From: Phoronis australis | Lineage: Eukaryota; Animalia; Phoronida | Assembly (NCBI GenBank): GCA_002633005.1 | Contig: NMRA01000149.1 | Coordinates: 564,192-628,191 of the forward strand | Length of the DNA: 64,000 nt | Direction: 5' to 3' | Shown here: positions 1-64,000 of the stretch, one piece after another | How positions within the stretch are numbered: the stretch's first letter is position 1 | How the letters are laid out: every line of letters begins with the position of its first letter | The notes under the pieces: model-generated | Databases searched by the model: none | The model's input: only the letters and a program-made list of their open reading frames with translations | Told to the model about the DNA's origin: nothing | Translations under genes and position numbers: made by a program

Positions 1-204
1 TGTTCCAAGTTCTGCAGCATACTGACTACTTAACAATATTTTGAAATATTATTACCATTGAAAACTGAAGACAATGCAGTTCTGGTAATTGTTATCGTCA
101 GCAATTGGGGATTTTATCGTAACCAATTAATCTGTGATCTGTTGATGTCAAATCACTTCTCCACTTCATTACATGGTCAATAAGCTCACACAAAGACATA
201 TGTG

Positions 205-505
205 TGACCACTGCACATTGGGCTAGGATACATAATGACATAATGTATGACCACTACACATTGGGCTAGGATACATAATGCCATAATGTATGACCACTAC
301 ACATTGGGCTAGGATACATAATGCCATAATGTATGACCACTACACATTGGGCTAGGATACATAATGCCATAATGTATGACCACTACACATTGGGCTAGGA
401 TACATAATGCCATAATGTACGACCACTACACTTTGGGCTAGGATACACAATGCCATAATGTATGACCACTACACTTTGTGCTAGGATACATAATGCCATA
501 ATGTC
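205..505. repeat. 43-bp minisatellite, about 7 copies
   Basis: Unit TGACCACTACACATTGGGCTAGGATACATAATGCCATAATGTA starts at 205, 248, 291, 334, 377, 420 and 463. Confidence 0.95.
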
Positions 506-509
506 TTAC

Positions 510-3500
510 CTGCATGAGCAGGTGCTCATCACGACTACGCATACCACCCTGTCTCATCATCATCTGACGACGCTCCTGGTCTTGACGTTCGCGTTCTTCA
601 TCTTGTCTTTGTCTATGAAAATAATAACCATTACTAGAACACCATTTAACAGTAAAACCACGTAGAAAACAAATTCCTTAACATGTTTACACTATTCTTT
701 TGCCAACAGCCTTATCCCAAACTTTTAGAAATATCTCAGCAGCATACCTCAAAATGACACATAAGTCCAAAAATGTAATGTTTCCAGCCGGTCACCTACG
801 TCAATCACTAAATTGGCCAATAAATATACAATATCGACATTTTATTACGCCATAATTATTATGCTTACTCAATTCTTTCTTTTAACCATCACAGATTTCC
901 TGAATTGAGCAGTCGATTTCATAACTAAACAATCTGCTTCAAATAGGTGTTAACAAATACTTGAAAACCGATAACTAACACTTTGGCGTTAATCAATGTC
1001 ATATTTACAATATATACAAACACACACGTTTTGTTTCAACACAAAACACCACCGGTAGGAGAATAATGCAAGCAACAATTATCGTTCTCCCTTAATTTTG
1101 ACTCCAATACTTTCAGAAAGTGATTGCATGCATTGGTCACTTTACTGGTCTGTTTCGTTTAATGTCAAATGCTTGTTATATATTTTCTGCTTTTACTTTG
1201 GCTGAAATCTAGAACTATCAGAGAAACGTTTGTATCCTGGACAGAAGTGACTTTAATTGATTACAGGCTTGTAAATTTTATCAGTAATATGCAGGACATC
1301 GGCCCTAAGAGAACAGACAAGGCGGAAATAGCAATATTCAAAGAGGCCTGGAACGCGATAAACATCTATAAGTTGCAATATTGAAAGTGGCTCTCTGCCA
1401 TTGAAACAGAATTCAACCTGCTCACCAGGTAGTTTTAAGATTTGTCTGTAATTTTTTTTAATTTCTGTTGATATCAAAGCATTTTCTTTTAGTTTCAAAT
1501 TTCAAAAAAAAACGATCTGTCAACTGCTCACAAGGCAAAGCACGTCTCCATATTTGGTAAGGCAAGACTTAGACGGAAAATGTGACCTTTGACTTCAAGC
1601 AAATCCAAGCAACTGACTGTGAGCGCATGCGCACACTTATCATAAGTGGGAGGCAGATTAGAAACTCTGTGGTAACCACAGATTTTCCTTAACGCGTACT
1701 TCACAACTTGTGAATGATGAGACTTTTTCTGGAAATTTCCACAAAGGGTATAGTGAATTACTATGTACCAGAAGATGGCCCTTTCATAAAGAATTGTTTA
1801 AAGGCTATTTTTGACGAGCTTTTCGTGTCCCATGCCCCTTTAAAGGACTACGTATCCTTTTAAATTCAATGTCCTACAGCCTGACAGTCCAGTTTTCCAT
1901 TCACTATAGTGGTGTTCTCCAAAAAAGAAATTTCGATTGCAATTACAAAAGTCATGCAAGAGTTTGAAAGTCCATGTCCATACTCTGTGGAGTTTGCTTG
2001 TATTAGAATAAATGTATTGAACTGGTAACAAAAAACCGAAATGCCGTAATTTACTTAAGAACTGACTAATCTCCCAATATTTCAAATTGGTAACGCAAGT
2101 AAGCCAAACTAGTCACAGCAAAATTCAAGCTCGACGCAGTGATGAGTTCAAACAGGCTGAGAAGACCACCAGTATAAGACTGCAACAAAGACTATCTGGG
2201 AAAGACAAGTCATAAGCACAGATGCAATACATTCAAAGTGTAGAAAAACAATACCTCATCTCAAGCTCACGGGCCCGCCTCAGCATATCAGCTTGCTGAC
2301 GTTCTTCCAACTGTCTCAGCTCTTCCTGACGACGTTTCAGATCTACAAAAATAACCAACACAGTGACAACAACAATCACACTCTAAATCACTTCAAAATT
2401 GTTAAAGCCACTGAAGCCAGAGAAATCACCTTTTGATCAAGCCCTGCTAACAAAATTGCCCTCATCTTGTTCCTTATATTTGAAGTGGTTTCTGCACTTG
2501 GGAAGACTTGGTTATTACTGGAGACCTTGCCCAAGCAATAACATGATCCACTGTGATTTTAGAAAGGAACAAATGAAGGCCAATTTCTTAATGGTTAGTG
2601 GTCATTATCAAAAGTGAGTTTTCAAAACTAATACTTCCTGGCAACAGCACTGAAATGATCAAGCCGAGACTGTAAATTTCAAACTGGAATAAAACATGTT
2701 TGGGAAGAGACGGTTCCTATTTAAGAAATCAGTGACCTCAGTTTGGTCCGTGCTGTTATTGTGTGTAATGGTAATTGATCACAAGGGACCGGTGACTCTC
2801 ATTGTCTACAGTGAAAAAACCCTTTTATAGTGTGCATGAGCAGAGGTGATGCACTTTAAACATAAACAGTAAAATTGCATCTTTGTCATCCTGAGGCCAC
2901 CAGCATCAAGTCCCATGAGCTAAGTTACTACTCGAAAATTTCCCGCTAAGAACACTAATTCAACACACTTAAGAACCCAAACAGAGTCCCAAAACTACAA
3001 ATATTGATTCCACAGATGTCACTACACATGGCTTTCAAAGAGAAACCTTTTAAAAAACAATTTTCAAAAAAAAAATCAAAACCGTGCTCTTTAGGGAGAA
3101 GTCTCACAACTTTTAACAATTACTATACATGACAACTATCACTTGTTCCGCAACTTGTTATGAACTCAATAGGAATGAACGCACACAAAGATCGCCTCTC
3201 CACTCGGTAAAATACATGTGACTAAATCATTAATGAATTCCAAACTAGTTCACTTGTTTATCGCAATACCCTCCCCATTACAGGACACAATTGAACGATT
3301 TTTAATTTCGTACGAGACGACAAAAACGGTAAAATTGGTCGAAGTAGATTAATTCAAGGTTTTCCGCTTGGGGGCTGTAACATGATTCATATTAATCACA
3401 AAAGGTTTCATGGTTTTGTAAAATAAATGTATCTAGTGAAGAATTGTGGATGGATATTTTGCCCCAAAAAAACTGTATAAAAATCCATGGTAACTACTCG

Positions 3501-6500
3501 TGCTTCAGCATGTTATGTGACGTCAAACAATGGTTCAAACGTGATCTCTCTCAAACAATGGTTCAGATGTTATCTGGAAAGAGGTAGCCTCTCAAAAGGA
3601 AAGATTTTAAGCAGGTTTCCAATAAAAAGTGAACACATTGTGTACAAACATTTGCGGCACATTTCAAATTTTTTGGTAGGTAAAAGACAGAGAGTGGTAT
3701 TAGAAAAACATCAAACTCATCTAAGACTATCTAGATTCGAATGGGAAGTTTATGAATTATGAAACTTTTTGCAAAGTTCACGGTTTTTCTGCAGCCTTCA
3801 CCTAGTACCTTGGTCTAAGGAACTTTATACGAATGTATTTCGTATTTGAAAAATAATTAAGATTATGCTCATCAAGTTACGTTACCGAACATTTCACTTT
3901 TTTTTCTACCATTTTGAATTGCAAAAAGCCATATATGTTTATCAGTGATTTTTTTTTTGTTTACCAGTTACAAAAAACAAAATTTCACACAAAATGGGAA
4001 AGTAGTTTAAATATGCAATTATCTGATGAATGGTGGAGAAAACTCCCTGCTGCTCTGTAGACTTTACAATGACACGAAACTAAAATGGTATCGAACTAGG
4101 TTGACGCGTAGACAAATACTTTATAGCATAAAATTGGTGTAACTAACTCGCAGTTGTGTACCTTTTGTAAAAGTGAACCCGAGGACTTAATTCATCTCCA
4201 TTAGTCGTGTGTTATCCTGTGCAGGCCTTTTGGCCATCATTATTCCAATGGATTGGCCAAAGAGTAAATATAACCTGCACCAACGTACTTTTTGGTATAC
4301 AATCGGAACCCAAAGTAATAAATCTAGTACTGGCATTGAGTAAATTGAGTAAATATCACTTATATCATCAGAATTCAGAGAAGCATTAGCCATGTTTTGA
4401 ACATCTCAAGACAAAGATTTTAGAATACTTCAAAACTGAAAAATACATTTTTACCAAAAATTGTGACCTCGCAGAATTCAATAAGAGATGACCCCCTGCA
4501 GTTCGTTTATTTACCCAGTGAAGTTAAAACTTGATATCTGGGTTCCCTGAACGAGTGAGTGAGTGAGTGAGTGAGTGAGTGGCTGTTTAGAATGTCATTA
4601 CTGTTACTTAGAAATGTTACTGACGGATGAATAAATGCAAAAAATAGATCCCCTCAAGTTTGCATAATTAGGTGATCCAGTCAAAAGCAGCTAACCTTGT
4701 CTGAGAAGGTTGGCCTGGTACTCGTGCATGGCACTGTCCATCTCCATGTCCAAAGTTTCACGCTTGCGCTCCATCTCCTTCTTCAGCTCTTCTTCCTTCA
4801 TACGCTCTAAGTCGTCTAGCTGTTTCCACTTGAGGCCAAACTCAAACTCAAACGATCCTTGAGGAGCAAATCGGGGTTCATTCTCACGCTCCCTAAAGCA
4901 GCAAATAATTGTCAGTATAGTAAATGCAATAGCAATAGCAGCACCACCACCAGCAGAAGCAGCAGCAGCGCAAGTAACGCCAGTATTACAACAAGCATCA
5001 ATACTGAAACTTGTGGTGTTTCTTTGAGAACGGCCAATTAGCATGTAAATAGAAACTTTCAGTTGAAGACAGTCCAGGTACTAGGCCATGAGCACGTGGA
5101 TGACTTCGCACCTGGTTTACTAAAATGGCAAAGTGACAGGTTTTGTCGACGGACTGGGTGAAGAGATGGTAATTTTTGTTTATTTTATTTTATTGTGTCC
5201 ATATTTATGAAAGAAATAAAACAACAGTGTGAATTATGTTGGCCAAAACATGTAACGATTCAATGAATCACAAACTACATGTATGTGACTTTATATGGAA
5301 TTCGAACATTGCAGTGGTTTACATTGGAAAATACTACCATAATAGAGAACCTTCACCTACTCACGTTGTAACCACCACTGCTTGATTAAGTACAAGCTTC
5401 AAGATTTCATCGAATGATAGTTTATTGACAATGTGCCTCACACTAAATAAAAGGGTTCCCTAGATACTCCCTCCACTGTCAACCTTAGCCAGCACTCTCC
5501 TCTCAAAACCCAGGGGAAACATTGACATTCCAGTTTTAAATCAATATACCTTCAAAACACTGTGAATGCTGTACTTACTTTTTGTAGTCATTGTTCTTTG
5601 GAACATATTTCTCAGGCAAGCCGTCTTCTTCATCTCTTTGTTCAAGTGGTTCCACAGCTATTGGTCTGGGAGACCTGTGAAAAGGTGAAATAAAAATGAG
5701 ACACCAACCTCGTAGGGTTAACACAAGCATGTTTTGTTTTGAACTTCTGATACTTGGAAGTTGAGAAGTTTTTCGCAGGTTTAAAACTTCAAATAAATAT
5801 TTACCAAGCATATTTGTGTTTCTTGTTTCAAAACCTACAAACATAATTGGCAAAACCAGGGCTCGGTCACCAATCTTTTTACTCAAAATGGAACTCGAAA
5901 TTAGGTTTGGCATTTTCTACTCTACTTTTGGGCGAACTCAAGATAAGTGTCTATTATTCTATGCTCGAGTACACAATAACTTACGTAGATAATTTAGTGC
6001 CCTTAGTTCACAGTTTGTAAACCCAATATTAAAGCAACAAGTTCAAGTTTGAACTCGAAATTTCGAGTTTTTACTCGAGTTTGTAGCACGAATATAAGGG
6101 TCTTCAAGGGCAAACTTGAACTAGAAACTCCTATGCATAAACTATAATGTATTCGAGCACAGTCCAATTATCTTAAGTTCGCACAAAAGGAGCAGAGAAA
6201 TTGACAAAAATAGTTTTGAGTTCGTTTGGAGTACAAAGATTAGAGACCAGGCCCAGGGGCATCTTATCAGGACTCTATCTTGTTTTTAAGTCCAACCCTT
6301 CCCACATGACTACAGAACAGTTATCAGTTCTAGAATATCCTGAATTAAAGAATCCATTATTTACATATAACCTTTTTCTTGGCTACTAGAGGCAGAGCCT
6401 ATGTGGGCTTGAAACAAGATGGGGTGCTTTTGATGGTGATCAGGAGGTAAAACTTCCCCTCACCCAAAAATTCCCCTCTCAAAAGGCACAAGCAACTTTC

Positions 6501-8621
6501 CCCTCCGATGAAAGAGGGCCTTGAACTAATCACAAGATAACACAAGTAAGACAAAATGTTGAATAAAAGCCTTACGATGTCATGAGAAACACGCCCTCTT
6601 TAATTCTGTTAAGCGCCTGCATTGCACCAGGTTTGCGAGCAAACTCTACAATGCCTTCTCCTGTCGGCCTCCCACGATCATCGACAATGACAACAGCGCG
6701 TTCGACATTTCCAAATTGAGCGAACGCTTCCTCCAACAGTTCATTGGAAACAGAGGATGGGAGATTCCGAACTTTGAGTGCAGCTCCATGAGTAGCAAAA
6801 CGAACACGTAAGATTTTCTTCTTTCGTTCCTTCCCATCTAACGAATTCTTTGCAGCTTCAGCATTCTGACGGGTATCCTGTAATGCCATGGAACACAGCA
6901 ATACATTTCCATACACTACGTACCAACAACAAATAACCAGATAAAAATTTTTTATCACACACCCCTTCCTACTTTTATAGAAGAAAATACCATTTCCGAC
7001 TATCTCCTAAAGCACTAGGCAATGACCATCGCCTCTGTTGGCCCGAACCAGAGGCGATAGGCGCTCTGTACGCCGGAAGCTTTTCCGCGAATTATGCCTC
7101 GCACCGACTAAACCATCAAAGTCACGTTGTTAAATACCTTTTGCGCATAGAGGAACACCTTAGGAGGTTGTCGATGTGTTTAATTCCTTCCAACTCGAAC
7201 AAATACTACCGTTATTAAACTTTTTCTTCGAGCAGTCCCTATTTCAGTTCCCAAAATCGTGAACTCAACATTTTTTTATACTGCGCACGTTCCAATTTTT
7301 ACCGCACTCGCTAGGTGATGTGACTTCATGAACTCAATCTTTAAAAAGGCCAAAGAAGAGCCATTGCGGTCTTGTCAGTCAAATGTTCGTTTCCAAAATG
7401 CCACTGTCTTTAATTGGCGTTACTTGAAACTAATTGTATTTCAATGAATTACTGTTTGTATTTGATAAAAATAAATGCTGTTGATATGACATTTAATAGT
7501 CTTTGTGCACATATTTGACATTTTAATGTTTAACAACACGGCAAATGCACGGCTGGTTCCCGGCAACACGTACGCAAAGGGCGGGAACTTCAGCTTTCAA
7601 AGTTCGCCGGTAGGACCGCAACTTCTGACCTTCGGCCTGGTTAAAAAAAATGAAAATTTTGATTTCACGATTTTGGGAACTGAAATAGGGACTGCTCGAA
7701 GAAAAAGTTTGATAATGGGAGTATTTGTTCGAGTTGGAAGGAATTAAACACATCGACAACCTCCTCAGGTGTTCCTCTATGCGCAAAAGGTATTTATAAC
7801 AACGTGACTTTGATGGTTTAGTCGGTGCGAGGCATAATTCGCCGAAAAGCTTCCGGCGTACAGAGCGCCTATAGCCTCTGCATCGCCTCTGGTTCGGGCC
7901 AACAGAGGCGATGGTCATTGCCTACTAAAGCACTTGAGCGTTTTTACACAAATTAAGTGTCTAAAACTATATAACTGTAACTGAAAAACTATCTTACTTT
8001 CTTAGGTTGCTTCCAAAGGAAAGTGATTATTTCTAGCCAGTGCCCATTTAACCAATTTCATCCATTAAACTGCAGGCTTGTTATTCAATTATCCCCCGAT
8101 TCTCTAAATCAGATCACAACTGCTATGTGTGTTAGTACAATTAGTAATATTATTCTCATATGACAATTATATATGTAAAATCTACTTACCAGTCTGATGA
8201 AGCCAAACCCTTTCTGTGTATTCAAGAACACTTCGGAAACTTCGCCATATACTTCAAACATTTTTTTAAATTCGTCCTCGGTCGTGTCATTCGTTAGATT
8301 TCCCACGAAAAGCCTGCAACGCCCTGTGAACTTTTTACCACCAGACTGAGATGCCGGCATGCTTTTCTCTTGAGAAGCGCGATCTTCTGATTTTTCTTTG
8401 TTTGGCTCAGGCGTGGGCTTTTCGTTCACTTGTTTCGGAGTAGTCGGCTCCTTTTTAACAGTCGGTGGCCCGTTTTGCCGGGTTCCACTGCCAGAATAAT
8501 TTGACCTCGAATCTCCCGAAGACCTGTTTGGTGTTCCTGACATCTGCGGCTGTCTTCTCTGCATATTTCTGTCGTTTCTTGGACCCATATTACCCCCGCC
8601 TCGGTTCATTACTTTAGACAT
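510..8621 (-). CDS. NONO: DBHS-family RNA-binding protein (NONO/SFPQ/PSPC1/nonA/Hrp65-like), 5' part; continues past the left edge
   Basis: Six GT-AG exons with matching phases: 8621-8190, 6877-6576, 5674-5579, 4892-4696, 2342-2255, 612-510. They encode RRM1 ([14 protein letters not shown]...KGFGFIRL), RRM2 ([17 protein letters not shown]...[20 protein letters not shown]), NOPS (PRPIAVEP...EDGLPEK...[18 protein letters not shown]) and a charged coiled coil ([18 protein letters not shown]). The symbol denotes the family; one-to-one orthology is not established. Confidence 0.95.
1342..1838. mobile_element. Non-autonomous DNA transposon, Kolobok-like (TTAA-type); second copy at 14574-15127
   Basis: Imperfect terminal inverted repeats (TIRs) AGAGGCCTGGAACGCGA / TCGTGTCCCATGCCCCT, followed by TTAA. 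The body is nearly identical to about 14650-15127, and both copies give the same spurious ORF start [14 protein letters not shown]. Confidence 0.7.
4552..4581. repeat. (GAGT)n microsatellite
   Basis: About 7 direct copies of GAGT. Confidence 0.9.
5860..6253. mobile_element. Fold-back MITE, PIF/Harbinger-like
   Basis: Long imperfect inverted arms (GGCTCGGTCACCAATCT... / ...AGATTAGAGACCAGGCC) with CAG on both flanks, a candidate 3-bp target-site duplication (TSD). Confidence 0.65.
6576..6877 (-). CDS. NONO: DBHS gene exon (end of RRM1 and RRM2)
   Basis: CAG acceptor and GTAAG donor; translates [10 protein letters not shown]...[17 protein letters not shown]...GVFLMT. Confidence 0.93.
7016..7924. 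mobile_element. Non-autonomous element with ~250-bp TIRs and a 9-bp TSD (Mutator/MULE-like)
   Basis: 7016-7263 is the near-perfect reverse complement of about 7664-7924 (TAGGCAATGACC...GGTCATTGCCTA). TSD CTAAAGCAC lies at 7007-7015 and 7925-7933. Confidence 0.9.
8190..8621 (-). CDS. NONO: DBHS gene first coding exon (low-complexity N-terminus and RRM1)
   Basis: ATG at 8621-8619 ([10 protein letters not shown]), RNP motifs LFVGNL and KGFGFI, donor GTAAG starting at 8189. Confidence 0.9.
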
Positions 8622-9075
8622 CCTCAGTTTCAAAAATTCTTTTTTTTTCAATATGGCCGAAATTTTCCGTGGCGTGGGTTGTTGCGTCCTCTAGCGACAA
8701 TTTCTGAACCACGTGGTGCAAAATTTTACGGATTTTCACGAATTCCATTATAACTGATCTATGCGAAAACGAAGTCAATATCGCTGGGGCAGCAGTTTCT
8801 GATGAGTACCTGCTGCTAAATTATAACAAATCGCATGTGTTTCTCTGGTTGCATTTTTAAGGAACTCATCAAAACCGCAACAGCATTCGGCCTGGAAGCT
8901 AGTCAACTTTTCCAAACGAGGCTGATCGCAGGTCCTTGGCTTGCCGTTGCTGGTGTACGGCTGTCGGGTTCCAGCATTTCTAAGTTGAATCTCGTTTTAA
9001 GTGGTTACATTTTAGGATCGTTACATGAAATAGTGTAACTTTTGTTTGGCCAGCAAGTGAAGATCGGCAGTGAAC
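8622..9075. promoter_or_regulatory. Probable bidirectional promoter and 5' UTRs between the DBHS and ZMYM genes
   Basis: About 450 bp between divergent start codons, locally CpG-richer, with a palindromic E-box CCACGTGG at 8709-8716. Confidence 0.6.
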
Positions 9076-12000
9076 ATGTCAGATCCCGGGGAAAGTGTTG
9101 TGTCAACGGCGTCGACACCGATTGTAACAGACGAAGACCAAGTCGACAAGGTGATGACAAAGAATAGTAGAATGCTGAACCATATTTGTTTTTTGTTGCT
9201 TCGACTCTTGTGTTTCATGTTTTATTCTATTGGTAGAAGTGATTCTTGCTGCTTTAAAGCTGTCTGGTTCATTTTCATATGAAATTAGAGAGATTCCGGG
9301 GGGTACTCAAATTTAATCTTGAGTCGAGTGGAGGGACTGAAGGGTTTTTGTGACCTCCGGGAGAATCTGTTCTTTTGATATTTGGTAACTGGTTTATTGA
9401 TTGCCACTGTGATCCAACTTACTAGCTGTTTTCTAGGTTGCCATGAACATGGTTCTGTACTTTTAGATTGTCATGTAATGTGACATTTGTCCCAATGCAG
9501 CAAATTGTCCCTGAAAACTTGAGTGAAAATTGGGATCAAGCCACTGGGGTGCTGGGGGATTGGTGGTAGCAGGGCAGAGAATTTTTGGTGCCCAATGTAG
9601 AAAATAGCTACCAGGGGAAGAATGAAAATCTGCAGTGGTCTTTGAAACTTGTGAAAAAGTGCACCGGTGAATCGCGAAATCAATAATTTCACTGATACTT
9701 GCTTAGACAGTGATCACTGTCTCAACCAGCCTTTAAGACAGTGAAGCTCTTACAGTTGTTTCATACGACGGAAGCTTTTGTGGTTCACACTTATAAAAAC
9801 ATCAAAATCACATTGTTGTACCTAAGGAGGCTGTCGGTGTCTTTAATTCCTTCAAACTCCAACAAACACTCCCATAATCAAACCTTGGTAGAAATTTTCA
9901 TTCTTAACTTAAAAATGTATAGGCCCTATTATGACCTACGCTTAGGAACTCATTTGTTGTGATGAAAACATTTCCCTTTGCAGTGGCGGATCTAGGATAT
10001 CATAAGGGGGGGGCCCAACATTTTGTCCGGCTGGAAGCATTTGCGCAAACTGAACCACGATTGTAGATGCGCATAGCACCTAATGGGGGGAGGTCTGGAG
10101 GGGGGTTTGCCCCCCTCCCGCCCAGGAAATTTTTCTGTTTTTTCCTCTAAAAATCAAGCATTTTCCTTGATTTCTGATGTATTATCCAAGAAAAAAGAAA
10201 AAAAAAACAAAAAAAAAACAAAAAAAAAACAAGGAGAACGTATCACACAGGAAAAATTGCGCATTTCAGAGACTCGAACTCACGACCTGGCTGATAGGAC
10301 GCACGTGCTTTACCACTACACCACCACAACTTCACTAATAAACTTTAACTAAGAGACCTACTTGTTTATGGTCCACAACGTTTGCGCGCGAAACCTACTT
10401 CTTTTTGTAATGCTTATTACACGTTTTTTATTTTGTGCAATCGGTTGTTAACAAATTTGTTGTATTTAAAAATAGTCTTCAAATGCCCAAAAGACCAAAT
10501 CCATTTTTCGTGTTGGCAATAATGACGGGATTGCTTTGGAAATCGTCTTAAGTTAAGGTTTGACAAAGAGAAAATTAATAAGTTTCTGAGTGATTCACTA
10601 AGGCTTCGATTAAAATTCACGTCTTACCAGCAGCTTCTGTTTTTTCATCGTCACTCAGGTTCCATTTTCTTTAAAAAATGAAGTAAATTTTCTCCATTGC
10701 ACAGTGGAGCAGACGACGGAAACGGAGTCGTAGTGGGCAGCGCCACTGCCGGTCGCCTGGGATATCGCGGGAGAGCTTATACTTAGCCATAGTTCCGTTA
10801 CGAATGCGCCGTGTTCCGAATTTGACACTTGAAATTGGATCTGACCCCTCCCCCCCCAACACTAAAACTGCACACATTTAAATCTTTTTTGATCCGGATA
10901 ATTTTGATTACCGGGGCAAATTAACAAACTCAACATTTCCCTACGCTCTTGCTGTTTTATTTTTTTTACACCAGCCAAGGGGGGGGGCCCGGGCCCCCTG
11001 GCCCCCCCCCTAAATCCGCCTATGCTTTGGTAGAAATGTTCATACTTTAAGATCTTTGTAGGCCTCATTATGGCCTATGCATCTTCGTAAGTACTTTAAG
11101 GTCATTGTAGGCTCCCATTATGACCTATACATTTTCCATTTATGCTCCTTTGCCTCTTGTTTCTAGAATATGGTCGGGCTTACCAGATAAAAATGTACTG
11201 CTTTCCTATTATATGCTCCAGGACTTACTCTCAGAAATGCCTTGTAACACATAAAGTGAACCCTTCCATTGTGTACAAGCTATGATCTTTTAGTTGGGAA
11301 TTGTGAAAAATCACACATTCTCAGCACCGCTGCACGTTCCAGTTTGTCACCTATGAAAAAACCATGTGGCAGTTCTGCCGCCCAGTTATGCTTCATGAAG
11401 TGTAATAAATACTTCAGACCTATTACAAGGATATGTTTTTTGTCTGGGATAATTTTTATGTAGTGTATTTACTCTTTGAATTGAAATAGCTTCCGTTCTT
11501 GGTCTAATTTTTCACATCTTTTGTGCACGGACATATTTATATATGGGCGCATCATGCCATCATCTGTGTCCGTCTGTCCGGCTTCTGCTGCTGTATCTCC
11601 AAAACCCCTTGATGTTCATGAAATTTTGCAGGTATGTTCCTTTCATGGATGGGGCGGCATGAGTGAGTTTTCAAACAGATCCGACTACCAGTGTGCCCCT
11701 TACTACTTAGCAGTTTTAGTTTTTTATGTTTGTCTAAATGCATCTTTGAAGTTCCTTAACTGATTTTCATGAAATTTGGCAAAAAGGTATTTATTAGAAA
11801 ATTGATTCCTCCTTTACATTTGCAAATGGATTAGACATATTTTGCTTCACCTAGTGGCCATTTTTACTGTTTTCGAGTCTTGTTGTCTACACCGCTATAG
11901 GCATCCTTGACTGTATCTCCTAAACCCTCTGGAAGATATTTTTTAAATTTTGCAAGTGTATTTATATGAAAGTTACAACAGATGACTGTGACTTTGAGAC

Positions 12001-15000
12001 AGATCCAACAACCACTGTGCCTCATAGTGGAAATACAATTCTTTCCATTTTCTTCTGTATCTTTGGAGATCCTGGCTGGATATTTAGGAAATATGGCATA
12101 TAGATTTCTATTAAAGAGGCGATGACATCTTTCTGTTTTATAGATTTGACGAAGTCCATGCCACTTAAACGTCGTTTTTGATACTTTTTGGTCTGTTTTT
12201 GGCGTCCGCCTCTCTGTCTGTCTGCCAAATCACTCTCAGGATGATTATGAAAATTGCCATATATATGTTCTTACTAGGAAGAGAACTTCTGACGATGATT
12301 TTTGGATGGCATTGACTACTGTGGCTCATCCTAGTAGCAATTTTGTGTTCTTTGCGGCCGTGGCTATATCACCTAAACCCTATGCACTATCTTTGTTAAC
12401 TTTGGTGAATGTATAATTTGTATGTAGGGGACAACAGATGACGTTCAGACAGATTCGACTACTGCTATGTGGCCTCCAGTGACAATTTAATTTTTTTCTG
12501 TTTTCCCCTGTTTCTGAGTTTTATGATGTACTTTTATGAATTTTGGCAAATAGGCTTATTAATGAGGTGATGACACCTTCCGTTTTCAGATGTATTTGAC
12601 ATAGTGTACGCATCCTAGTGGTTAGTTTGTATTGTTTGAGTCTGCTTTTGTCATCTATCTTTCTATCAGCCAAACCACTGAGAATTTTTCTGTAAATTGT
12701 TATATGTATTTCTTCTGGGAAGAGCATGGCTCACTATGATTTGTGGACAGTTTTGCCTACTGTGGTACCCCTGGTGTCAGTTTGCTTATTCCGCATCCAG
12801 AGCTACTTGTCCCTACAGGATTTTTGTGTAATTTGACAAGTGTATTTATATGAACGTGACAACAGATGATGACCTTTAGACCAATGTGCCCCCAGTGCCA
12901 GTTTTAATTTTTTACTGTCTTGTCAGGTGTTTTCCAATTATTGGGGGTGTTGCTGAGTTGCAATGCATCGGTGAAGGCTATTTTAAGTCAAATAGCATTG
13001 CTCCATGTTCAAAATAGTAATCATCCCATGCATCTGCGCTTTATGCGATGCACATGCTGGGCATCACCTTACTCTTTTTAAAATTTTGATGCACGTGGCT
13101 TGCCGTGCTGTTATTTCCACGAGGCAACCTCTCTGTCTGTACTAGTCCTGTGCATGTGACACATTACCTTTATCAAAAACAAGTATTTAGGCAACTAAGA
13201 CCTTCCTAGACTGCTGGTGTGCCCAGCTCCTCAATAATAATTTGCACCCTCTGTTTATCTGTTTAAATGAGGTGCATAGCATATATTTTGACTGCCGGAA
13301 ACAATTCACACAATTTTGTGCAAACTGAAAAGTGTATTCGATGGACATTTCCTGAACAGAAAAACACAGGGTAAGGTTTTTTGTGGTGGCTGAGGAGTGT
13401 ACAAAGATATAACGTGGGAAATCCCTGTGATTCGCTATTTCCTTGCCAAACCTTGCCAAACCATTGCTAAGATGAAGTAATACACTCAAGGGACATCTAG
13501 TGGCCATGTTTCTTTTGTGATGTCTAATTGCAAACTATCATATAAGTTCATTTCTTTACGTCTGCTTTTGTTAACAGTACTCATTTGACGTAATACATCA
13601 ATTTTTATATTGTTTTGATATTCAAATTTGTTTAGCATGTTAGTTGTCATGAAAGTTCTATTTTTAGGCATTCAGTGCATCAGAAAATACACCAGAAAAT
13701 GTCATCCAAAGTGAGTCATCTGAAGAAAAGTTGGTCGCGAGTGACAGTCCTCATGAGTCATCGAACATCAAGTGTGATGTTGCTGCTGATAACAAAACAT
13801 TGGATAATATTCCAAAAAAGTAAGTTTTGCAGTTCCTCTAGTTTCAAAATTGTTTTCATTATTGTAATATAATACATCCTATTATTAGGTCCTACGAGAC
13901 CCATATATTTCATTGAAAATTTTATTTAGCTTTGCTGTGTGTCAATGAGGTAGACATTCAGCTTGTTGTCGAAGTTGCTGTCTGTTTACGCTTAAAGTAA
14001 CAATAAAGTGGCATTAGGTTACAGAATATTGTGAGTTTAAGCCTAGTCATTAATTAAGTACACACAAACTCTTCCCACCTTTTTTGAAATGGAAAGTACA
14101 TTTTGCATTTGTACATGTCTTCAGATTGCTTCATTAATATCTTTCAAATAATGGATAACACATGACATCTTTACAACCAAGGCTGTGTATGCCACTAGTC
14201 TTAAAAGTTTTCTTCTGCTGGGTTTTTAATGCCCATCTGTAACAGCCATTTTGCTTTTTGCTCAATATAAGTCATTCTTGGCTTCAAAAATGCATGTTGC
14301 GATTTTCACTTAGTCACAGAAAACCAATTTCTTGACTGTCACAGGTTGGAAACGATTCCAGTTATAGTGTCCTAAACCCCAGTCATGGACCAGCAAACAG
14401 CAAATCCGTGGTACAAATTCTAGATTTATGCCCCTATACTCTGCATGTATGCTGAAAGTGCTCCATAACCGTTGATCAAATTACATAACTCAGAGTCCAG
14501 GTGAGGAATCTGATCTCCGAGTATCGTGTTGGGTAACTGGCTATGGAGCATTACCACTGTGCTTCTGGATTAAGGGACATGGGTCTTGGATGTATACCAT
14601 GGTTTTGGTGTTTGCTTGTCCGGGACTGATGTTTTGGGTATGGTAGCTGTGATAAATTGCAATATTGAAAGATTAAGTGGTTCTCTAACACTGAAACAGA
14701 ATTCAACCTGCTCACCAGGTATTTTTACATATTTTTCGTAAATACTTTTAATTTCTGTTGATATCAAAGCATTTTCTTTTAGTTTCAAATTTCCAAAAAT
14801 CGATCTGTCGATTGCTCACCACTTTGTTGATTTTTCGCCCACAAGGCATAGCACATTTTCCTTATAAGGAAAACGTGACATTTTACCTCTAACGACTTCA
14901 AGCATCTGACTGTCATAGGTGGGAGGGACATTAGAAATTCTGTGGTAACCACAGTTTTTTCTTCGCTCGTACTTCAAAGATCATGAATTGTATGATTTTT

Positions 15001-18000
15001 TCTAGAAATTTCCTCATAGGAGAAAGTTGGTTACTCCGTACTAGACGTTGCGAGGTGGTACTTTCGTCAAGAATTGTTTAAAAGATAAAAAAATATATTT
15101 TGATGGCCTTTCGCGTTCCATGCCTCTTTAAGTAGTTAGATTTTCACTTCTTTTCTGCAGTTTTTGTTGATTATTTGTTTCCATTTCATTTTAGACACAT
15201 AACTGAAACCAAGGAATTGAGTGATTCTGATGAACTCAACCTGAACTCACCAGAGCCAAGGGAGCAAAGTAACCTAGGAGACGAGGCCATCAAAGAAGTT
15301 TCACCTGCAGATAAACCAGCTGTTGCAGAGTCCAACGACTCACTGCTCGATGATTCTTGCTTGGATGAAGAAGACGATGAGAATTTAAAGGAAGGAGACA
15401 ATACTAATGAGGTGGATCACTCAACAGAGGGCTCTAGTGACCAGACACTTTCTGATATTCCTGGTGAAAAAACAGATGAACAAACCAAGATGAAGCAGGC
15501 AGCTGAAGATCATACTGAGCAGATGTCTGATACTGAAGCCGTCAATGAGCAGACAATATTTGGCCAACAGAAGGATGAGGGGTATCAAGATATAGGTGAC
15601 GAGAAAGAACCAATTAACAAAGCAGATATGTCAGAAATGGAACATAAGGTGACGACCCAAAAGCCAACTTGCTTTAGCATTGGACAAATGGCCAATGATG
15701 ATGGCAAAAGCCAAGATGTGGATTTAAAGGAAGCTCAATCCTCTGATGACATAACAAGTAGATTGGAAGAGAACATTGTCTCTGCCAACAAGCCACCAGC
15801 CTTTAGTTCTGAGCAGGGAAGAGCAGACGAAAATATGGATTCAACCGAAAATTGCGGAAGTGCGGCTGAAGGAGGAGATAGTGACTCAACTTCAGGACAG
15901 ACTACGGGTATCTTTGGAGGAAAGGCCATGGATGTGCAGGAGGAGGAAGAAGCTATGGAAGTTGGTGATGAACGAGAAACAATTGACACATTTAAGGTTG
16001 TGGATACGAGTGAACAGTGTGACCCTAAAGATACAGAGTTAAAAGTGTCAGGAGATGAATCTGGCAAGACTGTCAAGCAACCAGCTTCTGACACTGCAGG
16101 GATGGAAGCAATCTCAAGGGTAAATGAAACAGCTAATGACGAATGTGATAAGAGCAAAATCACTGATATCACCACTGGTGTCTGCGATGGTGATGGTGCT
16201 GTTGAGAGCATAAAATTAAATGAAACTGCAATAGTAGATAACAAGGATTCAAACAAATCTGGTGTGGTTGTGGGTGAAGACACTGAAATGACACATGTGG
16301 ACACGCAAGGCTCAAAAGGACACAGTGAAGAGGCAAGCAAGAGCTCTGGGAAGGACAAGAAAGAACCTGAAAGTTCTGATAGCAAAGGTAAATTGGAAAA
16401 TTAAATGATAAATAATAAAAAGGAAATTTATTGTTACGTGTTCTTGTGTTATTTAAATTGTTGGTAGTATGCTTTCTATGGGCAGTAACAATATTCATCA
16501 ATTTGACTCAAACAGTCTGAAGAAGATCATAAAATCGTGTGAAAATAGGACATTTTAATAGGGCTAAATCCTGTGAATGTTTCAGAGCTCTTGGGTATTG
16601 ATGTCCATACTGGAATATTTTCTTCAGATGAATCAAAAGAGCTCAAGGACACTGTTGATAATGAGACTAACGCTGGAGATGTTGAAATGACGAGCCTCGC
16701 TGAGGGTGATAATGCATGCCAACAAACGGGGCAGCAAGACATGGATGCCGATGACGATTTCTTGGAAACTCCCATCAGCTGCACTGTTTCTGAGAAAGAT
16801 GCTACCAATGCTAAAGAGGCGGAAAGTGCAGATGACATCATCGCTGCTATTGATAATTTGGATGGGACGACAAAGGATAGTGGAGCTTCTGCCAAGAATG
16901 GTGAGTTCCTGTAACTTGGTATGCCTATGTTTTTAAAGGGACAGTCAGCCTGAACTAGAACGCCATGAAGTAAGCTAATATATTCTACAAACTTTTTCAG
17001 AATTGTCCGTTCCTTCATGGCAATTGGTTTCTACCATGAAAGGAACGAAGTGGCCCAATTTTGGAAGGGATTGCCAGTGCTCTCCATCACATTTTGCAAT
17101 TCGGTCTTATTTTCCTGAATTTTTGTTCTCGATTTTCACCCATCCATGTTTGGAAATATCCTTTGTGCAACCCTTCCTACATTTTCAAGGAGATTTCTAC
17201 CAAATTTTCAAAAAAGGATGCTTACAAAGCGCCATGCGATTTGTCTGTGTCATTTTCTGATTACCACCATATTTTCCGGAATTTTAGCTTACTGTTGATT
17301 TCCATGCGTCCTTGTTGGGAAATGCTCTTCTGTGTGCAACTCTTACTGCGTTTTAATGTGGATTTTGACCAAGGTTTCAAAACAGTATGCCTATGAAGTG
17401 CCTTAGCGCATATTGTCGGTATTTTGCTCCGTGTTGGAAAATGCTCATCTGAGTGCAGCCCCTTACAAGATATTCAGCAGAGGATATTGCTGTCTGTGAC
17501 TCCCTCATACTGCTGCAATTGGTAACACAAGTTGATCAGTATAGCAGCTGTGAACTGAAAATGTGACACTTAGTTGTTTTATTAATGTTGTTAATATGCT
17601 GTGTGAAGGTATTTTCAAAAACAAAGTCTTCTTTTTGAATACAACAGTTTTTGAATTTTGTCTTCAGTTAGTTGTAATCTCCAACTTATTAACAGATGTA
17701 GCTGTGGATTCTGGGTCCACATCGACTGCTGGGCTAAATACCTCATCCAACATCCTAAATAAAGATAAGGAGGTAAGTTGAACATTTATGTATGGCTGTT
17801 CATATGTTTGGTTTCATCTTTTTCGTTAGCAGTTCTCTTTGCATGAGCGTGATACATCTGCACCTTATTATTATTACTTGCAATGTGAGTGCTTACATGT
17901 TGAATTCGTAAATATTTCCAGCTTTTTCTCTGATTGAAACCAAGAGTCACTGGTTGAACATGGTACACTCAGCATTAAAGGAGAATGCCACCCAAAAAAC

Positions 18001-21000
18001 AACCTATTTTGTATCAATTTAGATCGAGTAGTTCCACGCGATAACAGCAAGTTCAGTTGTTTTACCTGACACCTAACGGCAGAGGGAGTGTTAACCAATG
18101 ACGTAATCGGTTCGAATGCAGTCTGTTCAGCCATTCACAACATGCTTACTGGTTTCAACTTATTGCTTGAATTCATCGTTTTTCACTAATAAATCAACAA
18201 AATTTGATGTAAACCCCTTTCATCGAGTTCTTGAACAAACATGTTTTATTTTACTGTTATGGATTTATAGGTGTTTGAACGTACCGTAGCCCACAGAGTT
18301 CGGTAGGTCAATTTACCATGGTCGATCGCAGGAGTTTAGGTATGTTTGGTGATAAATTCGAATCATTCTTCCGTGAAATATAGACGGGGGAACAGCTGTG
18401 TGTTGCACTTTGAAACTTGCGATTTTATCAGTTCTTAACACACAAAAAGCTTGTTACTCCCCACCAGTGGCTCGGAACCCGATCAGACCTGTCGCGGCTG
18501 CCGGGACTGGACATCACGAACATAAACCAGCTTAAGTTGGAAACTAAACCTCCAGTCATGATAAGACTATAATAGTGAGCCAAAGAAATAATGTGCACGT
18601 AATTGTTTAGGTGAATTGGCCACAAAATTGAAAATCTACTTACTTGTCGTGGGCTGCGAAGTCAGGTTTCCCTTCCACAGAACCGTCAGGGCAAAGGTTG
18701 TACAGTAACAACGATTTGAATAATGTATTTGTATATCTTAGTAAAGATTCCCCTAAGATGTGACCATAGCATATAAAATCGAGTTATTGTTTCACAACAG
18801 CTTTCTGTCAGCAAACACTGAATTAGCATGCGCTCAAACGGCCTCGGTACCCGGTCAATTACCTTTATTGCATCTAAATCCGGTAACGCAGTGATTTATT
18901 CATTTCTGGCTTCTCAAAACATTTGCAAAGGCATTACAAATTGTATCTAATGAGACAGACTTTGTTCTAGTTTTATATAAGCATTGGTTACGCAGAATAA
19001 TAAACGTCTACATGGCAACTTGCCCGGCACCTATCCCAACTTAGTCGAGAGCTCATCCGACAAAGACTTCACGGGTGGGATCGTTAGGTTTCACAGGCTA
19101 TGAGTTCAAACTGGAATACACTGATCAAGAAATACTAGAGGGGCGCCGTGAACATACACAGGCAACGGAACATATGGATAGTTCTTTGGTAAGCCGGAAT
19201 TTGTCAGAGAAATCACTGTCGATGAAATGGCGGCCAAAGACATGGAGATGTTGCATGGCATCTTATTTGCTATTAACAGCGTACTTTTCATTCTTCACTG
19301 CCACGAGCCACTTCCTAAGCATTTCGGGCTCTCGAGGAAGTCGAAAAAACCCACTTTCTTAGCAGCTTCATAGTTCGGACAAGCGGGAATGATGTACCGC
19401 AATATAGCGGCATTCACTCTGCAGATGAACCACTGAATTCGCTGCGTTGTTTCTCACCTTCCTCACAGGTAAACGTAACACCTCTCGGCAAGGTGAGGTC
19501 GGTCATATAAGGGGCGATGTGGACATAGACCGATTAAGACGGTAAAAAACACTAATTAAATCTGGTGGCATTCTCCTTTAATTGATGTTTGGTCTATGAT
19601 AACCTGATTTTGCTTAAGGGTAGATTTTCAGCTGCCACTTCACGTCATTGATGGCCAATCTGTGCATGGTGTATTTCAGAAGCAGCAGCCCTCCACCCAA
19701 CTGCCTGTTCAGAAAATTAAACAGGAGCCTAAGGATACAAGTGAGAGTATGCAGGTAAAACTATCTGTTCAAGGGCTGCTCTGAGGTCCTACGTGAAAAG
19801 TGATCGTACAAAACAAAACGGAATTATTCATCATGTTTGCTGAAAGGGACCGAAATATACTATTCTAGTAGCTGTCGGTCACGATTGGGAACTTTTTATT
19901 GGGAACATGCTTGATACTATTTTTATTGGGAACATGCTTGATACTATTTTTATTGGGAACATGCTTGATACTATTTTTATTGGGAACATGCTTGATACTA
20001 TTTTTATTGGGAACATGCTTGATACTATTTTTATTGGGAACATGCTTGATACTATTTTTAGCGAAATGATGAGTCGGCTAAAGGAGTGAGCCGTCATGAC
20101 GACCAAACGTAATTTAGTCTGATTACTGATTTCTAACTAGTTGATGGGTGGTCTTGATTTTTGGGGTTTGCTAAGATTGTACCTTTTTTGGACAAATTTT
20201 TCCTAAAAAGGCATGATCATGTGACCCAGTTATGGGCAGATGGGTATAAAGTCATAAATTAAATTCTACAGTACAGACTTTCTACTTTCCGAAAATGTAT
20301 ACTTTTCTGAATGCACAGACTCGTCCACAGGTCCTATGTGACCATAATATTTTCCATGTTCTTCTATGGATCTTCATGAAATTTATTCTTTGTGTTCCTG
20401 TTGAGGAGAGCCTGCACAGCTGATGTTGGTTTTCGTATGGATCTGACTACAGTGGAAGTGTTTGGAGAAATGAGCACTATTTATCACTTTACTGTAAAAG
20501 TTTGTGATGCACACGGTGGGTGCATATCTACATTCTGGGTTGGTTTTGTGCTTTTTTTATACCAATGTTTGTATAGTGAACACTCTGACAAGTATGTTTG
20601 CCATTTTGGGTATGTGTAGCCATTCATTAAGCATCTGAAAAAAGCAAATTATAGCAATGACACTGTTGCCAAATTTTTTGTTGTTAAATAGAATGAAATT
20701 GTAATGCTTGCACCTTTAGTAATTACTGACATTGCCAAGTCAAGTGGATCCTGTCAACAGCCTTTCATTCATTGTTAGATCGTTCATCTGTTCATGTTCA
20801 TGTGGGAACTGCCAACAATCATTGGTTGTCAGAGCACTTATCTATCCATTTTCATGTGGGTGTTGCAATCATTCGCTCATTTTTAGGGCGTTCATCATTT
20901 TTATACTTTCCAAACAATGTAGGGAGTTGCTGCAGACGTGGTCAACGAGTACCTTGGCATTATGGGAATGGACAAGCTGGAAACGGAAGAACAGAATAAG

Positions 21001-24000
21001 TTACAAGTCGCACCAAAATTCACAGGTAGTTGCCATCACTTTTTGCTGTTGTTATGAGTGCTGGTCTAGCTTTCTGGGGACAGAATTTTCAGTGGCCGAG
21101 AACTTGACTTCTTTTTAATACTTAAACCAAGTTGGGATGATGCAGCACACACTCCAGTGTCTCCATCTGACTGACACTACTACTTGGTCAGAAATGTCCT
21201 CGCCTAAGTTGGGCATATTGAATGAATTTTCCTGATCAGTTAAGTATTGTCAGTATGTTCATGCATCTGCAGTAGCATGTAAGTACCAAGTAATCTTGGA
21301 ACAAGCTGGTGTTGAACATTAAAAAATGTGAATGTGAACTTTCACACTGCTCGTGTGTATAGAATTTGAATTCATACTTATGTCAGGACTTGAATTCTCT
21401 AAAGGTTTTGTGCAGTTTTGGTTGATGGTGGCATTTTAGAGACCCTCGTGGTTTTTAAACTTTGAATTTGTAACATTTAGTAGTGTATTTTGCCACTGCT
21501 ATCCCAATGAAAATTTTCTGGTGGATGCCTTGTGTTGCAGAGTTTGGTGTGTGAATAGACTGGTGAAGGTGGCTGGATTCTTTGTTGCAGAGTTTGGTGT
21601 GTGAATAGACTGGTGAAGGTGGCTGGATTCTTTGTTGCAGAGTTTGGTTGAATAGACNNNNNNNNNNNNNNNNNNNNNNNNNNNNNNNNNNNNNNNNNNN
21701 NNNNNNNNNNNNNNNNNNNNNNNNNNNNNNNNNNNNNNNNNNNNNNNNNNNNNNNNNNNNNNNNNNNNNNNNNNNNNNNNNNNNNNNNNNNNNNNNNNNN
21801 NNNNNNNNNNNNNNNNNNNNNNNNNNNNNNNNNNNNNTGAATAGACTGGTGAGGGTGGCTGGATTCTTTGTTGCAGAGTTTGGTGTGTGAATAGACTGGT
21901 GAGGGTGGCTGGATTCTTTGTTGCAGAGTTTGGTGTGTGAATAGACTGGTGAGGGTGGCTGGATTCTTTGTTGCAGAGTTTGGTGTGTGAATAGACTGGT
22001 GAAGGTGGCTGGATTCTTTGTTGCAGAGTTTGGTGTGTGAATAGACTGGTGAAGGTGGCTGGATTCTTTGTTGCAGAGTTTGGTGTGTGAATAGACTGGT
22101 GAAGGTGGCTGGATTCTTTGTTGCTTTTTATTTTAGGAGCCATGAAAAAAGAGGTAACCAGCTCAGGAAAAGAGAAAGAGAAACCGAAAGGAGGGGAATC
22201 GCCACAGAAGAAGCAGCAGAAGTGTATTGTGTGTCAGAAGGTAGGCAAGGCTTTGCTTTTTTGTTGTTCTCTAGAAAAATGGGTGGAGGAATTCAAGTAA
22301 CGTTCCTAAACCAATTGTCAATCTTTGTACATTTCTTTTTAAATGTATTTTCTTCACTCACTGTCTGATACCCTTAACATTTCTTTAAACACACTTTTGT
22401 ACGGTCTAATTTGGGAGTTGTTTGGGACTTCAAATTCATAGCAAAGCTTCATCTTCCTTTTGATTCTCGACACTTTTGGCAGTTTTGACAGCAGATTTCT
22501 CTCCAGTGCTTTGGTCATTTCGCTCACCTGTTTAAAAGTTTATGGCGGAAAGGATGGCATCCTGGATTTTGTAGTTATTTTTTAAAACGTGGAATAAAAT
22601 GGTCATCAAAAATGAAGGTAGAAGACATTTTAAAATGGTACTTTAATGGGTATTCCTAACCTCTGTTGCAGGTCCAAAAGTGCAAGTACAACATTGTACG
22701 TAACGGTGACATCAAGCACCTGTGCGATGACGTCTGCTTCAAGAAGTTTCGCATCAACCCTGTTGAGTACCTCAAGGACTTGTCCAAAACTGCTGCTCCT
22801 CCATTATCTTCTGCCGTAACTAAGCCCACCACATCCTTGAAAACGAGCAAAGATACTTCTGTTGCGACCAAAGGGGTGGAGTGTTGTGAGTGCAAGAAAA
22901 AGTCTGACTTGAAAATAACATGGCACGGCCTTGATTTTTGCAGCGAATCGTGTCTTTACCAGCGTGAGTTGTCGCTGGGTAAAACATGCGCATTTTGCAT
23001 GCAGATGATCGCGACGAGCTCGTTAAGCAAGTATTGTACAAACTCTGGTTCAGGCATCAAACAGTTCTGTCGGTCTGCCTGCCTGGAAGAGTTTAAGAAG
23101 CGTGTTAAACTCTGTAGTTCTTGCAACCGTGACCTGTCCACGTTGGACCATGACAGCTTCATGGCACCTGTCAGTAAGACGGGAGAGTTCCGCGACTTCT
23201 GCACAGAGGTCTGCATGACGAAATATTTGGACAATAGCAAGTATGTTCTCTCATATTGAGTTTAAGGACATTGTTCATTGGTACTATACACGCTGCAGTT
23301 ACGTTGCAGGTTCTATTGCATGTCTTGTCCTCAAAACTCTGGGTGAGGTTCTGTCAGGAATGTTTCCATGTAGAGAATTGTCTGTGTTTTCATGGGATTG
23401 AAGTACTCAAAGTCTTAGCCATTGATCAAAATTTCTTTTGCTTTTCTTGTGTAGAATTTGTTAAAATTCATAATGTGCTTTGTTTTTCTTACCAAGACTG
23501 GTTGGAAGCTATAAACAATATAATTAGTTAATTAGTACTATGAATAATATTGGTGAAGTTAAAAGACTAGGTCCTGCATTGTAACTTGATGGTATCAATT
23601 TCTGTATAAATAAGATGCGCATAACTTACTAATTTGAAAGTATTCTAATTATTGCTTTGTTTTATTAACAGGAACACTTCTGAGACCACTGTGGATATTG
23701 CTTCGCCGGGTCGTCGCACACGTTTGCAGGCAACCGTTGCAAGCTGCGCCAGTTGTGGACGCGCTGTTCCCACAATCCATCAGGTCCTTGTCAATGGCAG
23801 TGTACACAAGATCTGCAGTCAGGGCTGTCTGAACAAGTTCAAGGTTGACCACAGCCTGTCGGAGTTGAAACCTTGTGAGAGTTGCGGGGTGCTGCACGCT
23901 GCTACCCACTGCCACAACACGTTGAACTTCCAGGGTGCATCACATTACTTCTGTACGCCCACTTGTCTTAATGTCTACAAGGGCAATCACACTAAGGTAA

Positions 24001-27000
24001 TCTATTTGTGGTGTATTTTCTTGACTTGAATGTTTTACAGACCTGTGTACCATACGCGAAACATGCGTAGTCAAGCTGAAATTCAAGTTGCGATGTGGAA
24101 GGACACATTGACTACAGGAAACATGCAAGTAAAAGCAACTTGGGTGACCCGTTTCTGTAACTAATGCCTTATTCAAATCCTTTTAATGAGTGTATAGTTG
24201 TAATGTAAGAATATTTGGTTTTGATTTCAAATTCAAAAATTTCTCTTGCTTCATAAAGGTCATATTAAAATTAACTCAGGTTGGCGCAGTGGCAGACTTC
24301 AGGTTATTCGCTGTGTTAGTGAATGACGAGGCCAATTCTGTCGATATTCATGACTTAAAGTGTTAGAACTAAACTCTGTCATTTGCTGATTGCTCATTTC
24401 ATCCAACTTCAGCTATCTGCAGTAAATATCATAGTGTTGCTGTCAAAATAGCTATAAAGTGTGAGATTTAGGTTTCAAAGAAAAATTAGTTGTTGGAGTT
24501 GTGCGCTGGTGTCTGTGCCACCTGCTTACATGTTCACTGGCGTCTGTACCACCTGCTTACATGTTCGCTGGCGTCTGTACCGCATACTTACATGTTCGCT
24601 GGCGTCTGTACCACCTACTTACATGTTCGCTGGTGTCTGTACCACGTACTTACATGTTCGCTGGTGTCTGTGTCACCTATTTACATGTTCGCTGGTGTCT
24701 GTGCCACCTACTTACATGTTTGGTGGTGTCTGTAACCCGTACTTTCAGCATTTCTTCGTCATCGACGGAAATGCACATCAAACTCCCAAATGCTTAAGAT
24801 ACAGGGCAACCATTGATTGCTGGGTTTTGCAATGAGTTGGACTTACTGCTCAGTCTCCGTGTAGTAATAGTGGAAGTGGAAGCATACATAAGTTACGTCT
24901 GCAAATGCACTGACACGTCTGCTAACCAGTCAGTGTCAATTGTATTCGTATCATGTCGTGGTGTTGAGCACTATGTAAATAGTTGCCCTCGGTCTTTTCT
25001 TAATTACAACATTTACTAAGTTGTTTAAAAGGTAAGAAACTTAATACTGTGTCAGGGCTGTTCCAGCAAAATCTGTATGGGAGGGGGGGGAAGGCACTTT
25101 TATTTCGTACCCACCGCCTATATTTTTCATTTATTTCTCCAACCCATGACCCATAATTTTTTAGTTATTTTTAATAGGTTAAAATATAAAATCCAACACT
25201 TGCAAACAAATTGCCTCCAGGAGGACCTGTTAAGAACTTAGATGATTGACAGACAAGAACTAGTTGTCTTGTCCAATATTGTCAAAAACTTATTTAAGTA
25301 ACCTGTGAGCAATACTTTTGGCAGCCACCAGGTGTCTCTGTTCACCATGTGTCTATAATTTCAATGAACATTTTTTCAATTATAAGGATCTATGAATCTC
25401 AAACTGACTCCACGAAATCTTTTATACTTCTATGTCAAGTGAATATTGGAATTGTTTATCTTACTCCTCATACTTTTTATTTAAAAATCATCAATTTTCT
25501 TATATGTGTTAACACCAGTTTAGTGTTGCAAAACTTCAATTCAATGGAACTGCAGACAAACAAGTGGCTTAAATCAAGTTGCCCATGACTTGATTAATGG
25601 CTTAGCTAACATATTGCACTCTGTTCACTGGCAATACCGGCTGAAGTAACCAACCTGTCAACATTAACAGGTCAAAAAATACCACCCATTTTTAATGCAT
25701 CACTTCTTAAAGGAACGACCACCCATAATTTGAGTTTTTTTCTGAACACCACCACCCATGAATTTTTATTTCTACTGCCGTCCCCCCCCTCCCACCCGGA
25801 TTTTACTGGAACAGCCCTCAGCATGCTTTCTCAGGAAGAAGCTGCTTTTAAATATTTCCATAAAAATGTGAAAATTTTCTGAAAAATCTGCATGTCTGTT
25901 AAGCAGAATACTTCGAAGCAGTTTTGGTGGTACACGGGTTTGTTTTGATGAAAGACATGCTACATTAACAAAAATACACCATAGAAAGAAAAACAAGGTG
26001 TCTGGTAATGTTAAGGTAAACATTGGACGGTACTCAAAATATTGTGATGTTTTACTCCTTTATTAGGTGCCTGTAATAAGTATGCTTTATTTTGTTCACT
26101 AAGGTGGTGACCTGCTTATGGTGCAAGATGAAGAAAGTAAACTTTGATATGGTGCAACAGATGGGCCCCAACAACAGTCTTCAGTATTTCTGCACTCTCA
26201 AGTGCCTGTCGATGCAGCGTGTGAAGACGCAGGCTACCTCTAACCAACCCATTAGTTGCGACCACTGCCACAAGGTGACGCCACCGCAGTACCACCTGAC
26301 TATGAGTGATGCGTCAGTGCGTAACTTCTGCTGCTACTCGTGTGTTATGACCTTCCAAAGCCAGTTCCAGACAGGCCCCAGGAAGACATCCCTGCCCCCA
26401 CCCCCACCGTATAAACCTCCGATGACGCGTCCAACACACACCCCTGCCCCTGCCCCTGCCCCTGCCCAGGTGCACCCATACCGAACCATGCCAACACTTC
26501 AGAGAATGCCCCAGCAAGCTTCTCAACCAGGTAAGATTGATAGTTTACCCAACATTCCTATCATTTTTAATGTGAAATTTGCACGCTTCAAGTGTGTGCA
26601 GTTTTTGAAGAAACTGCACAATGGTTGTATTTTATCATATTCTATGCTACCAATCAACAAAATGTTATTTTTGCCTTAATTACATTTGTCGAGAAAACAT
26701 AGACACTTCATCATACAGTGTTTTATTCCCAAGCACTACATCACAGTACCGACTCAACACGAGTAGGGGATTTGCAAGGATTCACCACTTAAATCATTCT
26801 GAAAACATTGAGGAAACTAAGCACTGCTTCAAGTTGGTTTTTAATGACGGAACTAATCACAACAGTATGTGGTTAGCGTGTAAATGGATATTTAAGTTAA
26901 CTAAGGAAATGATACCTTTTGTCTCTCTTTATTCTTCTGTCTGATCCTTGACTTTCCAGATTGATCATAAACAAATAATTGCAGGCGGTCTGACACATCT

Positions 27001-30000
27001 TGTATCAGACTTGTGCAGGCCGTGCATGTGGGCCCATTGCATTGATCACCTGGAACTATTTTTGCGCTTTATTAATAGTCAAAGTCGAGCTGAGGAGCTA
27101 GAAATCTGACTCAAGGGTCTAGCAGTGTGGCCCTGCAAGACTCGAACCCATGACTTCTAGTGAAAAAAGCGGTCACACTAGGCTACACTAGGCCACACTT
27201 GCCACACTAGGCCACACTTACCACACTAGGCCACACTAGGCCACACTTGCTACACTAGGCCACATTTACCACACTTGCCACACCACACTAGGCCACATTG
27301 CCTCCTCTGGGAACTGATCAGTTCTCCCAACACTTCATGTTTGCATTTTTAATTTTTCCTCAAATTCCTTTTTTCCACAAATTTGTAGGTTTTCCTAATG
27401 TTTTGTCAAGGTTTGTTGATGAGTAAATTTTTTTTAGTCTAACGAATAAACATCTAATTATCAGAACTGAAATGAAATGCAATAATCATACTAACTGTTG
27501 GTATCAGTTAGATTTTTCAGACTGTTGAGCTGTACTGTAACAATGACTCCTCTTGACACCAGAAACAGTGGTATTCTAAGACAGGCTGCCTAATATAAGG
27601 GTGTAAAAGCTGGTCATGTGTTCATTGTTCTGTTGCTAAAGTAGTGGACAAGACGGGGATTGTCTGGAATCATTTGGCTAAGTTTTGGTTTGCACTCTCC
27701 GTTTTGTGAATAAATTCAGTTGAATTTTCATTCTTTCAGTTCTTCTTTTTTATATTTGTAGTGCATTTGTTTTCCAGATTATAATGTTGGGCATAATCCA
27801 GCTGATGTTTGTGTGCATTACAATGTCACAATATCAACTGTAAATATGAAATGGTCGCTCTAAGTGCTCTACCTTTTCTTACTTTATTCCTACTCTTTTG
27901 TGAAAAGTTGTTGGGAGACCTGAATTAATGAGACAGAAAGTGTTCTTTGACTCACATTCTCAAGTTTTTGTCTCAATGCAGTTTTTCCACAGCTGTTGAC
28001 TCAATTCCAAACCTCCATCTGCCTCTCTATGGCATTGTTACAACACTCTGACTGGTGTACATTTACATATAATGGCAACTCAATTTGAACACAATTCCTG
28101 TGTATATCTTGTTCAATTTCATTTTTATGTGCCTATATATGTTGGTGCATATTGCAGTCGTCTCTGACTGGGCATCTGGTGTACACTGTTGTTTCTTCTA
28201 AACCCCTTACTTGATTTTCATGAAGTTTTTTTTTGCTGTTAAGCTGATGAAGGATGACTTTCAAATAGATTCCGGTTAGTGCTGTGCCACATAATGTACT
28301 TACTACTAAGCCAGTTGCTGGATTTTTTCACATTTGACTGATTTGTTCCTAGTGTCAAGGAGACAATACTACCCATGATTTTTGAGCCGAGCCAACTTAT
28401 ATCATGAATCTGGATGCTGCTTTTAGGTTTTTGGGCCTGTCTCATCTACTGCGTTTGATCAGGACTCTGTTTCATGAAAGTTTATTTCTCTAAGTTTGAT
28501 TGTTACCATGACATAACAATGTTTAACTAGCGCAACGTGATGTGATGGAATGACAGCATTGTTATTTTGGTCTGAGTAAAGACTAGACTAGTTTAATGAA
28601 ACCGAGCCCAACAGTTGTTGAATTCATGACTTCACAGTTTCATTCGCCATCTTGAATATTGAATTTGGTAGAGTAAACAAACCAATAGACGTATGTTTTC
28701 CATGTGAGTTATGAGTGAGTAAGGCCTGTCAAAACCAATATTTTTTGAAAGATATAGACTGCATTATCAAAAGTTTGCTTTTATGCCATTCGCAACACAT
28801 TATTTGAGATTTGTTAAAATCTCCCATTTTTCTTCCTGAGAACATCTTGTGATCAATTTTGGAGCACATTGTAAGACGTCAATGTTGTCGATAAAATTCC
28901 GATGCTTGCAAAATCGGCCACATTTTCACCCCAGAATCACTTTTCATACTGATAGTCATCAATGCAAGGAACATCCAAGTCTTTCCAATATTTCAGTCAC
29001 TAAAGCTGCGTTTTGCCCTGTTTACCTGGCTAGAAAAGAAAGTCAACTTTTACCCTCTTAAAAACGATGTCGGTATTGGTTACCGGGATAGGATTCTATT
29101 TCTGTCACCAGCAAGAATATGCTTCAGAGTTTATTGTTGTTAGCCAACCCTATAATTGCTTTGAAAATGCGCATGTACATATGCCTGGTATTGTCTATGA
29201 CTTTCGGTTTTTATTGGAAGTTAAGTCATGACAAGGAATATTATGAGACCAGTATAATTTGATTTTGATTTTGATTTTAGCCTCTTAAACAGGGTGAATG
29301 CAGCTTTTTTAAAGTCTTAATGTCATTACAAGTTATTGCCCAATGAAATTTTCTGTGTCCATGCAACCCTGCAGTATTCATTGATGGGATAAACGCAGGT
29401 GCTGGTTTCATCATTATTACTATTTTAAAAGAAATCTGCATCGTATTGTCGGGTCTCCACAGAGTACAATGTAAAAATCAGCTTGTTTACTCTGCCTAGT
29501 TCTTTACCACACTACTTATGCCCAACTCATAACCAGAGGCTCGTGTATAGACCTGACTACTCCAGTGCCTTCTGGTGGTAATTTCACTTTTCTTTGAATA
29601 TCTTTCTACCAGGATTGTATTTACCAATTCTCGGATGACTAGCACTTTGCACTAATGGAGTTGTTTTGAAATTTCAGAAATGTCTCGGTCTAGTGATTGA
29701 AAATGTTCGAAAAATGAGCTCTCGTGATATCTTTGCCATTTGCATTGCACACCATATGCACATATCAACATGTGAATTCAGTTTTTGTTGTTCATATTTT
29801 TTTCATTGCCTTGGACCTTTCATTCCAATGCCAGAGAAGTGTTTCTGAGATAAAGCCCCATCTACACACAACTGAAAACATGCCTTGGAACACAGTACTA
29901 TAATAGTGATATAGTACGAAGAGTATGGTACAACGTGTATGCAAATTTCACTGACTGTGTGAAAATTTTGTCTTGTGCCTGGTTGCATGAATAGTCCTTT

Positions 30001-33000
30001 TGCGAGTTTATAACAATAACGCGAGATTGTGTGAGACTCAACACTGACGTCACGGGAAGTGGGGCAATAGCTTGTCGTTTGGCCATTTGCCCAATACGGT
30101 AGCAGAGTGTATTCTGTTACTTTCTTCGAGTTTTTAGCCGTTTAGTTCGAAAAATGCCAAACAAGCTTTGCTGTTATGGCTAATGAAATTCAGATTTGCA
30201 CTACAATACGTTCTATCGTGTTTTGTGCTAATTTCGTCCCATGTTTTTTAAACGGGAGGTAGGCGAAATCCGCTCACTGATAAGTTTTCACCTCATCAAA
30301 AATACATTCTACACCAAAAATTATCACCTAAAACTGCGCTTACTTCTTTCAGTGATCTTTTCTGCTTCTAAACAAATCTTCGATGAAGCATAGCTACGGG
30401 AATTCAGTTGACTTTGGCGAAGAATTCCAACTCTGCTTTGTGGGTAGCCTACTGTTAACTTTGACCGCGCGCGCGATAACCACAAAGTATTTCAACTGAG
30501 TCAGGGGAGTATGAGGCAAAGGCTAACGCGAGACTGAGCGAAGCGCGAGACCTGGCGCGTGACACTTGCAAAATAGCATGAGAAAATATCAAGTGAAATT
30601 TGTAAGATTTGTTTCCCTTGGACTTTTTTCGTCAACAGGCGTGATTTCACGTAACTTCCTCAAAATTGCGCCCCATGAGTGAAACTCGAGCGAACTGCGA
30701 GGTTTTCATGGATATGTTCAAGTTATTTGTAGACTAAATTGTATCCAGAGTCAGAGTATGTGTTAATTATAACTCCATGTGCACATATGCATGTTTCATT
30801 TGATTTTATTTGCTGTATTTTGAAGTGTGTAACTTTTTATGGGGATACACTATCGCCCCTGTATGCCTGCGGCATTCAGGCCTAAACCGGGTTGAGTTCC
30901 AATTTCAGTCCGTTCACACCTTCGCACAACATAACAAGTTCACATTTTCTTCGTCCATTCACAGTTATTCCACGATCCATCTACCATCTCTAAAGTTGTG
31001 TTAACGTTTTAAGCGTAAAATTCACCACAAGAACTCCAGTAAGATTTAGCGTGTGTAGCAAAGACTCGGGGCAAAACAAGAGCAATATAGTGGGTTTTGC
31101 CCCTCTTCCGGTGACGTCACATTGACTAACGAGAAACTCGCAAGTCAGCTATTGTGGGATGTCAAGTTGACATCATGTTTTTGCACGTCATGTTGCCATT
31201 GGTGATTAATATTGTTTGTGCCAGCAGCAGTCACATTTGGCCAATGAATAAATACTGGTGTAATCCAGCTCAGGTTATCAACTGTGAACAAACAAGGCTT
31301 ATGGTATAATTTGTTTATAGTATGATTAATGATACAGAATCTGTAACTTTTAACACAAAAAACAGATTTGCACCGTAAGATATGAAATATTCACTGACAT
31401 GTCATGAAGTCGGCGACCGATTAGAGAAGTCAAAGAATTTTTTGACAGAGTGTTCAGAGTGTGGAAAAATCTCTGTATGTGATGCTGTTACTGCTGGTCA
31501 TTTGACCTTTTGTTTTGTTGAGGTCAATACTTGGAAAAACAATTCAGCCTTGAGCACTTTGATTTAGGCCCTGTGGTGCACTTGGATGAATCAGATGATG
31601 ATAGCTCAGGAGTGAGTGACAATGAGCAGGGCATACAGGCTGTGCCAAGATCACGCTTTGCAACTGTTGACAACAACAGGCTACAACAGATCTTAGACGG
31701 AGTTCACTCAGACAGCACAAAGAAATTAACTATGAGCTGTGTTAACATTTTCCGTGAATATCTACGAGAAAAAGGTTTTAATGAACATTTCGAGTCCATG
31801 ACTGCTCATGAGTTGGATCAGATTTTACAAAAATTCTACTTGGAAGTGCGCAATCAGCAAGGAGAGCTGTACAAAAAGTCATCAATGCTTGCAATCAAAC
31901 ATGCACTCAACCGCTATCTTCAGAGCTTAAAAAGTAATATGGACATCATTAGAGGAATGGATTTCAAGGAATCCAATAAAATGGCCAAAGCTATGTCTAA
32001 AGAACTTAAGAAGGCTGGCAAAGCTGGCACCGAACACGTAGTCCCAATTCTGGAAAGTGACTTGGTGGAAATGTACGACTACTTCAGCCTTGGTGACCCA
32101 GTTACACTCCAGCAAAAAGTATTTGTTGATTTAGTTCTGCACTTGGTTCGTCGCGGTCGAAAAGATCTTCGACAACTTCTTGTCACCGATTTTGAAGTCC
32201 AGGTAGATGCAGATGGAAAGCAATACATCCACTTGAAAAATCACAGAGAAGATGATGCTGAGAATTTAAGACGATTATATGAAATCAGAGGTAATGATTT
32301 TGATATGAACATGATTCCAAACCAAAAGTTGTATTAATTTTTCTTTATTTTACTAAGTGTGGTACTTTTGTGGTTTCACTGATAATTGTATTATTTCTTG
32401 GATTGCATTGTTTTCACATTATAGTGCAAAATCCTCTTGCGTGAGTAACTTCAACTTCATATTTCAATTTAAAGAGTACGTGCTATTTATTTTAATTTTT
32501 ACGATCCATTGTTTTTATATTGATGCACTTGGTATTTGTATTAAATTTAAATTACAACTATAGCCACGGCAACACCGTCAAGTGTCACTGTCTGCATATC
32601 TGGCATGGGGCTGAGAAGAATTAACTTGGACTAATCTTCTTTTTTCAGGGAGTCGAATATGTCCTGTTGTGTCCTTCCAGCTGTATCTTTCCAAATTAAA
32701 CCCCAAGTGTGAGTTCCTCTTCCAGAAGCCAAATATGGTGACTGGCCCTGCAGTATGGTACTGTAACTCACCACTAGGCCATAACACACTGGGCAGGATA
32801 CTAAGTGTTATAAGTAAAGATGCCAAGCTGTCCATGGTCTACACCAACCAAAGTCTCAAGGCCACTGCATCAATACATCTACCAAACCACGCGCAATTTG
32901 CTGGCAGGCATATCATGACTGTTCCTGGACTTAGAAATGAGCAAGTAATGAGAACTTGTGCAGTTCCCACAGGTGACCAAATGAAGGACAGAACATCAAC

Positions 33001-36000
33001 TGTTGTTAATGAAAAATATGGGTTGCCGCCTTGTAATTCAGGTGAATTTTCCCTTGGCTGTTGCTGTGCATGTAACTTATCATCCTCTAGTGGCAAATCC
33101 AGAGGAAGCTCTTTGATGATATCTTGTCTGGAAATAAGGATCTGATCAACAGGTTAACTGATACAGAACTTGACTGAATTCCAGACGCCTTGGTCACAAT
33201 CAGGGTGCAGTGTATCTGTGTGAATATTTGTTTGTTTCGTTTTCTTTCTTTCATTGTATTTATTGGTTTGTTTTGTTTACAGACTGGACATAGAATATAT
33301 TTATATGAATGTTGTAACATTGAGAAATAAGGGGCTCGTTCCAAGAAACTAGCTTAAGGTCATCATCGGTCTTAAGAATCTAAGATTTGTCTTTGTCAAA
33401 GATTTTTTTGTGATTAAATAAAGTATCTTAACTAAATTCGACTTCATGTTTCTGTCGTAACTTCAAGTAAATTCTCACTTTGTCTCAAGTCGATCTAAAG
33501 TTGTCAAGATGCCAATCATTTGAATTTATCGAGGAAATTTAATCAAACAAATTTAAGAGGTTATTGCAACCTCCAAACTGGAATGCTTCAGTCATGTAAA
33601 TTTCTTTTTTCTTCTCAAAACCCCTGACAAACGGTTGTTCATTTTGTCGTTGTTTAATTTAACCTCTAAACGTGGAGAGCTTCACTTCCATTTTGTTATG
33701 CGACTACTGTGCTTTAGCCTTACAAACCAGGGGTAACTGTTTCGAAAATGGCATTTTGTGGAAATCAGATGTCAAATCCAAAAGTTTTAGTGCCCAATCA
33801 TCTAAAGCTGATTTCTTTAATAAAATTTCTGAACATGTCTGCAGAAGAATTTGGAAAGGGGGTCTTGAGACAAATCTCCAGTTGGAAACTTTAGAGGAAC
33901 TTTCGATCACTTTCTTGGATCTGATTTAAGATGGCCTTTAGTTTTAACTTAACTAAGTTAGTTTTCTTGGAAGGGGCACCTAAGAAGTACATACAGAGCA
34001 ATGTGGATAGCAAGAAGACATTGCATGTGTTTGTCAGGTTGTAATAAAAACATAATTTAACTGTCAATGGAAACTTGTTTATTTGTTCACAGAAATAATG
34101 ACCACCAGTAACACAATAAAGCATTAAACATGTGAGCTGACTTCACACTTTCATCTTAAAAATCTTCACTTCTTTGATGGCAAAAATGAGACGCTGTTTC
34201 ATACATCAAGTTAATTTATCAAATTTTATCTAACTGCCTTGTGGACGAAGTCCAGTTTGTTGATTTCTTCTGCTCTAGTTTCTCTGTGGGCTTTTTGTGT
34301 GTGGTCTTGACTATATTACTCTATGTTCAGGTAAATGGAGAGAGCAGGTATTGCATGAAGAGAACAATCTACTAAACAGTAGGTCACATGCAATACTACT
34401 ACACCATCAATCAACAAAACTGTGTCTGTTGTCTAGGATAGCTGAGATTGGATGTTGATATGGGCACATTACCATAGCTGCTATACAAACCTGCAGTTTG
34501 CCAAAGAAAAGAAATTTTGATTATTAGCTCGTACTTCTAATAATCTGGTTTCAACTTTGTCGTTACTCAAATACTATCTTTGGAAGGAGCTGTTGGTTTG
34601 GTATTGCCTGATACCAAGACGAGCTCTTAAAGTGGCCCGCTGTTTAAGCCAACTTATTGGGTCAGGTCTCTAGAAATAAAGATTTCTAAGAACAGCAAGC
34701 TATCGGTTCTTTCCAAGCCCTCAAATCACCTCTAATCTGAAAAAGTAACAATGAAGTCAAGACCAGATTAATATGACAAGTTTCCTTAATAGTGATTTAG
34801 ATTTCTGGCAGAGGAGGCTTTAAAACATTAGAATGTTATTTAGTAATTCTCAATTATGTTTCTTGTGTTATTTCAAATACTGTGAAGAAATTTGAAAGGC
34901 ACAGGATGCAAAACTTGTTCATCTAGAACAAAACATTTATTATCAATCGACAAGAGTTATAACTATATTTTTTTAATAATAAAATTGGTCAACAAACCAC
35001 AGTTATTGTGTGTAATTCATACTTTCATTTCTCATATCTTGCACATGAGTGAGAGTGACTAGGTTTATCATAGTTTGAGAATCACTAGATTTTTGTTGGC
35101 ATTGACAAACAAACAACCTGAATGTGACCAAGGTGAGAGAAATGTTTTTGCGCAAACCTTATCAAACCATTTGCAGGAATTACCTTCATCAACTGGCAGC
35201 TTCATTTGAAACTTGACTTGTGCCAGTGTGACCATGTATTATTGGAACAGTTGTTGAACATAACAGTTCTTCACTGTAACATTACTTGTGTATTTGTCTC
35301 TTCCTGTTGTTGGTGTGTTGTATCGCTCTGAGGTTTAGATTTCATTGTTGTAGACTTACTACTCTTGTAGTGTTGAAATATTTAATATTCTGTTGATATA
35401 GGCGTTCTTCAAATTTGTCTCAAGTCTATGATAGCAAAGATTAATCGTGTAATAAAGCATCTATTGACTTCCTATCTGAATATTCATTACTTTTCTCCGA
35501 TTGTCCTCGACAGTGGTTCCAGTCCAACCTCCCCAAGCATCACTTCCTCAGATTGCCAATGTCATGTCACTAGCCCCAGCACCAAGTCAAACAGCCAGGC
35601 AGAAATCTACGGAGACAACTAAGTCATCACCAAAGACCCCTAAGGTGAGGTGTACGTCTAACCTGTTATTACCCTGTTCAGCTCTGTTATGACTATTCAA
35701 AAAGGTACCAAACGTTTTACTCTGTTTAAACCTATGTGTAAATTTGCACCTATGTCTGGAATTTGGCGCCTGTGGCTAAACTATTTATAGGCAAAATCAA
35801 GGAGCAAATTTATAAAGTAATAGGTGAGAGAATCGCATGTGTTGATATGCATTCAATTTAACGGACAAGTCAAGTTTCACTCGTCTATTATTTTATAAAT
35901 TTGAATGGAATGATTTTAAATTATTGAAAAAAAAAACATTCCAAGAAAGGGTGGATGTGCCTAAATATTCACTTATACTGTGTATGCTGTGTGATTGGTG

Positions 36001-39000
36001 TGATTTGGTCTCGCAACAGAACACTTGGCATAACTTCCAACTTCCATGTCTTTGGGCTATAATTACTCTGCGCGTGCAAGTGCAGAGTACTGTAGTTGTT
36101 CCTGAGTTTTCTTCAATTTTATTCTTATTACTCTGCGGGTACAAACGCAGAGTTTTACTGTTCTACATATTTTATCTTCTTATTACTCTGTGCGTTCAAG
36201 CGCAGAGTTTTACTGTTCTACATATTTTATCTTCTTCTTATTATTATTATTATTGCTCTGCGCATGCAAGCGCAGAGTACTGTTGTTCCTGGGTTTTCTT
36301 CAGTTTTATTACTATGTGCGTGCGAGCAGATTTTGACCTAGACACTTCAAATTCACAAGTCTTGACTGGTACGTCTAAGTCAATTCGAAATACAAAGTTT
36401 CAGGTCATTTAGTGCAACCATGGGGTCATTAGGTGCATTTTTCTTCAGAAAATTTGTCCTTTTCATTCATCAAGTATTCTGTTGTGTCAACCGTTAGACT
36501 ACTGTGATTCTCAGCATTAAGCAAACTTTTCACGGGCTTTGCAAAAATTCTCCTAAAGACGCTTATAATGCACCGGATAGGGTCAATTAGTGCAAAGGTC
36601 ATCTAACGTTCAAAATGTTATATCTAGTACATTTTTCAACGAATTCTTTTGAAGTTCAGCACACTAGTGTAAGTCACAATGCCAACTGAACGCCCTACTT
36701 TACTACGCAATAGGCCTAACCAATCAGAAAAATAGGTCGAATATCACTGAGTGCAAACTAAAATTTTAAGCTAGAGATTTCAAAATTACATATCTGTTTA
36801 GTAAATGTGATTGAGTTTGAATTCTAAATTATCAGATCATTTGGTGCGCCCATGGGGTCATTGGATTCATTTTTCTTCTGAAAGTTTGACCAATTCACTC
36901 ATGTTGTATTCTGAAGTGCTTAAAGTAAAACATCTGTGATTCTTAGCATTAACCACACTTTAAATCGAGTTTACATTTATTCCCTCATCCGGGCTCAAAA
37001 TGCACCGAAAGAGGTCAATTAGTGGAAAGTTTATCAAAATAGTAACATGTTATTTTTCCTACAATTTTAAAGAATTCTTTTTCAAATTGGTTAATGGGTT
37101 GCTGTCAGTAACTTCCCATAACAATTCGTTTAATGCACACGCGTAGAGTCCATTATTGTCACGCCGTGACAACGATCTTTTTAGTTCCACCTGCGAAATC
37201 TCTGAGTCTAGGGCCTGTTCCAAGAAAACTGACTAAGACAAGTCAATTTTAAGATAAAACTCAAGTCTTACGTCAATTCCAAGAATTTGATCTGAAAGAT
37301 GTGTTTGCATGCTCCTAACTATGCTAATGTATAGCAGGAACGAAACGACAGTGCTATTTGAACATCATCTACGCTACACTTGTAAATGTGAAAATAAAAA
37401 ATTCTGCAAATAGGTGACCTTTGCACTAATGATGTACTTTGGGGGCTCACATAACCGGCATCATGCTGTGTTGTTCCTCAACACCACATCATGATATTTA
37501 GTGGACACGATAGAGTGATTTACGGTGGATCATTTTCGACACAAAACTTGTTCTTAAAAACATTTGACAATTTTCAACCTACTTCATGTTCACATGGTAG
37601 CTATGTGTAGTGTTTCTAACGAATTTGACGAGGAGTCACAGAATAAGGAATTAGCGTGTAAGTTCCAATTTGAGTTTTTGCTTAAGTTTTGTCATAAATT
37701 TGACGTAACTTACTGGATGTGGAAGTTTCAAAGTTTGGAGGTTTGGACAAATTTCAAGTCAAAAGTGAACTTTTAATTGGTTACTTGGATTTGGCCCCTG
37801 GTCTGTTGTCCCTCTTGTTGTCTATGTAACATTCTTGGGTGCTTACTGCATGCTCTAATTGGCCCCTGGTCTGTTGCCCCTCTTGTTGTCTATGTAACAT
37901 TCTTGGGTGCTTACTGGATGCTCTAATTGGCCCCTGGTCTGTTGCCGCTCTTGTTGTCTATGTAACATTCTTGGGTGCTTACTGCATGCTCTAATTGATC
38001 ATATAAATGGTTTTAATTGGTTTTTTAATTGTTGTTTTTGCTCCTTGTGGCAAAGCCTTACCTGTGTACAAAAAATGAAACCATGAAATTTAGGTATTTT
38101 TGCCTACTGTGAGAACAAAGTTGTAATGGGAAGGTTTTGTTTTCTGTGAAGGTTTCGATGCCCCAAACCATCGTGCAAAAGGAAGTCATCATTCAGTACC
38201 CGCCTCCCAAACACGTGAAAAACAAGTCCCTTCTGTGCAAGCCTTATAGTCAGACCAAGGCTACGAGTTGCCGGCCTCACTCTCAAGCAAAGGAAACTCA
38301 GACAGGTGAGTGGTTCAAATGCATTTTGCGACAATGGTTCAGTTTTACTGTGGTAGGCTCACAAAATTGTTGAAGCAGTTCTTGATAACTTCTTGATCTT
38401 GTGAGAATGTTTAACCTCAGTGAATGTAGAAAGCTTCTATTTTGTAACTGTTCTCGTGTGTGTTCAAATTTGTTTATAATGAGTGTCTGCATTTGTTGTT
38501 TCTCAAATAGGAATTATCAACTTAATATTGAGATATCACAAGAAATGGTGTGAATTGCTTGTGATTGTATGGAATGTGTTTGGATTTGGATGTTTTCATA
38601 TTTGATTGGTTCGAGTTTTTTTGGTTATGCATTTGAGTTTCGAAGAAATTTTAATCACTGATAGTGAAACAGACCTCAGTGGATTTACTGTGAAGTTGTG
38701 ATGGTCAGAAAAATGACATATTTGAAGGTATGTGACTGGAGAACTAGTGAAGCTCAACCGGTGATCCCAGAATGACTATTAATGCTCATTGAGAAGAGAA
38801 CAGTTAGTTATTCATGATCCTTCCTCTTCTGCCTCGGGTGTTGTGTGGATGATAAAAAAGACTTCCGAAAACCCCAATCATGAAAAAGCCTTCATGGTAG
38901 CACTTTGGGAAATAGGGTTTAATATATCCTCCGTGTCACACTTTGAGGATTGTTTTGCATGTCTGGCAAATGTGGAAAAATGTGTTCAATACTTTCTCAG

Positions 39001-42000
39001 TTTTTGGTCTTTAAAGGGAATGTTGTATTTCACGTTGACCAGTTGTCTGTAGAAGCATCATTGGACTTCTCTCATAGTGGCCAACCTCCCATCAAAGTGA
39101 AAACTTCCTCTTATAACATACTTTAAAGCAGTACGCAGCGCCACCTTTGAAAATCTTGTTTTGTTTTTAGTATTCCTTATTTCAGGTGATTGAACCACTT
39201 AGCAGATGGAGTTAATGATTTCTTCAACATAAAGATTCACTGCACCTGTAACTTGATCTATTTTAGTTTGTAGTTTGTGATTTCAGCTTGATTGAATTAG
39301 TGTCGTGTGGATCTTTAAAAGCTTTGGCTGCATGAGGATGTTTGGAGCAGCAGTACATGTTTCTGAATACCCTCCAGAAGTCTTTTTGAACACATGGAGT
39401 ACTGCTGAAATAATCCATGTACTCTAACGTACTTGCCCACATGCCTTATTTTGTGTAGGAATATAACTGTACAATACTTTCTTACTTCGCTTGTATCAGT
39501 GTACCCATGATCGATAGTGTACCCATGATCGATAGTGTACCATGATCGATAGTGTACCCACGATCGATAGGGTACCCACGATCGATAGGTTACCCACGAT
39601 CGATAGTGTAACCACGATCGATAGTGTACCCACGATCGATAGTGTACCCACGATCGATAGTGTGCCCACGATCGATAGTGTACCCATGATTGATAGTGTA
39701 CCCATGATCGATAGTGTACCCATGATCGATAGTGTACCCACAATCAAAACCCTCGCAATTTTTGTTGAATAAACGAGTATTTAATGGTCTTATGCATTAC
39801 AGCGAATTTCGTTCAATCAAGTCTCAGACGCAAACAGCTTGTACTGCGTGCATGACATGTTGTTAACTGAATCACCCGTGTGCAAAATCTTTTTTTAATG
39901 CGTGTAGTAACAAGTTTCAAGTAGCAGAGGAAGCAGATGATAGGCAAGTTTCCATTTTTGAAAAAAATGCAAATTTGAAACAGAAATGTAGATTGAATTG
40001 TACTGAAAACTCCTACATTTATTTTAATCGAATTACTACTTGTCAGGAAATCACTACGACTTCTAGAGACGCGTTTTCAGAAACTTCAAGTTGTGGGGTG
40101 TTGATCATTTTTTGTGGGTTAAGTGAGTTGTCTTCTATCTCTTGTAAAATTTTAGTCACTTGACTGATTTTTCTCTTCGGGACACCATTGCGAACCCCAG
40201 AAAAATATGTTTTATTGCAATGAGTGAGCTGTTCCAAAAATAGCACAGAATGTACTTGGAAGGACTAAATAAGTTAAAAATGTTTTGAAAATGGGTACAC
40301 TGTTTCTACACATGAGTCCTGATTTATTTACCAAAATCTACCTTTCTTGTAAATGTCCACCCTAGGCTTCTCAAAACTTTTTCTTTTTAATTGCTCATGA
40401 TATAAATGCCACATTCAATTCAATATTTTCTTTACAGATGGTGAGCCAGAGAAGATGCCTGTAGTAATCCCTGTGCCAGTCCCCATCTACATCCCTGTAC
40501 CCATGGCCATGTACTCACTGCCCACACCCTTCCCATTTCCTGTTCCTATTCCTGTCCCCATTCCATGTTTTATACCAACTACGAAAAAGTCAACTACGTC
40601 CATTTTGAAACACATCAAGGTAGGTTTCAGTGTGTTCTGCTGCTTAACTTAACTGAGTTATGTTTATGTGCTACAATACTAGAGGAGAATTACTGTGTTG
40701 ATGCCAAATGGCAACTGTGTAGTTGTATTTGTGAATGGTGTCTTACATCTTGGAACTGAAACAGATTTCCATTCAGTTTGTGAGATCTCCATGTAAAGTG
40801 AATAAAGTGGGTTCTTTAACATGCATGATTTTGTCTGATTTAACATTGATGACGTTTTCTTACACTTTAGGAAATCCAGGAACGCCTTCCATCAGATCCT
40901 CTGGAGGCAGAGCTACTAATGATGGCTGAGGCTGTGGCATGCTCCGAGAAAGTGACGGCTGAGTCAAGCGACGAGAGTGACAAAGAAGATGGACCTGGTG
41001 AGACCGTAGTCAAGTTGAACTATCCATTTACTAACTGTAAACATTCGGTTTAGTGGTTAGGGCAGTTGAATTGGTAAACGGAAAAGTTCGGGGGTGGGTA
41101 ATTACCAGACATGGGTGCTTAAATGGAAAATTTTTTGAGAAATCAGTGGTGGGTGCTTGCTCGAACATGGGTGCTTAACTCTTGAGTCGAAGAGTCGCCC
41201 TGGCCTGCCATGACTTTTGAAATTGAAAACTCAAATGATTTGTCAGATTTTGATGGAACTTGTCACAAAGGTATTTTTTGCACAGGCACCAGATGATTTT
41301 CGGGTTTGTACTACTTTAGCGCTACCTGTTGGCCATTTTAGTTTTTGACAAGGCATTGCTCTTCTTTTGATTACTGCCGAAATAGAAATTTTTGGTGAAA
41401 CTTGACACAAGGATTAATGGCTGGGATGTGCTGGAACCTGTTGATTATTGGACAGATTGGTTTGCTATTGGCAAATGACATTTTATTTTTTGTTCAAATA
41501 TTGCTTGTCTGTTGATTGTGATCAAAATGGCTTGACATATTTTTGGATGAACCTTGACAATGGGATGTTTGGTTGTAATGTGCCAGCACCAGTCAATAAA
41601 AATGGCTGACCTGATTTATGTAATTATATTAAACGAAACTAATAAATACCCTAGAAGGGTGTGTGTTGCAGTGGTGGGTGCATTTCAACGATTTTCGTTG
41701 TTGTTCAAGTCAATGCCACGCAGTCCTGTGCATTTTGAGTAATCTTGATCAGCCTTAACTCATTGTGTGCTAGAAACGCTGTCTCTTTTTGTATAAAACA
41801 TTACGTTTTACTGAGGAGAGAGATTAATGTGTTACTGTTGTTTCAGAGAGTGGGTTAGACTCCTACCAAGAAACACCCACAGCACTGAACACAGACTCTA
41901 ACACGTTCGGTGAAGACATTATGCAGATGGCACTTCAGATGGCTGAGATGACAGAGCCTGTTATGGACTTAGAGGACTCGCTGGCTCCTGTCCCTGTCAA

Positions 42001-45000
42001 TCAAAGTAAGTAGCTGATGGTGACACTTATCTGTTAATGTTTTGTTGCATATTTTGGTGACTGAGGGAGCTTTTACGAGTGTGTTCCTTCATTCGTAGTG
42101 GTAACAATTTCGCTTTATTCCCCCTGTCTAAGTAGAGAATAGTTTGATGCCTTAGAACTAGCATTAGTTGATAGAATTTTTGCGAGATGTTGTTCCTTTC
42201 ATTTTTGTGTTTATTTTTCATAGCTCAAGGGGACTTTTCCACCATTGACTCGGAGAGTGGCATTTTCACAACTGGTGCGGCAAAACGTGGACGAAAACGT
42301 CAGTCAAGATCGTCCAAGCGTAACGTTGGAAAGCGACCGCGTACTGCTTCTCCCACTCCTGTCGCACCCCCAGTACAGGTGGCGCCCTCTCCAGATGCAG
42401 ACATGCACTTGAAGTATATGTACGGGGTGAATGCCTGGAAACACTGGGTGGCCCAGAAAAACCAACAGCTGGCGGAGAACTCTGATGGACGTGGCCGTAC
42501 AAAGAAGTTCAAAACAGATATCTTGGCTTGCACAGCAGATGAATTAAATTATTCACTGTGTTTGTTTGTTCAAGAAGTCCGGAAACCCAATGGATCTGAA
42601 TACGCTGCTGACAGCATTTATTACCTCTGTTTAGGTATTTACTTATTTTGTCTTCCACAAATTCAAATGCTCTGTGGTCTAATACCATTACATTGACATT
42701 TTGTGGTTGTGATTTCAATTTCAAATACTTACAGTATACATCTTCTGTGCTGACACTGCTTTTGTTTACGTACTGTTTTGAGGTCAAAATACCTCATCTC
42801 TTAGAAACCTGGATGGTACTTTGCATCTGGCCAATAGATGAATACAAGAACCACTAGCACCAACTGCCCACATTATCCCAAACACTGATGTGTTTCTTTT
42901 TCATGAAGCAGAGCAGTTATTGTCTCAGCTACGGCCAGTCCACCCTGGGTATCAAAATCTGTGGTGCTGGTCAAAAAACTTCCAGGAATGTCTTAAGTGA
43001 CTGTAAACCTGCCTTTCATGACAAAAAATGAGTTAGACCTGTCATCGTTTTGAAATTGGTCTGAAATTGTTTCTTAGTCAAATTTAGTATGATTTCTGGG
43101 CTTGGAAGGAACTGATAGTTGGTGATTGGTTGAGTTGAGTTGTAACAGTTTGTCAGTGTATTCCCTCACCATGGTTGAGTTGAGTTGTCACAGTTTGTCA
43201 GTGTATTCCCTGAGCATGGTTGAGTTGAGTTGTCACAGTTTGCCAGTTGGTGATTGGTTGAGTTGAGTTGTCACAGTTTGTCAGTTTATTCCCCGAGCAT
43301 GGTTTCTAGCTATATCAAAATGTTACTTCTTTGCAAGACCAAAAATAACTGTCTGAGTAAGGAACTAGCTGAGACTTATTGTATTCCATAAGGTTCTAAA
43401 TCAAAATTTAGTTTCTTCAATGTAAAGCAGGTTTATTGGTTTCTGCATTTGAAAACCACTGTCAGCTGGAATACTCACTAAACATGATGTGGTGTGCTTA
43501 TTATTTTTTCAAGTGTTCAAACGATGAGATTCGTATTGGTAAGGCTGGGTAAATATTAACTACCAGCATTATAAACATCTTCCATTAGCTGTTACAGTCT
43601 GTTGTCATTTTTCATCTTTGTCCTGTAATATACCACTTTTCTTGTATTTGTTGTCTTTCAGGTATCCAACAATATCTATTTGAAAATGGTCGCATCGACA
43701 ACATCTTCACTGATTTCTACTATGAGAAGTTTACTGGATGTCTCAACAAAGTGATTGGTCTATATGAAGCGCGTCTTAACGGTGAAGGTAAATTTACCTC
43801 GCAGATGTTTTTTACTGTAAATTTAACAGACACAACTGGTGATTCTCAAGATGCATTTTCCAGCACTGTTGTTACCTTCTGATGTTTCCATGTATACACA
43901 ATGGTGGCTGATTCATGATGATTTATATGTTAGTAACATAAAAAATTCATGAATAACTGTGTGACATATTGAAGGATTTGGTATTTTAGTCAATAGTGGA
44001 CTGTTTGCCACATGTTAGAACCCTTGTCATGAGAACAGGACCCTTATCTCTCTCTACAAACCACAATTATAACTCTTACTACACATAAAACACCCCTGCC
44101 AGCCAGTTCTTTTCTCTTGTGTTAAGGATTCATCCTTTAGGTATCACTTGCTACATTTACTGGTAATTATAACAGAAGAAGAGGGGCACTCAAGAGTCCC
44201 CAGGCCTCCCGTCCAAACAACCAGAAAAACCTGTGCGATATTAGGGGTGAAGGAAACTCTTCCTGTCAATTGTGGTTGGTCTCCACAGTGATTACTATAA
44301 TCATTATTATCCTGTGACAGGTATTCTAGTTTGTCGTATTGAAGAGGAGCACCTGTGGGAGAGCAAGCAACTTGGTGCCCACTCACCCCATGTCCTACTC
44401 AACACCCTGGTCTACTTCAACACACGATATTTCTTCTTGCGCTCGCCAGAGGCTCACCTCAAGTTATCCTTCTCACACATTATGAAGCAGTGGAAGAAGA
44501 CGGCTGTAACGAGCTCTAAGAATCAGAGCCGTAGTGTGTACTTGCGCTACTATAATCCGGCGATGACAGGTGAGAGGCAGGGGAGGGAGTGTTGTGGGTT
44601 CCAAGTGCTCTCTAATGGAGCTGTTTGTACTGTGAGTTGGGGACTATTATTTATTCTTCATAAAATTTTGTTCTTGCATGTAGATTTACTTGTGTCTGAT
44701 TTGACTTTAAATTCTCTTTTATACCTATTTCATTAAATACCTGACAGTTAAGATTGTGTACCAACTTCAGTTAATTTTTTCGGGGTCTGTGAAAAGTCTT
44801 GCATTCTCTGATGACATACCTTAATCTACTCAAGTTGATAAATAATTGCTGTGTTTACTGAACTTCACATGATACGACAAAACTTTTCTGAAAATGGTCT
44901 GGGTATGTGGGCCCGCCATGCTACGACATCAAATTTTTATGGTTGTCCACTCAGTGATAAGTCCACCTGTGTGGCACCCACCCACCCACCCACCCACCCA

Positions 45001-45066
45001 CCCACATACACACACACACACACCCACATACACNTAAAAATATAGGTACATATCACAAACATGTAT

Positions 45067-45098
<32 letters not shown>

Positions 45099-46205
45099 CA
45101 ACAACCATGCGATTTAGGGGATAGATAAAATTTCATTGCCAGCTGTTGAGACACACAAATCACATTCTACTGAAATTTGAAACTATATCTATGTTTTGTT
45201 ATGGTTTCTAGGGATTGAAGTGAGAACAACTGTGTTGGCTGTTCTCCCTGTGGATTTTATTTGAAATCAGATGTGATGTAATGTACATGAGATCTGTTGA
45301 CTATTCTGAGAATCAGTGGTTTTATACTGTACGTTGTGTCTATTCAGATCTGAAGAAGAGTCGAGGTCGTCGAGAGCCAGATGAGTCCAATGGTCTGGAG
45401 CAATGCGAGAATCTTGAGAACCCTCTTAGATGTCCTGTGAAACTGTACGAGTTCTACCTGTCAAAATGGTAAGGCAAGCAGGGGTGATTAGCTGGGTGTT
45501 TTATTGCACAAAGTCTGTATTGAGTAACTGAAAGCTTAACGTTGGTATTTCATTTCAGACCTCTCGCTTCTTTTGCTTTGTATGCACATCAGTTGCAAAA
45601 CTTTATCATCCTTTGTTGCCCTTGTGCCTCCATTCTTTGTTACATATAAACTACAGCACTGAAAAAGTGGGGGGCTATAGCTTCTCAATCCCCCTGTGGT
45701 GTACCGCCCATAAACCATGGGTGGCTCAGCACTGAAAAAAGTGGGGGCCTATAGCCCCCCAAGCCCCCTATGGTGCGCCGCCCATGAACTATGTGTGAAT
45801 TTTCATCTTTTTTGGTTTCCAGTTTCCTCTTTTTCTTTTTTATCATTATTTTGACTTTATTCATGCACAAATGTTTATTTCAATTAAATTTTACAACACA
45901 AAATATTTCTATCATACAAGCCTATTTGAAGAACAATACATCACTAGGAAAATTTTCCTCTTTTTCGTCATTGGTCATTCCAAGCCCTGAGAGATCAATA
46001 TTGTTTCTGTTGCAGCCCAGAGAGCATCAAGAACCGTAGTGATGTGTTCTACCTCATACCGGAGCGGTCGTGTGTGCCTGACAGTCCGGTTTGGTATTCC
46101 ACACAAGCGCTCGGGTTAGAGGCTACAACCAAAATGATGAACCGTGTGCGGACCGTACGAGAAATACAAGAGTCGTTCCTACTCCACCCCAGTCCAACTG
46201 ACTAA
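9076..46205 (+). CDS. ZMYM4: Zinc finger MYM-type protein (ZMYM2/3/4, Drosophila woc-like): acidic N-terminus, MYM (zf-FCS) fingers, Pro-Val-rich region, DUF3504
   Basis: Phase-consistent GT-AG exons: 9076-9150, 13668-13819, 15195-16387, 16586(or 16628)-16900, 17696-17772, 19680(or 19632)-19754, 20923-21025, 22137-22240, 22672-23240, 23672-23996, 26104-26530, 35514-35644, 38152-38305, 40438-40619, 40871-40997, 41847-42005, 42224-42634, 43662-43787, 44321-44569, 45348-45468, 46016-46205 (TAA). Family hallmarks: [151 protein letters not shown]. The first two exons are less certain. The symbol denotes the family. Confidence 0.93.
9981..11024. mobile_element. Non-autonomous DNA element with GC-rich termini
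   Basis: Ends CAGTGGCGGATCTAGG / CCTAAATCCGCCTATG with poly-G and poly-C subterminal tracts. CTTTG is repeated on both flanks (9976-9980, 11025-11029). Confidence 0.7.
10265..10328 (-). repeat. tRNA-like / SINE head fragment inside the 9981-11024 element
   Basis: The minus strand reads GTGGTGTAGTGGTAAAGCAC...GGTCGTGAGTTCGAGTCTC, with A-box and B-box-like motifs but no convincing acceptor stem. Confidence 0.5.
14574..15127. mobile_element. Non-autonomous TTAA-flanked element, Kolobok-like; same family as 1342-1838
   Basis: TTAA at 14570-14573 and 15128-15131; imperfect TIRs GGGACATGG / CCATGCCTCT. Confidence 0.7.
15195..16387 (+). CDS. ZMYM4: ZMYM large acidic low-complexity exon
   Basis: About 397 open D/E/S-rich codons between a TTTTAG acceptor and a GTAAAT donor, in phase with the neighbouring exons. 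Confidence 0.85.
17979..19577 (-). mobile_element. TTAA-flanked DNA transposon derivative (Kolobok-like) carrying a decayed THAP domain
   Basis: Perfect 14-bp TIRs AGGAGAATGCCACC / GGTGGCATTCTCCT; TTAA at 17975-17978 and 19578-19581. Purine-purine (AG) termini fit Kolobok better than piggyBac (CCC/CAC). Confidence 0.85.
19195..19413 (-). pseudogene. Degenerate THAP zinc-finger coding remnant
   Basis: Manual translation across two frameshifts and one stop: [69 protein letters not shown]. The third Cys is replaced by Phe. Confidence 0.7.
19893..20059. repeat. 27-bp minisatellite, about 6 perfect copies
   Basis: Unit TTTTTATTGGGAACATGCTTGATACTA. Confidence 0.95.
21533..22125. repeat. 50-bp minisatellite spanning an assembly gap (N run about 21658-21837)
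   Basis: Unit TTGCAGAGTTTGGTGTGTGAATAGACTGGTGARGGTGGCTGGATTCTTTG on both sides of the gap. Confidence 0.95.
22672..26530 (+). CDS. ZMYM4: ZMYM MYM zinc-finger exons (22672-23240, 23672-23996, 26104-26530)
   Basis: Repeated CxxC...FCSxxC motifs such as [32 protein letters not shown] and YFCTLKCL. Confidence 0.95.
24505..24735. repeat. 31-bp minisatellite, about 7 copies
   Basis: Unit GCTGGYGTCTGTRCCACCTRCTTACATGTTC. Confidence 0.9.
25055..25817. mobile_element. PIF/Harbinger-like MITE
   Basis: TIRs GGGCTGTTCCAGCAAAATC / GATTTTACTGGAACAGCCC with a 3-bp TSD, TCA. Confidence 0.85.
27175..27298. repeat. 10-bp tandem repeat (CCACACTAGG) following a SINE-like fragment
   Basis: About 12 degenerate copies; a reversed B-box-like GACTCGAACC lies near 27139. 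Confidence 0.75.
29990..31153. mobile_element. Non-autonomous element with terminal and subterminal inverted repeats
   Basis: AATAGTCCTTTGCGAGTTT...TGACGTCACGGGAAGTGGGGCAA on the left matches TTGCCCCTCTTCCGGTGACGTCA...AAACTCGCAAGTCAGCTATT on the right. No clear TSD. Confidence 0.65.
31523..33145 (+). CDS. Crypton-type tyrosine-recombinase-derived coding module (DUF3504/KCTD1/QRICH1-like), nested in a ZMYM intron
   Basis: Exon A 31523(or 31568)-32290 and exon B from 32649, ending at a donor at 33041 or a stop at 33145; the GT-AG intron between them is in frame. Motifs: [107 protein letters not shown]. Confidence 0.88.
33331..33978. mobile_element. MITE with GGGGCxxxTTCCAAGAAA termini; related copy at about 37211-37797
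   Basis: GGGGCTCGTTCCAAGAAACTAGCTTAAG on the left and TAAGTTAGTTTTCTTGGAAGGGGCACC on the right. Confidence 0.6.
37793..37998. repeat. 68-bp tandem triplication
   Basis: Units start at 37793, 37861 and 37929 (GGCCCCTGGTCTGTTG...GCTCTAATT). Confidence 0.9.
39498..39741. repeat. 18-bp minisatellite, about 13 copies
   Basis: Unit AGTGTACCCAYGATCGAT. Confidence 0.95.
42224..46205 (+). CDS. ZMYM4: ZMYM C-terminal DUF3504 (Crypton-derived) exons
   Basis: Motifs [62 protein letters not shown] and PVWYS; stop codon at 46203-46205. Confidence 0.95.
43120..43303. repeat. Degenerate ~45-bp tandem repeat
   Basis: GGTTGAGTTGAGTTGTCACAGTTTGTCAGT occurs 4 times. Confidence 0.8.
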
Positions 46206-49200
46206 CCAAGACCATTGGTCGCAGCTTATATCAGCAGTTTAGAATGCAAGATTCCATGAAGTGATACTATAGTGACTGGGTTGTAAAATAGTAGTGTCTT
46301 CAACTGCCCTTTGATTGCATACTTAGGAAGAAACCTCACTTCGCCACTGCCTCACTTTTTACATGACGAGATGTACTTTTTGTGATGAAAAGGCATATAT
46401 AGTTTGTGTGTTACACAAAACTGGGTTTGCTGCATTTTTCACTTGATGGCAGGAGGAGTTGCTGATCTCATTTGATTCCTGTTCATGTAATTTTTATGAC
46501 TGAATGTGTGACCCAGGGTCATATTGAGGTTATTCTGTCAGAAACTTGGTTTGACTCGAGAAAAACACCATGGTTGTCGAGACTTTACGTGCATGAGTAA
46601 ATTTAGTCACTTGAAAAGATTTGACTAGAAGACATTTTGGAATTGAATCATCTCAGCTCATGATGGTTGCATGTCTTTTATTAGATGCGTGCAATAAGAG
46701 GTTGTGCAGTATTTTTTTGAAGTCTTTGAATTTTTGTTAAAATTCATCTAGCTTTCTCAAGGTTATGCCAAGAAGAGACTAGGCATGGTGCTGGATCATT
46801 TGAAAGATTAGTCACACAGTTTTGCTTTGAATTTTGTCAGAGAAAAAATTACATCAATCTTCTTTGTAAGACTAATTTGCCTTTGAATGCATTATCATCT
46901 TTATTTATTGGTAAGATTAAGTGTCTGCTGATTGGATGTATATCGGTAGTAGCTGAACTTAACTGTTATAGTTAAACCTCATTACTAAGTGTTATCGATA
47001 CTGAGATCTTGCTTTGCCTGTAAAATTATTCTTTATTTCATGATAGTCTATATTACTATTTAGATGTCTCCACCTTGGTGTTAAGTTGGCAGGAAGTAGT
47101 TGAATTTAGCGCTAAAGTAGTCCAGACCGTAAATGTTGACTCAAACTGACCCAGACTGAGGGTGCTTGAATGGTGAATGGTGAAACGCTTCCACCCTTGA
47201 CCAGACATTGGTTTGTCTTATCTGTGGACAATAGCCAGGGTTTTTGGATTTTGAGAACCAGTTTCATCCACTGAATAATGGGCATCTAACTGGTTCTGAA
47301 AATTCTGGACCCCTGCAAGTGACTAGCGACACACATGTGAGCACATTCTGGCTGTTTTGAGGTCTTCCTCACACAGTCTAATTTCTACCCATGGAAAATG
47401 TCAATCTTTATCTGGTCACAATGGTTCCATATACCTCTAGGCTCACCTTGAGTTTAATTCCATTACATCTTTGGAGATATCCTTCTCTGTTATTGAGATG
47501 GAAAAATCTGCTGGTCAGAGCAGTATGTTTTCATGGGAATATTTTAAAAGTTACTGGATGGAGAAAGATGGAGAATTTTGTCTGGTGTTGGTATTTCTGT
47601 TGTCCTCTGTAAACATAACACAGTAAAAATTTTGGCTGTCATAGTAGTTTAGTAACTTTAGTTTAGTACGGCCAGACACAGAATGCAAAAACCTGGGATG
47701 GTTTTACTTCCATGAATATAGCATTAAGTTTGTATTATTTGTAAATTTTTGGTTATATTTGAATTAAATATAATTAAGTCATTATTTGTCCACTGAGTTC
47801 ACAAGAACCATGTACTCATCGAATGCTTGAATGTTTGCTTTCAGATTTTTACTTTCTTTCTAGTTGCTTCATTTTTGTGCCACCAACAACAACACTGCAA
47901 TTGTAATTGATGTAATTGTATAATGAGATTTATATTGTAGAATAAAATAAATGGGATAAGAGTTTGTTGAAGACAGTATTTTCCCTGGGCATCTACAAAC
48001 AAAAAGGGAAATACTAAAATAACATCTGTGTCCATTACATGCATTAGTAGAAAATAGTTCTGGGCTATGCTTTTTATGTGTCCCAAAATTAAGTTGAAAC
48101 AATCATTGGAGGTATTTGATAGCAAGGGAATACTTGGCAGAACTAGTGGGATATTTCAAATGTAGGTCACGATTATAGAAACACAGTGGATTGGAGACAA
48201 CAAAACGAAAGAATTTCACGTTTCCTGAAATTTTCACTAAGCTAAATTCGTAGTTTTGTTTTCCATCAAGATCACTAAAATTTGTGTTTTGATGGTTTAG
48301 GTTTTAGTTGGTGAACAAATTATCCAAGTTGACTTACCCACAAATTGTGACATCTGGGCTAAGGTTGGCCCATAATGCGACCCAAATTGGCGCAAATCGG
48401 AAACTTTGTCATAACAGACCTGTAGTTGCACCATTCTCCAGTTGTCATTTTATGAGAAAATGGTGGTTCTCGAAGCCCTAGTAGATCTCCAGCACGGGTT
48501 AACAGCGGTTCACTATCAGTAGAGCTCTATGATTTGAACAAAACGAAAGCTACAGATACCGCTAACTATCTATAGTCATATGTTTTTAATTTTCTCGATG
48601 TCTAGATATTTCCATACACATAATCCAGTATATAGTAAACCTCATTGTAACACGTTTTGCATCTCAAAACCAAGTAGTGTTGCCCTGCTTTAAATTCATT
48701 TGACAAAATAAGCGTGACAAAATAATTAGAGAGTTAGCCTAATTTAGACTTTTCCTCTGATGGTGGTCTGTAAAATGGTTCACATTTCGTCTTATAACAA
48801 GTCTCTAAATTTGCTGTGTTTAAAAGAAAATTGTAGCCCTTGGAAAAATGTTCCGATTCAAAACCTCTTGTTGAGGGAAAGTAACTGTTTGCACTTCGGT
48901 TCTGCTATTAATAATAACTGCTCAGACTCATTGAGCAACTAATTCCTTTTGGGAAGCCAGTTTTCTCTATTGTTGCAGATGAGGAGACGATTTTATCTAT
49001 GAAACTTATTGGTTCGATCCGCAATTTTAGTTGAAAAAAGTCTGTTTTTATCGTACAATAGGGGCATTGCTTATATCTATGATTTTCTCGATGGTACTGG
49101 TCACTGATCTAAAGTCATCAATGTTTTTGTGCGACGCCAGCTTCTCTTCACCGACGTACCGCGGTACTATGCACCTTCTTGGTTTCGAAATGCAATTCGA

Positions 49201-49517
49201 CAGATAATTCTAAGTTTATTTTTTGTTTTCCACTTTCAACTTTAATTTCGAGCCAAAAATCAACAAGATAATCTGCACAAGCTTAGTTATAACGACTGAG
49301 ATAATTGACGACTTTTTTTTAATTGGCCCCGATCAGAATGCTCCGCCGTAGGCCTACTATAAATATTCAGTCAGACATTTACTGGAAAACTACTGAAGCA
49401 TGTTTTCTCGGGGTGAAAACGCCTCGACAGATATAATTCACTGAAAAAAAAACTTCATAGATAAAAATGATTTATTTATTTCAATAATCGAATTATACTT
49501 TCACAACGGTTCTAGAG

Positions 49518-49538
49518 ACGTCATTCCGGAAGTGACGT
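49518..49538. promoter_or_regulatory. Composite ETS-CRE promoter motif upstream of the THAP-ZMYM gene
   Basis: Near-palindrome ACGTCATTCCGGAAGTGACGT, containing CCGGAAGTGACGT, about 140 bp upstream of the ATG at 49679 in a CpG-richer patch. Confidence 0.55.
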
Positions 49539-49678
49539 ACCTGGCCTAAGCTTGTTCCAGCCAGCCATCTAGAGTCTTCGTACGTACTTTAAGGACTGAT
49601 ATCCTTGAGTCAGAGTATTTGCTTATTCTTTAACAGCAGGTTTTGTCATCTATTCGCCCCATTTAGTCGCTGTATACG

Positions 49679-50110
49679 ATGCCAAAAGGTTGCTGTGTAC
49701 CGGGATGCACCCACTATGACCTCGCTCGAAGCTTAGGTTTTGCCTTTCACCGGTTTCCGTCCGATGACGAAGTTCGCCGTAAATGGATCATTCGTATTAC
49801 GGATTTCCCGTTAGCGGCAAACGCTTCCAAGCAAGAGGTGCAAAAATTAAATTATCGAGTATGCGGGAAACATTTCCTTCCCTCGGACTACGAGAGTGAA
49901 ATATACTCGGAAATTATGAAGCTTCCTCCAAAACATCGCCTGAAAAGCGACGCCGTGCCGTCGATATTTCCATCAGATTCAAAACCTTTGAGCAACTTTA
50001 CAGCTGTGCAGACAAGTGATAGCAACTGCAAGCCAAGTTCATCTGTTAAGTCTGAATCCAGTGAAGAGGTCAGAGAACCAGACTTTGACAAGTTTGACAG
50101 CAAGGCCAAG
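49679..50110 (+). CDS. THAP domain (C2CH zinc finger) first exon
   Basis: MPKGCCVPGC...FHRFP..DEVRRKW...RVCGKHFLPSDY...RLKSDAVPSIF shows all C-C-C-H ligands, the conserved P/W/F/P residues and the AVPTIF box. Donor AAG|GTATTT. Confidence 0.95.
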
Positions 50111-53100
50111 GTATTTTTTCACTATGCCTGGGTATAAATGCAGGTTGTTCAAGTTCAGTGAACTATAGGTTCAGTTGGATGAGGTTCAGAATAGAAATAG
50201 GTCAACTTTCATCTTTGGCGCATTTAGCCGAGTTGAAAGACTTGTGGAGGTGAGCGCATAGCCAAACAGCATTTGATAAAATTTTGAATCAAATGATAAC
50301 CCGGAGAAATATCAGTTGTCATCTGCCAATTTTCTAATACAGTACCCTATATTGTAAGTGGGCCTCCTTGTGACAATTAATTTTCTGCATCCACTATCTC
50401 TTTCTCAATTCTGTCAAAGCATGACTTAAATTATTCTTTGTGGCCCAACAAGTATTAATGTATATTTTGGGGCAGTTCTATTTGTGACGGACGTACAATT
50501 ATAGAGAACATGTTTATCATTTGCGAAAAAAATGTTTATCCTAGGAAAATGATTAATATATCAATTGATAGATATGATCAATAGCATTCAAAGCGTGTAT
50601 CGACTTTTCTTCTGGTGCCTTTTATCTGACTGAGAAAATTTCCTGTAAAGGGGTGTGACGAACGTAGGCAGCGAATTCGAATTTTAGGAAAAAAAATCAA
50701 AATTAATTTTTGTGAGTTGCACTTAGTTACACTTTTTTGTTTTATATGATATCTTCTAAGAAATTTTTGTCAGACAGCTCGTTGTAAGTCGAGTGTGTCT
50801 GACATACGTGACGGACGCACGCTCTGAAATTTTTAGTATTAAATTGAATTCAGAATAATTCAAACTTTTGCAGTATTTAAGTTACTTTGGTTGTTTACTA
50901 CTGATTCAGTGTTATTAATCAAAATACACTGATTGACATTTTGCACAAAATCATTACAGGTAGACAAATGTTGGGAATATACACTAGTTTTTTAACTTTT
51001 CAATGCATTTCATTAAACATATAAAATGAAAGTGCTCAGAGGAGTGACACAACAGTCTTCTTCAATAGAAGGTAAACCAACAACAGTGTAGCAAAATCAG
51101 TCAACAAAGGAACAGGGTTATCACAGAATCTCAGATAATTCAAAAAGTAGACTTTCTGGCAAAAAATGAAAAACATATTTTCTGAAAGCCTGTTCAAAAC
51201 TATCAAACACTATAGTTGTTAAACTAACGTGCCTTTTCAAAAGTTTTCAAATTTTGCATTTTTTTTCAAATTGAAACTCGAATAACTCAAAAACGGTAAG
51301 TCTGGGAAAAAATAATTCAAGTCATTTGAAAGAATATTCATCAGAGAATCAACATGCAAAAATTCATGTCATTTCCTCTTCCCGTTTTACATGGCACTGC
51401 TGCACGATTGAAAATGGGCAAAAATTCGCCAGATACGCCATCTTGAAAGCAACTTCCGGTTATGCAGCTCTTGATAATAGGTAGTCACAGGAAACTAACA
51501 TGAGGAAAATTGGTCCTACAATGCGCCCTCTACAGGTGCGCGTGTGTAATTGCCGATATTTTCGCCATCTTTGATCGGAAGTTCATGCTTTCGGGTGTAT
51601 TATTAGCACTTGTCTACTTCTGTGCCAATTTTCAGCCATGTACGTCAAAAAATGCGGCCTCTATGAGTATGGTATTTGAAGCTGAAATTGGAAACAAAAT
51701 AGCCACAACATCCGCTATTTTGGATCCGATCATGACGATAAACAATAGGCTTCCAGTACTCTTGGAGTTACACGTTGTGTGTAAATTTCATGGTGATCAG
51801 ACGAGAGGCATTGAATGATATCATATCATGGTGTACAAGATGGCATTTTTTCTAGTTTTGGAGAATATTCCGGCAGAGATTTATTCATCTTACAGTTTCA
51901 TATTCTTCTTCCCGTAGTCTCCATCAATTTCCTCTTTCGTTTCTAAACGATAATTTAATATCCTCGACGCTCAGCAGAAAAAAATTAGTCTAATTCTTAA
52001 AACGATTGCGACATCAAGGTTCTTGTTTTGACAAAAATATGAGGTGAGACAATGTAATCATTTGCTATGAAACCAGTTCATACAAGCCACCCAAGACACT
52101 GAAAAACTATTGTCAGTGAAGGTGTGAATGCTAATAAAGTAGGTGACAGGTTGCTTCTTAAAACCCCCAGTATTGGCGTTTTCTACACCAAACTTAGCAG
52201 GTCAGAGCAGAAATAACATGTTGACTCCAGCGCAACAGCAATTTCACATGTATTCTTTTAGGTCTCTTATTATTTATACTCCAGAGCATCTTAGGAATTC
52301 TTAATATTTGAATATTTTTCCGTCTTGAATTTTCCAGAAGCTAATCACTTCTTTACAAACACGGGGCAAGAGCAGAAAAACATTTGAGTTCATTAAATTC
52401 ACATTTTGTTTTATTTATAATGTGGTCCAGTACTTTTGAAAGTGAAGAAGTCCGATGCTTCTAGTTCAAATCTGTAGCAAATTCTTAACGTGATTTTAAA
52501 GTTGAAATATTTAATCCTTTTAAGGTTCTTAGGTGTGATATAAATTTTATCTTCTGTGACCTGCAAAAATGGGTCCGCTTAGGCAAAAATGAAAGTTATA
52601 GGACAGTCAAATATAAGTTTTGAAACTAAAGAGACCGGGCTTTCCGATGAAACCAGAAATGTTAGTGTAGTCACAATTTTAATTTTTTGTCTCTTGGTTG
52701 ACCTTTTTGCAGAATTGCCCTTTGATTTCTCAGTCTTTTAATGTTCAACAGATTAGAAACTTTTTTAATTTTAGTTCTGTTTAACAAAACGCGTTCACAA
52801 AAACCTGATGTGCAGACGTATTAAAATGATGAACGTATCAATGAATTAGTAATAAAACATGCAGATGTTGAATGCTAGATACTGTTTACAGGGCGCTAAA
52901 AGATGTACTGTCACTTCAAATTACTTACGGACAAGATTGCTGGTGTAAATTCATGAAAACAGTGATAGAAATCAAGTATTTAAAGCAAAAAACGTTGTTG
53001 ATTTACTTGATAAGAAGCTCAATTTTCTTTGCACTGCCTTGACATGAGTTCATGGTAGCATTGTGTGATAAAATTTTTGTTTTTCAAAACTGAGCTGTTT

Positions 53101-56100
53101 GTTTGCCATTCCTGTGCCCATAGAACACGTGATGACTCATGCACTTTCCTTTACTGCAAGGCATAGCCATATCATATATGGTAGACTCAGGCGCAGAGTC
53201 TGATCCACAGAAATTGGATTTGACCTTTGCATTGTACTGACTGCAGCATAGAGTCTGACTGCAGGGTTTCCAAAAATGTACTCGTATGGACGAGGGCATT
53301 GTGAAGGAACCTCCGACACCTCGTCAAGGAACATTTACTTAATTGGTGTTCAAATATTGAAACCCCAAAAATTGTTAAACTGATGAACTTCTGAAACGCA
53401 GTCAGTGTTTTGATGCTGTAAAACATGACTTGACATATATCACGTGACCAAATGTTTTGTTATTCACATCTCTTGTGGTCACAAAAGATCTCTAGACTAT
53501 ATTCTCATGTTGCAATAGAGCACAGGAATATTCGCAGTGTTAAGCACTGTTTTTGATTATACTGCTGCTAAAAGGTACAAGTATGTCTTCGTGTCAGCTT
53601 AATTCTATGTGTCATGTGCAAAAAGTGTGAAATGTGTTAAGAATAGCAGAATCTAGGGGAATGATTCCCTCCTTCATGTTCGTGGCATAAACCAAATTTT
53701 AATGCTTTTGCTTTTGTGTATTTCCAACTGTAGGAAGTCATTGCTGACATTGGCATTATGGGAACGGAGAAGCTGGATCAGGAAAAGCAGAGTGGGTCGG
53801 AGATCATGCCTGTTAAACCAGGTAGGTTGTAAACCAACTCAGCTCAACATAATGGCTAAGGTAAACATGGTCTGCTGAAGGCGGTGCTGCTGTAGGAGGT
53901 TGATGAACAGTTTAGCTGATGACCATCTTGTTACTTCGCCACATTTGCAACGTTAGTTTTTCTATCCGCAGCATTTATCTTGAATAAATTAAAAGATACT
54001 GATTTTTAATGAAATTCTCGCAGACAAATTGAACCCTCAATGATCGTAACAGCATTGACTTAATTCCTGTTGTAATCAAAGTCACTTGTCGTGTAGTTTT
54101 AAGAGCATAATGTTAAGTCCCTGTAGTGGGCCTTGTCCAATGGTTGATATGTTATGAATTGGTGGTTTTCATTGTGTTTTTGGTCTACTCTAGCAGTAAC
54201 GAGTCAAGTCAGTTCGAAAAATGGAAAAGGGAAGACTAGTGGAAGTGGTCATAAAAGGCGATTCAAGTGCAGCGTGTGTCTCACGGTGGGCAATGTTTTA
54301 TTAGTTTAGCACGATTGTTCCTGAAGAAGGTTACAGTGACATCCCCAGACTGTTGCAATCTTAGCTGCATTCTATACTTGCAAACCTGGGATTTTTACTG
54401 ATAAGACAGTTCAATAGCTGGAGAGACGAACTGTGTCATTTTTGTCTTTATCATAATTATACTTATGGCAGCATTTTGCTGTAATATTTCTATCTGCAAG
54501 AAAAGAATCCTACATTGACACTCTCACTGGTTGAGATCAGGCAACTCAACTGGTTTGCGTATCTTATTGGAATCTGCTAGTGTTGATCAAAGGGACCATG
54601 CTGTTGTAGTTAATTACATCACCTCAGGCTACTGATGTTATTGTTCTCTAGATAATCAGGCCCATTAAAAACACAAGGGGGATGGGGGTGGGGGTGGTCA
54701 ATAGTATTTTTTTATATTTTCATTTAGAAAGTTTTTGATAGCATATAACATTTGAATAGTTCGGGAAAAGTACACATGGTTACTGTTTTTGAATTTTTTT
54801 AATTGAACAAGAAATGTGACTTGTACTACCTAAAACTTTTGTATAATGTTGTCATATTATGCTCCTCCTGTTAACTCTGCTGGGTGTGCAACATAATAGG
54901 GCCAATTACCAAACCAGCCTGCAGTATTTGGAATTTAAGGTAAGCCAAGTGTCATACACAATTCTTGGGATGTGATCTCCTGTTTTTTGCTCTGTCTACC
55001 AACTAAATGCTGATGGGTCACAAACCTGTTTATGGCATGAAAAGGAAGGATACCCCCAAGGCCGAGCAATTCTCTTGCAAAACAGGCATTCCTCCTTAGA
55101 GCTGTTGTGTTTTCATGTGTGACTCTTGAATGTTTATTTTGAAAAACAGCTTCAGAGGTGATTTGCTGTGTAGTTTTCAAGTAGTTATGTGTTGAGTTTA
55201 GCCAAAGCTTATGTTTGCCCATATAATGCTTTTTTGCTCCTCTAAAGGAAGAATTTAGACTGTAAAAGTAGTTGTTTTCTCTTAATGAATTTCCTTTGTG
55301 TTTCAGGTTGACTTTTGCAAGTACAAAACTAAGCATTTTGGACAAACCAAACGTCTGTGCAATGACACTTGTTACAAAATGTTTCGTGCCCACCCTGGCA
55401 AGTACATTCGAAGTCTGCTTAAAGGTCATGCTGCTTGTCCTCCATTTCCTGCTGTGGTCACACCCCCCTCTGGTGGGACAAGAGAGTGCTGGGGGTGCTT
55501 GAAAGAGACTGACCTGAGAATTACTTACCATGGCCTTGACCTTTGCAGCGAAGCGTGTCTGTACCACTATGAGTTGTCGTTGGACACGACTTGCTCAAAT
55601 TGCTTGCAGAAGATCGCGCTATTCTGTATCAGCAAGTACAGCAGTAGCTTTGGTCAAGGCTTCAAGCAGTTCTGTTGCGCCACCTGCCTGGAAGAATACA
55701 AGACACGTGTGAAGCTGTGTAGTTCCTGCAATTGCGACCTGTCAAACTCCATGCATGATGGCTTTATGGCACCTGTCGGCACGATGGGAGTTTTTCGCGA
55801 CTTCTGCACAGAGACATGCATGAAGAAATATTTGGACAGTTACAGGTAACATTTATTGGATATTACTACTTGATCATTGATACGTCTGTTCTCTGATTGG
55901 CCATGCTGTACAACAATAACTTCCCATTAACCATGAAACTTCTGTCCTGTGATTGTCAAAACATGGTACTGTAACTTTCGATTTGCTGCGTTGTTATACG
56001 ATTTCTGACACTTCTGTCCTGTAAGTGGTTGAAATGCAGTACGATAACTTACGATATAGCATAATATTGACCAATCTGGCCGTGGAATATCACTATGTTT

Positions 56101-59100
56101 ATGCCGCCTGAACTTCAGATATCGCTATTAGCAATATGACCAATTAAATGCTGTAGAAATCATAAACCCTGACCACGAAGAAAGCAGACAATGCCAGTAC
56201 ATCAAAGCAGGTAAGAACAAGCTGATCTAATTACAGGCTAATAGTCAGAGGAAAGAAGCATCAGTGGATGTGTAATGAAACACATTAGATAGATCTGTTG
56301 GGCATATTGGGTCATATTGGGTCATATGGACCTAGTGAGAGCAATGTTGCTCTTGGCTGGCTCTCCCTTGGTCCATATAACCTGGTATCACCCTCAGGAT
56401 CGATACATTTTCATTGGTCTAGTAGTTCCGCATGTGACTCATATCTAACTACGAAGCCAGAAATAAGAGATCTGGTGTAGCACATGCTTTTGTATTACGT
56501 AGACAATAGAAGTTCGGTTAACTTGTTACGAATGACGTCTACCAATTTCAAGATAATTTTGTTAAGGTTTGCGGCAGTTAGTATTTTGCACTTTACATGA
56601 AAGTTCCAGTTGTGTTCCGTTATTTGACAAGGCACATCTCAATTTTGCACTTTACATGAAAGTTCCAGTTGTGTTCCGTTATTTGACAAGGCACATCTCA
56701 ATTTTGCACTTTACATGAAAGTTCCAGTTGTGTTCCGTTATTTGACAAGGCACATCTCAATTTTTGTCTGGTGGCACCGGATACTATAATTGTATTTTCA
56801 TTGCTTTTTTCTTTTGAAAGGTTCGAAAACCTGTCACAATAAAACATTTGCGTTTGACATTAGTCTATAAAAGTGCGTCACACCAGATTTATTTGCTTGT
56901 TTTGATTGTTGAAGCACCCTCTGGTGGCTGCAGTGGTTACAGTTGCCATACTTGCTGTTTCCTCATTTTTCAATTACTTCCAACATTGTTGTGAGTAACT
57001 AGAAATGTTCACTTTTTTGTATTTTAAAATATTATTTACTGCATGAACTTGGTTGAGCGCTAATTTGGTGCCTAATATTTTTTACGGAAAAAGTCAGAAA
57101 ATAAATTTTAGCTGTCTGCTGTATTTTGTCCTAATAAATCTAATTCAGTCCTCCAGCCTCTTGACGAGAGCTTGTTGGAATATGAGAAATTGTTCCAACA
57201 TGGGTATCAATGCTTGAAGCTTTAGATTAAATGAGTTTGGTTCTTGCGAACATTTTGTCCCATCAGCACCCTTGGTTATTGTTGTGTATCTGTTTTCAAA
57301 TGGTATACAGCCCTATGCGAGTTCAAGCATCCGTCAGCAACTGCTCTGGTTGTGGTCGGGCCACGTCTACAAGCCGCTGTGTCTTCTTCAACAACTGTTT
57401 GCACAAGATCTGCAGTACAGCATGTATGGGAAAGTGTACAATGGAATATGGCCTGTCGAACCTGAAAGAATGCGACAACTGCTGTGTGTTGTATGAGGCT
57501 GTCAACTGCCATGTGTTAAACTTCGAGGGAAAAAGACATCTTTTCTGTACGATCACCTGTTTGAATGTGTACAAGGACCTTCATACAGAGGTAGTTCAGT
57601 TATTGTATGTTTATATTATCTGGCCTTGGACCTGATGAAATTGGTGTGTGTAATGAATTTAGACAATTTTAAGGCTACCCAGAACTCTGCCAGTGACTAT
57701 GTGTTTTTGCATAAAATTTTTGAGGTTTGTGGTTAACTCTTGAATATCGTGCATTATCTCTAAGGTTGTGGGTTTGAAAGCCTGTGATGGCTACGTAATG
57801 TTTGTGAATCAAGTGCTAATAATATTTTTTATGTGTTTCAATTCAATGTACTTTGGATTGTTTGTCACCGTAGCGTTCCATCAAATTCAAATATCACTTC
57901 ACTCTGTATTATCCATCCCCGTGCTGGCCATCTTCTTCATACATCATCATCACCAGTTTCATCATTTTTTGAGCTATGGTTCAGTTTTGCTCCCTAGAAT
58001 GTTTTCATTAACATATTTATCTGGTACAGTAAAAATTATTTACTTTCAGACAAAATAGTTCTTGAAATCATACCTTTTCTTCTATTTTTCAAAGGATTAC
58101 TGCATTTCTTTTAAGTGCTCAATGTTTTTCCAAACATTGTTTACAACAATGCCACTCAATAACTGCTCAACAGAAAAGTTTTTATATTTATTTTTTTCAG
58201 AGTTTTGACAACTTAAAAATTAAACTATTCCATGTTGTGTCCCAAACTGATTTTTACCAAAGATATTTTATGTTATTGTAGCGGGTTGGGAGTGTTCTTC
58301 CATCAGCATTCCATTTCTTTGTTTACATCCATTGTTTTGGCTAGAGATTTTCACCTCTTCATTTATTAGGGAGTTTTGGCAAAGTTGTGTGTACATATAT
58401 GGACCTGGAATCTCCCTGTTTCTGTTCCTAACTATGTCTTCAAAAGATGATCCTATCAATGTAAAGAACAAGGAAAGCCTTTTTACCTTTGACCTATAGT
58501 TAAGTCTGAAGAGATCTCTGTTCTGACCAGAGCTTGAACCTGGGATTTTCCACTAACCATGCAGATGCTCTAGTTAACTGAGCTATCAAGACCATCGATT
58601 AATAATTCTTGCGTAGATCATATCAATGGTCTGATTTACAATTATTGACCTTAAGGCATTACCCCGGAGCTGTTCAGATGTTGCACACAATGTCTATTTC
58701 CGCCTTCTCTAAGATGATGAACTGCATTTGGTGCAACATGAGGAAGGACAACTTTGACATGGTGCAGCAGACAATCTCCAAGGTTTCTCATCAGTTCTGC
58801 TCCTTCAAGTGCTTGTCAATGCACCAAGCCAAGATGAAGAGTCGTTTCCAGATGAAACCCTACCAAATAATGCCTGGTGGCCTACAGGGAATGTCCCAGC
58901 AAGCAGTACTCCAATCAGGTATGAATAGCAACAAAAATGAATAGTTTGTTACGATTTCTTGCCATGTTCACAACAGCTATTATGTACATGACATTTTAGC
59001 ACCTCTGTATATGCCTAAGTTAGAATGCAAACAGTCACAATCACACAAACTGTTTGTGCAGATCTCCAAACCACAGACTGTCATAATCTATTGTTGCCAC

Positions 59101-62100
59101 AACTTGTGTTTTTGTGGCTTGCACAAACTGTCCGTAACCATGATGTTGCGGCAGTTTTTACAGACATTTGAAGCACAAATTGTCACATTATAACCAAAGT
59201 TCAATTAGCTGCAGTGACAGTCTGTTCAAGTCTTCAGTCTTCAGAGTCTTGAGGAATCGTTGGTTTTACCTGCATCCATAAAATGGGCAATGGCCGAGGA
59301 GAGTAGAGAATCCCAAGGCAACTTGAGGAACAAGTTCCCTTTTCCCTTCGTGTCGGGAGACTTAAGAGAATGCTACAGTTATCGATGAAACGGTGAAGAG
59401 GAAAACTGTGAAGGTGTGTCGGGGGTTGACAGAATGAAGAGGTTGGTGGAAACTGCGATATTGGCAGAGATGAATATTCGGTATAAAGACATGGAAGTGA
59501 CATGAGGCATAAAAGCAAGTGGACATTGACACTGTAGACTAGATATATAGGATGTTAACTATTGTCATGATGTTAATTGTCTGATATGGCATATATTCAT
59601 GCATCTTAAAATCATCGTGTTTGGTTGTTTTCCTGTGAATTTTTGTAAAAGGAACTTAACTGCCTCCACAAATTCAGACACATGATGACTTCACATTTCT
59701 AAGTGGTTGGTGAAACTACTACAGATTGTTGAAAAGGGAAGTTATGAAAATTTATGCTTTGAAAGTGTCTACAGACCAAAGCCCACATTACTTGAGCATT
59801 TTGTTAGGTTTCAACTCCAGACGAAAGCAGTTTTAAATCGAGGCTAAATCCAGATATCGATCCAGTCCATGGTTAAACATCCTCCCATTCTTTTGTCCAG
59901 TATGACTAGGTCCAAATAGTTACTAAAACAGTCACCAGGGGTCTGTTTCATGAAAGTAACTTAAGATTTTTAATATACAGAAATTTGGTCTGATGCTCTC
60001 ACTTCACAGTTGTTGAAAAAAAGGTTTAGTCAAGTAATTACTCTACAATTTAGAAAAGACAGGCAGTTATTGTGTATATTCCCATGACTGTACTTTTGCA
60101 GTTTTGTGGTGTGCAAGACCATTAATGCCTGACCTTAGATAATTCAGCATTATTTATATGCAGTATTATTAATGACAGTGGCTCATGTACAAATCTATTG
60201 TTGAAATATAAGGTATCGTTGACACAGACCGTTTCTAATTATCTGAAGGGTAAGGTGCTTGTGCCTTCTGAGACGGTATTTTTGGGGCGAGAGGAACCCC
60301 CTATTTTTCAGCCCCAAAACTGAGGCTTTGATATCCTTGTGAATTACTGTCGCAATTTTGAGGATTATGACAGTCTGCAAACCACAAATTGTCAGAGTGA
60401 AAAGTTAGGACTGTTTGTGCTTCCTAGGTGACAGTTTTAAACAGTTACAACAGTTTCTGGTTTAACACATCTGTTGTTAGTTTTTTTAAACCAGTTTGTA
60501 GAACTCGTTACTGCAACATCTTAATGCAAAACATTGAATTCCTCTCAATTCTAGGATAACCAGGATCCTCCAAGCTTTGCAAATGGTTCCATTTTCTGGG
60601 TTATTTTAATGTTTTCATTGTCCCTGCTTATGTATTTTAATCTTTGTTATCCAACTGTCTTCCGTAGCGGTCCCTGTCCAGCCCAGTCAGTCATCGCTTC
60701 CACAGATTGCAGAGATCATATCCTTAGCACCTGGAAGCACTACTGGCCAGATGGTGGCTAATACAATAGAATCAACAATGAGAACTTCTACAGTGAGCTT
60801 GTTGATCAGTAATTTATTCTGGTGGCAGATATTTAATAAATGTCATGACCAATGCAACCATGATTTAGCCATGATTTTACCATGGTCAGAAACATGGAAA
60901 AACATGGTGACCATGGTTTAACCCAGACACATACTGACCTAGTCGTCTGTGAATACAGATATATGGAATCTTAGTGGAACACAGTTCAGCCTAAGGTTTT
61001 TTGCAAATCAAAGCTTTAGCCTTTGGCAGTTCCAATACCCAATGAAGCAAATGATAAAAAATGTATTTTTTCACCACGAAATGGAATTGACTTGCATACT
61101 AGAATTCTGTATATCTGACAATACACATGTCCATGACTTTGTCCACCATGTTGAATATTTAATTTGGGTAAAGTAAACAAATCAATTCCCATGTAAGTGG
61201 ATAAGATAGTATGGTCTGTTCAAACCAATGTTTTTCAAATGACTTTGAATTGTAAAAGGTTGCAATTGTGCCATTCACACTATACTTAGGATTGTTACAA
61301 ACTCATTTTTGCTCAATTTTGCTCAATTTTGGAGAGCATTGTAAGATGCTGATGTCAGTAAAAATACTGTCTGTTAATTAGCTGTCGATACAAAAATAAT
61401 GCAAGGTTTTTGATTATTTCAGTTAAAGACTTACCGTAATATTATTACAACTGCCATCTATTGCCATCACCTATCACCCCTGGTGTAGGTTGACTGAGTG
61501 AAGCCAAGATGTAAGGGATGAAAGCTAATATAGCAAATAATGTGAAGGTTTCTGATACAAACAATCCTGCTGCAATCACATACAGACGGCGAGCATGTTT
61601 TATCAAGCACTGTTTTCGCCATTTGCTTGTTATTTTATGAGAAATCGGCATTTTGTTTTCTAATCTCAACCTGTTGAACACAATGTAAAAATTACTGCAT
61701 ACATAGCACGCATGCCCATTTCAAAGCCATAGACCACTGTGTTACTCCTGGTCAGGAGGCTCCATTTTCATTCTGGGGATACTGCAAATTTACCTTTGAG
61801 AAACGACTGGGACAGCTGAATGGAAAAAATGAGGACAAGGGGCATAGATAAAGACATTTCACAGAGGATTGCCTGCTGTGGAATTTTAAGTGATGTTATT
61901 TAATGGCACATTTCTATAAGGAACCGCGGATATTTGTGAAGATCACATTGAATAGAACAGACTCGAGGGTATAAAACAGTTATGTTTTGTAACAACTATG
62001 AAGGTAGAATCATCCTGAAAAGTTGTAATATTCATTGAATTTGGTTGAGATTTGCAGACATTTCATCGACTGGTAAACCAGGAATATTCATTCTGAAGCA

Positions 62101-62396
62101 TTGATCATGATTACAGCGCTTAATTGTGAATGTAAATGCTACACTATGAAAATTTTTGTTGAATGTCATACAGTTTTGTCAGAATTGTTGAAAGCTGTCA
62201 GTGCTGACCATCTTCGAATAATTTTTTTTGTTTGCTCTGAAGGCATCGATGCCCCAAACCATCGTCCTGAAGGAAGTCATCATTCAGCACCCGCCCCCCA
62301 AGCACGTGAAAAACAAGTCCCTCCAATGTAAACCTTACAGTGAGACTAAGGCTACAAGCTTTCATTGTTGCAGTGAAGACAAGGAAATACAGACAG
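49679..62396 (+). CDS. THAP-domain and MYM zinc-finger chimeric gene (tandem ZMYM paralog); probably continues past the right edge
   Basis: Phase-consistent exons: 49679-50110 (THAP), 53734-53821, 54194-54285, 55307-55845, 57311-57590, 58714-58918, 60668-60792, 62243-62396. Exons 2-8 match ZMYM exons 20923 to 38305 one for one in order and intron phase (e.g. GIMGTEKL vs GIMGMDKL, and [32 protein letters not shown]). No stops or frameshifts seen. Confidence 0.88.
50470..52720. mobile_element. About 2.25-kb DNA transposon derivative with a 4-bp TSD (Sola-like)
   Basis: Termini GGGCAGTTCT / AGAATTGCCC with TTTG on both flanks; subterminal motif GTGACG(G/A)ACG occurs three times. A diverged inverted copy of the right end begins near 63638. 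Confidence 0.65.
56583..56760. repeat. 59-bp perfect tandem triplication
   Basis: Units start at 56583, 56642 and 56701. Confidence 0.95.
58526..58588 (-). repeat. tRNA-like / SINE head fragment
   Basis: The minus strand reads GATAGCTCAGTTAACTAGAGCATCTG...CCCAGGTTCAAGCTCTGG, with A-box and B-box-like motifs. Confidence 0.5.
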
Positions 62397-63637
62397 GTGG
62401 GTGTCACAAAACTCACTTAAAACGAAAATGCAAAAACTCAATTGTGATATGTGGATGACAGTAGCTGCGTCTGGCTACAGGGATGAATTGAAGAGTATAA
62501 CTAAAGAGGCTGTTTGTATAACACACTTTATTCAGTGCAGCATTGGCAAGCGACAGAGTTACAGGCGAGGAAAAGGGTCTGAACTAGCGTTGAAAGAGAT
62601 ACCAAAGAAGCGTTGAAAAATAGATACGGAAGAAGCGTCGAAAAAGTGAAACCGAAGAAGCAGTTATCTGCAAGAAATAAAAAGCACAGTCTGAGTATTC
62701 AGCAAGCTAACATAATTAATTAACAAACAGTAATCAGAGCGTTAGAAAGACCCGTGACAATGACTCTATATTACAGGCCTAACAAATACTACCTCACTAA
62801 CAATACACAATTAACTGGAACCCGTGCTATCTATTCTACAACTGGGAACCATTATCGTACACAAACAACTGCCTAACTGCAACCTGTAACTATTTGTCCT
62901 ATGAACTGGGTACCACGCAACATATACGCCAAACAAGCAGCTGAATGAAACTATACGTTAAACAACAACTATACACGCTCTAAACTCAGCTAGTAGATAC
63001 ACACGAGTACAACATGCTATGCCATAATACTCAGTACTTACAACAGTTTGGCCGACAGTCTGTGCTCAGTCTTAAAATTCCAGCATCCGAGGAAAACACA
63101 TGATTCGCGTTACATATCTTGTCAACGAATGCCGTTAAATTCATGAGACACTAGTCACCAAAAACCTGCCCACATAATATAAGCTACTATTCATCTTCGC
63201 AAATGCTATTGTAATCACTGGAATGAACCACCTTACTAAAAAAAAAACCAGTCACAGCGGCGAAAGATGTACTGCCACCTACAAAGAAAATAAACAGGGT
63301 GATAAGTAAATGAAACGCAAGAACCAAATTGAGAATTATGATGCACAGCATCAACAATGACCATTCACTTGATGTTACAAGGAAATGTTTTTGAACTGTT
63401 TTACTTTTGCATGAGGTGCTATCAAATTAGGGCTTCTGTGGTTGTCTTGAAAAAACTCAAAAGTTATAAAACGAAAACGAAATGATAATTTGAAAAAACG
63501 AAGCGGTGTTTTTGAGATTTCATGTTGAACTTTTTCATCAAATGAAATTTGGTCATGTTTGTGATACCGTCGTTTTGCTATTAATATACTTTTTGGTCAC
63601 ATGACCTAATTAATTACAGTCTGGTTAAAAGTCTAAA

Positions 63638-64000
63638 AGGCAATTCCGTGAAACGGTCAACATAGAGACAAAACGTAAAAATTGTGACTAGAATATTTCT
63701 GGTCTCATCTGAAAGCCCAGTATCTCAAGTTTCAGGATTCGTATTGGAATTTTCCAATAACTTTCAATTTTTTACTAAATGGACCCATTCTTGGAGGTCA
63801 CTTGACCCTAAAAACTTACCCCAATTTTTTATGTGTGATGCTTATTATTGTCATAAATAAGCTAATTATGAATATTTCGCTATATTATCAAATTTGTACA
63901 ATCACATAAAGCCTAAACTTTATAAAAAATATCATTTTACCCATAGCACATCATCGACCTCTTGGGGTCAAAGACCAATTCCTGGATATCTTGATGCCTT
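63638..64000. mobile_element. Terminus of a second Sola-like element, inverted relative to 52555-52720
   Basis: AGGCAATTCCGTGAAACGGTCAACATAGAGACAAAA...GGACCCATTCTTGGAGGTCAC is similar to the reverse complement of 52555-52720. Confidence 0.65.

Follow-up and report, generated by a model that had tools for sequence, protein, structure and literature searches.

A catalytically dead Crypton frame in a ZMYM intron of Phoronis australis and its possible use as an alternative protein end

The domestication of a Crypton in ZMYM has been described as one event predating the bilaterians. A 64-kb stretch of the phoronid Phoronis australis genome, all of which was analysed and is here called the window, raises the question of whether the same gene has taken up this class of transposon again: a further Crypton-type frame (the module) lies on the same strand within a large intron of ZMYM/woc, a chromatin-regulator gene. 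The original prediction held that the module may be wired to MYM fingers, either as an alternative C-terminus or as an in-frame cassette in tandem with the old DUF3504 domain.

The host gene and the layout of the module

Our 18-exon model of the host gene translates with a single terminal stop, and its intron 26531-35513 is phase 1. Splice-site ranks below are among the 493 AG and 569 GT of this intron.

15195..46206, plus strand: host ZMYM/woc gene as modelled with 18 coding exons, the true first exon being unlocated
26104..26530, plus strand: ZMYM exon encoding the last MYM fingers and ending in the phase-1 donor CAG/GTAAGA, candidate upstream partner of the module
29990..31155, no strand: high-copy repeat with inverted arms (30045-30067 and 31097-31119), reads on both strands at 90-95% likeness
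31523 (GAG) and 31568 (TAG), plus strand: candidate acceptors of module exon 1, both phase 1
31523..32290, plus strand: module exon 1, encoding a Met-free acidic leader, the SRF motif and the core-binding domain, and keeping the first catalytic Arg
32291..32648, plus strand: module intron 1, phase 1, at a position common to other Crypton relatives
32649..33041, plus strand: module exon 2, the remaining catalytic domain, with H>Q, R>K, H>L and Y>C
33041 (rank 3/569) and 32972 (rank 6/569), plus strand: phase-1 donors of module exon 2
33042..33282, plus strand: module intron 2, a prediction only; left unspliced, the frame reads through to a stop at 33145
33283..33440, plus strand: predicted short last exon, with three codons, a stop and AATAAA at 33417 inside an inserted MITE; bin 33582-33915 has zero reads
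33333..33980, no strand: MITE, presumably Harbinger-like, flanked by TAA at either end and carrying terminal inverted repeats
35514..35644, plus strand: next ZMYM exon after the module, phase-1 acceptor
42224..46206, plus strand: old QRICH1/DUF3504 block of ZMYM (the MYM fingers lie upstream of the module)

The predicted two-exon frame is correct in its coordinates and phases, and its sum holds as well: 31523-32290 (768 nt) and 32649-33041 (393 nt) give 387 stop-free codons in frame with the flanking ZMYM exons, within a module frame that is open over 421 codons. The frame was also said to open exactly at a splice acceptor. It does open after the TGA at 31519-31521, but the 5' acceptor 31523 is no better than chance, and the TGA "just before" it shares the same letters with the acceptor AG. 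The first in-frame ATG is indeed at 31732, downstream of the SRF motif. Because the SRF helix is conserved 5' of this ATG, and the N-terminus of 110 relatives lies at a median of about 11 residues ahead of that helix, translation must enter from upstream, which supports the proposed need for an upstream exon. A 61-codon upstream frame from ATG 31382, considered as a possible frameshifted N-terminus, is similar to no fetched protein (best E 0.27).

The intron carries several further repeats. The high-copy repeat at 29990-31155 is CpG-rich, lies 370 nt 5' of the module and has no homology to it; as the element's own 5' end it is unsupported, the matching repeated 3' end being missing from the reads. 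The window holds one copy of the module and two ZMYM genes, and the second of these, a tandem paralogue, has no module-like insertion. This neighbouring paralogue has acquired a THAP domain as its first exon.

Crypton identity, catalytic loss and selection

By homology and by its Cre-like fold, the module is a tyrosine-recombinase frame of the CryptonA type. A search at E<=0.001 gives 3,144 representative relatives (best 1e-48), most of them stand-alone proteins, and in the tree it nests among Cryptons with an intact tetrad. Pfam searches match PF25561 (E 1.5e-5) and PF12012 (E 8.9e-4), both below the curated cut-offs. A structure model of exon 1 alone reached a pLDDT of 92 and had Cre (TM 0.55-0.59) and QRICH1 as its top Foldseek matches, and an atlas search again gave the DUF3504/QRICH1 label only. 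In addition, 16 of 150 relatives break at the identical position after a G, so module intron 1 is an old Crypton intron. A metagenome scan returned 113 pattern matches with no relative of the module among them, and no longer fused relative of exon 1 was present in 4,431 word-index candidates, a blank that is weak because the abalone fusion described below was found later via a MYM exon.

The original prediction had missed that the recombinase is catalytically dead. Where 22 of 32 full-length relatives carry R-H-R-H-Y, the intact set of an active Crypton, the module has R-Q-K-L-C and has thus lost four of the five residues. Moreover, it deviates at 10 of the 42 columns conserved in 90% of the 22 intact relatives, which themselves deviate by a median of 6% and a maximum of 15% when left out one at a time. 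The changes are concentrated at the catalytic end (3/27, 5/25, 7/17), and catalytic columns are changed more often than others (4/5 versus 6/37; Fisher P 0.008). Under simulated neutral decay, none of 1500 runs left the frame open at 17% amino-acid change, and 1.7% did so at 9%. Since the loss of four of five catalytic residues with 421 codons yet open is rare under neutral decay, the module is, to judge from its sequence, probably a selected coding unit; a frame kept open despite catalytic loss is also what characterizes domesticated DUF3504 domains.

Active CryptonA elements resemble the module in their single recombinase frame, SRF and RRGR motifs, intron position and 35-49% identity. In contrast to them, the module has its catalytic H, R, H and Y replaced and no start codon before the SRF motif, and many near-identical copies of it are not apparent in RNA reads. 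It shares with ZMYM2/3/4, woc, QRICH1 (a Zincore subunit, PDB 9HJT) and KCTD1b a dead Crypton fold in a transcriptional regulator, but differs from them in not being a copy of the host's own DUF3504: a duplication of that domain is rejected by the tree, which puts the old ZMYM domains on a separate long branch.

Splice sites, RNA reads and competing explanations

How, then, might the module be expressed? Tentatively, we read it as a dead CryptonA frame, probably under selection, that provides a minor alternative C-terminus of ZMYM. Both splice sites of the module's internal intron are good (acceptor 32649, rank 3/493; donor 32290, rank 8/569), and the predicted phase-1 donor 33041 directly follows the conserved domain and is stronger than expected by chance (about 0.02). 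Acceptor 33283, overlooked earlier, is the strongest of the intron (rank 1/493); splicing 33041>33283 would end the protein in ...CNSDWT-stop, with the AATAAA at 33417 lying in the later MITE insertion. The module thus has its own strong last acceptor, stop and AATAAA, together with same-strand splice sites of compatible phase, while its 5' acceptors are weak or atypical. Acceptor 31523 is a GAG of rank 33/493, a very rarely used type (PMC3095350); the two ZMYM genes of this window use 23 acceptors, of which 13 are CAG, 6 TAG, 4 AAG and none GAG, and an equally good phase-1 acceptor is expected by chance in a 130-nt stretch of the intron with a probability of 0.146. Acceptor 31568 is mediocre (rank 67/493). 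What also weighs against an alternative tail is that no orthologous insertion was found in 86 ZMYM proteins or in the tandem paralogue, that the abalone and scallop cases described below lie in another intron, and that the AATAAA was brought in by the later MITE.

In the proposed mechanism, the ZMYM exon end at 26530 would join 31523 or 31568, followed by 32290>32649 and then either by 33041>33283 or by read-through to the stop at 33145; polyadenylation would take place near 33440. A minority of transcripts would carry the module as an alternative protein end. The product, of about 1,400 residues from exon 15195, would retain all MYM fingers, but in place of the old DUF3504 and the proline/valine-rich region it would carry a younger clamp derived from a recombinase. 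This clamp might bind DNA or partner proteins without cutting, comparable to the QRICH1 domain as a subunit of a zinc-finger coregulator, and the isoform might compete with full-length ZMYM or direct its co-repressor complexes elsewhere.

RNA data came from three shallow raw-read runs, with junctions listed from 3 reads up. Skipping of the module (26530>35514) is seen in 5 reads (1+4+0 over the three runs), and none of the junctions that enter, leave or lie inside the module reaches 3 reads, including those proposed for checking (26530>31523 or 31568, 32290>32649 and 33041>35514). By a rough estimate, zero inclusion junctions would be expected with a chance of 0.92 at 20% inclusion, 0.22 at 50% and about 0 at 70%. 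Majority inclusion is thus unlikely, and minor use is compatible with data of that depth. Of the predicted MYM-Crypton isoforms, the alternative C-terminus finds support in RefSeq models of molluscs, but here no splice junction linking ZMYM to the module reached the 3-read limit. Reads on the module are of the sense strand only, with a mean summed depth of 2.6; the corresponding values are 5.9 for the ZMYM exon, 1.4 for 11 clean intron bins and 0.08 for the bin in the module's intron. The excess over the clean intron bins is weak, with a Poisson P of 0.03 when all of them are used and of 0.23 when the comparison is with the upstream bins, and run X3 has almost no reads on the module.

Rather unlikely is that the module is a domesticated Crypton-derived gene nested on the same strand, starting from its own promoter and a small first exon or from ATG 31732, and never joined to ZMYM. 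Such a gene would account for the selected open frame, its own stop and AATAAA, reads from the sense strand only, and why no ZMYM-module junction is listed. Most relatives stand alone, and in Pinctada the nearest named relative, FSP39_008656, and ZMYM are on separate contigs, of 67 Mb and 92 Mb respectively. Reads also extend into bin 31244-31577, and the CpG-rich repeat at 29990-31155 could possibly serve as promoter. However, no in-frame ATG precedes the conserved SRF helix, the ATG-plus-donor candidates in 31156-31520 have weak donors only, no site where many molecules start is listed at this low depth, and the published animal cases, KIAA1958a/b, KCTD1b and ATF7IP, are fusions with host exons (PMC3212892).

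Improbable, in our judgement, is an ordinary dead Crypton copy in a large intron, whose splice sites are the element's own and whose reads are unspliced ZMYM pre-mRNA. The large size of the family, an internal intron ancestral to the element, a 5' phase match within chance, a module depth not different from that of the upstream intron bins, the other repeats in the intron and the lack of an orthologue among the 86 ZMYM proteins would all fit a remnant. Nevertheless, four catalytic losses with neither stop nor frameshift in 421 codons are very unlikely without selection, and among RNA reads at least 92% alike the module shows no divergent, repeat-like two-strand pile, unlike the neighbouring repeat.

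The in-frame cassette (26530>31523, 32290>32649, 33041>35514; 387 added codons), which would place MYM fingers, new Crypton and old DUF3504 in tandem, is the form of the original prediction that we favour least and consider very doubtful: its frame is exact, donor 33041 is strong and in phase, and tandem layouts are known (P0237 and P0240, with a Crypton, a MYM finger and a second Crypton N-domain; P0216, with a Crypton and an ATF7IP-type fn3), but this donor is explained by the stronger and nearer acceptor 241 nt further 3', which ends the frame, 33041>35514 is absent among junctions with at least 3 reads, and newer Cryptons in other ZMYM proteins form replacement tails.

ZMYM-Crypton fusions in other species and repeated capture

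In the openly accessible literature that was searched, a second Crypton domain in ZMYM is undescribed. Among 86 fetched ZMYM proteins, all from more distant species, none has a Crypton domain at the module's intron, and six have a newer Crypton domain elsewhere, always as a replacement tail and never in tandem. RefSeq isoforms X1 of Haliotis rufescens and H. cracherodii (XP_048236651.1, XP_071112637.1) have a Crypton exon, 36% identical to the module, in place of the old DUF3504, and in Mizuhopecten four of the five listed RefSeq isoforms (X1-X3, X5) finish in two Crypton N-domains at the same junction as in Haliotis. Like the tail proposed here, these combine MYM fingers with a newer Crypton C-terminus that replaces the old DUF3504 via a phase-1 intron. 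They branch, however, after ...VNT, equivalent to window intron 42006-42223 (218 nt, module-free), and these proteins therefore retain the proline/valine-rich region. Furthermore, the Haliotis domain keeps H-R-H-Y and has lost the first Arg alone, whereas the module has kept this R and lost the rest, and the Haliotis domain belongs to another Crypton lineage (an AU test rejects a single clade); intron position and AU test both speak against orthology of the module and the abalone exon, an idea that is therefore rejected. The Haliotis and Mizuhopecten fusions are known as predicted RefSeq gene models, and neither P0123 nor P0124, the Logan members of the abalone cluster, bridges the fusion junction, so they lend no independent transcript support.

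If the module is an alternative tail, ZMYM would have captured the same transposon class twice at this locus. It is close to an even call, in our view, that ZMYM/woc is a repeated landing site for fresh Cryptons in lophotrochozoans, with at least two independent captures (the module locus and the abalones) and perhaps a third (the scallop). These captures would differ in intron and in Crypton lineage, and each would give the MYM fingers an exchangeable tail beside the pre-bilaterian domain. The ancestral single domestication is too old to be studied in action; if captures are repeated, the steps from active recombinase to regulatory domain could be compared in a living series, with the tetrad nearly intact in abalone, dead in the module and unrecognisable in the ancestral ZMYM domain, and the role of DUF3504 in ZMYM would be testable through natural domain swaps inside one gene. 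Should the module prove to be a remnant or a nested gene, it would add one to the thousands of animal DUF3504 frames.

Two vertebrate cases are the closest published parallels to such a tail. KIAA1958 likewise holds two Crypton-derived DUF3504 domains on alternative exons of one gene, both catalytically dead, but it is a vertebrate gene whose domain exons are intronless and conserved across tetrapods (PMC3212892); here the host is ZMYM, with a first domain of far greater age, and introns interrupt the new module. In ATF7IP, likewise a chromatin regulator, an intron holds an intact Crypton frame that is predicted to serve as an alternative exon (PMC3212892; PMC9004415; toadfish RefSeq isoform P0192). 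This case differs in its host and Crypton lineage, in its conservation since early jawed vertebrates, and in being a host without an earlier Crypton domain.

A possible second Crypton domain within ZMYM

Host genes are already known to have captured Crypton exons: a passage of PMC3212892 describes KCTD1b and KIAA1958, the latter with two alternative DUF3504 exons in one gene, and sections of PMC3212892, PMC9004415 and PMC13465315 describe an intronic Crypton copy of ATF7IP and hAT-derived tails on ZMYM1/5/6. What is new is a candidate second Crypton domain in ZMYM, of which no example was found in the literature searched (subscription papers, Repbase reports and supplements aside). The window is organized as follows.

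4691-8690 (about 4,700-8,700), minus strand: NONO/SFPQ-like gene, labelled from its translation rather than by family scan
15195-46206, plus strand: ZMYM/woc gene, 18-exon model, host of the Crypton module
21658-21837 and 45034: runs of N (assembly gaps), of which the former lies in a tandem repeat of a ZMYM intron
49679-62396, plus strand: second, divergent ZMYM gene in tandem, with a THAP exon and ZMYM-homologous exons; start of the gene within the window

The host model translates with a single stop, at its end, and its C-terminal block is 70-72% identical to most bivalve orthologues and 59-66% identical to gastropod, octopus and nemertean ones, which points to a lophotrochozoan source, probably a mollusc or near relative.

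Splicing and expression of the module

The 18-exon model confirmed that intron 26531-35513 is phase 1. As originally predicted, exons 31523-32290 and 32649-33041 (768 + 393 nt) join without stops and in frame between the flanking ZMYM exons, and the first in-frame ATG, at 31732, lies downstream of the SRF motif. The predicted splice-site coordinates also held, although the weight of the sites shifted, 31523 being a rare GAG and 33283 the best acceptor. Sites were scored with matrices built on the small set of 23 acceptors and 22 donors of both ZMYM genes. GAG, reported in a passage of PMC3095350 as the rarest acceptor type, occurs in none of the 23 true acceptors (AAG has a high share, 4/23). 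Acceptor 31523 ranks 33rd of 493 AGs in the intron, yet outscores 11 of the 23 in leave-one-out scoring; an equally good phase-1 acceptor has a probability of 0.146 in a 130-nt stretch, and the alternative at 31568 ranks 67th of 493. The module's internal intron has good sites (donor 8/569, acceptor 3/493), and it came with the element: of 150 relatives, 16 turn into intron-like sequence at the equivalent glycine (the interval holds the ends of 17 alignments, one of which lacks the motif). Donor 33041 is strong (rank 3/569, chance 0.019).

The first ATG comes only after the conserved SRF helix, and annotated N-termini of 110 relatives begin a median of about 11 residues ahead of that helix; the module therefore needs an upstream exon, which could be ZMYM's or its own. 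We tentatively favor the former, at somewhat less than even confidence: the last MYM-finger exon would be spliced to the module, whose own stop would end the protein. In this minor isoform every MYM finger would remain, whereas the proline/valine-rich region and the old DUF3504 would be missing; its new tail, unable to cut DNA, would serve as a clamp for DNA or protein. With an exon of its own the module would instead be a nested gene with its own start, which is rather unlikely. A 61-codon frame (31382-31567) with several Cys and His overlaps the module start in another frame and has no similarity among the fetched proteins.

Raw reads from three runs of one study, all bearing the same species label, were mapped to 25900-35900 (about 18% of each run), with junctions listed at a minimum of 3 reads. 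The skipping junction 26530>35514 has 1, 4 and 0 reads, five altogether, and in these runs none of the junctions that enter, leave or lie inside the module had at least 3 reads. At 20%, 50% and 70% inclusion, the chance of no listed inclusion junction is by rough estimate 0.92, 0.22 and about 0, respectively. Skipping thus predominates; of the predicted ZMYM-module splicing, majority inclusion is unlikely and minor inclusion is compatible with read depth. Module bins carry sense-strand reads only. Their summed depth is 2.6; the upstream ZMYM exon has 5.9, the bin of the module's intron 0.08, and 11 clean intron bins 1.4, repeats having been removed by leaving out every bin with plus-mate reads. 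The excess gives P 0.03 versus all clean bins and P 0.23 versus the five upstream ones.

The tandem cassette of the original prediction, with 33041 joined to 35514, is the least probable form in use, since donor 33041 has the intron's best acceptor, 33283, 241 nt downstream. That splice would end the frame after three codons, with AATAAA then at 33417, inside a 648-nt MITE flanked on both sides by TAA.

Identity, fold and loss of catalysis

At E<=0.001, exon 1 matches 3,144 representatives, the top ones sharing 41-49% identity with it. Its predicted structure (pLDDT 92) resembles Cre recombinase (TM 0.55-0.59) and also the QRICH1-containing Zincore complex 9HJT (E 7e-4); QRICH1 is part of a zinc-finger coregulator (PDB 9HJT title; passage in PMC13538652). 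In trees the module sits with CryptonA-like proteins whose tetrad is intact, well apart from the DUF3504 of the host itself. Its catalytic positions read R-Q-K-L-C, whereas 22 of 32 full-length relatives have R-H-R-H-Y. Of the 42 columns with 90% conservation in those 22, it departs at 10, mostly at the catalytic end; leave-one-out departure among the 22 has a median of 6% and a maximum of 15%. Catalytic columns changed more often than others (4/5 vs 6/37, P 0.008), the catalytic ones being invariant in the 22 by selection of that set.

A decaying transposon is improbable. In neutral simulations with an assumed indel rate, none of 1500 runs at 17% amino-acid change preserved a frame without stops or frameshifts; at 9% change, 1.7% of runs did. 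In addition, the module does not share the read behavior of 29990-31155, a high-copy repeat to which reads of both strands map at 90-95% likeness. We infer that selection has kept the module protein-coding since it lost catalysis; an open frame kept after such loss is Kojima and Jurka's signature of domesticated DUF3504, as a passage of PMC3212892 has it. The repeat itself is CpG-rich, with imperfect inverted ends starting AATAG and two TGACGTCA motifs.

Crypton tails of other ZMYM proteins and the neighboring genes

A MYM-exon search gave 172 matches, 120 of them listed, and 86 ZMYM proteins of at least 900 residues were fetched (about 30 being near-duplicate Logan entries). Six of the 86 carry a newer Crypton domain, none at the module's intron, and the tandem paralogue's equivalent intron (58919-60667) has no Crypton module. 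RefSeq isoform X1 of the abalones Haliotis rufescens and H. cracherodii (P0026, P0122) equals X2 to residue 1236 and continues into a 397-residue Crypton exon, 386/397 identical (97%) between the two species, with 36% identity to the module; it keeps H-R-H-Y and has lost the first catalytic Arg alone. In Mizuhopecten yessoensis, 4 of 5 listed RefSeq isoforms branch at the same ...VNT junction, and their tails (P0075, P0125-P0127) hold two Crypton N-terminal domains and lack a catalytic one. This junction corresponds to window intron 42006-42223 (218 nt, module-free). The abalone exon groups with the toadfish ATF7IP Crypton; a tree uniting it with the module was rejected (p-AU 1e-41; 24 rows, LG+G4 quick search), and a 49-row tree gave the same separation. 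Given the different junction and, for Haliotis, this rejection, the Haliotis and Mizuhopecten tails, as predicted in gene models, are captures separate from the module. Two Logan members of the abalone cluster were found, neither spanning the fusion junction. These mollusc models raise the credibility of the Crypton end predicted for ZMYM at the present locus, where no junction into the module reached the minimum of 3 reads.

Among the matches, fusions of the module's Crypton group to other hosts (ATF7IP, BTB, C2H2 arrays) are common. The closest named relative of the module comes from Pinctada, where it and ZMYM are on separate contigs. Two unnamed proteins, P0237 and P0240, combine a Crypton domain, a MYM finger, a second Crypton N-domain and ZMYM-like linker motifs, possibly a separate ZMYM-Crypton chimera family.

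The second ZMYM gene is a predicted THAP-ZMYM chimera: its THAP exon (49679-50110, Pfam E 2e-16) continues in frame into 53734-53821, a homologue of ZMYM exon 20923-21025. Its last MYM finger is gone, and five later exons translate stop-free. At the other end, the NONO/SFPQ-like gene and ZMYM are arranged head to head; SFPQ/NONO/PSPC1-ZMYM linkage is described for vertebrates in a passage of PMC3212892, and the arrangement here suggests that the linkage predates them.

Follow-up and report, generated by a model that had tools for sequence, protein, structure and literature searches.

A transcribed tandem copy of a WOC/ZMYM gene in Phoronis australis carries a THAP-coding first exon

A 64,000-nt stretch of Phoronis australis DNA (assembly GCA_002633005.1, contig NMRA01000149.1, 564,192-628,191, forward strand; hereafter the window) holds a WOC/ZMYM gene and, directly downstream, a second gene assembled from a THAP exon and seven ZMYM/WOC-derived exons. 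Our preferred reading, to which we give a probability of roughly 0.6, is a transcribed tandem copy of the parent that has a THAP exon in place of the acidic N-terminus and likely encodes a self-targeting chromatin regulator. Splicing of exons 1-2-3 and 5-9, a start of its own, an open frame and purifying selection support the chimera. The features are listed in Table 1.

Table 1. Features of the parent gene and the THAP-headed copy (window positions; read counts are for runs X1, X2 and X3).
Feature	Position	Strand	Parent exon (amino-acid identity)	Remarks
Parent WOC/ZMYM gene	9076..46205	+		Acidic N-terminus, 8 MYM fingers, QRICH1, DUF3504; 3' UTR to about 47950 by depth
Non-autonomous Kolobok-type element	17975..19581	-		Element 17979-19577 with TTAA, inverted termini; THAP frame disrupted, about 19413-19170
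Likely promoter and 5' leader of the chimeric gene	49519..49678	+		CpG-rich, composite motif, RNA onset
Exon 1	49679..50110	+		THAP domain aa 5-97 and Ser/acidic tail; Pfam, PDB, Atlas, spliced reads
Exon 2	53734..53821	+	20923-21025 (41%)	Joint to 54197: 5, 4, 7 reads
Exon 3	54197..54285	+	22137-22240	First half of MYM finger 1
Intron 3	54286..55306	+		Apparently often retained
Exon 4	55307..55845	+	22672-23240 (55%)	Remainder of finger 1, fingers 2-4
Intron 4	55846..57310	+		Partly retained
Exon 5	57311..57590	+	23672-23996 (51%)	Fingers 5-6; joint to 58714: 7, 8, 2 reads
Exon 6	58714..58918	+	26104-26530 (53%)	Finger 7; joint to 60668: 12, 13, 8 reads
Exon 7	60668..60792	+	35514-35644 (51%)	Joint to 62243: 3, 6, 2 reads
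Exon 8	62243..62396	+	38152-38305 (76%)	Splices on, beyond the window

Gene structure and RNA evidence

The THAP exon begins 3,473 nt past the parent stop at 46205, in agreement with the predicted distance of about 3.5 kb, is open for 144 codons from its ATG and ends, as predicted, in a phase-0 GT donor at 50110. It matched the full Pfam THAP profile (PF05485, E = 1.5e-16), THAP2 and THAP11 in the PDB, and THAP clusters in the Atlas (0.93). A THAP domain is defined by C2CH zinc ligands, conserved P, W and F residues and a C-terminal AVPTIF-like box (PMC6004289); C5, C10, C62 and H65, the P, W and F, and an AVP-IF box are all present, and by sequence exon 1 is thus a THAP domain with predicted DNA binding. 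A word-based protein search with this exon matched 0 of 229 candidates, a blank of little weight, and no orthologue of the copy was found, the best match showing 40% identity over the exon.

RNA evidence was taken from three raw-read runs (X1, X2 and X3), 18-19% of each being read, so that depth is low; joints with fewer than 3 reads per run were not listed, the mapping loses some reads silently, and depth dips are unreliable as findings. The THAP exon was joined to the first ZMYM-derived exon (50110>53734) in 16 reads, all sense (6, 5 and 5 per run), which bears out the proposed first-exon replacement. The seven exons that follow keep the order and phases of their parent counterparts at 39-76% amino-acid identity, all introns are GT-AG, and the joined frame runs through 637 codons with 0 stops; the claim that diverged yet open exons mirror those of the parent thus holds. 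The chimeric gene has its own start, separate from the parent: RNA depth was 0 over 48404-49004, and sense depth was 2-6x from bin 49606-50206 on. The likely promoter has a CpG observed/expected ratio of 1.3-1.4 and contains, at 49526, the sole instance found by motif scan within the window of what we take to be an ETS-plus-CRE-like composite motif. Contigs of a fourth run (X4, Logan) contained no exon of the copy and were counted neither for nor against it.

Following the junction reads onward from exon 1, as had been proposed, recovered 5/7 joints within the window and an onward joint from exon 8, and failed at both joints flanking exon 4 (54285>55307 and 55845>57311), which were listed in 0/3 runs. 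The other joints averaged 4.7-8.2 reads per run, giving Poisson chances of ≤2 reads of 0.04, 0.01 and 0.16 per run. With these two joints unlisted and sense reads lying over both introns, a full-length THAP-MYM mRNA is an inference. Mean sense depth was 2.9 over intron 3 and 1.5 over intron 4, compared with 0.05-0.5 over introns 2, 5, 6 and 7. The exon 3 donor at 54285 is weak and non-consensus (G at +3), the pyrimidine tract of intron 4 is the weakest of the seven, and its acceptor at 57311 is weak. Retention of intron 3 would end the frame at 210 aa, without any complete MYM finger, and that of intron 4 at 383 aa.

These observations would also suit a locus that now serves mainly as a short THAP gene, with exons 1-3 continuing into intron 3 (210 aa), its MYM exons having been selected formerly and the chimera decaying or present in traces, and THAP-only genes are indeed the commonest class (37/51) given in a sea cucumber survey (PMC13228809). 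This alternative is unlikely, though it deserves serious weight: exons 5-9 are spliced efficiently, and the read fraction and listing threshold may account for the missing joints. Were the short THAP form the only one made, the locus would be of a more ordinary kind: a lineage-specific THAP gene whose ZMYM tail is decaying. On the preferred reading of a THAP-MYM chimera, the fully spliced mRNA would make up a minor share or be confined to certain stages, with slow excision of introns 3 and 4 acting as the gate.

Two transcription units, a THAP RNA of exons 1-3 ending in intron 3 and an MYM RNA starting near exon 4 or intron 4, could explain why run X2 showed a depth of 0 over 54792-55387 with exons 5-8 at 8-11x. 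Sense depth was unbroken across intron 3 and exon 4 in runs X1 and X3, however, no CpG-rich block lies between 52000 and 64000, the dip in X2 is of the unreliable kind, and moth gene models described below join THAP to the fingers; we regard this arrangement as quite improbable.

Loose read ends behind 62399 (7, 13 and 4 reads) had no match within the window, which places exon 9 outside it. By eye, its 30 available letters, a very short stretch, would fit either an in-frame or a frameshifted homologue of parent exon 40438.

Divergence, selection and loss of a finger

The copy and the adjacent parent grouped at 100/100 in the tree, as expected for the tandem duplication originally predicted, with a branch of 1.44 for the copy and 0.2 for the parent (the first tree omitted Capitella, whose sequence was a fragment). 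Over 485 codons of the ZMYM-derived exons, the THAP exon lying outside the comparison, dN/dS against the parent was 0.36 (bootstrap 0.27-0.45) with dS about 1.0. Exon 4 alone, open for 179 codons, gave dN 0.33, dS 0.81 and dN/dS about 0.4. At each of three distances simulated under neutrality, 0/2000 replicates retained an open frame. The copied exons are therefore under purifying selection and strongly accelerated, the copy evolving 6-7 times faster than the parent, and the dN/dS check agrees with the view of an old, maintained duplicate. Introns were claimed to be unalignable, and they are: 6/8 homologous intron pairs gave no match, and the remaining two gave one match of 18-22 nt each.

Acceleration, together with the loss of the most conserved finger described below, would fit a short THAP gene with a decaying tail. 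Against such decay, each of the seven MYM-region exons has kept an open, in-phase frame, 31/34 aligned cysteines are kept, and the 14 listed read variants in the copy exons include 0 stops (8/14 are non-synonymous; in exon 4, 4/6 are synonymous). An assembly artefact, an uncollapsed haplotype or read-through from the parent might be suspected from the tandem position, data on copy number ending at the limits of the 64-kb window. It is scarcely credible at this dS and with unalignable introns; three samples gave RNA reads that match the copy at 96-100%, depth is 0 between the parent 3' UTR and the THAP exon, and the reads and the divergence already refute it.

The copy has seven MYM fingers and the parent eight. 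Finger 8 and a Pro-rich stretch are deleted inside exon 6, a loss that the original prediction had overlooked. No finger of the family is better conserved than this one, at 75% identity to 18 orthologues; finger 1 stands at 72% in the family and has dropped to 46% in the copy. Given both changes, cofactor binding by the fingers may be lost. Pfam zf-FCS matches to single copy exons reached E = 0.003-0.007, below the curated cut-off when scanned singly, and the MYM assignment rests also on clear homology to the parent and orthologues. For exon 4, a word-based search against longer proteins matched 1 of 46 candidates (the blanks carry little weight), Atlas scores were all <0.8, and the PDB gave no sequence match.

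Parent gene and source of the THAP exon

Six N-terminal parent exons had been claimed; four were located (9076, 15195, about 16586 and 17696), and phase calls for a minimum of one further exon between 9150 and 15195. The parent exons beyond 40619 were read piecemeal, by visual inspection and with Pfam. The parent lies head to head with an RRM-RRM-NOPS gene, and ZMYM genes are described as likewise head to head with NONO/SFPQ/PSPC1 (PMC3212892, PMC3514665). The similarity of the 47-aa tail of the THAP exon to three upstream parent exons did not exceed that of shuffles, in keeping with the claim that the long acidic N-terminus has no counterpart in the copy. The duplicated part of the parent would begin in the phase-0 intron that precedes exon 20923, and a THAP-coding first exon, probably derived from a DNA transposon, would have supplied the promoter, the ATG and the phase-0 donor.

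A THAP-bearing element was found in the parent intron equivalent to intron 1 of the copy. Kolobok elements are defined by TTAA target duplication, purine-purine termini and a THAP domain (PMC6004289), and the element, with flanking TTAA copies, perfectly matching 14-bp inverted repeats at its purine-purine termini, and a THAP remnant, is by sequence of Kolobok type. The remnant matched Pfam THAP on a 29-aa piece (E = 0.0036) and the copy's THAP exon by tblastn (E = 3e-6, 17/50 identical, 34%). The longest open frame in its 1.6 kb has 105 codons, so that no intact DDE transposase is present, and the THAP frame is broken, indicating a non-autonomous copy. The element shows that such donors exist in the Phoronis australis genome.

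As the direct source of the THAP exon this remnant was rejected: it lies on the opposite strand, its termini are perfect, which makes it probably younger than the dS 1.0 split, and its DNA similarity to the exon (159, versus 143 ± 9 for shuffles) is within the shuffle range. Neither terminal repeats nor a target duplication were found around the THAP exon, and with the DNA similarity within the shuffle range its transposon origin is not traced; a host THAP gene is a possible donor.

THAP-WOC in a moth and related fusions

In Spodoptera frugiperda, the uncharacterized models LOC118264429 (XP_050556364.1), SFRICE_002917 and SFRURICE_008047 likewise place an N-terminal THAP on a WOC-derived MYM array directly downstream of an intact woc; one of them has THAP-MYM-QRICH1-DUF3504. 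The moth gene is also accelerated (branch 0.6 versus 0.077), and it retains the last finger, which the Phoronis copy lacks. The tree places it with moth woc, a grouping with the Phoronis copy is rejected by the AU test (p = 4e-126), and the two THAP domains have 31/86 residues in common. By sequence, the tandem THAP-WOC copies thus appear to have arisen independently, the moth case being known solely from database gene models. The THAP-MYM architecture occurred in 1/264 fetched homologues, surveyed by a two-sequence profile, run locally and unfiltered, together with a motif pattern. Pfam missed the THAP of protein P0179 when run on the whole protein and gave it for an excerpt, so whole-protein Pfam lists under-count THAP. 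In the literature searched, with subscription journals and InterPro/CDART outside the search, no paper describing a THAP-MYM fusion in either species and none naming the S. frugiperda locus was found. The fusion had been put forward as lineage-specific and not known to have been described: it is rare and no describing paper was found, but the S. frugiperda models share it.

Cofactors fused to a THAP or a transposase DNA-binding domain are a known theme, and it is the apparent recurrence on WOC that is of interest. THAP also precedes a transcriptional cofactor in C. elegans CTBP-1a (THAP-CtBP), where it is reported as needed for function (bioRxiv 2020.06.09.143248), and in sea cucumber THAP-SAP30; the cofactors differ, and CTBP-1a is one isoform from a single gene, while the Phoronis parent stays intact beside the copy. 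Host-transposase fusions of the KRABINER type are described from tetrapods: a separate exon encodes a transposase-type DNA-binding domain and is spliced to a regulatory domain of the host, usually KRAB, in most cases through an acceptor upstream of the transposase (bioRxiv 2020.05.07.082677). Here, too, a transposase-type domain on a separate exon is spliced to host-derived exons (16 joint reads), but unlike KRABINER the THAP is the first exon and its cognate transposon is untraced.

By analogy with other THAP proteins, the THAP head would bind specific DNA sites, and the seven fingers, judged from human ZMYM2, would recruit SUMO-dependent cofactor complexes. MYM fingers of ZNF198 are reported to bind LSD1-CoREST-HDAC1 and HDAC1-SUMO2 (PMC2532748), and human ZMYM2 to help repress transposable elements (PMC10629813). 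Together with HP1c, Drosophila WOC is described as taking part in activation (PMC9078007), so the copy could regulate in either direction. ZMYM/WOC proteins get to chromatin via partners and SUMO, and a THAP-headed version would be a natural test of whether the MYM array is a portable effector domain.

A wider scheme, which we consider speculative and rather doubtful as a whole, is that WOC/ZMYM recurrently acquires THAP heads in invertebrates: a duplicate would be capped by a transposon THAP, its product would recognise the termini of that transposon family and direct ZMYM-type silencing machinery to them, at least two origins (the Phoronis lineage and noctuid moths) would be involved, and here intron retention around the finger exon would tune the outcome. 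If true, recurrent THAP-WOC would give invertebrates an equivalent of the KRAB-transposase fusions. The layout's two independent origins suggest that animals lacking KRAB can gain new transcription factors by this route repeatedly. Spodoptera frugiperda has established cell lines, and the moth case makes the idea testable in that species.

With the Crypton-derived DUF3504 genes WOC/ZMYM2-3-4 the copy has in common the MYM finger array, the exon phases and a conserved post-finger motif; it differs in its THAP head in place of the acidic N-terminus and in having seven, not eight, fingers. It is a second WOC copy in an invertebrate, whereas a 2011 study states that there was no evidence of multiple WOC genes in invertebrates (PMC3212892). 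The same study describes ZMYM1, ZMYM5 and ZMYM6 as local ZMYM duplicates that likewise join MYM fingers to transposon-type sequence, so that the hAT fusions cited in the original prediction for ZMYM1/ZMYM6 stand, restricted to eutherians and not vertebrate-wide. Those genes gained C-terminal hAT transposase parts, whereas in the Phoronis copy an N-terminal domain of DNA-binding type replaces the first exons.

Structure and maintenance of the THAP-capped copy

The tandem duplicate of the WOC/ZMYM parent gene begins with a THAP exon that is open for 144 codons from the ATG at 49679, ends in a phase-0 donor and encodes a complete domain (Pfam E=1.5e-16; PDB matches THAP2 and THAP11; Atlas 0.93). 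Seven further exons, up to 62396, mirrored seven parent exons in the same order and phase, as the original prediction had it, with 39-76% identity, and the joined exons formed a single open frame of 637 codons. The parent exon preceding the first copied exon also ends in phase 0, so the THAP exon exactly suits its slot. Seven MYM fingers were retained and the eighth was deleted, the lost finger being the family's most conserved (75% mean identity to 18 orthologues). Comparison of the copy introns with those of the parent found no alignment, again as predicted.

Across 485 aligned codons of copy and parent, dS was ~1.0 and dN/dS was 0.36 (0.27-0.45); none of 2000 frames was still open in a neutral decay simulation. 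These values bear out the view that the duplicate is old and maintained. The copy kept 31 of 34 cysteines. A 20-row tree placed copy and parent together at 100/100, with branch lengths of 1.44 and 0.2, respectively, and relative-rate counts with 12 lophotrochozoan-side outgroups were ~3 to 1, the arthropod rows giving a weaker contrast. RNA reads yielded 14 listed differences within exons: 6 synonymous and 8 non-synonymous changes and no stops. The copy is real, expressed and maintained, and an artefact is scarcely credible.

Transcription, splicing and predicted product

Three stranded raw-read runs labelled as the same species were analyzed (18-19% of each run). Sense transcription of the copy started from ~49600, and RNA depth was zero at 48404-49004, so parental read-through is not its source. 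The predicted joint between the THAP exon and exon 2 (50110>53734) was found in 6, 5 and 5 reads, as were the in-window joints 53821>54197 (5, 4, 7), 57590>58714 (7, 8, 2), 58918>60668 (12, 13, 8) and 60792>62243 (3, 6, 2). The onward joint from 62396 was marked by 7, 13 and 4 loose read ends, unmatched in the window and thus leading to an exon outside it, whose first ten codons are open in these ends. THAP is spliced to ZMYM-derived exons; two separate transcription units are improbable.

The two remaining predicted joints, 54285>55307 and 55845>57311 on either side of exon 4, were listed in none of the three runs in either mapping. Up to 2 reads per run could escape listing, and some reads were also discarded in mapping, but the Poisson chance of going unlisted was low, at 0.04, 0.01 and 0.16 per run. 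Mean sense depth was 2.9 in intron 3 and 1.5 in intron 4, compared with 0.05-0.5 in four other introns. The predicted product would be 210 aa without any complete finger if intron 3 were retained, and 383 aa, comprising THAP plus four fingers, if intron 4 were; skipping of exon 4 shifts the reading frame. Since the exon 4 joints were unlisted and introns 3 and 4 carry sense depth, an mRNA combining THAP and intact fingers is one that we infer, from exon 4 conservation. A product that is mainly a short THAP protein with a decaying tail is rather unlikely. Reads of two runs contained a tandem duplication of 37 nt at 54565-54601, within intron 3, that the assembly lacks, and intron 4 contains a perfect 59-nt tandem repeat (56583-56764).

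The preferred reading, with a probability of roughly 0.6, is that the copy yields a protein, in some tissue or fraction, with a THAP head that would bind DNA sites and a MYM array that would recruit chromatin complexes, by analogy with ZNF198, ZMYM2 and fly WOC. To bind LSD1-CoREST-HDAC1 and SUMO-HDAC1, ZNF198 needs its MYM fingers, and these alone suffice (PMC2532748), a comparison made at the level of the array. ZMYM2 requires SUMO binding to reach chromatin (PMC10629813), and the partners of fly WOC are ROW and HP1c (PMC9078007). The copy belongs with the THAP-cofactor and host-transposase fusions already described (bioRxiv 2020.05.07.082677; 2020.06.09.143248); the fusion principle is established, and the full transcript and C-terminus of the copy are predicted only.

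Distribution of the THAP-MYM layout

Exon 4 was searched unfiltered against 1.84 billion representatives. The 150 listed of 161 matches included no orthologue of the copy; the best spans the exon at 40% identity. THAP occurred in one of 264 fetched proteins (161 with at least 150 residues ahead of the first finger), the Spodoptera frugiperda RefSeq model XP_050556364.1 (P0179), an excerpt of which gave Pfam THAP E=4e-12. A second gene model at this locus carries THAP, zf-FCS, QRICH1 and DUF3504, and a third, fused model runs through the whole woc directly into the THAP-capped copy (65-70% identical). These gene models (P0179, P0268, P0269), known from database sequence and uncharacterized, thus present a THAP-capped tandem woc copy as in Phoronis. 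Whole-protein Pfam scans overlook THAP in the moth RefSeq isoforms.

A quick tree clustered the moth copy with moth woc, on branches of 0.6 and 0.077, respectively, and a clade uniting both chimeras was rejected by the AU test (p 4e-126). It therefore seems that the layout originated at least twice, and this independent parallel makes convergence a testable claim. The architecture had been thought undescribed. With the moth models it is present in databases, and no paper on either chimera was found in the open-access literature. According to PMC3985635, DUF4371 transposase-like proteins have either THAP or zf-FCS as their N-terminal domain, not the two in one fusion. The Lates calcarifer model XP_050925183.1 (P0249) has a SET domain ahead of ZMYM4-type fingers, which could reflect a further swap at the N-terminus or the fusion of two genes in one model.

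The parent gene and mobile elements

Features of the parent region
Feature	Position	Strand	Remarks
RRM-RRM-NOPS (NONO/SFPQ-type) gene	4694-8690	-	Head to head with parent
WOC/ZMYM parent gene	9076-46205	+	Eight MYM fingers, QRICH1, DUF3504
Non-autonomous Kolobok-type element	17975-19581	- (THAP frame)	In parent intron corresponding to first intron of copy
Two-exon Crypton/DUF3504-like unit	31568-32290, 32649-33145	+	Nested in 9-kb parent intron; weak QRICH1 and DUF3504 matches

Less than 500 bp separate the start codons of the NONO/SFPQ-type and parent genes, so the ZMYM-DBHS linkage known in vertebrates (PMC3212892; PMC3514665) also exists in this invertebrate. Of the six parent exons originally predicted upstream of the copied region, four were located, and at least one more is inferred. 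Top protein matches of a parent exon were molluscs, a nemertean and annelids, at ~50-60% identity across most of the exon, with no close relative found in the databases. A parent intron contains a 180-N assembly gap with duplicated flanks (21657-21837).

The Kolobok-type element is 1,599 bp long and flanked by TTAA, and its 14-bp inverted termini are perfect, which is the Kolobok signature (PMC6004289). It establishes that DNA transposons carrying a THAP are mobile in this genome. Its THAP frame is broken and shares 17 of 50 residues with the copy THAP. Considered as donor, the element is probably excluded, being inverted, with perfect termini and DNA similarity to the THAP exon within the shuffle range. 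No transposon termini were found flanking the THAP exon. A transposon origin of the copy THAP is likely on general grounds, given the expanded THAP genes of lophotrochozoans (PMC10027918).

The catalytic motifs of the Crypton/DUF3504-like unit appear degenerate. A predicted splice from parent exon 26104-26530 would be in frame (phase 1) and give an alternative 406-aa C-terminus, and the unit resembles KIAA1958, which has two DUF3504 exons (PMC3212892). A CpG-rich block at 30045-31119, containing a 23-bp inverted repeat, could instead be the unit's own promoter, or an insertion. A short sequence, repeated in either orientation near the NONO-type gene and the first intron of the parent (6937-7921 and ~9890) and with one translation shared by several frames, is probably a small mobile element.
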